In this document: positions 1 to 64,000 of the stretch, piece by piece
How positions within the stretch are numbered: position 1 is the first letter of the stretch
How the letters are laid out: each line of letters opens with the position of its first letter
Assembly: GCA_963789955.1 (NCBI GenBank)
Contig: CAWBMV010000022.1
Span: 96,001 to 160,000 of the forward strand
Origin: an uncultured Candidatus Rokubacteria bacterium
GTDB taxonomy: Bacteria > Methylomirabilota > Methylomirabilia > Rokubacteriales > CSP1-6
Length of the DNA: 64,000 nucleotides
Direction: 5' to 3'
Position numbers and translations under genes: made by a program
The notes under the pieces: model-generated
Told to the model about the DNA's origin: nothing
Database searches by the model: none
What the model saw: only the letters and a program-made list of their open reading frames with translations

Positions 1-130
1 CAGCGTCTCGCGGGTCAGCGTGGTCGCCGACGAGGACAGCTGGGGCAGGAGCCGCGCGAACGCGTCGACGACCTCGGGGGTCGCCGTGTCGGCAATGCCG
101 ATTTCGATCGGGCTCACGGGCAACCGAACC

Positions 131-481
131 TTACGTCAGCGGGACGTAGTCGTACTCGCCGATGCCCTGGAGCACCAGAAAGACGGCCGAGGTCTCCCCG
201 CCGTTGGTGACGAGGTGGGGACGGCGGGGACGGACCGCGTAGGTCTCGCCCGGGCCCAGGCGCACCTCCTCCTTCGGATCCCGGAGAAAGACACGCAGAC
301 GACCTTCGAGGACATAGAAGGTGTCCTGGATGTTGTTGTGATAGTGCCAGGGCACTTGCTGCCGCGGGCCGATCTGGAGCTCCGAGATCCGAAAGCCCGG
401 CCGCTCGGCGTGCCGTGCCCGACGCTCGACTTCGTAGAGATGGCTCGCGTCCCTCACCCCTTCGCGTTCGACGGCTTCCAT
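131..481 (-). CDS. Cupin domain protein
   Basis: Cupin motifs PWHYH..D.FYVLEG and PHLVTN; 116 aa. Confidence 0.85.
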   Translation of the reverse strand: MEAVEREGVRDASHLYEVERRARHAERPGFRISELQIGPRQQVPWHYHNNIQDTFYVLEGRLRVFLRDPKEEVRLGPGETYAVRPRRPHLVTNGGETSAVFLVLQGIGEYDYVPLT

Positions 482-543
482 GGCGCGCCTCCTCTCGGCG
501 GCGATGGTACCATCGCCGCACCGTCACCTCGGGGGGATCGCTA

Positions 544-1335
544 ATGGCCCAGGAGCTGCTGGAAGTCGTCAAGGATGGAGTCGCCGTGCTCACGCTCAAT
601 CGTCCCGAACGGTTGAACGCCCTGTCGGGATCGATGCTCACCGCGATGCTCGAGGCGCTGCCGCGGCTCGCCGACGATCCGGAGGTCGGTGTGGTCGTCC
701 TGACCGGCGCCGGCCGAGGGTTCTGCGCCGGCGGCGACGTGAAGGCGATGGCGGATGGCCGGGAGTTCACCGGGACCTTCGAGGAGAAGGCGCAGTCGCT
801 CCGCGCGGCGATGGAGGTCTCGCGCTGGCTCCACGAGATGCCGAAGGTAACGATTGCGATGGTTCGAGGTGCGGCGGCCGGCGCGGGCCTTTCCCTGGCG
901 CTGGCGTGCGACCTGCGGGTCGCCAGCGACACGGCGCGGTTCGCGAGTGCCTTCGCCCGCGTCGGCTACTCCGGGGATTTCGGCGGAAGCTGGTATCTCA
1001 CCCAGCTCGTCGGCACCGCCAAGGCGCGTGAGCTGTACTACACGGCCGATATCGTGGACGCTCAGCAGGCTCTGGCGCTCGGCATGGTCAACCGTGTCGT
1101 GCCCGATGCCCGGCTCGAGGAGGAGGCGCTGGCGCTGGCCGGACGACTGGCCCGGGGTCCGCGCGTCGCGTACCGCTACATGAAACGGAACTTCAACGCC
1201 GCCGAGAGCGGCACCCTCAAGGACTCGCTCGACCTCGAGGCCTGGCACCATACGCGATGCGGGATGACCGAGGACCATCGGGAAGCGGCCAAGGCCTTCG
1301 TCGAGAAGCGCGAGCCGGTCTTCAAGGGCCGCTGA
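544..1335 (+). CDS. Enoyl-CoA hydratase/isomerase family protein
   Basis: LNRPERLNAL, FCAGGD, GAGLSLALACDLR, F.EKR.P.FKGR; ATG at 544. Confidence 0.92.
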   Translation: MAQELLEVVKDGVAVLTLNRPERLNALSGSMLTAMLEALPRLADDPEVGVVVLTGAGRGFCAGGDVKAMADGREFTGTFEEKAQSLRAAMEVSRWLHEMPKVTIAMVRGAAAGAGLSLALACDLRVASDTARFASAFARVGYSGDFGGSWYLTQLVGTAKARELYYTADIVDAQQALALGMVNRVVPDARLEEEALALAGRLARGPRVAYRYMKRNFNAAESGTLKDSLDLEAWHHTRCGMTEDHREAAKAFVEKREPVFKGR

Positions 1336-2000
1336 TGGCTTTCACCGGCGAGCTCTGGAAGTCGATCGAGCCCATCTACGCGGCGATCCTCCGTCATCCG
1401 TTCCTGCGCGGACTTACCGATGGATCCCTGCCGCGCGAGAGCTTCAAGTTCTACGCGGTCCAGGATGCGCTCTACCTGCGCGAGTTCGCGCGAGCGTTGT
1501 CGCTCGCCGGCGCCCGGGCGCCCCAGGACGACTGGATCATCATGTTCAACGAGCACGCCGCCGGCGCTCTGAAGGTCGAGCGCTCCTTGCACGAGAGCTT
1601 CTTCCAGGAGTTCGGGCTCACGTCCGAGGGAGTCGCCTCGACACCGCTGGCGCCGACCAACCTGGCCTACACCAGCTATCTGCTGGCCGTCGCGTACGGC
1701 TCGCCCTTTCACGAGGCGATCGCGGCGCTGCTGCCCTGCTACTGGATCTACTGGGAAGTCGGCAAGGAGCTGGAGCGCGTCGGCTCCGCCGACCCTCTCT
1801 ACAAGCGATGGATCGGCACCTATGCCTCCGAGGAGTTCGGGTCGGTCGTTCGCGCCGTACTTGCCGCGACCGATCAGGTGGCGGCGGGCCTGAAGCCGCC
1901 GGAGCGAGAAGCGATGCGCAGGCACTTCATCACGACCAGCCGCTACGAGTGGATGTTCTGGGACATGGGTTTGCGTCGCGAGGCGTGGCCCGGCTGGTGA
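1335..2000 (+). CDS. tenA: Thiaminase II / TenA family
   Basis: HPF, QDALYL, LLPCYWIY, YEWMFWDM motifs; TGATG overlap with the upstream gene. Confidence 0.9.
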   Translation: MAFTGELWKSIEPIYAAILRHPFLRGLTDGSLPRESFKFYAVQDALYLREFARALSLAGARAPQDDWIIMFNEHAAGALKVERSLHESFFQEFGLTSEGVASTPLAPTNLAYTSYLLAVAYGSPFHEAIAALLPCYWIYWEVGKELERVGSADPLYKRWIGTYASEEFGSVVRAVLAATDQVAAGLKPPEREAMRRHFITTSRYEWMFWDMGLRREAWPGW

Positions 2001-2004
2001 ACGA

Positions 2005-2490
2005 GTGAGCATGCCCGAGGCATTCGACCGGGCGACCGAGATCTGGCGAGAGGCCTACCGCCACCAGATGCAGGGGGAGCTCGACCGGGCGATCGAGCTC
2101 TACCGGCGCTCGATCGACGTGTGCCCCACGGCCGAAGCTCACACCTTTCTCGGCTGGACCTATAGCTTCCAGGGGCGCCTCGACGAGGCGACCCAGGAAT
2201 GTATGAGAGCCATCGAGGTCGATCCAGACTTCGGAAACCCTTACAACGACATAGGGTGTTACCTGATGCAGCAGGGGAAGCTCGACGAAGCGGTGCCGTG
2301 GCTCGAGCGGGCGAAGCTGGCCAAGCGCTACGAACCCAGGCAATTCCCCTATATGAACCTCGCGCGGATCCATGTAAGACAGGGACGATGGTGGGACGCG
2401 TTGCGTGAGTTCGAAGGAGCCGTTCGTCTCGCGCCGGGCGACGCGGAGCTCCAGCGTGCGCTTCACTCACTTCGCGGTCGGCTGAACTGA
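2005..2490 (+). CDS. Tetratricopeptide repeat protein
   Basis: TPR helices (AEAHTFLGW, NPYNDIGCYL, PYMNLARI). Confidence 0.85.
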   Translation: MSMPEAFDRATEIWREAYRHQMQGELDRAIELYRRSIDVCPTAEAHTFLGWTYSFQGRLDEATQECMRAIEVDPDFGNPYNDIGCYLMQQGKLDEAVPWLERAKLAKRYEPRQFPYMNLARIHVRQGRWWDALREFEGAVRLAPGDAELQRALHSLRGRLN

Positions 2491-2588
2491 CGTGGCCGTC
2501 AGCCGGCTGACTCGGAAGTGTCCCGAAGCAGAACACACCGGACGCGCGATGTCGCCACTTATCCGCACAAACACTCGCGTCCCAAACA

Positions 2589-2604
2589 TGGCGACCCGGT
2601 TGCA
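2589..2604 (+). promoter_or_regulatory. Putative sigma54 (-24/-12) promoter
   Basis: TGGCGACCCGGTTGCA: GG-N10-GC with TTGCA, ~57 nt upstream of the OmpA ATG. Confidence 0.55.
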
Positions 2605-2660
2605 TTGGTGTCGTCGCGAGCCCAACCACTACAGGTCTGGGCACCAATGAGGAGGCGGCT

Positions 2661-3344
2661 ATGCGACAGGCTGTGATGGTCGGGGTGGTGCTTCCTGCGG
2701 CGCTTCTGCTCGTCAGCGGCTGCGCCACCAAGAAGTGGGTGACCGAGTACGTCGGCAAGGAAAAGGGCGACATCAACTCCGGCGTCGACTCGAAGATGAG
2801 CGCCGAGAGCCAGCGCGTCGACCAGAAGGTCGACGGCGTCGACACCCGGCTGAAGACTGCCGAGGGCACGCTCACCCAGACGTCCGAGACGGCCAAGGGC
2901 GCGAAGGATCGGGCGGACAGCGCTTACACCAAGGCGGATAGCGCTTACACCAAGGCAGACGAGACGAACAGTCGGCTGACCCGGTTGTGGTCGAATCGCA
3001 ACACGCGCAGCCAGGCCGAGACCTATCAGGTCCTGTTCGGCTTCGACAAGTGGGACTTGAACGACGGCGCTCAGACCACGCTGGTCTCCATCATCAAGGA
3101 GATGAAGGAGAATCCCAATCTGACGGTCGATCTGCAGGGCTACGCCGACCCGGTCGGGACGTACCCCTACAATGTCGGACTGAGCCAGCGCCGCGTCGAG
3201 TCGGTCCGTCGCTTCCTGGTCGAGAAGGGGATCGAGCTTCCGAGGATCAACCTCATCGGGCTCGGACCCATCGCGGAGAAGGGGACGCCCAACGCTGAGA
3301 AGCGCAAGGTGACCGTGCGCTTGATGGTCAACAAGGAAGACTAG
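2661..3344 (+). CDS. OmpA-family lipoprotein with coiled-coil N-terminal region
   Basis: Lipobox VSGC; F.FDK..L, GYAD..G..YN..LS.RR..SV peptidoglycan-binding motif; AGGAGG RBS. Confidence 0.9.
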   Translation: MRQAVMVGVVLPAALLLVSGCATKKWVTEYVGKEKGDINSGVDSKMSAESQRVDQKVDGVDTRLKTAEGTLTQTSETAKGAKDRADSAYTKADSAYTKADETNSRLTRLWSNRNTRSQAETYQVLFGFDKWDLNDGAQTTLVSIIKEMKENPNLTVDLQGYADPVGTYPYNVGLSQRRVESVRRFLVEKGIELPRINLIGLGPIAEKGTPNAEKRKVTVRLMVNKED

Positions 3345-3356
3345 CCGTCTGAACCT

Positions 3357-3392
3357 CGGGGACGCGCCCGGATCGCACCGGGCGCGTCCCCG
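3357..3392. terminator. GC-rich hairpin between convergent genes
   Basis: CGGGGACGCGCCCGG-atcgca-CCGGGCGCGTCCCCG, 15-bp perfect stem. Confidence 0.7.
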
Positions 3393-3401
3393 CTTCCAAG
3401 C

Positions 3402-4277
3402 TCACGTTCGTCGAACGAAGGCCGCGAGCGCGCGGCCGATCTCGTCCGGCGAATCCTCCTGTACGAAGTGGCTGCCCCTCACCGTGACCTCCTGCTGATT
3501 GGGCCACCTCCGGCAAAAGTCCCGCTGGGCGCCCACGAGGATCGATCCAGGATCCGCGTTGATGAAGAGCTTTGGAATCGGGCTCTTCGAGAGCCAGTCG
3601 CCGTACTCCTGAACGATGCGGACGACGTCCGCGGGCTCGCCGTCTACCGGGATCTCGCGTGGCCAGGTGAGGGTGGGGCGTCGTGACTCGCCGGCCTCTC
3701 GATACGGAGTCCGGTAGCGCTCCATCTCCTCGGCGGTGAGGCCGCGGATGACGCTCGCCGGAAGGATCCGCTCGACGAACACATTCTTCTGCAGGACCAT
3801 CTCCTCGCCGCCCGGCGAGCGCATGCCCTGGAAGACCTTGCGCGCCGCCTCCGGCCACTCCTGCCAGGTCACAGGCCGCACGATCGCTTCCATGTACGCG
3901 ACGCCCTTCAGGCGCTCTGGATGACGCCGGGCCCAGTGAAAACCGAGCGCCGAACCCCAGTCGTGCACGACGAGTACGACGTTTCGCGAAAGCCCTAGCG
4001 CTTCGAACCAGGCGTCGAGATACCGCGCGTGATCGACGAACCGATAGGTTCCGCTCGGGGATTTGCCGGAGTCACCCATGCCGACCAGGTCGGGGGCCAG
4101 GCAGCGGGACTGTCCGGCGACATGAGGAATGACGTTGCGCCAGAGATACGAGGAGGTCGGGTTGCCGTGCAGAAAGACGATCGGGTCGCCGGCGCCGGTG
4201 TCGACGTAGGCCATCTCGGTATCCAGGACTCGGACACGCTTGCGGAGGTACGGATCGGCGGCAGAAAGGGGACTCAT
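3402..4277 (-). CDS. Haloalkane dehalogenase (alpha/beta hydrolase)
   Basis: [18 protein letters not shown] nucleophile, [12 protein letters not shown]. Confidence 0.92.
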
Positions 4278-4431
4278 GCGGCCGATTGTAGCCGACCTGG
4301 ATCGACGCCGCGACGCGGGGTTAGCCGGCATCATCGCGAAGCGAGGCCGTTACCCGGGGATACGACATAATCGTTCGTGGGACGGTATTCGGGCTTCGCC
4401 CGGCCGTCTCGGCCAAGCCCGAAGGACGGAG

Positions 4432-5635
4432 ATGATCGGATCGCGATTCAGCCCTGAGACTCGCCGCGCCCTCCGCATCGACATCTCTGCGACACTCCTG
4501 TTCACGGTCTTCGCCGCGCTGACCGCTCCGTTCCTCGGTCTGATCCTGCGGCGCGACCTCGGCGCCACCCCACTGCAGCTCGCCGTGATGTCCTCGGCGT
4601 GCGGCGCATGCCTGCTCTTGTCGCTGTTGTGGGCGCGGGTGTCCCATGGGCGGCCGCCGCTGCCGTATCTGGTCTGGCCGGCGTTCGTGGCGCGCGGTGT
4701 CTTTCTCCTGGTGCCGTTCGTGAGCTCGGCGTGGTCGTTCGTCGGCCTCGTGATCGCCAGGGATTTCTTCGGCGCCGCCGTGGCGCCGGCACAGGCCGCG
4801 GTCGTCGAGCGAGTCTATCCGCGCGCTCAGCGTGCCCGCGCTCTCGGCCTGGTCCGCATGGCGGGCGCAGTGCTGGGGATCGGGCTTGCCCTGCCCGCGG
4901 GCCAGCTCTTCGATCGAGTCGGCTACCGCTGGATCTTCGTCGCAGCGGCCCTTCTGGGCATGGCCGCGAGCCTCCGTCTGCGGCGGCTCGCCGTGCCCGA
5001 GCCTGAGACCGTCGGAGGCGAGGCTCCGGCGGGCCTCCGCGATGCCTGGGAGACGGTGCGCGACGATCACGCCTTTCGCCGGCTCCTGGTCGCGTCGTTT
5101 CTGTTCGGCTTCGGCTGCTGGATCCAGACGCCCGCGCATCCGCTCTTACTCGTCGACGTGCTCCAGGTGAGCGCGTCACAGGTCGGTGTGTTCGCTGCGG
5201 TGGCCGCGGTCGCGACCTTGGCGGGCAGCGCCTATTGGGGCTGGCTGGTCGACCGGAAGTCGAGCCTCGAGGCGCTGCGCGTGATGTACCTGGTCGGCGC
5301 GACGACGCCTCTCATCTATTACCTCGCCTGGAGCCCCTGGGTGCTGCGTCGCGAGCGCGGTCACGGACTCGCTGGTGTCCGTCGGGCTCGAGCTCGTCTG
5401 GATGTTGGCGGTGATCGACGTCGCGGGGCCTCAGCGCACGGCCCAGTACGTGGCCATCGGCGCGACGCTCGCCGGGGTGCGCGGCATCGCCGGACCGCTC
5501 GTCGGCGGGCTCGTGATCCATTCCTTCGGCATCCACGCGGTCTACCTCATCGCGTCGATCCTCACGTTTTCCGGGGCGTGGCTCATCGGCCGCGAGCTGC
5601 GGGTTCGCGTGCCGGCGCCGGTGCTCACGCCATGA
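4432..5635 (+). CDS. MFS transporter (one apparent frameshift near 5345)
   Basis: Multiple TM segments, G.LFDRVG motif; C-terminus continues in ORF 5375..5635. Confidence 0.75.
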
Positions 5636-5706
5636 GCCCTGCGGGCCGCCCCCAGCCGAGCCCGAGGTTTTTCGGTGTGATCCGCTCCGCACCGTATACT
5701 TCTGGC

Positions 5707-6324
5707 ATGGGCAGGATGCTGACGACCCTCACGGTCGCCCTGGTGCTGTTCGCCGCCTCGCCCGGGTGGGCCGGGCCCACCGATCAGCTCCGCGAGTACA
5801 CCGACCAGGTGACCAAGGTCCTCGACGACCCGTCGCTGCCGCGCCAGGATCGCCGCGCGGCCGTGCGAAAGATCGCGCACGAGGCGTTCGACATCTCCGA
5901 GTCGGCCCAGCGGGTCCTCGCGCGGCACTGGCAGGCGCGCACGCCGGCCGAGCGCGACGAGTTCACGCAGCTCTTCGCCGACCTGCTGGAGCGGACCTAT
6001 ATCGCACGGATGGACGAGTACGGCGGCGAGCGGATCCGATACACCGGCGAGACGGTCGACGGCAACTTCGCCTCGGTGCGGGCGCGCATCGTGACGAGGA
6101 GCGGTACCGAGGTCGCCGTGGAATCCCGCATGAACCTTCGCGGCGACCGCTGGCTGATCTACGACATCCTCATCGAGAACGTCAGCCTCGTGGCGAACTA
6201 TCGCTCGCAGTTCGACCGGATCATCCGATCGAGCTCCTACGAAGAGCTCGTGAAGCGGCTCAAGACCAAGCGCGACGAGTTTCTGAACGAGTCGGCCCCG
6301 CGCGCCCGTCGCTCCTCCGGGTAG
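5707..6324 (+). CDS. MlaC/Ttg2D-family phospholipid-binding periplasmic protein
   Basis: Signal peptide; W.IYDI.IENVSLVANYRSQF motif. Confidence 0.88.
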   Translation: MGRMLTTLTVALVLFAASPGWAGPTDQLREYTDQVTKVLDDPSLPRQDRRAAVRKIAHEAFDISESAQRVLARHWQARTPAERDEFTQLFADLLERTYIARMDEYGGERIRYTGETVDGNFASVRARIVTRSGTEVAVESRMNLRGDRWLIYDILIENVSLVANYRSQFDRIIRSSSYEELVKRLKTKRDEFLNESAPRARRSSG

Positions 6325-6379
6325 CTGTCTCTCCAGCCGGGTCGTTGACCCGCCGTCGCAATCTGTTAGATTTCAAAGC

Positions 6380-6694
6380 GTGACGACCCTTCCTGCCGCG
6401 ACCGTGCCGATCGAGATCGCCTCGTGGATCACGAAGTTCGTCGGCGGCGATGGCTCGGGCCGGCGCGTCGTCGACGAGCCGCTCGCCCCGGGCGCCACCG
6501 TCCGCAGCGTGCTGACGGGACTGTCGGCCAAGTTCCCCGAGCTCCACAAGGCCCTCTGGCACGGCAAAGACCTGGGCGAGCACATCGAGGTCCTCGTCAA
6601 CGACGCGGTGCTCGGCATCGAGCACGATCTCGACTCTCCGCTGCGCCCGGGAGATCGGATCACGCTCCTCGCCCAGTTCATGGGCGGGGCCTAG
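6380..6694 (+). CDS. MoaD/ThiS-family sulfur carrier
   Basis: Ubiquitin-like fold, VLVND...L..GD.ITLL, C-terminal GG(A). Confidence 0.8.
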   Translation: MTTLPAATVPIEIASWITKFVGGDGSGRRVVDEPLAPGATVRSVLTGLSAKFPELHKALWHGKDLGEHIEVLVNDAVLGIEHDLDSPLRPGDRITLLAQFMGGA

Positions 6695-6716
6695 CACCCA
6701 CCTTCGGCTCCGGTCG

Positions 6717-7001
6717 ATGGCGAGCTACCAGATCATCGCCTGGAAGGACGTGCCGGCGATGGTCGAGGCCTCCGACGGCGCCGAGACCGTCACCCGCCAG
6801 CTGAGCGACCGCTTCCAGCAGCTCATCGACTCGGTGGCGATGCGGCTCGGGCTCCAGGATCAGGACGCGTATCTCGACCTGTGGGCCCGCGGGGCCGTGC
6901 AGGAGCGGTCGGGGAGCGCGACGGAGGTCGCCGACGCGGTCGTCGCCGAGCTCGAGGCACGCTTCCCCGAGTTCATCTCGCAAGCGTTCAATCGGCCGTG
7001 A
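6717..7001 (+). CDS. Small conserved protein ('virulence factor' family-like)
   Basis: I.W.D.P..V, LSDRFQ..ID..AM, AYL..W pattern. Confidence 0.7.
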   Translation: MASYQIIAWKDVPAMVEASDGAETVTRQLSDRFQQLIDSVAMRLGLQDQDAYLDLWARGAVQERSGSATEVADAVVAELEARFPEFISQAFNRP

Positions 7002-8236
7002 GACCCGACGGCTGGCTGCTCGCCGTCTGCCTTGCGCGGACCTGCATGACGTCGGTGTTCATGACCTACGCAGCGGTCGTCCCGGTGTTGAGGACTCAAT
7101 GGGGGATGTCGGCGACCGCCGCCGGATCCGTCTCGACCGGCTTTCAGCTCGGCTACGCGGTCGCGCTCGTCGCGTTTTCGGCGATGGCCGACCGGGTCGG
7201 CGCACGCCGTGTTTTCATCGGGTCGGCGTGGCTCAGCGCGGTCACCGCGATCGCGTTCGGCCTCTGGGCCCGCTCCTACACGACCGGCCTCGTGCTCTAC
7301 ACGCTCATGGCGCTCTCTCAGGGCGGGACGTACACGACGGCGATCATGCTGATCGCGGACCGGTACCCGGTCGAGCGGCGCGGCGCCGCGGTCGGCTGGC
7401 TGATCGCCAGCTCGTCGGCGGGCTATGCGCTCTCCCTCCTGCTCGCGGCGCCATCGCTGGCCTGGGGCGGCTACGAAACGGCGTTTCTGGTGAGCGCGTG
7501 CGGCCCGGTCGTCGGCGTCGTCGTGCTCTGGTTCGCGCTCCGGACCACGCCCAACACCATCCATCCGCCGCATGCCGGTGCCCGCTTCGGCTCGGCCGTG
7601 CTGAAGAACCGCCCGGCGATGCGGCTGATCTTCGGGTACACCTTCCATTCCTGGGAGCTCCTGGGCATGTGGGCGTGGACGCCGGCGTTCATCGCCGCGG
7701 TCTTCGCCGCGACCGGCGCCGGCATGATTCGCGCGGTCGAGCTGGCCGGCTACCTTTCGGCCGCCTTCCATCTGACCGGGCTCGTCGCCTCGTCCTCGAT
7801 GGGTCGACTGTCCGACAGGCTCGGGCGCCGCGTCGTGCTGTTCGCGCTCGCGTCCATCAGCGCGGTGTGCTCGCTGGTGTTCGGCTGGCTGATCGCGGCG
7901 CCCGTCGCGATCGTCTTCGCGGTCGGCGCGCTCTACGGATTTACCGCGCTCGGGGACTCGCCCGTGCTGTCGACCGCGCTCACCGAAGCGGTGGGCGCGT
8001 CCCATCTCGGGGCGGCCCTGGCGCTTCGCTCGTTTCTGGGCTTCGGAGCCGGTGCCGTCGCACCGATCGTGTTCGGCCGGATCCTCGACCTGACGAACGC
8101 GCCGGGACCGTCGCCGGCAACATGGGGCTGGGCCTTCGTGGCGCTCGGGGGCGGCGGGCTCCTGGCGGCGTATTGCGCGTGGGGGCTGGCTCCAGATCGG
8201 CTCAGGGTCGTGCGCGCGAAGGCGCCGTCGTTGTAA
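6998..8236 (+). CDS. MFS transporter
   Basis: About 12 TM segments; ADRVG.R and GRLSDRLGRR motifs. Confidence 0.88.
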   Translation: MRPDGWLLAVCLARTCMTSVFMTYAAVVPVLRTQWGMSATAAGSVSTGFQLGYAVALVAFSAMADRVGARRVFIGSAWLSAVTAIAFGLWARSYTTGLVLYTLMALSQGGTYTTAIMLIADRYPVERRGAAVGWLIASSSAGYALSLLLAAPSLAWGGYETAFLVSACGPVVGVVVLWFALRTTPNTIHPPHAGARFGSAVLKNRPAMRLIFGYTFHSWELLGMWAWTPAFIAAVFAATGAGMIRAVELAGYLSAAFHLTGLVASSSMGRLSDRLGRRVVLFALASISAVCSLVFGWLIAAPVAIVFAVGALYGFTALGDSPVLSTALTEAVGASHLGAALALRSFLGFGAGAVAPIVFGRILDLTNAPGPSPATWGWAFVALGGGGLLAAYCAWGLAPDRLRVVRAKAPSL

Positions 8237-8246
8237 TAAGCTAGCC

Positions 8247-9197
8247 GTGAGACGAGCATGCCGAGAGCCGATCTCGATCAAGCTGATCGAAGACACGGCG
8301 CGCGAGCTGACGGCGCGCGCCGCCATCGACATCCCCGCCGACTATCGCGAAGGTGTCCGGCGGGCCCGCGATCGCGAGCAGAACCGCATCGCCCGCTTCG
8401 TGCTCACCGAGATGGACCACAACTGGGACATCGCGACGGAAGAGCGCCGTCCGATGTGCGCCGACACCGGGCTCCCGCGCTACTACGTCCGTGCCGGAAA
8501 CGACGCGCTCGTCGAGGGCGGATTCGTGGCGCTCGAGCGCGCGCTCCGTCGAGCGACCGCCGACGCGACGGCGTCGATTCCGCTGCGGCCCAACCGCGTC
8601 CATCCGCTGACCCGTGTGGATCACGACAACAACGTCGGCATTCATGCTCCCGAGGTCACCTACGCCTTCGAGCCCGGCGGCGACTGGATCGACATCACCA
8701 CGGTGCACAAGGGCGGGCTCTTCGGCAGCGACTATCGCATGCTGTTCCCGGCCGACGGCATCGGGGGCATCAAGCGATTCTTCGTCGACACGCTCGTGCA
8801 GTTCGGCAAGCGCGGCCTGGCGTGCCAGCCCGCGATCGTCGGCCTCGGCATCGGCGGATCGAAAGACACCTGCGTACGGCTCGGGAAGGAAGCGGCGTGC
8901 CTGCGCACGGTCGGCAGCCGGAACCCGGATCCGGCGATCGCGGCGCTCGAGGACGAGCTGACCGCGCTCGGCAACTATATCGGTATCGGCGCGATGGGAT
9001 TCGCCGGCACCTCGCTCGTCGTCGCGACGCACGTCGAGGTGGCCTTCTCGCACACCGGCGGCATGCCGGTCGGGCTCCACAGCTTCTGTCTGTCCTCGCG
9101 ACGGGCGACGGCCCGCATCCATCCCGACGGGCGGGTCGAGTTTCGCGCGGACCCGATGTGGTTCACCGACTACTACCGGCGCGAGGGAATCGAGTGA
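8247..9197 (+). CDS. Fe-S hydro-lyase (tartrate dehydratase/fumarase) alpha subunit-like
   Basis: PMCADTG, PLRPN.V, AC.P.IVG.GIGG, GIG.MG, third Cys near the C-terminus. Confidence 0.85.
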   Translation: MRRACREPISIKLIEDTARELTARAAIDIPADYREGVRRARDREQNRIARFVLTEMDHNWDIATEERRPMCADTGLPRYYVRAGNDALVEGGFVALERALRRATADATASIPLRPNRVHPLTRVDHDNNVGIHAPEVTYAFEPGGDWIDITTVHKGGLFGSDYRMLFPADGIGGIKRFFVDTLVQFGKRGLACQPAIVGLGIGGSKDTCVRLGKEAACLRTVGSRNPDPAIAALEDELTALGNYIGIGAMGFAGTSLVVATHVEVAFSHTGGMPVGLHSFCLSSRRATARIHPDGRVEFRADPMWFTDYYRREGIE

Positions 9198-9889
9198 CGG
9201 CGCCGGCGATCGAACGGCTTGGCGACGTCAGGATGGACGAGGTCCGGCTGACGACGCCCGTGACCGACGCCGACCTGGCCGGCCTGAAGCTCGGTGACGT
9301 CGTGTACCTCGACGGCGTGCTCTACACGGCGCGCGAGGGCGTCTACCGGCGTGTCGTCGACGAGGGCGTCGATCTGCCCGCGGGCGTGCGCGCGCTGACC
9401 AACGTCAACTTCCATTGCTCGCCCGCCGCCACGGTGCGGCCCGACGGGACGTATGCGGTCGAGGCGGTCACCGCGACGGCGAGCTTTCGCTTCGGCAAGT
9501 CGATGAGCCGCTGGTTCGAGCGCTCGGGCGCCAAGCTGATCGTGGGCAAGGCCGGTCTCACCGAGACCGCATACCGCGAATGGTTCGTGCCCCACGGCGC
9601 CGTGTATCTGACCACCGTCGGCTACGGCCTGGGCGCGGCGTATGGGCGCGCGATCAAGCGCGTCGTCGACGTGCACTGGCTCGAGCTCGGCATCGCCCAG
9701 GCTCTCTGGGTGCTCGAGGTCGAGAGGCTCGGGCCCTTTCTGGTCGAGGGCGATCGTCAAGGGCGAAGCCTGTTTGCCCTGGCGAATCGCGAGATCAATC
9801 TCCGGCTGGACGAGGTCTATCGGGGACTCCCGCCGTTCTCGATGGGTCGCTTCGGCGAGACCACCGCCCGCAAAGACGAGGTCGTCTAA
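9194..9889 (+). CDS. Fe-S hydro-lyase beta subunit-like
   Basis: L..GD.VYL.G.LYTAR, IVGK, GAVYL, W.LEVE..GP; GTGA overlap (alternative ATG at 9233). Confidence 0.82.
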   Translation: MTAPAIERLGDVRMDEVRLTTPVTDADLAGLKLGDVVYLDGVLYTAREGVYRRVVDEGVDLPAGVRALTNVNFHCSPAATVRPDGTYAVEAVTATASFRFGKSMSRWFERSGAKLIVGKAGLTETAYREWFVPHGAVYLTTVGYGLGAAYGRAIKRVVDVHWLELGIAQALWVLEVERLGPFLVEGDRQGRSLFALANREINLRLDEVYRGLPPFSMGRFGETTARKDEVV

Positions 9890-9948
9890 CCCGTCCCGCT
9901 CAGGCGCCCGCCTCGGCAGCCCGCAGCCGAGCGCCGGCCCCGAAGATT

Positions 9949-9990
9949 TGACACCGTTGTGACGATTGCGGCTTCGGGCCCCGCCATACT
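9949..9990 (+). promoter_or_regulatory. Putative OmpR-family direct-repeat box plus -10 element
   Basis: TGACA (9949) and TGACG (9960) at 11-bp period, CATACT at 9985-9990, upstream of an operon encoding an OmpR-type regulator. Confidence 0.4.
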
Positions 9991-10026
9991 TCCCGTAGCA
10001 GTCGACATTCCATCCGTTCAAGGAGG

Positions 10027-10323
10027 ATGCACATGCTGAAGCGGGCAGGGGGGCTGGGGCGCGCGGTCGTGGTCGCGGTGGTCGGCATCGTGTTCGGGCT
10101 CGGCGGAGTTGTCGGCGAGTCGTTCGCGCAGAGCGACATGAAGAAAGACGACAAGATGAAGATGGACGACAAGATGAAGACCGGCGACACGATGAGGTCG
10201 AGCGACGCGATGAAGTCGGGCGACAGATGAAGTCGAGCGACACGATGATGAAGGGTGAGAAGGAGATGAAGGAAGGACGATAAGATGATGCAGGGCGACA
10301 AGACCATGGAGAAGAAGCAGTAG
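10027..10323 (+). CDS. Secreted methionine-rich repeat protein (MXKDX-like); two compensating apparent indels near 10226 and 10271
   Basis: Signal peptide then MKKDDK MKMDDK MKTGDT MRSSDA...; TAG at 10321 is in frame with ATG 10027. Confidence 0.75.
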
Positions 10324-10325
10324 CC

Positions 10326-10850
10326 GTGGTATGGCGGGCGTCCCTCGTCGTCGTGGCGCTGGCGGCGTCGTGGCTCGTGTGGGAGTCGGCGGCCGGCCAG
10401 ACCTCGCGTCTCGGTGCGCCGGCCCCGGACGTGGCGGGAGAGCGCTGGATCAACAGCGCGCCCTTGACCACGTCGGGCCTGCGCGGCCGGGTCGTGCTGG
10501 TCGAGTTCTGGACCTTCGGCTGAATCAACTGCAAGAACGTGATCCCGCAGTTGCGGGGCTGGTTCGAGCGCTACGAGAAGGACGGATTCACGATCGTCGG
10601 AGTCCACACCCCGGAATTCTTCTGGGAGAAGCCGTATGGGAGCGTCGTGGACGCCACGAAGAAGCTCGGGGTCCGTTATCCGGTCGTGCAGGACAACGAG
10701 CAAGCGATCTGGAAGCGCTGGGGCATCTGGGCCTGGCCGACGACGGTCCTGATGGATCGCAAGGGCATCGTTCGCTATCAGCACATCGGCGAGGGCGACT
10801 ACGAGCAGACCGAAGCCATGATCCGGCGACTGCTGGCGGAGCGGGAGTAG
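10326..10850 (+). CDS. Redoxin (TlpA/DipZ-like thioredoxin fold) selenoprotein, UxxC
   Basis: ORFs 10326..10523 and 10539..10850 share a frame; reads LVEFWTFG-U-INC, where homologues have CxxC. Confidence 0.88.
10535..10565 (+). promoter_or_regulatory. Bacterial SECIS-like hairpin
   Basis: GAAC...CCCGC-AGTT-GCGGG...GTTC; loop ~26 nt after UGA 10521-10523. Confidence 0.65.
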
Positions 10851-10858
10851 CCGCCGGA

Positions 10859-12375
10859 GTGCTGTCGCCGTCCGCGAGATTCTCGGCGCTCGCGCTCCTG
10901 GCGATCGTGGCGCCCGCCACGATCGTCGCGGTCCTCGGCTACGTCTCGATCCGCCAGTGGGAGGCGTCGTCCGAGCTGCTCTACCGAGAGCAGGCGCGCG
11001 ACATGGCGACGATGGCCGCCGAGAAGGTCGAGATGACCTTGCGTCGATCGGAGGACGCCTTCCTCGATCGGGTCCAGGCCGCCCTCCGGTCGGACGCGCC
11101 GCCCCAGCGCGCGGTCGACGACGTGCTCGCCGGCTCGCCGCTGATCCGCCGGCTCTACCTGATCGGCGCGAAGGGCGAGCTGCTCTATCCGCGCGCGTGG
11201 AAAGACGGCGATCAGGCGGTCTTCGGACCGCTCCTGTCGGAGACCGCGGTGCGCCGGCTCGCGCGGGACGGCAAGCGCGAGGTGATCGCGGACAACCAGG
11301 TGTGCCTGGCGCTCCTCACCCGGCGCAGCGGCGAGCCGGTCGTGGCGGCCTTCGTCCGCGACCCCGACACGCTTGCGGCGCGAGATCCTCGAGGCCACGC
11401 TCGGTACGCTCGAGTCGTCGACGATCATCGCCGTGCTCGACCACGAGGGGCGCACGGTCTACAGCCGCGCGCCGATCGGCGACGCCCAGCGCCTGCTCTC
11501 CGTCGGATTTCGCGAAGGGCTACCGGACTGGCGGCTGGCGGTCTACCAGACACCGGCAGGGTCGCCGCGCCAGGCGGTGCGCCGCCAGGTCATGCTCTTC
11601 ACGGCCGCCCTCGGCGTGCTCGTGGCCGTCATCGTGGCGGGGATCGTCATGACGTGGCGGCTGATGCGTCGAGAGACCGAAATGGCCCGGCTCAAATCGG
11701 ATTTCGTCGCCAACGTGTCTCATGATCTGAAGACCCCGCTCTCCGTGATCCGGATGTTCGGGGAGACTCTCGAGATGGGCCGCGTAACCGACGAAGGCCG
11801 CCGCCAGGAATACTACCGGGTCATCACCCGTGAGGGTGAGCGGCTCTCGCGGCTGATCGACAACGTGCTGGATTTCTCGCGGATCGAGGGCGGGCGCCAG
11901 ACGTACGACATGGCGCCGACCCCCGTCGAGCCGCTCATCCGCTCCACGCTCGAGGCGTTCGCGTACCCGCTGGCCCAGCAGGGGTTCAAGGTCGAGGTCA
12001 AGCGTGGCGCCGGACCTCCCCGACGTGACGATGGACGCCGACGCCGTCGGGCAGGCGCTCGCCAACCTGATCGACAACGCGATCAAGTACTCGGCCGACG
12101 ATCGATCGCTGACCGTCGATGCGCGAGTCGCGGATGGCCGACTGGTCGTGGCGGTGAGCGATCGCGGCCTCGGGATCGCGCCCGATGAGCAGGCGAAGAT
12201 CTTCGAGAAATTCTATCGGGTCGGGCGCAGCGATACGCAAGGGCGTCGAGGCAGCGGAGTCGGCCTGGCGCTGGTGCGGCACGTCGCCGAGGCTCATGGA
12301 GGCGACGTCGCGGTCGAGAGCACGCCGGGTGCCGGGAGCCGCTTCGCCCTGCGCCTGCCGCTCGGTGGGGCGTGA
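10859..12375 (+). CDS. Sensor histidine kinase (apparent frameshifts near 11372 and 12003)
   Basis: Two TM helices; SHDLKTPL H-box, NLIDNAIKY, D.GLGI, GSGVGLA spread over three frames. Confidence 0.85.
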
Positions 12376-13055
12376 TGGCCAAGATCTTGATCGTGGACGA
12401 CGAGCCCGAGATCGTGCGCGGCCTCGAGGACAATCTTCGCTTCGAGGGCTACCAGACCGCGTCGGCCGCCAACGGCGAGGAAGCGCTGTCGCTCGCCCTG
12501 AGCGGCGCCCCCGATCTCGTCCTGCTCGACGTCATGATGCCCCGGATGAGCGGGTGGGACGTGTGTCGCGCGCTGCGGGAGAAAGGTGTCGACGTGCCGA
12601 TCATCATGCTCACTGCGCGGGGAGAGGAAGCCGACCGCGTTCGCGGTCTCGAGCTTGGAGCCGACGACTACGTGGCCAAGCCCTTCTCGCTGCGCGAGCT
12701 CCTGGCCCGGGTCCGCGCGGTGCTGCGCCGGCCGGGTCCGCGGGAGCGATTCGAGGAGTTCGCCTTCGGCGACGTGCGAGTCCGCCCGCGCGCGCGGCAG
12801 GTGTTCAAGGCCGGCCACGAGGTGCGCCTCACGCGCAAGGAGTTCGACCTGCTCGTGTTCCTGATCGCCCATCGCGGCGAGGTGGTCACGCGCGAGCGGC
12901 TGCTGGACGAGGTGTGGGGCTACGAACGGTTCCCGACGACCCGGACGGTCGATACGCACGTTCTTCGGCTCCGCCGAAAGTTCGAGGCCGACGCCGACCG
13001 TCCAGTCTGGATCCTGACCCTTCATGGCCACGGCTACAAGTTCGCGACCGAGTAG
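12375..13055 (+). CDS. OmpR-family response regulator
   Basis: REC (VDDE, LLDVMMP, KPF) plus winged helix ([14 protein letters not shown]). Confidence 0.93.
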
Positions 13056-13149
13056 TGGCAGTGCGCAGCCGCAGCACGGCGCCGCGCCGCGCGAGGCGCG
13101 CCTGAGAAGAAGCCGCGCGACGTGTGTATATGACGAAAGAGGAGAACCC

Positions 13150-14100
13150 ATGCTGATTCGACGCGCACCGCGGTTCACCGCGAGTGAGATCACCGATCCC
13201 AAGCTCTATCTGAGCCGCCGCGAGCTGATATCCGGCGCCGCCGCGGCTCTCGTGATGGCGCCGGCCCTGAGTGCGGCTGCGCCGCCGGCGCTCCAGGCCC
13301 TGTCCGCGACCCGGAACGCGGCCCTGAGCGTGAACGACACGCCGACGAAGGCCGAGGCGGCGATGACGTACAACAATTTCTACGAATTTGGCGTCAACAA
13401 GGATGATCCCTCACGACTCGCGCATACGTTGCGCACTCGCCCGTGGACGGTTCAGGTCGATGGGTTCGTCAACAAGCCCAAGACGTTCGACATCGACGAG
13501 CTCATGCGGCTGTTTCCGCTCGAGGAGCGGGTGTACTCGCTTCGTTGTGTCGAAGCATGGTCGATGGTGATCCCGTGGATCGGCTTTCCACTCGCGTCCC
13601 TGCTCAAGCGCGTCGAGCCGAACGGGCAGGCGAAGTACGTCGAGTTCACGACCTTGCTCGACCCGAACCAGTTCCCGGGCCAGAAACCCGGGCTCTTCGG
13701 CTCGTCGCTCGACTGGCCCTACGTCGAGGGGCTCCGGCTGGACGAGGCGATGCACCCGCTGACGCTTCTGACGGTGGGCATGTACGGCAAGGTGCTGCCG
13801 AATCAGAACGGCGCGCCGGTGCGGGTGGTGGTGCCGTGGAAGTACGGCTTCAAGAGTGCCAAGTCGATCGTCCGGATCCGGCTGGTCAGCGAGCAACCCA
13901 AGACCGCCTGGGAAAAGGCGGCGTCGCAGGAATACGGCTTCTACTCCAACGTCAATCCCGCCGTCAGCCATCCGCGCTGGAGCCAGGCGGACGAGCGGCG
14001 CATCGGTGAGTTTCGCCGCCGCCCCACACTTCCGTTCAACGGATACGCCGAGCAGGTGGCGTCGCTCTACGCCGGGATGGACCTGAAGAAGAACTACTGA
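13150..14100 (+). CDS. msrP: Protein-methionine-sulfoxide reductase catalytic subunit MsrP
   Basis: Tat motif [43 protein letters not shown]. Confidence 0.96.
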
Positions 14101-14110
14101 GCGCACCGCC

Positions 14111-14773
14111 GTGACGCGTCCGGCGCGAATCGCGCTCAAGGTCGCGGTGTGGGGGATCTGCCTCGCGCCGCTCACGCTCCTGGCCTATCGGGCCTGGACC
14201 GACGATCTCGGCGCCAACCCCATCAGCTTCATCACCAATACGCTCGGCGACTGGACGTTGCGGATTCTGCTCGCGTCGCTCGCGATGACGCCGCTCCGCA
14301 TTCTGTTCGGTCTGTCGTGGCCGATCACGCTTCGCCGGCTGCTCGGGCTGTTCGCGTTCGCCTACGTGTGCCTGCACTTCGCGGTGTGGAGCGTGCTCGA
14401 CTTCTTCTTCGACTGGCCGCGGATGTGGGCCGACATCGTCAAGCGTCCGTACATCACGATGGGCATGCTGGCGCTGCTCTCGCTGATCCCGCTCGCCGTG
14501 ACGTCGACGACCGGGATGATCCGACGCCTCGGCGCGCGGAACTGGACGCGCCTGCATCGTCTCGCGTACGTCGCGGCGGTGTGCGCGGTCCTCCACTATC
14601 TGTGGCTCGCGAAGGTCGGCGTGAAGGATCCGTACTGGTACGCGGCCGTGCTCATCCTCCTGCTCGGTGTCCGCGGATGGGAGTGGGGACGGCGGGCGCT
14701 GCGCCGGCGCCGTGACCGCGCCGGAGCGGCTTCCCCGGCCGTGCGTCCACGCGCCGAAAACCCGCTTTCGTGA
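14111..14773 (+). CDS. msrQ: MsrQ heme-binding membrane subunit
   Basis: RRLLGLFAF.Y..LH, KRPYIT.G, W..LHRL.Y; follows msrP. Confidence 0.93.
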   Translation: MTRPARIALKVAVWGICLAPLTLLAYRAWTDDLGANPISFITNTLGDWTLRILLASLAMTPLRILFGLSWPITLRRLLGLFAFAYVCLHFAVWSVLDFFFDWPRMWADIVKRPYITMGMLALLSLIPLAVTSTTGMIRRLGARNWTRLHRLAYVAAVCAVLHYLWLAKVGVKDPYWYAAVLILLLGVRGWEWGRRALRRRRDRAGAASPAVRPRAENPLS

Positions 14774-14804
14774 GCGGCGCCGCCGCCGTAGTATCGGTGG
14801 CACC

Positions 14805-16047
14805 ATGAACTCGACCACCGTCTCCGTCAACGGTCGTGACTATCGCACCCCCCGCCGCCCGGTCGTCGTGGTCTGCATCGATGGGTCCGAGCCGGAATAC
14901 TTCGAGCGCGGGATCGCCGGCAACACCACGCCCGCCGTCGCGCGCTTCCGGAACGAGGGCGTGTACCGGGTGGCCCGATCCGTCGTGCCGAGCTTCACGA
15001 ATCCGAACAACCTGTCCATCGTCACCGGCGCGCTCGCCGGCGGTCCACGGGATCTCCGGCAACTATTTCTACGATCCCGCGACCGGCCAGGAAGTCATGA
15101 TGAACGACCCGAAGTTCTTGCGCTGCGAGACCCTGCTGGCGGCGTTGTCTCGCGCGGGAGCGCGCGTGGCGGTGGTCACCGCCAAGGACAAGCTTCGGCG
15201 CCTCCTCGGTCACGGAATGGACGGGATCTGCTTCTCCTCGGAGAAGGCCGACCAGACGACCAAGGGCGAGCACGGGATCGAGCGGGCCACCGACCTCGTC
15301 AGGATGCCGGTGCCCTCGGTCTACAGCGCAGAGCTGTCGGAGTACGTGCTGGCGGCCGGTCTCGAGCTGCTCGAACGCGAGCGCCCGGACGCGATGTATC
15401 TGTCGCTGACCGACTACGTGCAGCACAAGCACGCGCCGGGCGCGCCGGCCGCCACGGCGTTCTACGCGATGCTCGACCGCTACTTCGACGCGTTCGACCG
15501 CGCCGGCGCGGTGCTCGGGATCACCGCCGATCACGGGATGAACGCCAAGTCCAATTCGGACGGCACGCCGAGGGTGGTCTACCTGCGTCCGCTGCTCGAC
15601 GAGCTCGTCGGCGCCGGGCGCGCGCGCGTGATCTTGCCGATCACGGATCCCTACGTCGTGCATCACGGGGCGCTCGGCTCGTTCGCGACGATCTACTTCG
15701 ACGACGCGCCGCGGGCCAAGACGGTGGCGGCGCGCCTTGCCGCGACGCCCGGCATCGCCGAGGTCTACGACAACGCGACGGGCTGCGCGCGGTTCGAGCT
15801 CCCGCGCGATCGGGTCGGCGATCTGATCGTCATCGGCGACATCCACACGGTGCTCGGGAAATCGCCCGAGGAGCACGATCTCTCGTTGCTCGAGGAGCCG
15901 CTCCGCTCGCACGGCGGGGTGTCGGAGCAGATGGTGCCCTTCGTCATCAATCGACCGCTCGACGAGGCGAGCGCGCGGCGACTGGCCGGAGCCCGCGATC
16001 TGCGAAACTTCGACGTGTTCGACTACGTCCTCAACGGGGTGAGCTGA
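14805..16047 (+). CDS. phnA: Phosphonoacetate hydrolase (apparent frameshift near 15035)
   Basis: VVVC.DG, PSFTNPNNLSIVTG, HGISGNYF, TDYVQHK, DPYVVHHGALG, LRSHGG. Confidence 0.92.
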
Positions 16048-16089
16048 TCGGGCGGTGGCGCTCGGCGGGCCTCCGAGCGCGTTCGGCGG

Positions 16090-16281
16090 CTACTCGGTTC
16101 GCTGCGCGCGCGCTTCCTCGGCGGCCTTGATCTCGTCGGCGAACATCGCGGTCGTCAGCGGGCAGGGAGGCTTGTTCTCGTCGACGTACTGGCAATCGGT
16201 CTGGTTGCACTGCACGAAGTAGCCTTGAGGCCGTCCGAATCCGCCCGGCCGACGCAGTCGGATCTCAACACTCTCGGACAC
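16090..16281 (-). CDS. Small Cys-containing hypothetical protein
   Basis: C-x4-C-x9-C pattern, GC3-rich codons; start uncertain. Confidence 0.6.
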   Translation of the reverse strand: MSESVEIRLRRPGGFGRPQGYFVQCNQTDCQYVDENKPPCPLTTAMFADEIKAAEEARAQRTE

Positions 16282-16545
16282 GACGCCACACCAGTACTCG
16301 CGCGCTCGGCTTCGGCTCACGTCATCTCCTCAGCGCGACCAGACTTGCGTCGCACTCGATTACTAGGGGGCTCGTTCACCATACGACAGGAGCCGCGTCC
16401 ACACAACATGTCCGTGAGTTTTTCCTCTGCGCCGGCCGCGAATTGTGTCGAACGAAGGTCGCGATTCAGCTATAAAGGACGTGACTCGCAAGCGTACCGA
16501 TATCGCCCAAATAACCGCGACGTTCGAAGAGGAGGGTGCGTCGTT

Positions 16546-17487
16546 TTGCTTCGGGTTCTGACCGGCCGGCTCGGCTCCGCCGCGGCCCCGCTGGCCGTAG
16601 CGATCGCGATGGTGGCGTTCAGTGGTTGCGGCAGCGTATCGAGCGCGGTCAAGCCCGAGTCGTCGCTCCTCGCCGGTGCGCAGCCTCCGAGCGCGAGCAC
16701 CCCGCCGTCCGACTCCGGCCCACTATCGAGCGCTTCCAGCGAGCCAGTCCCGACAGTCGCCGAATCGCCGGCCATCGAGCCGGGCGCGGGCGAGAACGGA
16801 GACGGCGCGGCCGAGGTCAAGGTCGCTCAGGCGGAGACGCCTCAAGACAAGGGCCAGCCCGGGGAGCCGCCGGCCGATGACGAGGACTACGATCCCTGGG
16901 AGAAGTTCAACGAGAAGATGTTCGAGTTCAACCGGCAGGCCGATCGGTTCGTGCTGAAGCCGGTCGCGAAGGTCTACAGCGTGATTCTGCCCGAGCCGTT
17001 CGAGGTGATGATCGGCAACGGCTTCGACAACATCGGCCTTCGTGCCGCGGATGGTCAACAGCCTGCTCCAGGGGAAGTTCGTCGGCGCCAGCCGCGAGGT
17101 GTCCCGCTTTCTGATCAACAGCACGCTCGGCATCGGTGGGCTGTTCGACGCGGCGAAGTACTACGGGATCGAGAAGAGCCGCGAGGACTTCGGGCAGACG
17201 CTCGGGTTCTGGGGGGTGACCCCGGGCCCGTACCTCATCGTGCCCTTCCTGGAGCCGATGACGGTTCGTGACGGGATCGGCCGGGGCGTGGATAGCTTGA
17301 TGAATCCGTTCTCGTACTTCACTTTCCGTTCATCTGGACCGGCGTTGCCCTCAAGCTCGGCGAGATCGTCAACGATCGTGCCTTGAATCTCGACTTGTTC
17401 CAGGGATTCGAGGAGAGCGTGGTCGACCTGTACAGCGCCGTCCGACACGGCTATCTCCGACGTCGGGAGCAGCTGATCAAGGAGTAA
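16546..17487 (+). CDS. MlaA/VacJ-family lipoprotein (apparent frameshifts near 17038 and 17322)
   Basis: Lipobox FSGC; DPWEKFN.KMF.FN, RFLINSTLGIGGLFD, EDFGQTLG.WG..PGPY. Confidence 0.85.
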
Positions 17488-17488
17488 C

Positions 17489-18424
17489 GTGAGGGGGCGC
17501 ATCATCCTCCTCGGGGTCCTCACCGCGGCCGCCGCGTTCGGCTGCCTCGTCTGGCTCGCCCTGATTCCGGGCGCTCGGCCCGCTCGTGCCAGCGCCGACA
17601 GCGGTGACGTCAGGGCAGGTCGAGAGGTGTACGTGCGCTACTGCGCGACCTGCCACGGCGATGCCGGACGTGGCGACGGCGCATCGGCCGCCTCGTTCGC
17701 CACCAAGCCCGCTGACCTGACCGACGGCCGTCTGATGAACGGACTCCCCGACGAGTTTTTGTACAACGTCATCATGCATGGCGGACCGGCCGAGGGACTG
17801 TCGCCGGGCATGCCGCCGCTGTCCGCATACTTGAGCGACGCCGAAACGCGCCGGGTGATCCAGTACCTTCGCACGATCGCCTCGCCGTCCTTCCGCGCCG
17901 AGATGGCGAAGCCGCTCGTGTCGCCCCCGCGCGCGCCGCGACAGCCGATCTTCTTCAATCACGTGATTCACGCCGGCTCCTTCCAGATCCCGTGCCAGTA
18001 CTGCCACGCCGACGCCCGCCGATCGGAGTACGCAGGGCTTCCGTCGGTCGAGCGCTGCCTGGGTTGCCACAAGATCATCGGCGCCCAGGACAATCCCGAG
18101 ATCGCGAAGATCCACGACTACGCCAAGCGCGGCCAGCCGATCCCCTGGGTGCGGATCTTCAAGCTCCCGGAGTTCACCTTCTTCCCGCATCGAGCTCACG
18201 TGCGCTTCGGGCTCGAGTGTCAGACGTGCCACGGCCCGATCGAGCGAATGCGGGTGGTCGGCGCGGACACGGGACCGAAGCTGAGTGACGACCTGGTCCG
18301 GCTCGTCGGCTTCCGCCCGCCTCCCAGAGCCTTGACGATGGGGTGGTGCGTCGAGTGCCATCGTGAGCAGAACGCGACACGAGGAAGCAAGGCACCTCTC
18401 GACTGCGTCACCTGCCATCACTGA
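17489..18424 (+). CDS. Hexaheme cytochrome c (monoheme domain plus ActA-like pentaheme domain)
   Basis: CATCH, CQYCH, CLGCH, CQTCH, CVECH, CVTCH; QPI.F.H..HAG, I.W.RI..LP.F.FF.H..HV, MGWC. Confidence 0.9.
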   Translation: MRGRIILLGVLTAAAAFGCLVWLALIPGARPARASADSGDVRAGREVYVRYCATCHGDAGRGDGASAASFATKPADLTDGRLMNGLPDEFLYNVIMHGGPAEGLSPGMPPLSAYLSDAETRRVIQYLRTIASPSFRAEMAKPLVSPPRAPRQPIFFNHVIHAGSFQIPCQYCHADARRSEYAGLPSVERCLGCHKIIGAQDNPEIAKIHDYAKRGQPIPWVRIFKLPEFTFFPHRAHVRFGLECQTCHGPIERMRVVGADTGPKLSDDLVRLVGFRPPPRALTMGWCVECHREQNATRGSKAPLDCVTCHH

Positions 18425-18579
18425 TCGGTTCTCGCTCCGAAATTATCCGGAAAGGCGCATCACGAAGTACCCGCTCGGACTACCCCGTCCATAGGGGCAT
18501 GGCGCTTTCTGGCTACCGCGAATAGGACCGTGGGCGGTGGTAAGAAATTGGGCGAGGGCTGCTCTAGTTCCGCTATTTT

Positions 18580-19935
18580 ATGACTATGGACAATATCCTG
18601 GTCGTCGACGACGAACGGAACATCCGCACGCTCTGTTCGCGGGTGTTGGCCGGGGACCAGATCGAAGTCCACGGGGTTGGTACCGGCAAAGAGGGGCTCC
18701 AGACGGCCGACGAGGTGAGCCCCGACCTGGTTCTCCTCGATCTCCGCCTTCCGGACATGGACGGCATCGACGTTCTTCGCGCCCTCAAGGGCCGCCACCC
18801 CGAGACCGCGGTCATCATCATCACGGGCTTCGGGCAGATCCAGAGCGCGGTCGAGGCGATGAAGGCCGGCGCCACCGACTATCTCGAGAAGCCGTTCGAG
18901 CACCTCGACAAGCTCAAGCTCGCGGTCGCGCGCTCGCTCGAGGAGGTGCGCGCCCGCCGCGAGATCCAGCGTCTTCATCGCCTGCAGGAGAAGGAATACC
19001 GAGTCGATCAGCTCATCGGCGAGTCGGAGGGAACGCGCCGGCTCCGCGAGCTCATCGGTAAGCTCGCGCGGAGCGAGGCGGCGACGATCCTGATCCACGG
19101 CGAGAGCGGAACCGGCAAGGAGCTCGTCGCGCGCGGCCTGCACTACGAGAGCGCGCGGCGCGACTCGCCCTTCATGGAGGTCAACTGCGCGGCCATCACC
19201 GAGACCCTGTTCGAGAGCGAGCTGTTCGGGCACGAGAAGGGGGCCTTCACTGACGCCAAGGCCGCGAAGAAGGGCCTGATGGAGCTGGCCGACCGCGGCA
19301 CGCTGTTCCTCGACGAGGTGAGCGAGATGTCGCTCAACAGCCAGGCGAAGTTCCTCCGGGTCCTCCAGGAACGCGTCCTCAGGCGAGTGGGCGGGACGCG
19401 GGACATCAAGGTAGATCTGAGAATCATCGCCGCGACCAACCGGCCGCTCGAGATGCGCGTGAAGGACGGACTGTTCCGCGAGGACCTCTTCTATCGGCTC
19501 AACGTGATTCCGATTCACATCCCTCCGCTGCGCGAGCGCCGCGACGACATCATGCCGCTGGCTCGACATTTCGTCATGGACGCGAACACGCGCTTCCACA
19601 AATCCATCAAGGGGTTCACGCCGGACGCGGAGCGGCTGATGGTGGGCTACCAGTGGCCGGGCAACGTCCGCGAGGTCCGGAATCTGATCGAGCGTCTCGT
19701 GATCCTGGGCAGCTCCGAGCTCATCGAGCCGCAGCACCTGCCGGTGCAGTTCGCGACCCAGATCCGTCAGGCCGTCGTTCCGGAAGCGTCGACGGACGAG
19801 CCGCGAACGTTGGCCGAAGTGGAGCGCGCCTACATCGCGCAGATCATGCAGCGCGTGGAATCGAACAAGAGCAAGGCCGCCAAGATTCTCGGCATCTCGC
19901 GCCAGACGCTTCGCAAGAAGCTCATGGAAGTGTGA
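18580..19935 (+). CDS. Sigma54-dependent response regulator (NtrC family)
   Basis: REC; GESGTGKE, ESELFGHEKGAFTDA, FREDLFYRLNV, WPGNVRE; Fis-type HTH. Confidence 0.95.
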   Translation: MTMDNILVVDDERNIRTLCSRVLAGDQIEVHGVGTGKEGLQTADEVSPDLVLLDLRLPDMDGIDVLRALKGRHPETAVIIITGFGQIQSAVEAMKAGATDYLEKPFEHLDKLKLAVARSLEEVRARREIQRLHRLQEKEYRVDQLIGESEGTRRLRELIGKLARSEAATILIHGESGTGKELVARGLHYESARRDSPFMEVNCAAITETLFESELFGHEKGAFTDAKAAKKGLMELADRGTLFLDEVSEMSLNSQAKFLRVLQERVLRRVGGTRDIKVDLRIIAATNRPLEMRVKDGLFREDLFYRLNVIPIHIPPLRERRDDIMPLARHFVMDANTRFHKSIKGFTPDAERLMVGYQWPGNVREVRNLIERLVILGSSELIEPQHLPVQFATQIRQAVVPEASTDEPRTLAEVERAYIAQIMQRVESNKSKAAKILGISRQTLRKKLMEV

Positions 19936-20142
19936 CGGGTCGATCAGTCCATCGCCACTGGTGAGTTCGGGGCCACTCCGGACTCAGAGGATCCGGATAA
20001 GCGCAAGTAGTTGAAATTAAATTCTTTCCGGAATGGGGGTCGCCCGGCTCTGTGAAATCTTGGCAACTAATCAGCCATTGAAGGGCGACGCCGGAAATCC
20101 CAAATTGATTGACTTTATGACTACTTACAAGCGAGCGGACCC

Positions 20143-20159
20143 TTGGTCTCCCATTTGCT
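20143..20159 (+). promoter_or_regulatory. Putative sigma54 promoter
   Basis: TTGGTCTCCCATTTGCT (GG-N10-GC) at the end of an AT-rich intergenic region. Confidence 0.65.
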
Positions 20160-20205
20160 ACTTCTTCGTGCGAGCCTCGCACGAAAACGGCCAGGGGAGA
20201 GTGGA

Positions 20206-21666
20206 ATGAGACCGACGTTCAGGAAGCTGGAAGTCAAGGACATCGGCAACTTGGAGCGGCTGGTCGCCGACAACATCGACGGCGTCGAGCCGGGCCTGAA
20301 GGTCGTTGATTCGCGGCTGCTCCTCGGTCAGGCCGCGATCGACCTCGTGGGTCTCGACTCCAAAGACTCCCTCGTGCTGATCGCCCTCGACTTCAGCGCC
20401 GACGACGGACTCCTGCTCCGCGTGATGGACGCCTACTCCTGGTGTCTCGAGTACCCGGACACGCTCCGCCGTCTCTACCCGATGGCGCAGGCAACGTCCC
20501 GGCCGCCGCGCATTCTGTTCGTCGTCGAGAAGATGACGGATGCGTTCCTCCGCCGGGTCAAGCAGCTCAGCTTCCTCGAGATCGATTGCTTCGAGTTCCG
20601 CTACCTGGAAGTCAACGGCGCCTCCGTCGTCTATTTCGATCTCGTCGAGCGCCTGCGCAAGTCGGTCGTGGATGCGCCGAGCGAGGTCGCGGCACCCGCG
20701 GCCGCCCGGCCGGCCCCGGTCGTCCCGTCTCCGGTCGAGCCGCGCGTTGAACATCGAGTCGAGCCGCGGTCGAGCCGCGAATCGAACAGCGAATCGAGCC
20801 GCGCGTGGAGTCTCCAGTCGAGCCGGCGAAGCCCGCTCTCGCGTGGGCGACGCGCGTGGAGTCGCGCGAGCCGGTGAGCGAGCCCAAGCGGGTCGAGCCG
20901 CTCAAGGCCGTCGTCGCGGAGCCGATTCGCTTCGAGCCCACCGCGGTCGTCGCCGCCGAGCCCGAGCCCGTTGCGCCGGTCGTCGCGGTCCCGAGCGCGC
21001 CCGCGCCGGTGGAGCCGGAGCCGAGCGTGGTCGCCGAGGTTCAGGTTCCGCCGAGCGTGAACCTACGTCCGCGACGCGGCGGTCGTGCCGCCCGTACCCG
21101 CGAGCGTACCGCCGGCGTCCGTGATCGTCACGGTGGCGCCCGAGCCGATCGTGACGATGCCGGTCGAGCCCGCGCTCGCGCTCGAGGCCATCGAGACGAC
21201 GTCCACGCGCGCTCACACGAATGGACATGTCGCCGAGCCCGACGCGGTCGTCGCGCCGGTCATCGAGACTGCCCTGCGCGTCACGGCCCCGGTTGACGAG
21301 CCGATTATCGTCGCGCCCGCGGCTCCTGTCCCGGCAGCGCCAGAGGCGGCTCCCGCTTTCGTGGTGCCGGTGGAACCCGTTCCGGCCCCCGTGCAGGCTC
21401 CGCCGGTCTGGGCCAAGCCCGGATCGCAACCGAATGGGACCAAGCCTCACTTCTTCGCGCACGCGACGAAGGGCACCACTCCGGTCGAAGCTCCGGCCAT
21501 GGTCGCCGCGGTGGCGGCGCCTGCTGAGCCGGCCACGCCACCAGCCGCGAGCAAGGTTGGACTCGAAGTCGACGACCGTCCGGAGCTCGAATCGCTGAGC
21601 TTCCCGAAGGACGGGCTGTCTCGCCAGTGGCTAGAGTTCCTCAGTCAGCTCGGCGCGACAAAGTAA
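20206..21666 (+). CDS. Hypothetical protein: NucS-like N-terminal domain, long Pro/Ala/Val/Glu linker, short C-terminal helix (apparent frameshifts near 20770 and 21065)
   Basis: ORFs 20143, 20805 and 21085 join into one compositionally continuous protein. Confidence 0.7.
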
Positions 21667-21677
21667 CAGGAGTCCTT

Positions 21678-23240
21678 GTGACGACCACGACGGACAGCGA
21701 GACTCAGGTTCCCGGCGGCGCGCCGGCTGAGCGGCTCCGCGTTCTGCTGGTCGACGACAACGCGTCCGTGCTCCGGTTCCTGGCGTCCGCGTTCTCGTCG
21801 AACGGATGTCAGGTCACGACGGCGGGGACTGCCGAGCAAGCCCTCGAGCAGCTGAGCGACGATCCCTACGACCTCGTGGTGTCCGACATCAAGATGCCGG
21901 GCCTGAGCGGCCTCGACCTGCTCCGCGCGGTCAAGGGCAAGCAGCCCGGAACGCCGGTGGTGCTGATCACGGGCGTGCCCTCGGTCAACTCGGCCGTCTT
22001 CGGACTGCGGCACGGCGCCTACGACTATCTGCCCAAGCCCTTCTCGGTCACCGAGGTGAAGGAGCTCATCCGTCGTCTCCGGCGCGACCGGGCCGACGGC
22101 AACGGCAACGTCAACTACCCGGCCGGGCTCACCGAAGAGCTGGCTAGGCGCCAGGGCGGCGTCGAGGCGATCTCGCGTATCGGTGAGGTGGCCCTGCAGG
22201 GTCTCGAGCCGAGCGTGTTCGCCGAGAAGGTGGTCGAGTACACGATGCAGAGCCTTCGCTGCGACGGCGCGCTCATGCTGCTCCGCGATCAGGGCGGGCA
22301 GTTCAACGCGAGCCGCAAGGGCGAGCCGTCGATGGTCGGCCAAATCCTGGCGCTCCTCCAGGCATCGTTCGGCGACGTGGTCAAGACCGGCGGCCGCGAG
22401 ACGCTCGTGCTCACCAAGCGCGAGCACGGCTTCGAGGCGCTCGCCGCGATGGTCCCGGGCGTGGGCGACGCGATGGGCATTCTCTGCGTCGGCCGCGCCG
22501 CCGAGCACGGCGGCTTTCTGCCTGACGAGAAGGCGCTCCTGCTCGGGTACGCGCAGACCACGGCGGTCGCGCTCCAGAAGCTGCTGCTGCGCGAGAACCT
22601 CGAAAAGAACCTGATCGATACGATCTCGTCCTTCGTCATCGCGCTCGAGTCGAAGGATCCGTACCTCAAGGGCCACTCAGCACGCGTATCCCTGTACTCG
22701 GGTGAGCTCGCGACGGTCATGGGTGTCCCGTCGGCGGATGTGGTCATGATGAGCCGGGCCGGCATGCTGCACGACCTCGGCAAGCTCGTGATCATGGACA
22801 ATATTCTCCGCAAGCCCCGGCAGCTTACCGAAGAAGAGTTCGAGCTGATCCGTACCCATCCGGTCGTGGGCGACAAGATCCTGAAGCCGCTCCGGTTCCT
22901 CGCCTGCGAGGCGAAGGCGGTGCGTCATCACCACGAGCGGTACGACGGCAAGGGCTATCCGGACGGCCTCAAGGGCGATGACATCCCGCTCATCGCGCGG
23001 GTCGTGACGGTTGCTGACGCCTTCGATGCGATGACGTCGGACCGCCCCTATCGGAGCAAGCGGCCGCTGGCGACAGCGCTGGAGGAGATCGGCAGCGGCG
23101 CCGGCACCCAGTTCGACCCGACGGCCGCCGACGCGTTCCTGACGATCCCGCTGGCGCGCCTCGAGCAGATCAGCCAACATCTCGATCTGCGGTCGCCGGC
23201 GATCGACTCGCCGATCTCGCCGCTGCTGGAGGTCCATTGA
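21678..23240 (+). CDS. Response regulator with GAF-like and HD-GYP phosphodiesterase domains
   Basis: REC; GHS.RV, HDLGK, HHERYDGKGYP, VADAFDAMTSDRPYR. Confidence 0.93.
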   Translation: MTTTTDSETQVPGGAPAERLRVLLVDDNASVLRFLASAFSSNGCQVTTAGTAEQALEQLSDDPYDLVVSDIKMPGLSGLDLLRAVKGKQPGTPVVLITGVPSVNSAVFGLRHGAYDYLPKPFSVTEVKELIRRLRRDRADGNGNVNYPAGLTEELARRQGGVEAISRIGEVALQGLEPSVFAEKVVEYTMQSLRCDGALMLLRDQGGQFNASRKGEPSMVGQILALLQASFGDVVKTGGRETLVLTKREHGFEALAAMVPGVGDAMGILCVGRAAEHGGFLPDEKALLLGYAQTTAVALQKLLLRENLEKNLIDTISSFVIALESKDPYLKGHSARVSLYSGELATVMGVPSADVVMMSRAGMLHDLGKLVIMDNILRKPRQLTEEEFELIRTHPVVGDKILKPLRFLACEAKAVRHHHERYDGKGYPDGLKGDDIPLIARVVTVADAFDAMTSDRPYRSKRPLATALEEIGSGAGTQFDPTAADAFLTIPLARLEQISQHLDLRSPAIDSPISPLLEVH

Positions 23241-23617
23241 CCGAGAGCTCCCGGCCGAAGATCCTCGTCGTCGACGACGCGGGCCCCGTCGTGATCCTGT
23301 GCGTCAACGTGCTGCAGGCGCTGGGATACGCGATCAGGGCCGCCAATCGTGGCGAGACGGCGCTCGACCTCTGCCGCAAGGAGCTGTTCGATCTCCTGGT
23401 GGTCGACTACAAGATGCCCGGGATGAACGGCTTCGAGGTGCTCGAGCAGGCCCGCCGGATTCGTCCCGGCATGGCGTGCATGCTGATGACGGCACACGGC
23501 ACCCCCGACATCATCAACGAGGCGACTCGCCTCGGCTTCGACTACATCCTGTTGAAGCCCTTCACGCCGTCGGAGCTCCGAGGGGCCGTCGACAAGGTCC
23601 TCGCGAGCAAAGCCTAG
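23237..23617 (+). CDS. Single-domain response regulator
   Basis: VVDD, VDYKMPGMNG, MTAHG, KPF. Confidence 0.9.
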   Translation: MTESSRPKILVVDDAGPVVILCVNVLQALGYAIRAANRGETALDLCRKELFDLLVVDYKMPGMNGFEVLEQARRIRPGMACMLMTAHGTPDIINEATRLGFDYILLKPFTPSELRGAVDKVLASKA

Positions 23618-23628
23618 GAGATCGCAGG

Positions 23629-24426
23629 GTGCCGCCGAGCGCGCCCGCGATCCTGAAGGCGGAAGCGGCCGGAACGACCATCATGAAAGCGGCGGCCGAT
23701 GCGCTGCGCGGGTGGTTGGATCGCATGCTCTCAGTCGGCTACGGCGTGGTCTACGACTACGTCTACCCGCGCTTCAGCCACTATCAGCGACTCCAGGCGG
23801 AGGTGCGAGATCTGGTGGAAGCCGCGGTTCCCGCGCGAGTCGAGCGGCGCGACGTGCGGATACTGGAAGTGGCGTGCGGGCCGGGAAACTTCACCTGCGC
23901 GCTGGCCGAGGCCGGCTTCGCCGTCACCGGGCTCGACGCGTACGCCGCGCTCGTCGACGTGGCGAAGGAGAAGCGGCGCGCTCGCCACTTGGCCAACCTG
24001 GCCTTCCGTCACGGCGAGCTCACGCGGGGCAACACGTTCCGCGACGGGACCTTCGATCAGGTCGTCAGCATCCACTCCTTGTACGTTCATCCGGCGCCGG
24101 ATCGGCTGTTGCGCGAGGCCTATCGCGTCCTCAAGCCAGGGGGCCACGCCGTGTTCGTGAATCACACGCGACAGATCGGCCGGTGGTCCACCGTGCGCGA
24201 GCTCGCCCGCCGGGATGGCCTGGGCGCGGCGCTCCACGGCCTTCTGTGGGTGCTGCCCAATTCGATCTTCGAGGCGGTACGCCGACGGGTCGGCCCTCAC
24301 TACTGGGACGAAGACACGTTTTCCACGCAGGTGCGCCGTTCAGGGTTCTCGATCCTGGCGATGCGACGGACGTTTCTCGGAGACGCGAGCCTCCTGGTGT
24401 GGGCGCGGAAGAACGGTGAGAACTGA
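23629..24426 (+). CDS. Class I SAM-dependent methyltransferase
   Basis: ILEVACGPG, FDQVVS.H.LY, RVLKPGG; start GTG 23629 or ATG 23683. Confidence 0.88.
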   Translation: MPPSAPAILKAEAAGTTIMKAAADALRGWLDRMLSVGYGVVYDYVYPRFSHYQRLQAEVRDLVEAAVPARVERRDVRILEVACGPGNFTCALAEAGFAVTGLDAYAALVDVAKEKRRARHLANLAFRHGELTRGNTFRDGTFDQVVSIHSLYVHPAPDRLLREAYRVLKPGGHAVFVNHTRQIGRWSTVRELARRDGLGAALHGLLWVLPNSIFEAVRRRVGPHYWDEDTFSTQVRRSGFSILAMRRTFLGDASLLVWARKNGEN

Positions 24427-25224
24427 ATGAATCGCGGAGAGATCGCGCAACACCAATCGCAACCCCTCGCCGGCGTTTCGCCGGTCGCGGCCGCGGTGGG
24501 GGCGGGAGATCGTATGCCCTTTCGGGAAGCGCTCGAGCACATGATTGCCGTCACGTACGGCGTCACGTACGACGCCGTGGTGACGCATTTCCCGCCTTAC
24601 GAGGCGATGCTCGAGGAGATCGTCGCGTTCGTCGCCCGCTCGGCCCCGGACTCGACCGCGCCGCGCGCGACCCGCGTGCTGGACGTGGCGTGCGGGATCG
24701 GCAACGTGAGCCTCCGCCTGGCCAAAGAGGGCTACACCGTCGTCGGCATCGACGGCGTGAGACACCTGGTCGAGATCGCGCGCGAGAAGAGCTTCCCGCG
24801 CGGGACGAACCTGACCTTCCAGCACTTCGACATCGCGCGCGACAACGTGCCGGGCGCCGGAACATTCGACGTGCTGGTGAGCATGCACACGCTGTACTGG
24901 CATCCGAATCCGACGGCGCTCCTCGACTCGTGTCGGCGGGCGCTGAAGCCAGGCGGCCACGCGATCTTCCTGACCTACGGGCGCCCGGCCGGCCTCACGA
25001 CGTTCCACGACGTCCGCGCATCCCAGGGGCTTGGCGCGGCGGTCCGATCGCTGCGCTGGCTCCTGCCGACCATGGCGTTCGAGCTCTTCCGGGAGAGCGA
25101 GCACCGCTATCTGAGCGCGACCGAGTTTCATGAGACTCTCGGCCGCGCCGGCTTCGAAGTCCTCGAGGCCCGCCAGACGTTCCTGTCGGGTCTCAGCCGT
25201 CTCGCGTGGTGCCGCGCGAAGTGA
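24427..25224 (+). CDS. Class I SAM-dependent methyltransferase (paralog of the upstream gene)
   Basis: VLDVACGIG, FDVLVS.H.LY, RALKPGG. Confidence 0.88.
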   Translation: MNRGEIAQHQSQPLAGVSPVAAAVGAGDRMPFREALEHMIAVTYGVTYDAVVTHFPPYEAMLEEIVAFVARSAPDSTAPRATRVLDVACGIGNVSLRLAKEGYTVVGIDGVRHLVEIAREKSFPRGTNLTFQHFDIARDNVPGAGTFDVLVSMHTLYWHPNPTALLDSCRRALKPGGHAIFLTYGRPAGLTTFHDVRASQGLGAAVRSLRWLLPTMAFELFRESEHRYLSATEFHETLGRAGFEVLEARQTFLSGLSRLAWCRAK

Positions 25225-25310
25225 GCGCGACCGAGGTGATGGTGGCGCGGTGCATCGCTGGCGAAGCACCGGGGCTCGTCCCGGACTCCGTGACGACGAG
25301 GTGCCGTACG

Positions 25311-26009
25311 ATGTGGACGCGCGTGAGCTCGATGGTGCTGGTGACCGCGGTGATGCTGGTGGGACCGGCGCTCGGGACGAGCGAGGCCACGCATGGCGGC
25401 GACGGCTCTCGGCCGGACGCCGTTTTCTACGAGCTGACGGAGGAAGTGGTGCTCAGGCCGGACGGCTTCCGCGACGCAACCTCCGCGCTCGAGGGCAAGG
25501 CCCGGGAAGGATCGGCGCTCTGTCCGGATGGGCTCCAGGCGTACGCGAAGCAGTTCTTCCCCGAGGCCGTCGCCGTGAAGACGACCCCCCGCTGCCGGGT
25601 CGTCGCGATCGGTCGCAGCGTGATCGACGTGAACCCCGACAGTCCCGGATTCGGCAGCGGGGAGATCAGCGGGTACTTCTGGGTGGTGGTCAACAGCGTG
25701 GCGACGAATCTGACCGACGCGGCGGAGCTCGTCGTCATGAACGGTACCTTCACGGGCCAGATCCAGGTGGCGGATACGGACGGTCGGATCATCGAAATCC
25801 TGCCGGGGAGCGTGTTCACGCCGACCAGCGTGTTGCCCGGGTTCCCACGCCCGCACAATGCGCACGTTCACCGGCACGTTCCGGCTGCCCGTTCACCGTC
25901 CATCACGTCGCGGTGTACCAGAGCGATCGCGGGACGGTTGGTGCCGGTGCTGCCCGACGAGCGCGCACTCGGCGACCCGACCGTGCGCGTCGAGGTGGAC
26001 TTCGATTAA
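25311..26009 (+). CDS. Secreted hypothetical protein (paralog of 31331..32032); apparent compensating indels ~25855-25925
   Basis: Signal peptide; shares PDAV.YE.TE, LCP, TDA.E.V.M.GTF.G and ER.LG.P.VR.E..F with the paralog. Confidence 0.78.
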   Translation: MWTRVSSMVLVTAVMLVGPALGTSEATHGGDGSRPDAVFYELTEEVVLRPDGFRDATSALEGKAREGSALCPDGLQAYAKQFFPEAVAVKTTPRCRVVAIGRSVIDVNPDSPGFGSGEISGYFWVVVNSVATNLTDAAELVVMNGTFTGQIQVADTDGRIIEILPGSVFTPTSVLPGFPRPHNAHVHRHVPAARSPSITSRCTRAIAGRLVPVLPDERALGDPTVRVEVDFD

Positions 26010-26030
26010 CGCACTGGCACTGCTAGGGGA

Positions 26031-26708
26031 ATGATCGCCGTGGAAGAGATGCCGTCCGTGTCACGGAGGCCCGACGCGAGAAGGGCGCGCCGCACGGGTG
26101 TGGTCTCGCGGGGCATGCGCGTCTATCTGCGGACCTTGCGCCCCGAGGACCTCGAGTATCTCTCGAACTGGGCGGAGGATCCGTTCCTCGAACGCATGGT
26201 CGGCAGCGAGTTCCTGAACACCTACAAGCACGTCTACGACAAGGACCCCTCGTTCTACGAGGCGTGCCTCATGGATTCGACCCAGATCGTGCTCGTCATC
26301 GAGGCCGAACCCGAATGGGCCACGCCGCTCGGGATCGCGCGCCTGTTCAACATTCATCTTCTGGAAGGCTACGCGTTCCTGGAGGTGATGCTGACCGACG
26401 CGAAGGCGATCCGTCGGGGATTTGGGGTGGAGGCCGGCAAGCTGATCTCGTACTATGGGGTCGACGTGCTGGGGCTTCGACGTATCGAGGCCAAAGTGTA
26501 CGAATACAATCGGCTGAGCGCCAACTCGCTACGGCGCAATGGCTTCCGGCAGGAGGGCATCCTCCGCAAGGCCGGATACCAGGATGGTCAGTGCTGGGAC
26601 ATGCTCGTCTTCGGCATCCTGGAACAGGAGATCGAACAGCAGCGCAAGAAGGACCGGGTGTATCTCCCTCTCGACGGTCCCGAGGGGGACGCGCGTGACG
26701 CTACATAA
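26031..26708 (+). CDS. GNAT N-acyltransferase (RimJ/RimL/SpeG-like)
   Basis: RRGFGVEA, LRRIEAKV..YN..S, GFRQEG.LR; start may be ATG 26115. Confidence 0.88.
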   Translation: MIAVEEMPSVSRRPDARRARRTGVVSRGMRVYLRTLRPEDLEYLSNWAEDPFLERMVGSEFLNTYKHVYDKDPSFYEACLMDSTQIVLVIEAEPEWATPLGIARLFNIHLLEGYAFLEVMLTDAKAIRRGFGVEAGKLISYYGVDVLGLRRIEAKVYEYNRLSANSLRRNGFRQEGILRKAGYQDGQCWDMLVFGILEQEIEQQRKKDRVYLPLDGPEGDARDAT

Positions 26709-28815
26709 CTTCCTCCCGCTCCTCGCGCTGATCCTCAACGTCTCCCTCGCGGGGATCACGCTCCTGCGCAACTCCGGGAGCCGGCTGAACCGTCTGTTCG
26801 CGTACTTCGTGGGCGGGATGGCCGTCTGGAACCTGGGCGTCTTCATGCTGCGCCGCGCGCCGGACGAGCCGACGGCCGTGTTCTGGGAGATCGTGATCCA
26901 CACGGGAGTCATCGCGCTCCCGGCCTTCTACTACCACTTCGTCCTGATCTTCCTCGAGAGCACGACGCGCCATCGAACCTCGCTGGTCGTGGCCTACACG
27001 CTCGCGATCGTGTTCAACATCATCAACGTCAGCGGCTCGCCGCTCTTCATGAGCGGCGTGAAGTCGACGTACTGGGGATGGGCGCCGGCGACCGGCCCGC
27101 TCTACACGCCGTTCTTCATCTACTTCAACTTCTTCCTGATCTACGGCTTGCTGCACCTGATCCGGGTCTACAAGGACATCGAATCGAGCTTCCGCCGAAA
27201 CCGCGCGACGCTCATCCTGCTCGGCACCGGCGTGAGCCTGATCGGCGGCGTCATCGACTTCGCCCGGTTCATCCTCACGCGGTTCGTGCCGGCGGCGGAC
27301 CTCGTGTACCCGATGGGGATCCCGGCGAACATGATCTTCGCGCTGATGCTCGGCACGTCGATCGTTCGCTACCGTCTCTTCGACGTCAACGTGCTGGTGA
27401 AGAAGGGCGCGATCTATCTGCTCCTGTGGGGCGTGCTGACCGGCACCCTGGTCACGGCGGAGTCGTACGCCGACTGGGATCAAGTCAACCCGCTCTGGGT
27501 CATCCTGCCGCTCGGCTTCATCTTGACGATGCTGGTGAGCCCGATCGGCCAGCGGCTCGAGGAGCGCATCGAGCGCCTGATGTTCAGCCGGCGCCGGGGT
27601 TGCTACGAGACCTTGCTGGACCTCAGCAAGCGGATGGGCTCGATCCTCGATTTCGGCCGCCTCATGGAGACGCTCGTGCACGGCCTCGTGCGCGGGGTCC
27701 CGCTGACCCACTGCGTCCTGATGATCTTCGACCCGCAGCGTAGCGCGTTCGTCGTCTACCGCGAGGACACGACGGTCGGTGAGGGCGCCGGCATCGCGTC
27801 GATCCGGGTCGACAGCCCGATCGTCCAGTGGCTGAACCAGAAGGGCCGCGTGCTGGTCAAGGAAGAGGCGAAGCTCAATCCCGAGATCGCCGCCTACTTC
27901 GAGACGGCCGAGAACGAGCTCGACGCGATCAAGGCGGCGCTGATCGTGCCGCTGAAGATCGAGGGCAAGCTCACCGGTATCCTGCTGGTCGGCGAGAAGC
28001 TCTCCGGCGACATCTTCGACGATCAAGAGCTCGAAGTGCTCGCGGTGCTCGCCAACCAGGTCGCGATCTCGCTGGAGAATGCGCGGCTCTACGAAGAGCT
28101 CTCGAACTCCAACGCCCAGCTCATGCAGGCCAGCCGGCTGAAGTCCCAGTTCCTGGCGAGCATGTCGCACGAGCTCCGGACCCCGCTGAACTCGATCATC
28201 GGGTTCTCGAAGGTGCTGCTCAACCGGCTCGACGGCGAGCTCACCGAGCGGCAGGAGACCTACATTCGCTCGGTCCACAACAGCGGCGCGCACCTCCTGC
28301 AGCTGATCAACGGCATTCTGGACTTCTCCCGTATCGAAGCGGGCAAGCTCGAGATGCTGTCCGAAGAGATCGACCTGCACGAGCTCGTCGACGAATGCAT
28401 CGAGTCGTCGATGCCGCTGGGCCGCGGCAAGCAGCTCAAGATCGAGAAGAACGTGCCGCTCGAGCTGCCGCCGCTGTCGGCCGACCGCACGAAGCTCAAG
28501 CAGATCCTGCTCAATCTGCTCTCGAACGCGATCAAGTTCACCGCGCAGGGTCGGGTGCTGGTCAGTGTCGTCGCCGAGCCGGACGCCGTCCGGCTCAGCG
28601 TGGCCGACACCGGCATCGGGATCCGCGAGGACGACCTGGCGCGGCTGTTCGAGCCGTTCCAGCAGCTCGACAACCCGGTCGCCCGCAGCGCCGGAGGCAC
28701 GGGCCTCGGGCTGGCGATCAGCAAGAAGTTCGTCGAGCTCCACGGCGGCCGCATCTGGGCGGAGAGCCGTGAGAACCAGGGCTCGACGTTCCATTTCACG
28801 CTCCCGTTGATCTGA
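26695..28815 (+). CDS. Membrane sensor histidine kinase (7TM-type N-terminus, GAF, HisKA, HATPase)
   Basis: Seven to nine hydrophobic helices, IVRYRLFD, GAF, MSHELRTPLN, NLLSNAIKF, GGTGLGL. Confidence 0.92.
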   Translation: MTLHNFLPLLALILNVSLAGITLLRNSGSRLNRLFAYFVGGMAVWNLGVFMLRRAPDEPTAVFWEIVIHTGVIALPAFYYHFVLIFLESTTRHRTSLVVAYTLAIVFNIINVSGSPLFMSGVKSTYWGWAPATGPLYTPFFIYFNFFLIYGLLHLIRVYKDIESSFRRNRATLILLGTGVSLIGGVIDFARFILTRFVPAADLVYPMGIPANMIFALMLGTSIVRYRLFDVNVLVKKGAIYLLLWGVLTGTLVTAESYADWDQVNPLWVILPLGFILTMLVSPIGQRLEERIERLMFSRRRGCYETLLDLSKRMGSILDFGRLMETLVHGLVRGVPLTHCVLMIFDPQRSAFVVYREDTTVGEGAGIASIRVDSPIVQWLNQKGRVLVKEEAKLNPEIAAYFETAENELDAIKAALIVPLKIEGKLTGILLVGEKLSGDIFDDQELEVLAVLANQVAISLENARLYEELSNSNAQLMQASRLKSQFLASMSHELRTPLNSIIGFSKVLLNRLDGELTERQETYIRSVHNSGAHLLQLINGILDFSRIEAGKLEMLSEEIDLHELVDECIESSMPLGRGKQLKIEKNVPLELPPLSADRTKLKQILLNLLSNAIKFTAQGRVLVSVVAEPDAVRLSVADTGIGIREDDLARLFEPFQQLDNPVARSAGGTGLGLAISKKFVELHGGRIWAESRENQGSTFHFTLPLI

Positions 28816-28831
28816 GGAGAAGAGGCGCCGA

Positions 28832-31039
28832 ATGCCGGCACGTCCAGCCCCAGCCGATCAGAAGGTGAAGATCCTCTACATCGAGGACAACCGCGAGAAC
28901 CGGATGCTCGTCCGGGCGGTGCTCGAGGCAGCGGGTTACCTGATCGTCGACGCCGAGGACGGCCTGGCCGGGATCGAGGCGGCCATCCGCGAGGAGCCGG
29001 CGCTGATCCTGCTCGACATCAACCTGCCGGGGGTCGACGGCTACGAGATCGTCGCGATCTTGAAGTCGTTCCCGAATCTGGCCTCGACGCCGGTGATCGC
29101 GGTCACGGCGTACGCGATGCAGGGCGATCGGCAGCGCACCCTGGTGGCCGGCTGCGACGGCTACATCCAGAAGCCCATCGACGTCGACGCGTTCCCCCGC
29201 CAGGTCGCCGAGTTCCTGGGGGGCAAGCGCGAACGAGTCGAGAGCCACGACGAAGGCGTCTACCTGCGCGAGCTGAACCAGCGGCTCGTCTACCGCCTGC
29301 TCAATCAGGTCGAGGAGCTCAAGCGGCTGAATCAGCACTTCGTGCGGCGCGCCTCACAGCTCGAGGATCTCCACCGCTCGATGGAAGACATCACCTCCGA
29401 GCTGGGCGTCGCCGCGATGCTCGAGAAGCTTCTGGGCGGCCTCGCCCGCGCGGTCGGCAGCACCAGCCTCAGCGTCGAGCTCAGCGAGCCCCCGGGCATT
29501 CACGTCTCCGTGCGCCATGACACCGGAGCTCAGCCGCGGGGCGTGCTGGCCGGCTCGGGCGGCCCGTCGGCGGACGACTGGACCGAAGTCGAGTGGCGGC
29601 TGCCCCTCACGGTGCGCGGTCGCCCCCTCGGGGTGATGATCGCCCGGCACGTGCTGCCTCCCGGCGCGAAGGCCGACGAGGAACAGCTCCTGAAGATCGT
29701 CGCCGACCAGGTGGCGATCGCCGTCGAGAACGCGCGGCTGTACGAAGGCGTCAAGCTCCTCCACGAGGAAACGCAGGAGCGCTTGCGCCACACGGAGACC
29801 TTGCTCGCGGTGAGCCAGGACGCCAGCGCGACCCTGGAGCTGAACGAGATCTTGCGCCGCACGACGCGCGCGATGGTCCGGGCGCTCGGCGCCGATACCG
29901 GCGGAGCGTGGCTCCAAAGCGAAGACGGAAGCCGCTTCGTGCCGATCGTCGGCTATCACGTGCCCAAGGAGCTCCTCGGGGCGGTCGAGAGCGCCACGCT
30001 CAAGGCGCTCGATCCCCGCGTGAGCGACTGGCGGCGGGTCGAGGGCCCGGTGTACTCCAGCAACAGCCAGGAGGACGCGCGCTTCGATCATCCGCTCGCG
30101 CGCATGATTCCGCACAAGTCGGTCCTCATCCAGCCGATGCGCTGGAAGGGCGAGAGCATCGGCGGATTCGCGCTCGCGTGGCTGAAGGATCATCACCGCT
30201 TCACCTCGGACGAGCTGCGGCTCGCCGAGGCGATCGCGCTCCAGGCGGCCGTCGCCAGCGAGAACTCGCGGCTCTACGAGGCCGAAAAGCAGCAGGTGGC
30301 CGAGCTCAAGCGGACGCAGGCCCAGCTGATCCAGTCGACGAAGCTCGCCGCGATCGGCGAGCTGGCCGCCAACATCGCGCACGAGATCAACAACCCGCTG
30401 ACCAGCGTGCTCGGCTTCGCGTCGTATCTCGCCGAGCAGGTGCCGCCCGGTCAGCCGTGGCGCGAGGAGCTCGATCTCATCCAGGAGGAAGCGGGGCGCG
30501 CCCGTGACATCGTGCGGGACCTGCTGCACTTCAGTCGCCAGCGTGAGTTCATCCCGCAGATCACCGATCTCAACACCGTGCTGGAGCAGACGCTGGCCAT
30601 GGTGCGTCGCCAGGGCGCGCTGGAGTCGATCACGCTCCGCGAGGAGTACGCGTCGGGCCTGGCTCCGGTCGAGGTCGACGTCCCGCGTATCAAGCAGGTG
30701 TTCCTGAATCTCATCAACAACGCGGTCTACGTGATGAAGGATCGCGGCGGCTCGCTCACGATCCGATCGTCGGCCAGCGGCGACATGGTGCAGGTCGAGG
30801 TGATCGATACCGGAACCGGCATCGCGCCGGACCACATGCATCGCATCTTCGAGCCGTTCTTCACGACCAAGCCGGAAGTCAGCGGCACGGGCCTGGGCCT
30901 CTCCGTGAGTCTCGGCATCGTGGAGAGCCACGGCGGCTCGATCGAAGTTCAGAGCGAGGTCGGCAAGGGCTCGACGTTCACGGTCAAGCTTCCGGCAAAG
31001 CCCGGCGCGACGATCGAAGAGCCGGATTCCGAGCTCTAG
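28832..31039 (+). CDS. Hybrid kinase REC-GAF-GAF-HisKA-HATPase
   Basis: DivK-like REC (AVTAYAM.GD...GCDGYI.KP); AHEINNPL; FEPFFTTK; GTGLGL. Confidence 0.92.
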   Translation: MPARPAPADQKVKILYIEDNRENRMLVRAVLEAAGYLIVDAEDGLAGIEAAIREEPALILLDINLPGVDGYEIVAILKSFPNLASTPVIAVTAYAMQGDRQRTLVAGCDGYIQKPIDVDAFPRQVAEFLGGKRERVESHDEGVYLRELNQRLVYRLLNQVEELKRLNQHFVRRASQLEDLHRSMEDITSELGVAAMLEKLLGGLARAVGSTSLSVELSEPPGIHVSVRHDTGAQPRGVLAGSGGPSADDWTEVEWRLPLTVRGRPLGVMIARHVLPPGAKADEEQLLKIVADQVAIAVENARLYEGVKLLHEETQERLRHTETLLAVSQDASATLELNEILRRTTRAMVRALGADTGGAWLQSEDGSRFVPIVGYHVPKELLGAVESATLKALDPRVSDWRRVEGPVYSSNSQEDARFDHPLARMIPHKSVLIQPMRWKGESIGGFALAWLKDHHRFTSDELRLAEAIALQAAVASENSRLYEAEKQQVAELKRTQAQLIQSTKLAAIGELAANIAHEINNPLTSVLGFASYLAEQVPPGQPWREELDLIQEEAGRARDIVRDLLHFSRQREFIPQITDLNTVLEQTLAMVRRQGALESITLREEYASGLAPVEVDVPRIKQVFLNLINNAVYVMKDRGGSLTIRSSASGDMVQVEVIDTGTGIAPDHMHRIFEPFFTTKPEVSGTGLGLSVSLGIVESHGGSIEVQSEVGKGSTFTVKLPAKPGATIEEPDSEL

Positions 31040-31172
31040 ACGCGAGCCGGTTCTCTCCGAGCCTCGTTAAGTTTCTATTCGCTAGCACGTTCCTCGGCAA
31101 TCGCTCGTAAGCTGTTGAATTCCATGAGAACTCACTGGTAAAAACGCGATTTCCGGATGAAAAACGACAATA

Positions 31173-31240
31173 AATCAATCACTTACGGATATTAAACTCC
31201 GGAAAGACCAGCACCGAAATCTAATCTAATCAGTAACTTA
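31173..31240 (+). promoter_or_regulatory. IHF-like binding sites
   Basis: AATCAATCACTTA (31173) matches WATCAANNNNTTR exactly; AATCAGTAACTTA (31228) has one mismatch. Confidence 0.55.
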
Positions 31241-31254
31241 CGAATCAAATCTCG

Positions 31255-31271
31255 TTGGTCCCCGCCTTGCA
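31255..31271 (+). promoter_or_regulatory. Putative sigma54 promoter
   Basis: TTGGTCCCCGCCTTGCA (GG-N10-GC), closely resembling the site at 20143. Confidence 0.68.
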
Positions 31272-31330
31272 CTACCTCCCGTTGGCTGTAGCTGTTCAAC
31301 CCTTAGATGCGGCGACGAGGAGAGAGAGCA

Positions 31331-32032
31331 ATGACTAGTATCTGTTGGAAGAGCGCAGTGACATGGAGCCTGCTCGGGCTGATGTTCCTGCTGTTCATCC
31401 TGATGGTCGGACCCCTTCCGGCGCTGGCTGGCCAGCCGGACGCGGTCCTCTACGAGGTCACCGAGGACATGTACCTCATGGATGGGGCGGGGAATCCAGT
31501 CAGCAGCGTCGCGCCGGGGGGCCGCCGGTCTGCGGTAGCCCAGCTTTCCGGTTGGGCGAAGGTCGGCACGCCGCTCTGCCCCTGGTTCGTGCTGTCGATC
31601 AACCCCAAGGCCAAGAAGTGCGCTGTGAACGCCACCGGCGCTGACAACCTCAGCCTGGACACGGGTAAGGGAACCCTCAGCGGGAAGTACGCAGTGGTCG
31701 TCCAGGGCGACAACAAGACGGACGCTCCGGAGTTCGTGATCATGACGGGGACGTTCGCTGGTGACGCTGACCTCTCATTGTCGCTGAGCGGTCAAGCGCC
31801 TCTCGGGTTCATCACCAACGGTATCGCGACGATCGACGGAAGCACGACGACGTTCAAGTTCACTGGGACGTTCCGGCTGCCCTTCGAGCTGGACGAGAGT
31901 GGTCGGCGATTCTGGCTCCGCAGGGTGTGGGACGACGCCTACTACTTGAGCGACAGCGGACACCCGCTGCGGGTCAAGGACAACGAGCGGTCGCTTGGCT
32001 TCCCGGCGGTGCGCCTCGAGATCGAGTTCTAG
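31331..32032 (+). CDS. Secreted hypothetical protein (paralog of 25311..26009)
   Basis: Signal peptide ending ALA; beta-rich, two Cys, C-terminal LEIEF. Confidence 0.82.
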   Translation: MTSICWKSAVTWSLLGLMFLLFILMVGPLPALAGQPDAVLYEVTEDMYLMDGAGNPVSSVAPGGRRSAVAQLSGWAKVGTPLCPWFVLSINPKAKKCAVNATGADNLSLDTGKGTLSGKYAVVVQGDNKTDAPEFVIMTGTFAGDADLSLSLSGQAPLGFITNGIATIDGSTTTFKFTGTFRLPFELDESGRRFWLRRVWDDAYYLSDSGHPLRVKDNERSLGFPAVRLEIEF

Positions 32033-32063
32033 TCTAGTTCCTGATCCCTCGTCGCCTCGCGCC

Positions 32064-32096
32064 CGGGCCCGAGCCGGAACTTCCGGCTCGGGCCCG
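32064..32096. terminator. Hairpin between convergent genes
   Basis: CGGGCCCGAGCCGGA-act-TCCGGCTCGGGCCCG. Confidence 0.7.
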
Positions 32097-32115
32097 CGGC
32101 GTCTCCGAGATCGGG

Positions 32116-35100
32116 TCAGTCGGCCTTGAAGTACTTCGCCGCCGGATGATGGAACACGAGACCCGACACCGAGGCCTCCGGATCCATCATGAAGCCCTCG
32201 GTCAAAGTCAGACCGAACGTCTCGGGCTCCAGGAGCCGGAACAAGGTGACCTGATCGGCGAGATTCGGACACGCTGGATACCCGAACGACACGCGGATGC
32301 CCTGGTAGCGAGCCTTCAGCTTCTCGCTGATCGGCAGCTCCGGCGGATCTGGAAATCCCCAGAGGGTCCGCATCCGGGAATGAAGCATCTCCGCGAAGCC
32401 CTCCGCGGACTCGATGGCCAGCGCCTGAAGCGCATGCGACCGCACGTACTCGCCGCGCTCCTTCCATGCTGAAGCGAGCTCTCTCACCCCCGCACCGCAG
32501 GTGACCGCGAACAGCGCCACATAGTCGTCCGCGTCGTCGCGCACGTAGTCGGCGAGGCAGAGACGCTCGCCATCGCGCTGGCGCGGGAAGTCGAACCGTG
32601 CGGTCTCGTTCCCGGACGAGTCGAACAGGATCACGGCGTCGCCGGCAGCCCGAGCACGATACCAGCGGTATACGCCCTGAGCCCCGAGCAGACGCTGATC
32701 GACGGCGTCGCGCTTCAACGCTTCCACGATCTCGTGAACTTCCTGCGCCTTGGGGTCCCCGGCCGCCAGCAGGCGCTCGATGAGCCCCCGCACGCCGAGG
32801 TGCTTGCCGTAGAGCATCTGGAGATTCAGGTACGGATAGATGTGCGTGAGGGGAACGTCACGGAGGACGTGCCGCTCGAGGTCGGGGGGCGCGGGCACGG
32901 TGGCGCGCTCGAGCCGCCGCGCCGGAGCCGATGACGGCGCCGCCGGCCTCGCCTCACTCGTGGTCGCTGCGCTCGCCACCATCGACGCCTGCTCGCGCCT
33001 GAGGCGCGTGACCAGGGCGTCCCGGGTCGGCGCGGAGAAGAGCTGGTTGGCCAGGTCGAGCCCGTCCATGGCGTCCTTGGCGTAGACCGTCAGCCCGCCG
33101 TACTCGGCCGCGATTCGGGTCGCGGCGAATCGCTTCGTGAGCGCCGCCCCGCCGACGAACAGCGGGATCTCGATGGCGGCCGCGCGCAGGTCCTGCGCCG
33201 TCACCACCATCTGCTGGGCCGATTTCACGAGCAGGCCGGACAATCCGAACGCGTCCGGCTTGTGGGTGTGGTACGCCGCGATCAGCTCCTCGGGCGGGAC
33301 CTTGATGCCGAGGTTGATCACGCGATAGCCGTTGTTCGAGAGGATGATCTCGACCAGGTTCTTGCCGATGTCGTGAACGTCTCCCTTGACCGTGGCCAGT
33401 ACGATCGTGCCGCGCGTCGCGGCCTCGGCCTTTTCCATGAAGGGCTCGAGATGCGCGACGGCGGCCTTCATCGCCTCCGCCGATTGAAGCACCTCGGCGA
33501 CGATCAGCTGGTTGTCGTTGAACAGACGCCCGACCTCGTCCATGCCCCGCATCAGCGGGCCGTTGACGATCTCGAGCGGCGCTGCCTCGCGCAGCTTCGC
33601 GTTCAGGTCGTCGATCAGGCCGTCGCGGCTGCCCTCGACGATGTAGCGCGCGAGGCGCTCGTCGAGCGAGAGGGTCTCCGCGGGCGGCGGCGCCTTGCGC
33701 CGTTCCCGGAAATACGCCGCGAAGGCCGCGACCGGATCGGCGCCCCGCACGTAGATCAGATCCTCGGCCAGCCGCCGCTCCTCCTCCGGAATCGACGGAT
33801 ACCGCTCGAGCCGCTCGGTGTTCACGATCGCGTAGTCGAGGCCCGCCTTGGTGCAGTGGTAGAGGAAGACCGAGTTGAGGACCTCGCGACCGGCCGGCGG
33901 CAGGCCGAACGAGACGTTCGAGATCCCGAGGATCGTCTTGCAGTCCGGAAAGCGCTGCTTGATGGCGCGAATGCCTTCGATCGTCTCGACCGCGGCGCCG
34001 ACGTAGTTCGCGTCGCCGGTGCCGACCGGGAACACGAGCGCGTCGAAGATCAGGTCACGGGCCGGGAGCCCGTACTTGCGGGTGAGCAGATCGTGGCAGC
34101 GCTCGGCGATCGCGAGCTTGCGGGCCCGGGTGACCGCCATGCCCTGGCGCTTGTCCTCGTCGATGCAGCCGACGACGACCGCGCCGCCGTACGTGTGGAG
34201 CAACGGCACGACCTTCTCGAACCGTTCTTCGCCGTCTTCGAGGTTGATCGAGTTCACGATCGACTTGCCCTGGCAATGTCGAAGCGCCGCCTCGATCACC
34301 GCGGCGTCCGTGGAGTCGATCATGAGCGGGACCTTCACCTTGCGGGTGACCTGCGTCATGAATCGGTCCATGTCGGCGGGCTCGTCCCGATCGGGATTGG
34401 CCAGGCACACGTCGAGGACCTGCGCGCCGTTCTTGACCTGCGCGCGGCCGATCTCGGCGGCTTCCTCGAACTGGTCGGCGACGACCAGCTCCTTGAATCG
34501 CCGCGAGCCGATCACGTTCGTGCGCTCGCCGACGAACAGCGGGCGATTGTCGTCGGCCGGATAGAACACTTCGATCCCGCTGACCGCCTGCGCCTCCCGC
34601 GCCGCCGGCACGCGCGGGGCGCGGCCGCTCGCCAGCGCCTTCAACGCGCGGATGTGGGCCGGCGTCGTGCCGCAGCAGCCACCGATGAAGTTCACCCAGC
34701 CCTCGTCGACGAATCGCGTCATCTTGTACGCGAGGCTCGCCGGCGTCTCGGCGTACTGCCCGCGCTCGTCCGGCAGGCCCGCGTTCGGATAGACGCTCAC
34801 GCATCGAGTCGACAGTGCCGCCAGCGAGCGCAGGTGATCGGTCATGAATTCAGGCCCGGTGGCGCAGTTGAGCCCGATCGAGAAGAGGTCGAGATGCTCG
34901 AGGGCCACGTAGAGCGCCTCGACGCCCTGCCCGGCGAGCATCGTTCCCATGGGCTCGATCGTGATGCTGATCATCAGTGGCAGCTCGACGCCCGCCTCGC
35001 GCATCGCCGCGCGAACGCCGATCGCCGCCGCCTTGACGTTCAGGGTGTCCTGGACCGTCTCGAGCAGCAGCGCGTCCACGCCGCCGGCGATGAGCGCCGC

Positions 35101-35517
35101 CGCCTGGAGCGCGTACGCCTCGCGGACCTGGTCGAAGGTCACGTTGCGCGTCACGCTGATGGACCGCGTCGACGGCCCCATCGCGCCGACGACGAAGCGC
35201 TCCCCGGCGACCTCCCGCGCGAGGCGGGCGGCGGCCAAGGTGATTTCGTGGGCGCGCTCGGCCAGAGCGTACTCGGCGAGCACGTAGGGCGCGCAGCCGA
35301 ACGTGTTGGTCGAGATGAGATCGGCGCCGGCCTCGAGGTAGGCTTCGTGGACTTTGCGGATGACGCCGGGCCGCGTCAGGTTCAGGTACTCGTTGCAGCC
35401 CTCGTACTCCGCGCCTCCGAAGTCGTCGGCCGTCAGGCTCGCGGCCTGGATCATGGTGCCCATCGCCCCGTCGAGGACGAGGATCCGCTCCTTCACCGCC
35501 GCGCGGAGTCGCGACAT
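32116..35517 (-). CDS. metH: Cobalamin-dependent methionine synthase
   Basis: LDGAMGTMIQ, GGCCGT, GERTNV.GS, KGDVHDIGKN, GYPACP, PEASVSG. Confidence 0.96.
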   Translation of the reverse strand: MSRLRAAVKERILVLDGAMGTMIQAASLTADDFGGAEYEGCNEYLNLTRPGVIRKVHEAYLEAGADLISTNTFGCAPYVLAEYALAERAHEITLAAARLAREVAGERFVVGAMGPSTRSISVTRNVTFDQVREAYALQAAALIAGGVDALLLETVQDTLNVKAAAIGVRAAMREAGVELPLMISITIEPMGTMLAGQGVEALYVALEHLDLFSIGLNCATGPEFMTDHLRSLAALSTRCVSVYPNAGLPDERGQYAETPASLAYKMTRFVDEGWVNFIGGCCGTTPAHIRALKALASGRAPRVPAAREAQAVSGIEVFYPADDNRPLFVGERTNVIGSRRFKELVVADQFEEAAEIGRAQVKNGAQVLDVCLANPDRDEPADMDRFMTQVTRKVKVPLMIDSTDAAVIEAALRHCQGKSIVNSINLEDGEERFEKVVPLLHTYGGAVVVGCIDEDKRQGMAVTRARKLAIAERCHDLLTRKYGLPARDLIFDALVFPVGTGDANYVGAAVETIEGIRAIKQRFPDCKTILGISNVSFGLPPAGREVLNSVFLYHCTKAGLDYAIVNTERLERYPSIPEEERRLAEDLIYVRGADPVAAFAAYFRERRKAPPPAETLSLDERLARYIVEGSRDGLIDDLNAKLREAAPLEIVNGPLMRGMDEVGRLFNDNQLIVAEVLQSAEAMKAAVAHLEPFMEKAEAATRGTIVLATVKGDVHDIGKNLVEIILSNNGYRVINLGIKVPPEELIAAYHTHKPDAFGLSGLLVKSAQQMVVTAQDLRAAAIEIPLFVGGAALTKRFAATRIAAEYGGLTVYAKDAMDGLDLANQLFSAPTRDALVTRLRREQASMVASAATTSEARPAAPSSAPARRLERATVPAPPDLERHVLRDVPLTHIYPYLNLQMLYGKHLGVRGLIERLLAAGDPKAQEVHEIVEALKRDAVDQRLLGAQGVYRWYRARAAGDAVILFDSSGNETARFDFPRQRDGERLCLADYVRDDADDYVALFAVTCGAGVRELASAWKERGEYVRSHALQALAIESAEGFAEMLHSRMRTLWGFPDPPELPISEKLKARYQGIRVSFGYPACPNLADQVTLFRLLEPETFGLTLTEGFMMDPEASVSGLVFHHPAAKYFKAD

Positions 35518-35535
35518 AGAGTTATAGTAGCGCAC

Positions 35536-36733
35536 ATGATCACTACGGCCCTCTCGCTCGACGGTGTCCGCGTCATCGACCTCTCGCGTGTCCTGGCGGG
35601 GCCCTTCTGCGGCATGCTCCTGGCCGACATGGGGGCCGACGTCATCAAGGTGGAAGACACCGGCTCGGGCGACGAGTCGCGCACCTGGCCGCCGCACAAG
35701 GGCGGCGAGTCGGCGGCGTATCTGGTCATCAATCGCAACAAGCGCGATCTGACGCTCGATCTCAAGGCCCCGGAGGGTGCCGACGTCCTCCGCAATCTGG
35801 TGAAGGGCGCGGACGTGCTCATCGAGAATTTCCGGACGGGCACGATGGAGAGCTTCGGCCTGGGCTACGACGCGCTGTCCGCGATCAACCCCGGGCTCGT
35901 CTACTGCTCGATCTCGGCCTTCGGGCGGACCGGACCCCGGAAGGACGGCGCCGGGTACGAAGCGCTCATGCAGGCCTTCAGCGGGATCATGTCGATCACG
36001 GGAGAGCCCAACGGCCCGCCGGTCCGGGCCGGCGTCTCGTTTCTCGACCTGACGACCGGCATCTTCTCCGCGCTCGGCATCTGTAACGCGCTTCTGTACC
36101 GGGCGAAGACCGGCCTCGGCCAGCGCGTCGACGGCTCGCTCCTGGAGACCGCCGTGACCCTGCTGAACTATCACGCCGAGGGGTTTCTTCTCACCGGCAA
36201 CATCCCGAAGGCGCTCGGCTCGTCCCACCCGTCGCTCGCGCCCTACCGCAACTTCCGCTGCCGCGACGGCCAGTGGGTGTTCATCGCCGGCGCCAACGAC
36301 CGCTTCTGGCAGCGGCTGGTCGCGGCGCTCGACCTCGCTGCGCTGCGCGACGAACGCTTCGCGACGAACCTCGGCCGCGTACGCCATCGCGAGGACCTCG
36401 AGAAGGCCGTCGCGCGACGCGATCGCCACGTACGATCGCGAGCCGCTGCTGAAGCTGCTCGAGGAGGGTGGGGTTCCGGCGACGCCGGTGAATACGGTCG
36501 AGCAGGTCATGAACGATCCGCAGACCGCGGCGCGTCAGATGATCGAGCGAGTTCTGCACCCCAAGCTCGGCGAGATCCCGGTCATCGGCACGCCGACCAA
36601 ATACTCTCGGATGCGTCCGGGTGTCCGCAGACCGGCCCCACTGCAGGGCGAGCACACCGACGAGGTGCTGGCCGAGTGTGGCTACTCCGCCGAGGCGATC
36701 GGCGAGCTCCGAGCGAAAAAAGTGGTCCGATAG
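35536..36733 (+). CDS. Class III CoA transferase, CaiB/BaiF family (apparent frameshift near 36415)
   Basis: L.G.RVIDL...LAGP, LAD.GADVIKVE, NRNKR, ENFR.G, AP..GEHTDEVL. Confidence 0.92.
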
Positions 36734-37366
36734 ACCATCGAGGCTGCCACGCGATACACAGGACTCGCGCTCCTCGTCCTGGCCGGCTGCCTCCTCGCGA
36801 CTCCCGCCGCGGCCGAGCTCTATCGCTGGACCGACTCGGACGGGACGGTGCACTACACCGGAGATCTCGCCTCGATCCCACCCGAGTTCCGCGACTCGGC
36901 CGAGCTCCTCAACGCGCCTCAGCCGCGCCCGATTCCGCCGCCGGTCACCAACGAGCCGGTGGGGCTCAAGGTGACCCCGGGCGCGCCGATCACCGTCGAG
37001 GCTCGTCTGAACGGCGTTTCGCTCACGCTCATCGTGGACACGGGCGCCGACCGCACGGTGATCTCGCCCGAGGCCATCGAGCGCGCGGGATTGGGCGGCC
37101 AGGAAGGCCGCACGATCCAGGTCATCGGAGTCACCGGCACGTCGACGGCGTCACTCGTCACCATCCCGCTGCTCGACGTCGCCGGTGCCCGGATCGGGCC
37201 GATCGTCGTGGTCGCCCACGCACTGCCGCCGTCGTTTCGCGGGCCGGAGGGGTCGGGCGGCGCCGCCGGATATTCGATCGACGGCCTCCTGGGCCGGGAC
37301 GTGCTCGACGTGTTCACGCTCAACGTGGATACGGCCTCCGGGCACGCCACGCTCACGCCGCGCTGA
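36734..37366 (+). CDS. Secreted retropepsin-like aspartic protease with DUF4124-like N-terminus; start unresolved
   Basis: Signal-like segment, ELYRWTDSDGTVHY, IVDTGA, GLLGRD. Confidence 0.78.
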   Translation, partial: TIEAATRYTGLALLVLAGCLLATPAAAELYRWTDSDGTVHYTGDLASIPPEFRDSAELLNAPQPRPIPPPVTNEPVGLKVTPGAPITVEARLNGVSLTLIVDTGADRTVISPEAIERAGLGGQEGRTIQVIGVTGTSTASLVTIPLLDVAGARIGPIVVVAHALPPSFRGPEGSGGAAGYSIDGLLGRDVLDVFTLNVDTASGHATLTPR

Positions 37367-37401
37367 CGGCCGGCTCGCACGCCCGGGAGTGCCCGTGCGG
37401 A

Positions 37402-38302
37402 TCAGCGCGGGTGCTTGACGCTCGGGCGCAGGCCACTCATTCGCGCGATCACGTCGAAGACGACCGCGAAGTCGTAGTCCGCCAGGTCGAGCCCGCGCGC
37501 GGCGGTCATGAGCTCGTCGGTGAGCGCGACACTCGGCAGCGGCACGCCGAGCGCCCGTCCCATCTCGAGCGCCAGGCCGAGGTCCTTCTGGATCATGTCG
37601 ACGTTGAACAGCGCCTCCGCCGGCATGCCGAGGACGAACGGACCGCGGTACTTGACCATCGGCGAGGCGATGACCGACTTCAGCAGCACCTCGACGGCGC
37701 GCTCGCGCAGGATCCCGGCCTTCTCGGCGAGCGCCACCGCCTCGCTGAACGCGAGCATCTGAACGGCGAGTCCGAGGTTCGTCGCGATCTTCATCGTGAC
37801 GGCGAGCCCGAGCTCGCCGACGTGGGTGATGGTCGGGCCGATGGCCAGCAACCACGGGCGGACCTTCTCGAGCGCCGCCGGATCGCCGCCGACCATGAAC
37901 GAGAGCTGTCCCGCGTCGACCGTCACGGCACTGCCGGACACGGGCGCGTCGATGAGGCTGGCGCCGCGCTCGGCGACCGCGCGCCCGAGCTCGCGCGTGA
38001 CGCTCGGGGCTCACCGTGCTCATCTCGGCCCAGACCGCGCCCGGCTTGAGCCCGGCGATCACACCGTCGGGGCCGAGGGCGACCGCGCGGAGCGCGGTGC
38101 TGTCCGTGACCATGCTGAAGACCGCGTCCGCCGCCTCGGCGACGGCACGCGGCGACTTCTCGAGCACGAGCCCCGCGGCGACCAGCGCGCGCGCCTTCTC
38201 CGGAGTCCGGTTGTAGCCGACGACCTGGTGTCCGGCCGTGAGCAGCCGCCTGGCCATGCGCCCGCCCATCGTGCCGAGCCCGACGAAGCCCAGCGGCGCC
38301 AT
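37402..38302 (-). CDS. NAD(P)-dependent beta-hydroxyacid dehydrogenase (apparent frameshift near 38005)
   Basis: GFVGLGTMG, DAPVSG, F.VGG, KDL.LAL. Confidence 0.88.
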
Positions 38303-38739
38303 CAGCCGGTGCCCTCGTCGACCACGGCGATCGCGCTGATCTCGAGCTTGCAGCGGGCGTGGGTGGCCAAGCGCGACACCTCGACCGTGGTGGTGGTCGG
38401 CAGGTGACCGCCGAGATACGCGGCCCACACGCGGTTCAGGTCGTCCTGCTCGGCGACGTCCGTCAGGAAGCGGGTGGCGGAGACCAGATCGGCGAACGTG
38501 CAGCCGGCGGCCTCGAGCGTCTTCTTGAGGTTCTCCATCGTGAGCACGGCCTGCTCGCGCATCGTCGCCGGAAGGTCGAACTCCTCGTCGCGATGCGGGT
38601 GGCTGTGATAGACGGCGGCCGCGGTGACCCCCGAGAGGAACACGAGCTTGCCGCGTCGCACGACGATTCCCGGCGCGTAGGGCATCACCACGTCGGTACG
38701 CCGATCGGCGTGGTGGACGATCGAGATTTCCTTCGTCAT
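38302..38739 (-). CDS. RidA/YjgF-family protein
   Basis: VFLSG, Q....ENL...LE.AG, P..T.VEVS.L, LEISAIA. Confidence 0.87.
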   Translation of the reverse strand: MTKEISIVHHADRRTDVVMPYAPGIVVRRGKLVFLSGVTAAAVYHSHPHRDEEFDLPATMREQAVLTMENLKKTLEAAGCTFADLVSATRFLTDVAEQDDLNRVWAAYLGGHLPTTTTVEVSRLATHARCKLEISAIAVVDEGTG

Positions 38740-38816
38740 CGAAATCCTCCGCGAATGCCCAGGCATCCTACCATGGTGCGCGACGGCTCCTCGGCGACCC
38801 GGAGTACACTCGGCGC

Positions 38817-39170
38817 GTGCCGGTGATCCTCGTCTCCGACGACGACGCCGCAAGCCGGGACGCCCTCGTCGAGACCCTGCGGCGGCTCTTCCCTCGGGCC
38901 CGCGTGCGGGCCGTGCGGGGTGACCTCGAGCCCGAGGTCGTCGGGCGCGAGAAGGCCGATCTCGTACTGGCGAGCCTCGCCGCGGCGGAGCGTCTCTGTC
39001 GGGCCGGAGCGCCCACAGGCGTGTCGGTGGTCGCGTTGACCCGCGAGATGAGCCCGGATACCCTCTTCAGGGCCGAGGCGCTGGGCATGGCCGGGGCGCT
39101 GCGCGTCCCCGTCGGCGCCGAGCAGCTGGCGATGGCGCTCGGCCCGGTGCTCGACCCTGCACGGCAGTAA
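38817..39170 (+). CDS. Degenerate receiver-like protein
   Basis: ILV.DDD...DLVL pattern, but lacking the phosphoacceptor Asp and KP. Confidence 0.5.
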   Translation: MPVILVSDDDAASRDALVETLRRLFPRARVRAVRGDLEPEVVGREKADLVLASLAAAERLCRAGAPTGVSVVALTREMSPDTLFRAEALGMAGALRVPVGAEQLAMALGPVLDPARQ

Positions 39171-39209
39171 ACCTTCGAGACGAGAGGGAACGATCGGTTC
39201 GATGAACGC

Positions 39210-40020
39210 ATGCTGACGGAGCTTGCCGGACGGGTCGCCGTCGTGACGGGCGGGGCCAGCGGGATCGGGCGCGCGATGGCCGAGCTCTTCGCGCGCGAGC
39301 GGGCGAAAGTGGTCCTCGCCGACATCGACGAGCGCGCCCTCGCCGCGGTCGTCCAGTCGATCAAGGCGCGGGGCGGCGAGACGCTCGGCGTCCCGACCGA
39401 CGTCACCGATCTCACGTCCGTGCAGGCGCTCGCCGAGAGCGCGTTCAAGACCTTCGGCAAGGTCAACGTGCTCTGCAACAACGCCGGCGTCGCCCTGTGG
39501 GGCGGTCTCGAGACCGCCACGCACCGCGACTGGCAGTGGGTGCTCGGCGTCAATCTCTGGGGCGTCATCCACGGCGTCGAGGCGTTCGTGCCGCGGATGA
39601 TCGCGTCGAAGGAGCCCGGACACATCGTCAACACGGCGTCGATGGCGGGCTTGATCGCGTCGCGCGGGCTCGGCGTCTACAACACCTCGAAGTACGCGGT
39701 CGTCGGCCTCTCCGAGACCCTGGCGAAAGACCTCCGCGCCTACGGCATCGGCGTCTCGGTCTTGTGCCCGATGGGCGTGGCGACCCAGATCCGCGAGAGC
39801 GCCCGCAATCGCCCCGCCGACCTCGAGAACGAGGCGCCGGGCGCGTCGGAGCCGGTCGAGCTGATCGGGCGCACGCTCGCGCCGGCGACGGTGGCCGAGA
39901 TGGTGCTCGCCGCGATCCGCGCGAACCGTCTCTACGTGATCACGCACGAGGAAGCTCTCGAGGCGCTCCGTCGCCGGCACGAGCGACTCGAGCAAGCCAT
40001 TCTCGAGACCGAAGGCCTGA
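39210..40020 (+). CDS. SDR oxidoreductase (3' end uncertain)
   Basis: TGGASGIG, NNAG, YNTSK; reads through into RNase D as given. Confidence 0.85.
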
Positions 40021-41175
40021 GCGGGACGCGCCCCATCGCCACGCTCGGGTCTCGCTGGGTCGAAACCGCCTCGGACCTCACCGAGGTTGCGCAGCGCCTC
40101 GCGGCGCCCGGCGAGATCGCCCTCGACACGGAGGGCGACAGCCTGCATCACTATCCCGAGCGCCTCTCGCCTCGTCCAGCTGGCCGTGACGTCCGGCGAT
40201 GCCTGGCTGGTCGACCCGATCGCGCTCGGCGACCTCGGACCGCTCGCCTCGGTGTTCACGACGCCGTCGATCGTCACCGTCCTGCACGCCGGCGACAACG
40301 ACCTGGTCCAGCTCAAGCGTCGGGGCTTCGCGTTCGCCGGGCTGTTCGACACGTCCATCGCCGCGCGCTTCCTCGGCGCCAAAGCCCTCGGGCTGGACGT
40401 CTTGCTCGGGACGTACCTCGGCGTCGAGCTCCCACCATCGCGCCAGCGCGACGACTGGTCGCGCCGCCCGCTGTCCGAGGCGCAGCGCCGCTACGCGGAG
40501 TCGGACGTGCTGCATCTGTTCGCGCTCAAGGCCCGGCTGACGGAGGAGCTCGAGCGGGTGGGGCGGCTCGCGTGGGTCCAGGAGGAATGCGCGGCGCTCG
40601 CAGCCCAGCCCGCGGTCGAGCGCGTCGCGGACCCGAACGCGTTCGCGCGGCTCAAGGGTGCGCGTGACCTGCCGCCGCAGAATCTCGCGATCCTGCGCGA
40701 GCTCTACGAGCTCCGCGAGCAGCTCGCCCGCACGATGGATCGCCCGCCGTTCAAGGTCCTCGCCGAAGAGACGCTGGTCCGGCTGGCTCAGACTCCTCCG
40801 GACGATCCGGCGGCGCTCGCGTTGATTCCGGGGTGCACGCCGAAAGTGATCGGACGCTGGGGTGAGGCGGTGCTGGCCGCGGTGGCCCGCGGTCGAGCGA
40901 TGCCGGAGGACGCGCTGCCGGTGCTCGAGCGCTCGCCGCGCCTGAGGATTCCCGGGGTTGCCGCCCGCCGCATCGAAGCGCTCCGGCAATGGCGGACGGA
41001 GGCGGCTCCGCGCTTCGGGCTCGAGCCGGGTCTGCTCCTGCCCAACCGGCTGATCACCACGGTCGCGCTCGCGGCGCCTCGCGACGCCGGCGCGCTCGCG
41101 ACGCTCGACGGTGTACGGCGCTGGCGCGCCGAGACCTTCGGCGGAGAGATCGTTGCCGCGCTCGCCGCGCCGTGA
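40017..41175 (+). CDS. rnd: Ribonuclease D (3'-5' exonuclease plus HRDC); apparent frameshift near 40170
   Basis: ALDTE.DSLHHY, LHA..ND, FDT..AA, DWS.RPL..Q..YA..DV, HRDC. Confidence 0.85.
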
Positions 41176-41189
41176 GAAGGTGAAGCTCC

Positions 41190-41696
41190 ATGACTGACTG
41201 GCGCGATCTGCTCGTCGACGACGATTCCGGTCTCAGCGCGATCTTCCGCGAGGCCAAGACCGTGGCCGTGCTCGGCGCCAAGGCCGACTCGGCGGAGCCC
41301 GCGTACTACGTGCCGGCCTATCTGCATGCGCGCGGCTACCGGATCCGGCCGGTCAACCCGAGGTTCGCGGGCCGTCCGCTCCACGACGCGGAGACCGTCG
41401 CGTCGCTTCGTGACCTGGCCGAGCCGGCCGACGTGATCGAGATCTTCCGGCGCCCCGAATATCTGTCGGGTCACGCGGACGAGATCCTGGCTTTGCCGTG
41501 GCGCCCCAAGGCGGTCTGGTTCCAGCTCGGGATCCGACACGACGGCGCCGCCGAGAAGCTCGCGCGGGCCGGCATCCGCGTGGTCCAGGATCGCTGCATG
41601 ATGCCCGAGCACCGGCGGCTCAAGTCCCAGGGATCTCTGGGCCGACTGAAGAGGAGGAAGCCGGACACATGGCCGGCGAATACGCGTTCGTCATGA
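41190..41696 (+). CDS. CoA-binding protein (YccU-like)
   Basis: AVLGA, V..YL...GY...PVNP, IFR, W.QLG, VVQDRC. Confidence 0.88.
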
Positions 41697-43348
41697 AAGA
41701 TCTCCGGAAGGTCGTCCCGCCCAAGCGGGAGATCCTCCGCGGCATCTGGCTGTCGTTTTTCCACGGAGCGAAGATCGGCGTGCTCGGCGCGAACGGCGCC
41801 GGCAAGTCCTCGTTGCTCCGCATCATGGCCGGCGTCGACCGCGACTTCCTCGGTGAGGCGTTCCCCGCCTCGGGACTCCGGATCGGCTATCTGCCGCAGG
41901 AGCCGCAGCTCGATCCGGCCAAGGACGTCCGCGGCAACGTCGAGGAAGGCGTCGCCGAGGTCCGGGCACTGCTCACGCGATTCGAGGAGGTCAGCGCCAA
42001 GCTCGGCGAGCCGCTCGAGGCAGACGAGATGGAGAAGCTGCTCGATGAGCAGGCGAGGCTCCAGGACAAGATCGACGCCTCGAACGCCTGGGACCTCGAC
42101 CGCACCGTGGAGCTCGCGATGGACGCGCTCCGGGTCCCGCCGGGCGAGATGGACGTGACGAAGATCTCGGGCGGCGAGCGGCGGCGTGTCGCCCTCTGCC
42201 GGCTGCTCCTCGCGCGCCCGGACATGCTCCTCCTCGACGAGCCGACGAACCATCTGGATGCCGAGTCGGTCGCGTGGCTCGAACGGTTCCTCAAGGAGTA
42301 TCCGGGTACGGTCGTCGCGATCACCCACGACCGCTACTTCCTCGACAACGTGGCGGGCTGGATCCTCGAGCTCGACCGCGGCCACGGCATCCCGTGGGAG
42401 GGCAACTATTCGTCCTGGCTCGAGCAGAAGCGTCAGCGGCTCGAGCAGGAGGAGAAGGCCGATCTCTCGCGCGAGCGCACGCTCGCCCGCGAGCTCGAGT
42501 GGGTGCAGATGTCGCCGAGGGCCCGCCAGGCCAAGAGCAAGGCGCGCCTGCAGGCCTACGACGCGATGCTGAACGAGTCGTTCGACAAGCGCGCGTCCGC
42601 GCTCGAGATCGCGATTCCGCCCGGGCCGCGACTCGGCGACGTCGTCGTCGAGGCCGACGACGTGCGGAAGTCGTACGGCGATCGCGTCCTGGTCGAGGAC
42701 CTTTCGTTCAAGCTGCCGCGCGGCGGCATCGTCGGCGTCATCGGCCCCAACGGCGCCGGGAAGACGACCCTGTTCCGGATGATCGTCGGCCAGGAGAAGC
42801 CCGACGCCGGGACGTTGCGGGTGGGCGACACGGTGACGCCCGCCTACGTCGACCAGAGCCGCGATGCGCTCGACGCGCGCCGAACCGTCTGGGAGGAAAT
42901 CTCCGGCGGCGCCGACACGATCACGCTCGGCGACCGGACCGTGCAGTCGCGCAGCTACGTCGCCTCGTTCAACTTTCGCGGCACCGATCAGCAGAAGCGT
43001 GTCTCGGAGCTCTCGGGCGGCGAGCGCAACCGCCTGCATCTGGCGACGATGCTCAAGAGCGGCGCCAATCTCCTCTTGCTCGACGAGCCCACGAACGATC
43101 TCGATGTCGACACGCTGCGCGCGCTGGAGGACGCACTCCTGGACTTCGCCGGATGCGCGGTGGTGATCAGCCACGATCGCTGGTTCCTCGACCGGATCGC
43201 GACCCACATCCTGGCGTTCGAAGACGAAGGCCGTGTGGTCTGGTCCGAGGGCAACTACACCGACTACGAGGCCGATCGCCGCAAGCGGCTCGGCGCCGAG
43301 GCCGAGCGGCCGCATCGGCTACGGTTCAAGCGTCTGCGGCGCGACTGA
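41669..43348 (+). CDS. ettA: Energy-dependent translational throttle protein EttA (ABC-F)
   Basis: [18 protein letters not shown], two ABC domains, [11 protein letters not shown]. Confidence 0.96.
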
Positions 43349-43994
43349 CGAGCGGGCGCGAGCAGCAGATCAGCGTGTTCTCGCCGGTGCGCCGCACGCG
43401 GCGAATCTTCACGTCGCGGAAGTAGAGCCGCAAGGTCCGCGCCATCGGCTTGGGATCGCCGTGCCGGTGACGGTTGATCACCAGCGATCCCCGCGGCGTC
43501 ACCAGCGGCACCATCGCCAGGAGCTTCGGCAGCGCCACCTCCGGCTCGTCGGCGTAGGTGACGTCCTCCATCACGTAGTCGAACTGCCGTCCGGCCCGCG
43601 CGAGCCCGGTGATCGCCGTCTCGGCGTCGGCGCAGACGATCTCGAGCTTCCCGATCCGATCCAGCCCGAACCACTCGCTGGCGACGCGCACGATGACGGG
43701 GTCGCGCTCGATCACGGTGATCTGTCGCGGAGCGGCGAGCCGATGGAGCAGATGAATCTGGGTCCCGCCACCGAGCCCGATCAGGAGCGCGGACGGCCGC
43801 CGCGGCAGCTCGATGAACGCGAGCGCCTTCCACCAGTACTCGCGCCGCACGCGCGTCCAGTTCCCGTCGAGCGGATAGATCGAAAGAATCTCGCCGTGAA
43901 CCATGAGCTGGCGCTCTTTGCCGCGGTCGACGACTCGAATCTTGCCCGACAGACGCGACCAGCCTCGGAAAGCGATTCGCGGCCGCTCGATCAC
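43326..43994 (-). CDS. Spermidine-synthase-like SAM-dependent methyltransferase
   Basis: [24 protein letters not shown]...D. Confidence 0.75.
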
Positions 43995-44090
43995 ACGGAG
44001 CGGCGCATGGTGGGCAGACCGATCGATCGCGCCGGGCTCGGGAGCTCCGGCCGGTGTGGAGCTTTCTACGCCGACGCGTGTCGTATCTGA

Positions 44091-44330
44091 ATCGCTCGCC
44101 TCGGCCGGCGGGGCCCCAGCCCCGCGACGCTCTGCGGCTCGCGGTTGATCGGATCGCTCGCCTCGATCGGCGGGGCCCCAGCCCCGCGACGCTCTGCGGC
44201 TCGCGGTTGATCGGGATCGCTCGCCTCGATCGGCGGGGCCCCAGCCCCGCGACGCTCTGCGGCTCGCGGTTGATCGGGATCGCTCGCCTCGATCGGCGGG
44301 GCCCCAGCCCCGCGACGCTCTGCGGCTCGC
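44091..44330. repeat. Tandem array of ~3.8 x 63-bp palindromic (REP-like) units
   Basis: Units start at 44091, 44153, 44216 and 44279; each has a GCGGGGC-ccca-GCCCCGC hairpin. Confidence 0.93.
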
Positions 44331-44331
44331 A

Positions 44332-45100
44332 CTACCGGGGCTGCATCCGGATCGCGCCGTCGAGGCGAATGGTTTCGCCGTTCAGCATCGAATTCTCGAT
44401 GATGTGCGCCGCCAGGGCGGCGAATTCGGGCGGCCGGCCGAGGCGCTGCGGGAACGGCACCTGCTTGCCGAGTGAAACGCGGATCGGATCGGGCAGGGTG
44501 GCCAGGAGCGGCGTGTCGAAGATCCCGGGTGCGATCGTCACGACGCGAATGCCGAGCTCGGCGAGATCACGCGCGACCGGCAAGGTCATGCCGACGATGC
44601 CGCCCTTCGAAGCGGAGTACGCGGCCTGGCCGATCTGACCATCGAAGGCCGCGACCGAGGCGGTGTTGATCACGACGCCTCGCTCGCCTTCGGGACCGGG
44701 AGCGTTCTTGGCCATGAGCGCGGCGGTGAGGCGGATGCAGTTGAAGGTTCCGATGAGGTTCACCTGGATGACGCGGGTGAATTCTTCGAGCTTCGCCGGG
44801 CCTGATTTGCCGACGGTCTTCATCGCGGTGCCGATGCCGGCGCAGTTGACGAGCACGTTGATGCCGCCGAGCCGGTCACCGGCGGTCTGGAGAGCCGCGC
44901 TCACCTCGTCGGCGTTCGTGACGTCGGCGGGGGTGAAGATCGCGCGCTGGCCCATGGCTTTTGCGGTTTCGGCGCCCGGCGACGCCGGACGGTCGAGCAA
45001 TGCGACGGTGGCCGCCAGCCGCGAGGAGACGTTCGGCAGTGGCGCGCCCGAGCCCCGAAGCGCCTCCGGTCACGACGGCTTTCACGCTGCGAAGTTCCAT
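44332..45100 (-). CDS. 3-hydroxyacyl-CoA dehydrogenase type II (SDR); apparent frameshift(s) near 45010
   Basis: [49 protein letters not shown]. Confidence 0.9.
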
Positions 45101-45233
45101 TGGCTCCTCCTGGGCTCGCATTCTAGCCGATCGCGTCTGTCCGGGCTGATCCCCACTATCTAGTGGCGTTTTCCCGCTCGTTCCCCTACATCTTCGTCTT
45201 GCCTGATACTCGTCATGTGATTAGCATTTCGGC

Positions 45234-45794
45234 ATGGGCGACCGCCTGGCGCCGATTCGAGGCGAGATCACCGAGATCGTCGGCGGGCTCTCGTCCGGTC
45301 GCACCAGCCATCTGCTCGCGTGTCTGGGCGAGGTCGTGGACCGAGGCGAGACCGCGGCGCTCGTCGACACCGAGGAGATCTTCGACCCGGGATCGGCCGC
45401 GTCGGCCGGAATGGACCTCCGCCGTCTCCTGTGGGTTCGTTGTGGAAGCAATCGTGAGGTGGCGCTTCGCGCCGCCGACATGCTCGTTCGCTGTCCGGGA
45501 TTCGCGCTGGTCGCGCTGGATCTGGGCGAGCGGGTGCCACGCCTGACGACGACCATGGCGTTTCGGCTGAAGTTCGCGGTGCGGCGAACCGACGTCGCCC
45601 TGCTGATCGTCGGTCGTCGCCGTCTCACCGGAGCGAGCGCGGCGCTGGCCGTCGAGACGCTCCGAGAGGGGATCGAGTGGGCCGGGCCGGGGGCCGCCCC
45701 CACGCGGCTCGCGCGCGTACGCACGACGACGCGTGTGCTCCGTGCTCGCGGCGGCGCGCCCGGACGGCAACCGTCGAGCTGGTGGAGCGCGTGA
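45234..45794 (+). CDS. imuA: ImuA-like (RecA-like) mutagenesis protein
   Basis: G.ITEI.G..SSGRTS, A.VD...FDP.SA...G.DL.RLL.VR; position upstream of imuB. Confidence 0.75.
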   Translation: MGDRLAPIRGEITEIVGGLSSGRTSHLLACLGEVVDRGETAALVDTEEIFDPGSAASAGMDLRRLLWVRCGSNREVALRAADMLVRCPGFALVALDLGERVPRLTTTMAFRLKFAVRRTDVALLIVGRRRLTGASAALAVETLREGIEWAGPGAAPTRLARVRTTTRVLRARGGAPGRQPSSWWSA

Positions 45795-47314
45795 GCCGGT
45801 TCGCGTGCATCCTGGTCGAGCATTTCGACGCGGCAGCCGTCGAGCGGTGCGAGCCCGCGCTCCGCGAGCGCCCGCTGGCGATTCTCAATCCCCGGGTCGA
45901 TCGCCCGAACGTCGGGCGCGCCGGCGCTCCGACGGCCAGGATCATGACGACCATCGAGGCGAACGTCGCCGCCCGCGAGCAAGGCGTGCGCCCGGGCATG
46001 ACCGAGACAGAAGCGCGGGCCCGCTGCCCGATGCTGGTCACGCGGCCGCGGGTCGAGGAACACGTCGCGTCGGCGCGTCACGCGCTGCTCGAGGCCGCGC
46101 TGGCCGTTTCGCCACGGATCGAGGACGGCGGAGCGGGGCTCGCGTACATCGATACGGTCGGGCTCGAGCGGCTCATCGGCGATCCCGCGACGATCGGACG
46201 ACGTCTCGTGCATCAGGTGCGAGCCATCGGGCTGATCCCGCGCATCGGGCTCGCGGCGAGCCGCACCGCCGCGCGGATGGCCGCGTCGACGGGATCGGGA
46301 GCGGTGACCGTCATTCCGCCCGGACACGAGCGCGCGATGCTCACGAGGATTTCCATCGCCGCACTCGATCTTGCTCCGGATTTCACGGCGACGCTCGGAC
46401 GCTGGGGAGTCCGGACGCTCGGCGAGCTGGCCGCGCTGCCTCGCGAAGGCCTGGCCGCGCGCCTGGGACCGGCCGGACTCCGCGCTCACGATCTGGCGCT
46501 CGGTCTCGACCGCGATCCATTTCGTCCGTGGACGCCGCCGCCGTTCTGGGAAGAAGCGCAGGGGCTCGAGTGGGAGATCGACTCGCTCGGCGTCCTCGCC
46601 GGGGTGCTCGAGACCGTGCTGGAGCGGCTCTGCCGGCGACTCACGGCGGTGTCGCTCGTCGCCGATTCGCTCGAGATCCGGCTCGGTCTCGCCTCCGGCG
46701 GTCATCATGCGCGAGACGTCTCGCTCGCGTACCCGATGAGCGAGGTCAAGCCGATGCTCACCTTGGCCGTCCTCGACCTCGAAGCGCATCCACCACCTGC
46801 GGCGGTGACGCGAGTCACGATCAGCGCCCATCCGATCCGTACTCGAGAGGGGCAGGGAGGGCTCTGGCAACCGCCCGCGCCTGCTCCTCGCGATCTGGTG
46901 ACGGTGCTCGCCCGCCTCGCGGCTCTCGTCGGCGCCGACAATCTGGGATCGCCCGTGTTGCTCGATTCGCACCGCTCCGATGCCTTCACGCTGTTCGCGT
47001 TTTCGCCGCCGAGCGATGCCGCAGCGGCCGGTCGCCGTGGCGAAGAGTCCCCCCAGGCTGGGCGGCGGCTCGCGCTGCGAAGGATGCGGCCGGCGCGGCG
47101 CGTGGAGGTCGAGATCGCGGGCGAGCGCCCGGTGCGCGTGGAGTCGCGATCCGTCATGGCCTCCGCCGGTCCATGGCGAGGGTCAGGCGAGTGGTGGGAC
47201 CACCAGGCCTGGGCGCGCGACGAGTGGGACGTGGTGCTGGGTGACGGTGCGCTCTGCCGGCTCGTCCGCGATCGACTCGCGGGCCACTGGTATCTCGACG
47301 GCTTCTACGACTGA
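45791..47314 (+). CDS. imuB: ImuB, inactive Y-family polymerase
   Basis: A...GVRPGM...EA.A.CP, WG.RTLGE.A.LP, GPW...GEWW, RD.W, W..DG.YD. Confidence 0.88.
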   Translation: MSRFACILVEHFDAAAVERCEPALRERPLAILNPRVDRPNVGRAGAPTARIMTTIEANVAAREQGVRPGMTETEARARCPMLVTRPRVEEHVASARHALLEAALAVSPRIEDGGAGLAYIDTVGLERLIGDPATIGRRLVHQVRAIGLIPRIGLAASRTAARMAASTGSGAVTVIPPGHERAMLTRISIAALDLAPDFTATLGRWGVRTLGELAALPREGLAARLGPAGLRAHDLALGLDRDPFRPWTPPPFWEEAQGLEWEIDSLGVLAGVLETVLERLCRRLTAVSLVADSLEIRLGLASGGHHARDVSLAYPMSEVKPMLTLAVLDLEAHPPPAAVTRVTISAHPIRTREGQGGLWQPPAPAPRDLVTVLARLAALVGADNLGSPVLLDSHRSDAFTLFAFSPPSDAAAAGRRGEESPQAGRRLALRRMRPARRVEVEIAGERPVRVESRSVMASAGPWRGSGEWWDHQAWARDEWDVVLGDGALCRLVRDRLAGHWYLDGFYD

Positions 47315-47317
47315 TCC

Positions 47318-50300
47318 GTGTTCATCGAGCTGCACGCGCAGTCGGCGTTCTCGTTCCTCGAAGGCGCCGAGCATCCCGAGGCGTTCGCCGCCGAGGCCGC
47401 GCGCCTCGACATGCCCGCGATCGCCCTGGTGGACCGCGACGGCGTCTACGGCGCGGCCCGGCTGGCTCGCGCCGCCGCGACAGCGGGCGTGAAGCCGATC
47501 GTCGGCAGCGAGCTCACCTTGGCCGACGGCTCACGCCTTCCGCTGCTCGTGGAAGATCGCGAGGGCTACCAGAACCTGTGCCGCCTGATCACGCGGATGA
47601 AGCTCGGAGCCCCGAAAGGATCGGCGTCACTCGCCCTGGAACACCTCGAGCCGAGCACCGCGGGGCTGGTGTGTCTCACCGGCGGCGCACGCGGCCCGCT
47701 GGCGCTGAGGCTCGCCGCCGGTGACGACGACGGCGCCCGCCGGATCCTGGATCAGCTGGTCGCGCTCTTCGGGCGCTCGAGCTGCTTCGTCGAAGTGCAA
47801 CGCCAGTATTCGCGCGAGCAGGAACAGATGCTCCAGCGGCTGGTGACGCTCGCCCGCTCGGCCCGCGTGCCGCTGGTCGCGTCCAACCAGCCGCTCTTCG
47901 CGCGTCCCGAGGGGCGCCCGCTGGCCGACGTCTTCACCTGCATCCGCGAGAAGACCGATCTCGATCACGCCGGCCGCCGGCTCCTGGCGAACGGCGAGCG
48001 CTCGCTGAAGAGTGCTCACGCGATGACCGAGCTGTTCCGGGACTTGCCCGATGCCCTCGACAATACCGGCGAGCTCGCCCTGAGGCTCGCCTTCACCTTG
48101 AAGGACCTGGGATATCGGTTCCCGGAGTTCCCGCTTCCGCCCGGCCAGACTCCGCTGGGCTACCTGCGGGAGCTGACCGAGCGCGGCGTGCGGGCGCGCT
48201 ACGGCGAGGGCACGCTCGCCGCGCGCGCGCGGCACCAGGTCGCGCACGAGCTCGAGCTCATCGGCCGGCTCGACCTCGCGGGCTATTTCCTGATCGTCTG
48301 GGACATCGTCGAGCACTGCCGCACCCACGACATCCTGGTCCAGGGACGCGGCTCGGCGGCCAACAGCGCGGTCTGCTACGCGCTCGGGATCACGGCGGTG
48401 GACCCCGTCGGCATGGAGCTCTTGTTCGAACGATTCCTCAGCGAAGCGCGCGGCGAATGGCCCGATATCGATCTGGATCTCCCGAGCGGCGAGCGGCGTG
48501 AAGCGGTGATCCAGCACGTCTACCGTCGATACGGACGGCTCGGCGCGGGGATGACCGCCAACGTGATCACGTACCGAGGCCGGAGCGCGGCACGCGAGGT
48601 GGGCCAGGCGCTCGGGCTTCCGAGCGACATGCGCGATCGGCTCGCGAAGCTCGTCGCCAACTGGGGCTACCAGGATCCGGAGGAGCTCCTGACCAAGCAT
48701 CTGCCCGAGGCCGGCTGCGATCCGACCTCACCGCGCATCCGCCGCTTCGCCACGCTCTGGACGCGGATCCAGGATTTGCCGCGCCATCTCGGCCAGCACT
48801 CGGGCGGGATGGTGATCGCCGCGGGCCGGCTCGACGACGTCGTGCCCATCGAGCCCGCGACGATGCCGGGTCGGGTCGTCGTCCAGTGGGACAAGGACGA
48901 CTGCGCGGGGCTCGGCATCGTGAAGGTGGATCTCCTCGGGTTGGGAATGATGTCGGTGCTCCAGGATTCGCTGACCCTGGTGCGCGAGACGGGCGGCTCG
49001 GTCGATCTGGCGCAGCTGCCGCCGGATGATCCCGGCCGTGTACCGGAGCTTACAAGAGGCCGACACGATCGGCGTGTTCCAGGTCGAGAGCCGCGCCCAG
49101 ATGGCGACGCTCCCGCGCGTCCGGCCCGAGCGCTTCTACGACCTCGTCGTGCAGGTGGCGATCATCCGCCCCGGACCGATCGTGGGCGACATGGTGCATC
49201 CCTACATCCGACGCCGGCGCGGCCGCGAGCCCGTGACGTATGCGCATCCGAGCCTCGAGCCGATCCTCCGTCGCACGCTCGGCGTGCCGCTCTTCCAGGA
49301 GCAGCTCCTGAAGATGGCGATGGTGACCGCCGGATTCACGGCGACGGAGGCGGAGGAGCTGCGGCGTGCGTTCGGCTTCAAGCGGAGCGAGCGCCTCATG
49401 GCCGAGGTCGAGACGAAGCTGCGCGCGGGCATGGCGCGTCAGGGAATCCACGGCACCGCCGCCGAGGAGATCGTCCACGCGATCACCGCGTTCGCGCTCT
49501 ATGGTTTTCCTGAGTGTGTCGTCGGTGACACGCGGGTGATCGACGCCGATACCGGGCGCTGGGTGGCGATCGAGGACATCGTGAGCGGACGCGTCCGTGT
49601 CGAGAGCACCCTGGCGTGCGACGAGACACATGCGACTACGCAAGCGCCGCGTGCTCGCGGCGACGCCGAGCGGGCCCCGGATGGTCTTTCGCGTTCGCAC
49701 GGCCCTCGGCCGGGAGCTCATGGCGACAGCCGAGCATCCTCTACTCACGATGAGCGGATGGCGCGCACTTGCGAGTCTTCGTGTCGGCGACCACGTGGCA
49801 GCCGCGCGCGCGCTTCCTGCGCTTGGGCGACGGCGCTGGCCGCGGTACAAGCTCATCGTGCTCGCAGACCTCATCGCTGAAGGCAACCTCTGTCATCCCA
49901 CGACGTTCTATTTCTATACGACCGATCCGCGGCACCGTGACGAGTTCGTGGACGCCGTGCAATGTTTTTCCAATACGCGCGCGACCATCGCGCGCCATCG
50001 GAACTGCTACAGCGTGCACGTCCGCCGCAACGGGGAAGCGGGCCGGATCGGAGCTGTTGAATGGGCGCGGGCACTCGGAATCTGGGGCGCGAACGCGCGT
50101 GCGAAGCGCTTCCCGGCGGAGGTATTCGAGCTTCGCGCGCCGGATCTTGCGTTGCTGCTCGCTCGCCTCTGGGAGGGCGATGGCTCGCTGTCGTCGTCGA
50201 GTCATGCGTCGTACGACACGGCCTCCCGTCGTCTGGCGATCGAAGTCCAGCATCTCCTTTTGCGACTCGGGATCGTGTCGAGGCTTTACACTCGCTCACA

Positions 50301-51696
50301 CCTGTACCGGGAGCGCCGCGTCACCAGCTTCGTCGTCACGATCACCGGCCAGGAGAACTTGAAGTGGTTCTACCGACGCATCGCCTGCCGTTTCCTTGAC
50401 CAACGTAAGCGGCTGAAGGCGAGAGTCCTCGTGCGGGAGGCTGCTCAGCGACGGGCCTCCCGTGATGTCGTTCCGGTCGCAGTCAAAGCTCTCATCGATC
50501 GTGAGCGGCAGCATCGAAGGGTGACCTGGCATGAGGTAGGACATGGAGCCGGCGTCTCACTGCGGGCGCTGGTCTCTCCAGATACTTCGAAGCGCGGATA
50601 TCGTCGCTGGGTGATCGGCCGATTGGCCGGGTACTTTGACTCGCCCGATTTGGCTCGCCTGGCCGAATCGGACCTCTACTGGGATCGAATCCTGGCGATC
50701 GACGCGCTCGAAGTCCGGGAGACGTACGATCTCCACATCGAAGGCGAGCATAACTTTCTCGCGAACGACCTGGTCGTCCACAACTCACACGCCTCCAGCT
50801 TCGCGCTGCTCGCCTACGCGAGCGCGTATCTGCGCGTCCACCACTCGGCGGCGTTCTACGCGGCGCTGCTCAACAACCAGCCGATGGGGTTCTATCACCC
50901 GGCGACCATCGTGAAGGACGCGCAGCGACACGGGCTGCGTATCCTGCCGATCGATGTCACGCGCTCGCAGTGGCTGTGCACGATCGAGCCGACCGACCGC
51001 GGCGACCCGGCGATGCGGATGGGCTTACGGTACGTCCGAGGACTGCGCGAGCGGGTGGGCCGCGCGATCGTCGAGGCGCGCGAGGCGCGCGCATTCGGCT
51101 CGACCCACGATCTCGCTCGCCGCGCTCAGCTCGACCGTGACGAGCTGGAGACCCTCGCGGCCATCGGAGCGCTGGCCCCTCTCGGCGGCACACGCCGGAC
51201 GAATCTCTGGACGGTGGCGGCGCCGCATCCCGGACCGTTGTTCGCGGATCCGCCACGCGAGCCGAGCCCACTGAGCGACATGACCGACGTCGAGCGGCTC
51301 GCCGCCGACTACGCCGGCACCAGCGTGACGCTCGGGCGCCATCCGATGGCGTTGCGCCGCGCGGCGCTCCGGACCCGCGGCGTGCTGAGCGCGCGGGAGC
51401 TCTCCGCGGTGCAGGACGGCGCGAAGGTCCAGGTGGCGGGGAGCGTCATCGTCCGCCAGCGTCCGGGCACCGCGAAGGGCTTCGTCTTCCTGTCCCTCGA
51501 GGACGAGACCGGGATCGCGAACGTGATCGTGACGCCGCCGATCTTCGCGCGGCATCGCCTGGCGCTGGTGTCCGAGCCCTATCTCCTGGTCGACGGGATC
51601 GCGCAGCGGCAAGACGGCGTCATCTCCGTGCGCGCGCGCCGTGCCCAGGGGCTTCCGGCGCTCGGTCACCACGTTCCGTCTCACGACTTCGGGTAA
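47318..51696 (+). CDS. dnaE2: Error-prone DNA polymerase DnaE2 containing an intein (apparent frameshifts near 49035 and 49625)
   Basis: ELH..S.FSFL.GA, GRGSAANS, PDIDLD, FQVESRAQM, YGFPE/SHA, RQRPGTAKG, C-terminal SHDF. Confidence 0.95.
49515..50784 (+). mobile_element. Intein with LAGLIDADG homing endonuclease
   Basis: Starts CVVGDT; TAEH block B; LADLIAEG and LWEGDGS; ends VVHN followed by Ser; splits GFPE|SHA. Confidence 0.93.
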
Positions 51697-51717
51697 GATG
51701 CAGCCCCGGAGGCATTC

Positions 51718-52476
51718 ATGTTCGATCTCAAGGGCAAAGTCGCGATCGTCACCGGTGGTAACGGCGGGATCGGCCTGGGCATGGCCCAGGGGCTCGCGAG
51801 CGCGGGCGCTCGCGTGGTCGTGGCCGCCCGCAACCAGACGAAGTCCGACGCGGCCGTGCGCGCGCTCGAGAAGCTCGGCGGCCAGCCGCTCTCGATCGCC
51901 GTCGATGTGGCGGACGAGGCGTCGGTCAATGCTCTGATCAAATCCACGGTCGACCGGTGCGGTCGTCTCGACATCCTCGTGAACAACGCGGGGACCAACG
52001 TCCGCAAGCAGCCCCAGGACTACACGCTCGCCGAGTGGCATCACGTCCTCGATACCAACTTGACCAGCGCCTTTCTGTGCTCGCGAGCGGCGTACGCGCC
52101 GATGAAGGCGGCCGGGGGCGGCAAGATCATCAACATCGGCTCGATGATGTCCATCTTCGGCGTCTCGTTCTCGCCCGCGTACGGTCCGAGCAAGGGCGGG
52201 CTGGTCCAGCTGACCAAGTCGCTCGCGACCGCCTGGGCCAAGGACAACATCCAGGTGAATGCCGTGCTTCCCGGGTGGATCGACACCGAGCTGACCCGGG
52301 GCGCGCGGCGCCAGGTCACCGAGCTCCACGACAACGTGCTCAGGCGCACTCCCGCCGGACGCTGGGGGACCCTCGAGGACATGGCCGGCGTCGCGGTGTT
52401 CCTGGCGAGCCCCGCCTCCGACTTCGTCACCGGTACCGCCATCCCGGTGGACGGCGGCTACTCCGTGCTCGGCTGA
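51718..52476 (+). CDS. SDR oxidoreductase (KduD/gluconate 5-dehydrogenase-like)
   Basis: TGGNGGIG, NNAG, YGPSK, VDGGY. Confidence 0.9.
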   Translation: MFDLKGKVAIVTGGNGGIGLGMAQGLASAGARVVVAARNQTKSDAAVRALEKLGGQPLSIAVDVADEASVNALIKSTVDRCGRLDILVNNAGTNVRKQPQDYTLAEWHHVLDTNLTSAFLCSRAAYAPMKAAGGGKIINIGSMMSIFGVSFSPAYGPSKGGLVQLTKSLATAWAKDNIQVNAVLPGWIDTELTRGARRQVTELHDNVLRRTPAGRWGTLEDMAGVAVFLASPASDFVTGTAIPVDGGYSVLG

Positions 52477-52649
52477 CGACCGAATCCACGAGCCGAGCGG
52501 GCTGGACGCGAAATCACCGCTGGTACCATTTCGTCGATCCGCCGCAGCCGTGAGAATCCGCTGATTCTCGGACGCGAGAACGTCCTCGTCGAGGTGATTC
52601 GGGCCGAATTTCTTTGCGACGCTGCGGCGGCCCCTGCTAGGCTCCGAGC

Positions 52650-53054
52650 ATGAGCATTCAACGTACGCTCGCCGCGTTCCTCGTCCTCGCGCTCACGGCC
52701 GGATGCGCGACCACGTCGTCCAGGCCCGCTCGAAGCGAGTTCGAAGACATTCCGGTGCCGAAGGGGCTGACGTATCAGCCCAGCAAGTCCACGGTGATCG
52801 AATCGCCCTCGGTGAAGGCCGCGCGGCTCGTCTATCGCGGACGGCTGGAGGTCGACAGCCTCAGTGTCGCGATGCGGACCACCTTGGAGGCGAACGGCTG
52901 GCGCTCGGTCAGCAGCACCTCCACCGCGGACCATGGCATCACGCAGGTCTACGAGAAGTCGGGAAGCTCGCTCGAGGTTCACCTGATCGACGGCTGGTGG
53001 TACACGTTCGTCGAGCTGACGGCCAGCCGCGCGCAACAGCAAGCTACGAAGTAA
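52650..53054 (+). CDS. Hypothetical lipoprotein
   Basis: Lipobox TAGC; F.DIP.P pattern. Confidence 0.75.
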   Translation: MSIQRTLAAFLVLALTAGCATTSSRPARSEFEDIPVPKGLTYQPSKSTVIESPSVKAARLVYRGRLEVDSLSVAMRTTLEANGWRSVSSTSTADHGITQVYEKSGSSLEVHLIDGWWYTFVELTASRAQQQATK

Positions 53055-53087
53055 GCCTCTCAGCGCCCGCGTAGCCGAAGGTCAGGG

Positions 53088-53115
53088 TCGGGGGAGGCGT
53101 CGACGCCTCCCCCGA
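53088..53115. terminator. Perfect palindrome between convergent genes
   Basis: TCGGGGGAGGCGTCGACGCCTCCCCCGA. Confidence 0.7.
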
Positions 53116-53130
53116 TCCGGCCGCGAGCGG

Positions 53131-54627
53131 CTACGGCGTGCGCCAGGCCCCGCCGTCGCGGGCGATGAACGAGTCGGCCTCCGGCGGCCCCCAGGTCCCC
53201 GCTTCGTACAGGTAAGGCCCGGCCGCTCCGTCGTGCGCCCAGGCATCCAGTACGGGGCCCAGCAGAGACCAGGCCTGCTCGACCCAATCGGCTCGAGCGT
53301 AGAGCGTCGAATCCCCGTGCACTGCGTCGAGCAGGAGACGCTCGTACGCCTCCGGAGGCTCGGCGCCGAAGACCTCGCCGTAGCGAAAGTCGAGCCCGAC
53401 CGGCAGGAGCTTGAGGTCCGGGCCGGGCATCTTCGCGGCGACCGTCAGCGCGACTCCCTCGTCCGGCTGGATGCGGATCACGAGCTCATTGGGATCGACT
53501 CCGCCGGCCGGGTCGCGGTGGAAGATCATGTGCGGGGTGCGGTGGAAGCGGATCGCGATCTCGCTCACGCGCTTGGCCAGACGCTTGCCCGTGCGCAGAT
53601 AGAAGGGCACGCCCGCCCAGCGCCAGTTGTCGACCGTGAGCCGCAGGGCCGCGTACGTCTCGGTCCTCGAGTCCGGCGCGACCCCTTTCTCCTGCCGGTA
53701 GCCCGGTCCCTGCTTGCCGCCGACGAATCCGGGACCGTACTGGCCGCGGAGCGCGACCTCGTCGACCTTGCGCGGGTCGATCGGCCGGATGGCGCGCATG
53801 ACCTTGTTCTTCTCGTCGTGGACCGGGCCGGCGTCGAAGGTCACCGGCGGCTCGAGCGCGATGAGGCACAGCAGCTGGAGCAGGTGATTCTGCATCATGT
53901 CTCGCAGCGCGCCCGCTTCCTCGTAGTAGGCGCCGCGTGTCTCGACGCCGATCGTCTCGGCGACGGTGATCTGGACCTCGGCCACGTGGCTCCGATTCCA
54001 CAAGGGCTCGAAGATGCCGTTGGCGAAACGGAGCACGAGGAGGTTCTGGACGGTCTCCTTCCCGAGGTAGTGATCGATCCGGTAGATCTGCTCCTCGAGA
54101 AAGACCTGCCCGAGCCGGCTGTTGAGCGTGCGGGCGCTCTCGTAGTCGTGCCCGAACGGCTTCTCCACGATGATGCGGGTCCAGCCCCCCTGCGGGCGCG
54201 CCAGGCCGGAGGCGCCCAGGTTCTCGACGATGCTCTCGTAGAGGCTCGGGGGCGTCGCGAGATAGAAGAGACGATTCGCGGGCCCGGGGCGGTCCTTCTC
54301 GATGTCCCGCAGCGCGCGCTCGAGCGAGCCGTAGAGCGCGGGATTGGCCGGGTCGCCGGTGACGTAGGACAGCGACGCCGCGAAGCGATCCCAGACATTG
54401 GCCGACGGCGGCTTGACGCGCGCGAACTCGCGCACGGCGTCGCGCATGCGGTGGCGAAACTCGTCGTCGGTCACCTCGCTGCGCGCGCTGCCGATGATCG
54501 CGAACGGCTCGGGCAAGGTGCGCGCCGCGTAGAGGCTCCAGAGGGCGGGGACGAGCTTCCGTCGCGTCAGATCGCCCGAGGCGCCGAAGATGACGAGCGT
54601 GAAGGGCTCGTCGGACATCGCGGGCAT
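53131..54627 (-). CDS. zwf: Glucose-6-phosphate 1-dehydrogenase
   Basis: FGASGDL, EKPFG, RIDHYLGKE, RW.GVPFYLRTGK. Confidence 0.97.
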   Translation of the reverse strand: MPAMSDEPFTLVIFGASGDLTRRKLVPALWSLYAARTLPEPFAIIGSARSEVTDDEFRHRMRDAVREFARVKPPSANVWDRFAASLSYVTGDPANPALYGSLERALRDIEKDRPGPANRLFYLATPPSLYESIVENLGASGLARPQGGWTRIIVEKPFGHDYESARTLNSRLGQVFLEEQIYRIDHYLGKETVQNLLVLRFANGIFEPLWNRSHVAEVQITVAETIGVETRGAYYEEAGALRDMMQNHLLQLLCLIALEPPVTFDAGPVHDEKNKVMRAIRPIDPRKVDEVALRGQYGPGFVGGKQGPGYRQEKGVAPDSRTETYAALRLTVDNWRWAGVPFYLRTGKRLAKRVSEIAIRFHRTPHMIFHRDPAGGVDPNELVIRIQPDEGVALTVAAKMPGPDLKLLPVGLDFRYGEVFGAEPPEAYERLLLDAVHGDSTLYARADWVEQAWSLLGPVLDAWAHDGAAGPYLYEAGTWGPPEADSFIARDGGAWRTP

Positions 54628-54629
54628 CG

Positions 54630-55385
54630 CTAGCGAGCCCCGCCGATCGGATGGAGCGCCGCCGCCGCCCGGTCGGCCAGCCAGATGAGCTCGCCCTCGG
54701 TGGGACGGATCATTCCCGCCGGCACCAGAGCCTGGTCCGAGAGCACGGCCTTCACGATCTTCGCCTTCTCGGCGCCTGCGACCAGGAAGATCACGCGCGC
54801 GGCGGCGTTGAGCACCGGGAACGTGAGCGTGAGACGCTGCGGGATCTGCGCCGCCGAGACGTGGACGGCCGCGACGGTGCGGAACACCTCGCGCAGCACC
54901 GGAGAGCCGGGGAACAACGACGCCGTGTGCCCGTCGACGCCCAGGCCGAGGAGCACGAGATCGAAGCGCGGCAGCTCGCCGCGACGCGTGCCGAACGCCT
55001 CGCTGAGCACGGCGGCGTACGCCGCCGCGGCGTTGTCGGCGTCGGCGTCCTCGCCGCGCATCCGAAGAACCTGCGCGGGCGGAATGGGCACCCGCGACAG
55101 GAGCGTTTCATTCGCCATGCGGTAGTTCGACTCGGCGTGGTCCGGCGGCACGACGCGCTCGTCGCCGAAGAACGCCCACGTGCGGTCCCAGCGCACGCGC
55201 TCGCTGAACGCGGGCAGCGCCAGGCGCTCGTAGGTCTTGCGTGGCGTCTCGCCTCCGGCCAGGCACAGCATGAATCGGCCGCGCTCTCGGACGGCTTCGG
55301 TCGCGACGTCGATGATGAGGTTGGCGGCGGTCTCGGCGAGCGCCGCGGGATCCGCGCAGACGGTCAGGGTGGCGTCGGAAGCCAT
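54630..55385 (-). CDS. pgl: 6-phosphogluconolactonase
   Basis: GG.TP, GDER.VP..H..SNY, LG.G.DGHTASLFP. Confidence 0.95.
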   Translation of the reverse strand: MASDATLTVCADPAALAETAANLIIDVATEAVRERGRFMLCLAGGETPRKTYERLALPAFSERVRWDRTWAFFGDERVVPPDHAESNYRMANETLLSRVPIPPAQVLRMRGEDADADNAAAAYAAVLSEAFGTRRGELPRFDLVLLGLGVDGHTASLFPGSPVLREVFRTVAAVHVSAAQIPQRLTLTFPVLNAAARVIFLVAGAEKAKIVKAVLSDQALVPAGMIRPTEGELIWLADRAAAALHPIGGAR

Positions 55386-55392
55386 GATCAGA

Positions 55393-56836
55393 TCATACCC
55401 TCTCGTCCAGCCGGCGCTGGCGTTCGAGCGCTTCTCGGTACCGAATGTGATGTGCGGTATTGGGCACGAAGGTCTCCCCGGTGGCGTGGAAGGCCGATGA
55501 CAGATCGGGAAGAACCCTGAGTGCCTCCAGGGCGAGCAGGGCGGCGCCTCGACTGGTCGCTTCGGGCTCGACGGAATAGGTGATAGGGCGACCAATTGCA
55601 TCCGCGATGATCTGGGTCCAGGCGCGGGAGTGCCCAAGCGCCGCGCCCGAGGCCGACGATGGCATGTCCGGCCGAGGCGCAGGGCGCCAGCAGGTCGTAC
55701 ACGGCCGCGAGCCGAAGCGCCACCGACTCCAGCGCGGCGCGGACGATCTCGATGCCGCTCGTGTCGAGGCGAAGGCCGCTGATCGCTCCCCGGCGCCCGT
55801 CGCGCCACCCCGGCGCCCGCTCCCCGGCCAGGTGCGGGAGGATCGTGAGGCCGTGGCCATCCGGCGGCAACGCGGCCAGAGCCGCCTCGACCTCCTCGTC
55901 GCTCCCGAGCCGCAGCACGCGACGGCACCACGCATAGATGTTACCGCCTTCGGAGGTCGCGCCTCCCAGGATCGCGTGTTTGCGATCGACCCGGTAGCGC
56001 CAGAGCCCACGCGGTGGGGGCGGTTGATCGCGGGTCACGACCCGGAGCGCCGCGGACGTGCCCACGTTCAGGGCAATCCGCGTCGGATCGACGCAATCGG
56101 ACCCGACGTTGCTGGCGGCCCCGTCGCCGACGGCCGGGAACCAGCTCGCGGTTCGCAGCGCGGGCCAGCGACTCGCCCACGGGGCGCGCAGGCCGTGTCG
56201 AGGCTCGGTGCGATCGCACAGGGGAAAGAGACGCTGCTCGTCCACCTCGGCGGCCGCCATGGCTTCGACGTCCCACCGCGCGGTCTCCTGGTCGATGAGG
56301 CCGGTCCCTGACGCCATCGACACGCTCGTGGTCGCCTCGCCGAACAGGCTGATCTCGAGGAATTCCCCGAACGAGCCCCACCGCGCCACGCGACTGGCCT
56401 CGGTCGGTCGCTCACGGACGAGCCACCGCAGCTTGGCGGGCCAGTACGAGGAGTGCAGATGGCATCCCGTACGCGCGTGCACCGCGTCGTCGTCGAGCGC
56501 CGCGCGAAGCACCTGGGCTTCGGCGAAGCTTCGAGTATCCGCCCACATATATACGGGAGTGATCGGGCGCCCGCCCGCGTCGAAGCCGAGAAGCCCATGC
56601 CAGAATGTCGCCACACCGACCCCTCGGGTCTCCTCGGGAGGCCGATTGGGATGGATCGCGTCCAGGCATGCGACGACCGCCTCCAGCAGTCGGTGCGGGT
56701 CGTGCTCCACGCCGCCGTCCGAGGTGAGCCTCGGAGTGTACTTGACCTGGTGGGAGCGCCCTTCGATCGGCCGACCTTCGCCGTCGTAAAACGCGGCCCG
56801 GGCGGACGAGGTCCCGACGTCGAGCGCGATGACCAC
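55393..56836 (-). CDS. gntK: Gluconokinase, FGGY family (apparent frameshift near 55650)
   Basis: DVGTSS, WAD.RS, DGAASN.G, GERAPGW, EATSRGAA; adjacent to pgl/zwf. Confidence 0.85.
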
Positions 56837-56927
56837 TGAGTTAAGATAGCCCCATGCCGGAGGCGGGGGAAATTCTCACCTCGAGGGGTCTGCTCGCCCG
56901 GTCTATCGGGATCACACGGAGAACGTC

Positions 56928-58596
56928 ATGAGCCAAATCAAAGTTCTGAGCCCAGTCGGTGTGGCTGCCGGCGACACGCTGAGCGTGCCGCCGCTGCCCG
57001 GATCGCTCGCCGGCCGCACGATCGGCTTCATCGACAACCGGAAGGCGAACTTCGATCTCCTCGCCGACGAGATCGGCGCGATCCTCTCCGCCGAGCATGG
57101 GGTCAAGACCGTCATCCGGCGGCGCAAGGCGAACGCCGCGACACCGGCCGCTCCGGAGATTCTCGCGGGCCTGGCGAAAGACTGCGACGTCGTCTTCGCC
57201 GGCTCGGCCGACTGAGGGTCCTGCACGTCGTGGAGTCTCCACGACGCCATCGAGCTGGCAAAGGCGGGAACCCCGAGTGCGGTCATCGGCACGACGGTCT
57301 TCCAGGGGCTCGCCCAGAGCGAGATGCGGGCGCTCGGCGTCTCGGGTCTTTCCATGGTCGCGATCGAGCATCCACTCGGCGGCGAGCGTAGCGAGGGCGT
57401 CGCCCGAAGAGCCCGCCAGGCCGTCGACCAGATCAAAGGCCTCCTCGGTAAAGCGGGCATCGGCGAAGCGAGCTTCGGCGCGCGCGAGATCGCGCGTGCG
57501 GAGCCGGCAAGCACCTCTCTCAGGCCACCCGCGGTCCAAGCCGGCCTCACGGACCCCGCTACAAACAAGCCCGCTACAACAGACGCCGTTACGGTAACCG
57601 ATACGCCGGAGGCCGTCCTCGCGGCCTTCTGCGAGCGTCAATGGTGTGATGGGCTGCCGATCATTCCACCCACCGAGGAGCGCGTGCAGGCCATGCTGGG
57701 AGGCGCGCCCGGCGCGCGCTCGCTCGGCGTGATGCCGCCGCTCTGGCGGCTCGCGACGCTCGAGAAGCTCGCGGTGAACGCCGTGATGGCCGGCTGCGAG
57801 CCCGCGGCGTTCCCGCTCATCGTCGCCGCGGTCGAGGCGATGCTCGACCCATCGTTCAACCTCTACGGCGTGCAGGCAACGACGCACTCGGTCGCGCCGC
57901 TCCTGATCGTCCACGGACCGATCGCCGCCGAGCTCGGCGTGCACTCCGGTAGTGGATGTTTCGGTCCCGGCTTCCGCGGCAACGCGACGATCGGTCGCGC
58001 GATCCGGCTCATCTTGCTGAACGTCGGCGGCGCCTGGCCGGGTCGTCACGATATGGCGACCCAGGGGAGCCCGGCGAAATTCTCCTATTGCATCGCCGAG
58101 CGCGCGGACGCGTCGCCCTGGGGCGCACTCCACGAGGACAACGTCGTCACCGTCTTCGGCGGCGAGCCGCCGCACAACGTGAACGACCACGTCTCGACGA
58201 CCGCCGCCGGCATTCTCGCGACGGTGGCCGACACCGCGGTCTCGCTCGGGTCGAACGTCGGCTGGTACTTTTCGCAGAGCCAGCTGCTCATCGTGCTGGG
58301 GCCGGAGCACGCCAAGACGGTCGCCGGCGACGGATTGAGCCGGGCCGACGTCCAGCGCTTCGTCTTCGAGAACGCGCGCCTGCCGCTGCGCACGTTGAAG
58401 CTCGGCGGCATGTGGGGCATCCAGGACTGGCCACCGCTGGATGAACGCCGTCACCGACGACAACGCACTCTTGCCGCAGGTGCCGTCGCCCGAGGACGTG
58501 ATGGTGATCGTCGCGGGCGGCCCGGGCAAGCACTCGGCGGTCGTCCCGAACTGCACCTTCAGTCGGGCCGTTTCGCGCCCGATCCGGCCGCTCTAG
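56928..58596 (+). CDS. UGSC-type selenoprotein fused to a DGLP..PPT domain (UGA at 57213; apparent frameshift near 58437)
   Basis: AGSAD-U-GSCTSWSLHD, in frame with ORF 57324; tail ...AGGPGKHS...RPL* ends at 58596. Confidence 0.85.
57226..57246 (+). promoter_or_regulatory. Bacterial SECIS-like hairpin
   Basis: CGTCGTGGA-GTC-TCCACGACG; stem starts 11 nt after the UGA, G-led loop. Confidence 0.7.
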
Positions 58597-58662
58597 CGGA
58601 CGCTGACGGCAGTCGTGCCTCAGGCCGTCGCGGGGCGCTGGCCGCCGCCGGCCGAGGCGCGC

Positions 58663-59574
58663 CTACGAACCAGATCGCCCGCGGTCGGCCAGCAGGAGCC
58701 CGAGCGCGGTCACCAGGAGCAACGCGCCCACGACCCCTGCAGCGCCAAGCCGCTCGCCGAAGAGCGCCACTCCCAGGATCGTGGCCGTCAACGGCTCGAG
58801 CAGGGTCGTGACACCGGCGACCGAGGCCGGCACGCTCCGCAGACCGAGCGTGTAGATCGCGTAGGCGGCCGCCGTCGCCACGCCCCCCAGATACAAGAGC
58901 CAGGGCCAGCCGAGCGCGAGCTGGGTCAACGGGGCCGCAGTCCACACGAGGGCCGGCGTCAACAGAAGCGCGCCGATCGTGAACGTGAGCGCCGTCGCGG
59001 GAAGCGGTGCCGAGCGTCGGAGCGTCGCCTTCGCCGCGAGCACGTAGAGCGCATAGGCGAGCCCCGCGACGAACGCGAGCAGGACGCCGGCGAGAAATCG
59101 CGGCGACAGGTCGAGCGTCCCGGCCGGCGTGGACACGAGCAGGGCAGTGCCGAGCACGCCGAGCAGGAGCGCGCCGCCCACGCGCGGCGCAAGCCGCTCG
59201 CCGAGCAGCCAGGGCGCGAGCGCCGCGATCATGAGCGGCGCCGAGCAAATCGCGACGAGCGCCACGACGGCGATACCGGCGAGCGTGACGGCCGTGAAAT
59301 ACGCGGCCTGGTAGGCGGCCATGCAGGCGCCCATCGCGAGACAGCGCCAGCGGTCACCCGTCGCGACGACGACACCGCGGGCGGTCACCGCGGTTGCGAC
59401 GAGCAGGAAGATCGCGGCGATCCACAGGCGCGCGACGCCGACCAGCAGAGGGCTCGCCGCGGCGCGCTCGGCGAGCACGGTCATCACCGAGCCGCTCGTG
59501 CCCCAGGAGATCGCGGCGAGCGCGATGAGGACCAGACCGATGACGGTCCGGGGGGCTTGACGCGCTCGATGCAC
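58663..59574 (-). CDS. EamA/DMT-family transporter
   Basis: About 10 TM helices; two EamA repeats (WG, LGERL, LEPL.A). Confidence 0.88.
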   Translation of the reverse strand: MHRARQAPRTVIGLVLIALAAISWGTSGSVMTVLAERAAASPLLVGVARLWIAAIFLLVATAVTARGVVVATGDRWRCLAMGACMAAYQAAYFTAVTLAGIAVVALVAICSAPLMIAALAPWLLGERLAPRVGGALLLGVLGTALLVSTPAGTLDLSPRFLAGVLLAFVAGLAYALYVLAAKATLRRSAPLPATALTFTIGALLLTPALVWTAAPLTQLALGWPWLLYLGGVATAAAYAIYTLGLRSVPASVAGVTTLLEPLTATILGVALFGERLGAAGVVGALLLVTALGLLLADRGRSGS

Positions 59575-59691
59575 CCCGCGATCATAGCTCGGGCGCGGCA
59601 TCGTTCGCGGCCTCTCGAAACCATCTGTTGAAAGGCGCGCCGCAGCCGGCGCGCACCACCCGGCGCACCGGAGCCACGAAGGAGTCTCTCC

Positions 59692-60594
59692 ATGAAGATC
59701 GGATTCATCGGAGTCGGCGCGATGGGCCAGCCGATGCTGGCGAACCTCGTGAAGCACGGCCATCAGGTCGTCGCGTACGACGTGATCGAGGCCGCGCTGG
59801 CCGGCGCGGTCAAGGCCGGCGCCACGCGCGCCGCGTCGTCCGCCGCGGCCGCGAGGGACAGCGAGCTGGTGATCACGATCCTCCCGTCGTCCTCGCACGT
59901 CGAGGCGGCCTATCTCGGCCAGGGGGGCGTGCTCGAAGGCGTGGGCGCCGGACGTCTGTGCATCGACATGTCCACGATCGATCCGAGCGTGTCGCGGCGA
60001 GTCGCCGACGCCGTGAGCAAGCGCGGTGCCCGCTTCATCGACGCGCCGGTGTCCGGTGGCGTGCCGCGCGCGACCGACGGGACGCTCGCCATCATGGTCG
60101 GCGGCGACGCGCGAGACTTCGAGGAGGCCCGGCCGGTGCTGGCGGCGATGGGCGCCAACGTCATCCACGTCGGGCCCGTGGGCGCGGGGGAGGTGGCCAA
60201 GCTCTGCAACAATCTGGTCGCGGGCGTCGCCGCGGTCGCGGTCAGTGAGGCGTTCCGGATCGCCGAAGGCTTCGGCGTCGACCCCAAGGTGTTGACCGAC
60301 GTCATCTCCAAGTCGTCGGGAAACACCTGGGTGATGGAGCACATGCATCCCGTGCCCGGGCTCGTGGGCAAGGCGCCCTCGAGCCGCGACTACGCGCCCG
60401 GCTTCACCACCGACCTGATGGCGAAGGATCTCGGGCTCGTCGTCAACGCCGCCCGCGAGCTGCGGGTGCCGGTGCTCGTGGCGCCGGCGGCGCAGCAGGC
60501 GCTCCGGCTCGCGTCGTCCCACGGCTTCGGGCGGAAGGACTTCTCGTCGATCTATATGTTCCTCAGAGCATCAAGCCGCGAATCACCGGTCTGA
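59692..60594 (+). CDS. 3-hydroxyisobutyrate dehydrogenase family
   Basis: GFIGVGAMG.PM, DAPVSGG, KLCNN, KDLGL. Confidence 0.9.
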   Translation: MKIGFIGVGAMGQPMLANLVKHGHQVVAYDVIEAALAGAVKAGATRAASSAAAARDSELVITILPSSSHVEAAYLGQGGVLEGVGAGRLCIDMSTIDPSVSRRVADAVSKRGARFIDAPVSGGVPRATDGTLAIMVGGDARDFEEARPVLAAMGANVIHVGPVGAGEVAKLCNNLVAGVAAVAVSEAFRIAEGFGVDPKVLTDVISKSSGNTWVMEHMHPVPGLVGKAPSSRDYAPGFTTDLMAKDLGLVVNAARELRVPVLVAPAAQQALRLASSHGFGRKDFSSIYMFLRASSRESPV

Positions 60595-60632
60595 TATGCT
60601 GACCCGGGCGTGAGCGGCGGAGGAGGGCCATC

Positions 60633-60956
60633 GTGGCGATGTACGTGATGCTGAGCACGCTGTCCGAGTCGGGACGCAAGGTCCTCCGCGGGCGGCCCGG
60701 CTGGATTCGCAAGGTCAACGCCGACGTGCAGCGCATGGGCGCGCGCGTCGTCGCCCAGTACGCGGTGCTGGGCCCGTACGATTTCGTCACCATCATCGAG
60801 GCGCCGGACAACGCGACGATCTCGCGCGTGTCCGTCGAGCTCGGCGCTCGCGGGGGCGTCGCCGGCATGACGATGGCGGCGATCCCCCTCGACGAATTCA
60901 TCGGACGGCTGGAGCGCGGCACGGCCCGCCGACGCGGCGAAAGGAAGAGGCGTTGA
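60633..60956 (+). CDS. GYD domain protein
   Basis: LGPYDFV.I.EAPD motif. Confidence 0.85.
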   Translation: MAMYVMLSTLSESGRKVLRGRPGWIRKVNADVQRMGARVVAQYAVLGPYDFVTIIEAPDNATISRVSVELGARGGVAGMTMAAIPLDEFIGRLERGTARRRGERKRR

Positions 60957-61423
60957 AGGTTCTCAAGATCCATCCGGAGAAGTGCACGGGCTGTCTGCGC
61001 TGTGAGCTCGCCTGCTCGTACATGCAGACCGGCGACTACCAGCCCGCCAAGTCCGTGATTCGCGTCTCGCCCTTCGAGGGCCACACCTCCTATGCGCCCT
61101 ACACCTGCACCCAGTGCGCGGAGGGCTGGTGCATGACGGCGTGTCCGGTGGGCGCGATCACGATCAGCGCCGTCGGCGCCAAGGACGTCGTCGACGATCG
61201 ATGCGTGGGCTGCAAGCTCTGCACGATCGCCTGCCCGTACGGCACGATGTTCTACGACACGTCGACGCGCAAGGCCTTCAAGTGCAACCTCTGCGGCGGC
61301 GCTCCGGCCTGCGCCGAGGCGTGCCCGACGGCGGCCATCACCTACGAGGACGTCGAGACCGCCGACTGGCTCGGCGATTTCGCCCGCGAGCGGACCGCGC
61401 GGGTGCTCGTGGAGGCTCGCTGA
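60953..61423 (+). CDS. Polyferredoxin (four 4Fe-4S clusters), AorA-like
   Basis: CTGCLRCELAC, CTQC...C..ACP, CVGCKLCTIACP, KCNLC...C..ACP. Confidence 0.92.
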   Translation: MKVLKIHPEKCTGCLRCELACSYMQTGDYQPAKSVIRVSPFEGHTSYAPYTCTQCAEGWCMTACPVGAITISAVGAKDVVDDRCVGCKLCTIACPYGTMFYDTSTRKAFKCNLCGGAPACAEACPTAAITYEDVETADWLGDFARERTARVLVEAR

Positions 61424-62748
61424 TGGCGCGCCGGCACCTGATCATCGGCGGCGGCACCGCCGGCATGAACGCGATGCGGACGATTCGCGAGGAAGAGGTC
61501 GAGCGCTCGACGATCACCCTGGTGAGCGCGGAGAAACCCTATTCGCGGATGGTCCTGCCGTACTATCTCGATCGCTCGATCGCCGAGTCGCACGTGTTCA
61601 CCGCGACCGCGAGGGTGCTGGCCGATTGGGGCGTCAAGACGCACCTGGGCAAGCGCGCGACCGCGCTCGACACGAAGGCGAACGTGTGCACGCTCGACGA
61701 CGGCACGACGGTCGAGTACGACGACTGCCTGATCGCGACGGGCTCCTCTGCGGTCCGGGCCCCGGTTCCCGGCGCGGACGGGCCGGGGGTTCACTCGTTC
61801 TGGACCCTCGATCAGGCCGCGGCGTGCTCGCGCAGATCCGGCCGGGCAGCCACGTGGTCATGGTCGGCGCCGGCTTCATCTCGTTCACGATCCTGAACTC
61901 GATCCTCTCGCTCGGCGCCAAGCTGACGATCGTGGAGGTCGCGCCGCGCATCCTGCCGCGCATGATCGACGACACGGGCGCGGCGCTGGTCCAGACGTGG
62001 CTCGAGAAGCACGGCGTGGCGGTCCGCACGGGCGCGAAGCTCACCGCCATCGACGAGGCGAAGGGCCGGCGGCGGCTCAAGATGGCCGCGGGCGGCGATC
62101 TCGTCGCCGACGTCGTGATCATGGCGACCGGCATCCGGACGAACCTCGACTGGCTCAACGGCTCCGAGGTGACGATCAATCAGGGCGTCGTCGTCGACGA
62201 TCATCTGCGCTCGAGCGTCCCGAACGTCTACGCCGCCGGCGACGTCGCCGAGGGGCGCGACCTGATCTCGCAGACCAACGCGGTGCACGCCATCGAGCCG
62301 ACGGCCCAGGAGCACGGGCGCGTGGTCGGCGCCAACATGGCCGGCAAGGACGTGCGCTATCGCGGGCAGCCTCATCATGAACATCGTCGAGGTCTGCCAC
62401 CTCGACGTCGCGTCGTTCGGCGCCTGGGACGACGCGAAGGCCGAGACGATGAGCGGCGTCAAGGCCGATCGGCCGGCGTATCGCAAGCTCCTCTGGCGGG
62501 GCGATCGGCTGACCGGCGCGATCATCCTCGGCCCCTCGACCGACATCTGGACCACCAACGACGTCGGGATGCTCAAGGGGCTCGTGCAGTCGGGCGTCTC
62601 GCTTGGAGCCTGGAAGGCGCACCTGAAGAAGAACCCGTTCGACATCAAGCCCGCGTTCATCGCCACGAAGACGACGAGCACCTTGCTTCCCGAAACCGTC
62701 CTGGGACGCCCGTCGAAAGCGCCCGGGGAAAGTCCGGTGGCCGTATGA
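61423..62748 (+). CDS. FAD/NAD(P)-dependent oxidoreductase, AorC-like (apparent frameshifts near 61820 and 62365)
   Basis: IIGGGTAG, PYSR, IATGS, GAGFI, VYAAGDVAE. Confidence 0.87.
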
Positions 62749-64000
62749 GTCCAGCAACCGCGAGCGCACCGAAGCAGCTCAAGAGCGAAACCCCTCACGG
62801 CCGCGCGCCCCGGCGGATTCGCCGGCAAGCTCCTGCGCGTCGACCTCACGCGCCGCAAGTGCTGGGCCGAGCCCTGGGGCCCGGAGCGAATGCGCGAGCA
62901 GCTCGGCGGCGTCGGTCTCGGCGCGATGATCCTCTATCGCGAGACGGCGGCGAAGGGCGGCAAGAAGAACGTCGCGTGGGACCATCCGGACAATCGCCTC
63001 GTGCTGGGCACGGGCCCGCTCGCCGGCCTGCCGGTGTGGGGCACCGGCGGTCTCACCGTGTGCACGATCGGGGCCGGCACCAACGGCCCGACCTCGACGC
63101 AGGCCAACGGATTCTTCGGGACCAATCTCAAGTACTGCGGCTACGACGCGATCATCATCCAGGGGCAGTCGAAGGACTGGGTCTACCTCTACATCAACGA
63201 CGACGTCATCGAGCTTCGCGACGCCAAGTCGTTGATCGGCCTCGACACCTGGGAGACGCAGAACGCGCTCTACCGTGAGACCGGTCTCGTCGGCCATCAG
63301 CTCTCGGTCTACTCGATCGGCCCCGCCGGCGAGAACCTCGTCAAGTTCGCCGCCATCCAGGGCGACTTCGGTCACGTCGCGTCGAAGAACGGCTGCGGCG
63401 CGGTCATGGGCAAGAAGCGGCTCAAGGCGGTCGCGATCGTCAAGGGCACGAAGGCGCTGCGCGCCGCCGATCCGCGCGGGCGTGATGCAGGCCGCCGACG
63501 ACATGTCGCACGATCTCCGGACCGACCCCTCCGCGCGCTCGCTCTACGAGTACGGCACGCTGCCCGGTGTCGTGAACCTGTCCAAGATGGGCGCGCTGCC
63601 GATCAAGAACTACACGACCAACCTGACGTCGAACGTCGCGGGCGCCGACATGGCGGCGTGGGAGGCGCCGAAGCTCCGCGAGAACTTCGACCACCGCGGG
63701 CACCAGTGCAACGCGTGCGGCATGCACCACTGCCACATGTCGGTGATCCGGCACGGCGAGAAGAAGGGCCAGATCGTCGACGAGCCCGAGTACGAGGGCT
63801 GGTCGGGCTGCGGCTGGGCGATCGGCGCGACCGACCGCGACGGCGTCGCCTGGCTCAACACCGAGTGCGACAGCGCGTGCGTCGACGTCAACGAGTGGGG
63901 CTGGCTCTGCGGCTGGGTCATGGAGTGCCAGGAGAAGGGCTACATCACGCGCGAGCAGCTCGGCTTCGAGCTCAAGTGGGGCGATATCAAGGGCGCCGCC
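62745..64000 (+). CDS. Aldehyde:ferredoxin oxidoreductase (W/Mo), truncated by the window end; apparent frameshifts near 62795 and 63480
   Basis: GKLLRVDL, IGPAGENLVKFA.I, G.GAVMG.K.LKA, C..C..HC, EPEYE. Confidence 0.9.

Follow-up and report, generated by a model that had tools for sequence, protein, structure and literature searches.

For Rokubacteria, an abundant but uncultured group of soil bacteria, a search of the literature available to us in excerpt returned no described signalling circuit. A block of regulatory and enzyme genes within a 64,000-nucleotide stretch of a Rokubacterial contig (hereafter the window) raises the question of whether its membrane kinase reads a small molecule made by the enzymes encoded beside it.

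Organization and conservation of the gene block

The gene order proposed in an earlier note on this DNA, in which an NtrC-type activator is followed by a coupled operon and a second secreted paralogue, was borne out, with every gene present and on the plus strand. The activator (18580..19935), assigned with Pfam and below all NCBIfam cut-offs, is an NtrC/AtoC-type sigma-54 protein composed of REC, AAA and Fis-type HTH domains. The operon opens with a NucS-C-like domain protein that has a Pro/Ala-rich linker and a conserved C-terminal helix (20206..21666), followed by two proteins identified by domain search, namely a predicted REC-HD-GYP phosphodiesterase with intact HD and GYP motifs (21678..23240) and a stand-alone receiver (REC) protein (23237..23617). 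Next come two class I SAM methyltransferases, the first of which resembles UbiE, UbiG and phospholipid methyltransferases in family models and passes no cut-off (23683..24426), while the second is its paralogue at ~40% identity (24427..25224). The operon continues with secreted barrel protein 1, which carries a signal peptide (25311..26009), a RimJ/RimL-SpeG-type GNAT that overlaps the start of the next gene (26031..26708), a HisKA_7TM-GAF histidine kinase (26695..28815, its start taken as the GTG at 26695) and a REC-GAF-GAF histidine kinase with an AtoS/ZraS-like transmitter (28832..31039). Secreted barrel protein 2 (31331..32032), which has a signal peptide and a predicted eight-stranded barrel, lies last. 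Neighbouring genes in the operon overlap by as much as 14 bases or are separated by as many as 86. In this assembly, compensating frameshifts interrupt both the NucS-like gene and that of barrel protein 1 (a short one, near 25850-25930, in the latter); the NucS-like gene is intact (316-549 aa) in 6/6 relatives checked.

The earlier note had made its proposal depend on co-occurrence of these genes in other genomes, and the block does recur: it is a real gene block whose order is conserved across uncultured soil Rokubacteria, and order, coupling and promoters persist at 40-60% identity, across families, through duplications and new flanks. Median identity is 95% for the activator (10 islands), 92% for the sensor and 88% for the GNAT, and 63% and 47% for the two barrels, so that the secreted family diverges far faster than its neighbours. 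A GC step was looked for as a mark of recent acquisition and none was found, and a plasmid search returned distant 7TM kinases only, in Manganitrophus records, with no GNAT adjoining the one inspected. Contigs from soil and sediment RNA libraries overlap the block (one covers 20293-23879); they cover its flanks too and cannot demonstrate transcription. A cytochrome c gene lies upstream of the block, and its linkage is limited to the genus.

Sigma-54 promoters and a paired palindrome

Two sigma-54 -24/-12 sites, located by pattern and comparison with relatives, precede the operon (20143..20159, plus strand) and barrel 2 (31255..31271, plus strand). The pattern TGGYH-N6-TTGCW matches the 64-kb window only at 20144 and 31256, a count within chance alone (at least two matches in 8/100 shuffles). 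We judge both sites real because of their position and conservation: they are retained upstream in relatives in 17/17 operon and 13/13 barrel-2 regions (30/30 overall) and in 13/13 held-out islands, and the genome encodes rpoN. The earlier note's sigma-54 promoters thus stand, but its description of the two GG-N10-GC elements as near-identical overstates a similarity of 12/17 letters. Its suggestion that the activator upregulates its own operon does not extend to the activator gene, before which the pattern scan found no sigma-54 site; a sigma-70 promoter scan gave nothing exceeding chance.

Upstream of each sigma-54 site lie two 17-bp palindromes ~100 bp apart, giving both promoters one common design. 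The copies are at 19959..19975 (distal, score 9.8, with the same spacing in relatives) and 20061..20077 (proximal, 16.7) for the operon, and at 31065..31081 (distal, 13.9) and 31165..31185 (proximal, 13.8) for barrel 2, the last overlapping what we take to be a perfect match to the IHF consensus. This candidate enhancer, conserved in relatives, supports the claim that the operon and the final gene have alike promoters. A further copy (18538..18554, 16.3) lies over the activator's own non-sigma-54 promoter and is a candidate self-repression site. Overall, the block has the features of an NtrC-family sigma-54 regulon: an AAA+ activator with a GAFTGA-like loop (here the variant GAFTDA), rpoN, -24/-12 sites and upstream palindromes.

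The motif precedes the activator in 17/17 relatives (the training set), scores at least 12 in 9/13 held-out distant islands, and does so at 6/90 other sigma-54-like sites, where 200 shuffled matrices average 0.7 (maximum 4); it is loose, with 200 sites in the genome scoring at least 12. The activator's recognition helix is retained in 8/8 main-type islands compared, and a second of the 28 activators compared has a similar one. With co-conservation as the basis, we infer that the activator binds the motif. The motif also precedes a distal diguanylate-cyclase (GAF-GGDEF) operon in 15/15 cases, and the same cyclase family adjoins the activator gene in three other islands. The island is therefore not self-contained, contrary to the earlier note, and another contig carries a second STAS-GNAT/7TM module. 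Nor is lowering of cyclic dinucleotide apt to be its sole effect: diguanylate cyclases are likely co-regulated, and the island likely raises as well as lowers c-di-GMP. Pili and chemosensing were considered as further parts of the regulon and kept as a lead only; sigma-54 sites are conserved at these candidates (9/9 and 16/16), with the motif reaching 12 in just 5/9 and 6/16.

The GNAT-kinase core, its partners and what they may do

The GNAT and the 7TM-GAF kinase form the constant core of the block. Their genes are coupled, with overlapping ends, in 72/80 loci down to ~44% identity, including modules without a nearby activator; five loci have a GNAT without an adjacent 7TM kinase, and all five genomes carry one elsewhere. 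A STAS domain is fused to the GNAT in 15/80 loci, while in 9 others it has its own gene immediately upstream, and two-gene STAS-GNAT/kinase modules occur without the other enzymes. The closest solved relatives of the GNAT are RimJ/RimL and spermidine acetyltransferases, and its model matches are confined to Acetyltransf_3/4, SpeG, PseH and ArsN1. It matches no model of N-acyl amino acid synthases (FeeM/ExoAT), which leaves that analogy of the earlier note unsupported, or of AHL synthases (LuxI/LuxM), and the block holds no acyl-carrier or acyl-CoA ligase gene. The alignment (without L061, which contains a stop codon) reveals a conserved tail beyond the GNAT core. In the 7TM sensor domain, 26 polar or aromatic residues are kept in at least 90% of 55 domains. 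The pairwise-distance correlation between GNAT and sensor was uninformative, since the value of 0.91 is equal for all three domain pairs and shows descent only.

Methyltransferases are not part of this core, contrary to what had been assumed: at least one is present in 43/44 non-STAS loci whose upstream flank spans the full 8 kb (a tally without short-flank loci such as L146, where methyltransferase and 7TM kinase are both missing), but in 0/15 STAS-GNAT loci, and a barrel is found in 34/44 and 2/15, respectively. The NucS-like protein gave a weak profile match to EndoMS (5gke, E 0.005), and NucS_C matched in 8/23 family members. Its PD-(D/E)xK catalytic set is incomplete, with ELK aligning to hydrophobic residues.

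The secreted family is confined to Rokubacteria among the genomes searched, and its barrels vary strongly and occur dispersed among unrelated gene contexts; a sigma-54 site precedes only 4/25 further copies. No match came from Pfam, PDB-sequence or Atlas searches, nor from Foldseek against PDB and viral models at E 0.001. A single-sequence fold of barrel 2 was discarded (pLDDT 38). The retained model (pLDDT 93) predicts an eight-stranded barrel of the allene-oxide-cyclase (AOC)/dirigent type, a fold common to small-molecule enzymes, and aligns with the DUF protein 2q03 (Z 11.3, rmsd 3.8, 118 aligned), the Diels-Alderase Cyc15 (Z 9.5), pyocyanin demethylase (Z 8.6), dirigent proteins (Z 8.1-8.4) and allene oxide cyclase (Z 7.7). 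Strand 1 carries a conserved Y-E-x-x-E, an acidic motif presumably reminiscent of AOC.

Since both kinases lie downstream of a sigma-54 site, feedback wiring through the sigma-54 activator is probable. The predicted ligand of the 7TM kinase is a small lipophilic molecule, which the GNAT would make or modify with the methyltransferases as optional tailors. Having no receiver of its own, this kinase would, we infer, phosphorylate the receiver of the next one, whose AtoS/ZraS-type transmitter would in turn supply phosphate to three proteins: the activator, the HD-GYP protein and the stand-alone receiver. Acting on the paired 17-bp sites, the activator would raise the two kinases along with the enzymes and the HD-GYP protein in positive feedback, together with the exported barrel and the distal diguanylate-cyclase operon, and would damp its own gene. 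Beyond the membrane, the barrel may act on the ligand by binding, carrying or destroying it, and the likely output would be a c-di-GMP-linked lifestyle switch. That the signal is self-made is plausible, if short of probable, and the reading as a whole, a feedback loop with a membrane kinase reading a product of the GNAT and methyltransferases, is one we hold tentatively. Counting against it are a GNAT whose type is not that of a known signal synthase, the STAS-GNAT modules that have no methyltransferase and rarely a barrel, the looseness of the motif, and conservation of GNAT and sensor beside divergent barrels, the reverse of what a synthase-receptor pair diversifying for private signals would give.

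The same relay could instead work without an autoinducer, the sensor reading an outside cue and the GNAT serving as an intracellular partner. It would then acetylate a cytoplasmic amine, a receiver or the kinase itself, or signal the acyl-CoA status, with STAS as a gate. The RimJ/RimL-type fold, the strict translational coupling, the STAS fusions (15/80) and separate STAS genes (9 more), the two-gene modules and the conserved tail all favour such a partner. Yet luxM-luxN is a coupled synthase-receptor pair too. So is phcB-phcS, according to the portion of the source available (PMC8578825). This alternative also leaves the retention of methyltransferases and barrel in the main island unexplained, and we consider it somewhat unlikely. 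An environmental-cue regulon whose GNAT, methyltransferases and barrels are outputs, remodelling membrane lipids or detoxifying outside small molecules, would suit methyltransferases that resemble quinone, phospholipid and toxin enzymes, a fold class that includes a phenazine-destroying enzyme, and the variability and scatter of the barrels, but it has no need of in-register GNAT-sensor coupling in 72/80 loci, even where no activator is nearby, and is unlikely. An inherited neighbourhood of signalling genes with no common function would agree with carriers that are all kin and with correlations that reflect descent; the survival of order, coupling and promoters to 40-60% identity, through family boundaries, duplications and new flanks, makes it very improbable.

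Under the boldest form of the self-made-signal reading, the block would let cells of a dominant, uncultured soil lineage signal to one another by a system not described before. The RimJ/RimL-type GNAT would represent a new signal synthase class, with HisKA_7TM as the receptor; the methyltransferases and the hypervariable, exported barrels of AOC type would give each strain its own dialect or quench the signals of neighbours; and the sigma-54 activator, as master regulator, would drive a lifestyle switch involving c-di-GMP and type IV pili. Taken jointly, these parts are unlikely. The HisKA_7TM sensor is widespread, and the part of the source available names no ligand for it (PMC5847659); the two-gene GNAT/7TM module could supply one. 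A self-made ligand would mean new quorum-sensing chemistry, and otherwise the block would show kinase gating by a GNAT in a novel manner. It is a small, cloneable test set with a new exported family of predicted AOC/dirigent-type barrels, and its candidate enhancer serves to predict the regulon.

Comparison with known systems

The block does not belong to the PrsK/PrsR, LuxMN/LuxO or, in part, Phc systems. There is a link between N-acyl amino acid synthases and PEP-CTERM/exosortase PrsK/PrsR systems in the portions of the sources available (PMC4897644, PMC7293339). The block shares with these a multi-TM and GAF kinase, a sigma-54 activator, enhancer boxes, an exported target and a nearby acyltransferase. 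However, the analogy drawn in the earlier note fails on scores: the 7TM kinase matches PrsK weakly (E 2e-11, residues 22-459; TIGR02916, 43.2 bits for the sensor part and <130 at full length, cut-off 300), and the activator reaches 387.6 against the TIGR02915 cut-off of 502.6, which a true PrsR elsewhere in the genome passes (544.9 bits). In addition, the barrels end in VRLEIEF without a PEP-CTERM tail, the GNAT is of the RimJ/RimL type, and the block contains no exosortase gene. In Vibrio LuxM/LuxN-LuxU-LuxO, an acyltransferase gene likewise lies beside that of a multi-TM kinase feeding a sigma-54 activator, but the block has no AHL-synthase match and no Hpt gene, and its activator scores 379.7 against a LuxO cut-off of 800.

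Best NCBIfam matches of the soluble kinase and activator are AtoS/ZraS-like and AtoC-like, which would suit the earlier note's kinase-activator link; unlike AtoS-AtoC and ZraS-ZraR, both fall below cut-offs, and the kinase is soluble, receiver-led and placed behind a second, membrane kinase. The barrels are predicted to share eight strands with AOC, dirigent, Diels-Alderase and PodA proteins (Z 7.7-11.3), and differ in having no sequence-profile match, ~80 extra C-terminal residues and a signal peptide. The NucS-like protein retains the PD aspartate of NucS/EndoMS, but has hydrophobic residues in place of ExK, no N-terminal DNA-binding domain and a long Pro/Ala linker. Ralstonia phcBSRQ, as far as the available part of the source describes it, combines a methyltransferase, a sensor kinase, a receiver-plus-kinase and a lone receiver in one operon with feedback (PMC8578825). 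Its output is the LysR protein PhcA, whereas the block, which holds no LysR gene, would act through a sigma-54 activator and HD-GYP protein, has two methyltransferases plus a GNAT and a barrel, and couples the GNAT to its sensor. The likeness is thus one of parts list, with a methyltransferase, a membrane kinase, a REC-kinase and a REC protein in each operon.

Gene content and conservation of the island

To judge by the names of its close homologues, the window belongs to a Candidatus Rokubacteria genome. The eleven genes that the earlier note had named between positions 18422 and 32096 were recovered in the same order from open reading frames, sequence and family scans: an activator, a NucS-like gene, REC-HD-GYP and REC genes, two methyltransferases, a signal-peptide protein (barrel 1, 25311–26009), a GNAT, a 7TM-GAF kinase, a REC-GAF-GAF kinase and a second signal-peptide protein (barrel 2, 31331–32032). 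Catalytic motifs are legible in the HD-GYP domain, the four receivers and both kinases. Compensating frameshifts interrupt the NucS-like gene and barrel 1; sequencing error is their most likely cause, because relatives lack them and further genes in the same assembly are similarly broken. Phosphonoacetate-hydrolase-like and MlaA-like genes at 14667–17523 also look frameshifted, consistent with assembly indel errors. The arrangement in which a fusion of cytochrome c and a multihaem c domain (17489–18424) lies directly 5’ of the activator is confined to the genus. GC content along the window shows no step at the island.

The block is real and conserved. Among 20 stretches compared, 10 carry the full gene order, two further ones lack an intact barrel 1, and three from other genera keep the order with one barrel; the remaining five are contig ends, lone barrels or a second module. 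When 185,579 species genomes were scanned with the GNAT as lead, 98 relatives were confirmed; the 80 listed (73 titled Rokubacteria or Methylomirabilota and one Binatia) are the basis of the counts per 80 below. Of 201 genomes sampled from the phylum, 79 yielded the GNAT and 61 the barrel; neither was found in the 57 sampled genomes of eight other families. The 7TM kinase lies directly 3’ of the GNAT in 72 of 80 loci, their ends nearly always overlapping, and the eight exceptions comprise one contig end, two rearranged kinases and five loci without a local kinase, each in a genome that carries one elsewhere. The flank tally was restricted to the 44 non-STAS loci whose 8-kb upstream flank is complete. 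In these, a methyltransferase occurs in 43 (both methyltransferases in 34), a barrel in 34, the REC-kinase in 40, and the activator, NucS-like and HD-GYP genes in 35. Depending on the relative, the soluble REC-kinase carries from one to several GAF domains (loci L064 and L066).

In the second module type the GNAT is fused to STAS (15/80), and STAS is a separate gene in nine more loci. The fusion loci contain a methyltransferase in 0/15 cases, a barrel in two and an activator in two. One such fusion, coupled to a 7TM-GAF kinase and without methyltransferase or barrel, occurs in the window’s own genome (G000:C6, L050:9912–12990); its STAS motif reads DV(A/V)G at the position normally taken by a phosphorylated serine. 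Since these modules lack methyltransferases while the GNAT/7TM coupling persists, the core is the GNAT with its sensor kinase, and the methyltransferases are part of the main island.

Sigma-54 promoters and a shared palindrome

The genome encodes rpoN, and a window-wide pattern scan matched solely the two sigma-54 sites of the island, which are kept in 17/17 and 13/13 of the relatives’ regions and in 13/13 held-out regions. Upstream-region comparison yielded a 17-bp palindrome, roughly TGGYHAG-W3-YTDRCCA, with two copies about 100 bp apart before each sigma-54 site and one over the activator promoter; one copy overlaps a match to the IHF consensus. Genus-conserved paired TCCGGA elements stand beside motif copies at both promoters (19975–20045 and 31150–31206). 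As a caveat on the motif, one other activator among 28 has a similar Fis-type helix.

Motif counts in the training set, the relatives’ regions from which the motif was derived, are circular, and the held-out tests carry the weight. The motif scored at least 12, a loose threshold reached by 200 genome sites, in 9 of 13 distant islands, counts of this kind being taken across related genomes whose kin are not independent. At the other sigma-54-like sites of the genome it was found at 6 of 90 versus 0.7 expected, and 0 of 200 shuffled matrices reached six. Upstream of a GAF-GGDEF cyclase operon, all 15 regions, that of the window’s genome included, score at least 14.3 and adjoin a conserved sigma-54 site (a sixteenth, whose upstream DNA is absent, was left out); the first gene of this operon retains GGDEF. 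In the window’s genome, a sigma-54 site precedes two GAF-GGDEF genes (L070:7084–10040, G000:C12) that stand back to back with another NucS-like/linker gene, and the genome’s strongest motif falls between them. A third paralogue with a receiver (L084:5294–6936, G000:C22:83293), about 30 kb from the island, has a strong upstream motif (17.2). In three other islands the same cyclase family stands back to back with the activator, with the motif in common.

A sigma-54 site and the motif also precede another activator, a CofD-like gene, a deacetylase, a PrsK-like fragment and a PrsR above cut-off (L073:4882–11723, G000:C37), and a copy scoring 14.6 lies just 5’ of rpoN (L079:5363–5470, G000:C17:107455). 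Motif support is weaker at the sigma-54 sites upstream of a minor-pilin/PilY1 cluster (L074:3700–8878; 5/9 for this promoter), a chemosensory cluster (L072:4170–8152; 6/16) and a PilB/MshE-type ATPase with a c-di-GMP-binding domain (L077:5466–7560).

Barrels and enzymes

Clustering at 90% leaves 575 homologues of barrel 2 and clustering at 50% leaves 324; those listed include no named protein, and Pfam assigns barrel 2 no family. Its predicted fold (pLDDT 93, from an 85-row alignment) is likely AOC/dirigent-type: such barrels head a wide structural search (2q03, Z 11.3, rmsd 3.8, 118 aligned; next 9.5), with outer-membrane and designed barrels interspersed at Z 8.6–9.4. A tyrosine and two glutamates of strand 1 are invariant across the alignment; of two distant proteins compared, one, in the barrel gene slot, is related (probability 93%) yet has lost the tyrosine. 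The barrels diverge far faster than neighbouring genes. Among 25 further copies, four have a sigma-54 site, all with the motif, which occurs in 5 of the other 21.

The GNAT keeps its CoA-binding motifs, is closest to the RimJ/RimL and SpeG types, and fails the models of known signal synthases. Both methyltransferases belong to one paralogous family of UbiE/UbiG-like type, and the first operon gene encodes a NucS-like domain without ExK, a Pro/Ala tether and a conserved end helix.

Possible wiring and comparison with known systems

NtrC-family receivers are the partners of NtrB/AtoS-type transmitters, and where a membrane kinase has no receiver of its own, its usual target is the receiver that the adjacent gene encodes. 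Both kinase genes stand downstream of the sigma-54 promoter, so that activation would amplify itself; the motif over the activator promoter would cap that amplification. We consider this feedback wiring probable. More tentatively, the sensor may read a lipophilic ligand that the island itself makes or modifies, a reading consistent with the coupled genes, the polar residues conserved in the sensor and the barrel fold. The enzyme class of the GNAT, the STAS association and the bare two-gene modules would suit a GNAT whose target is the relay itself, which we regard as somewhat less likely, and the scattered occurrence of the barrels fits enzymes that are mere outputs of the relay, a reading slightly less likely again.

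No description of the block was found in the literature searched outside subscription journals and supplements, PMC8578825, PMC5847659, PMC4897644 and PMC7293339 included. The activator fails the LuxO model, and the island fails the PrsK/PrsR models. Its sensor layout is alike to that of PrsK/PrsR, and its likeness to the Ralstonia quorum-sensing operon phcBSRQ, as described in PMC8578825, is one of parts list. Set beside these systems, the island is a variant form of sigma-54 two-component signalling that the literature searched does not describe, and a specific, predicted candidate for new signal chemistry.
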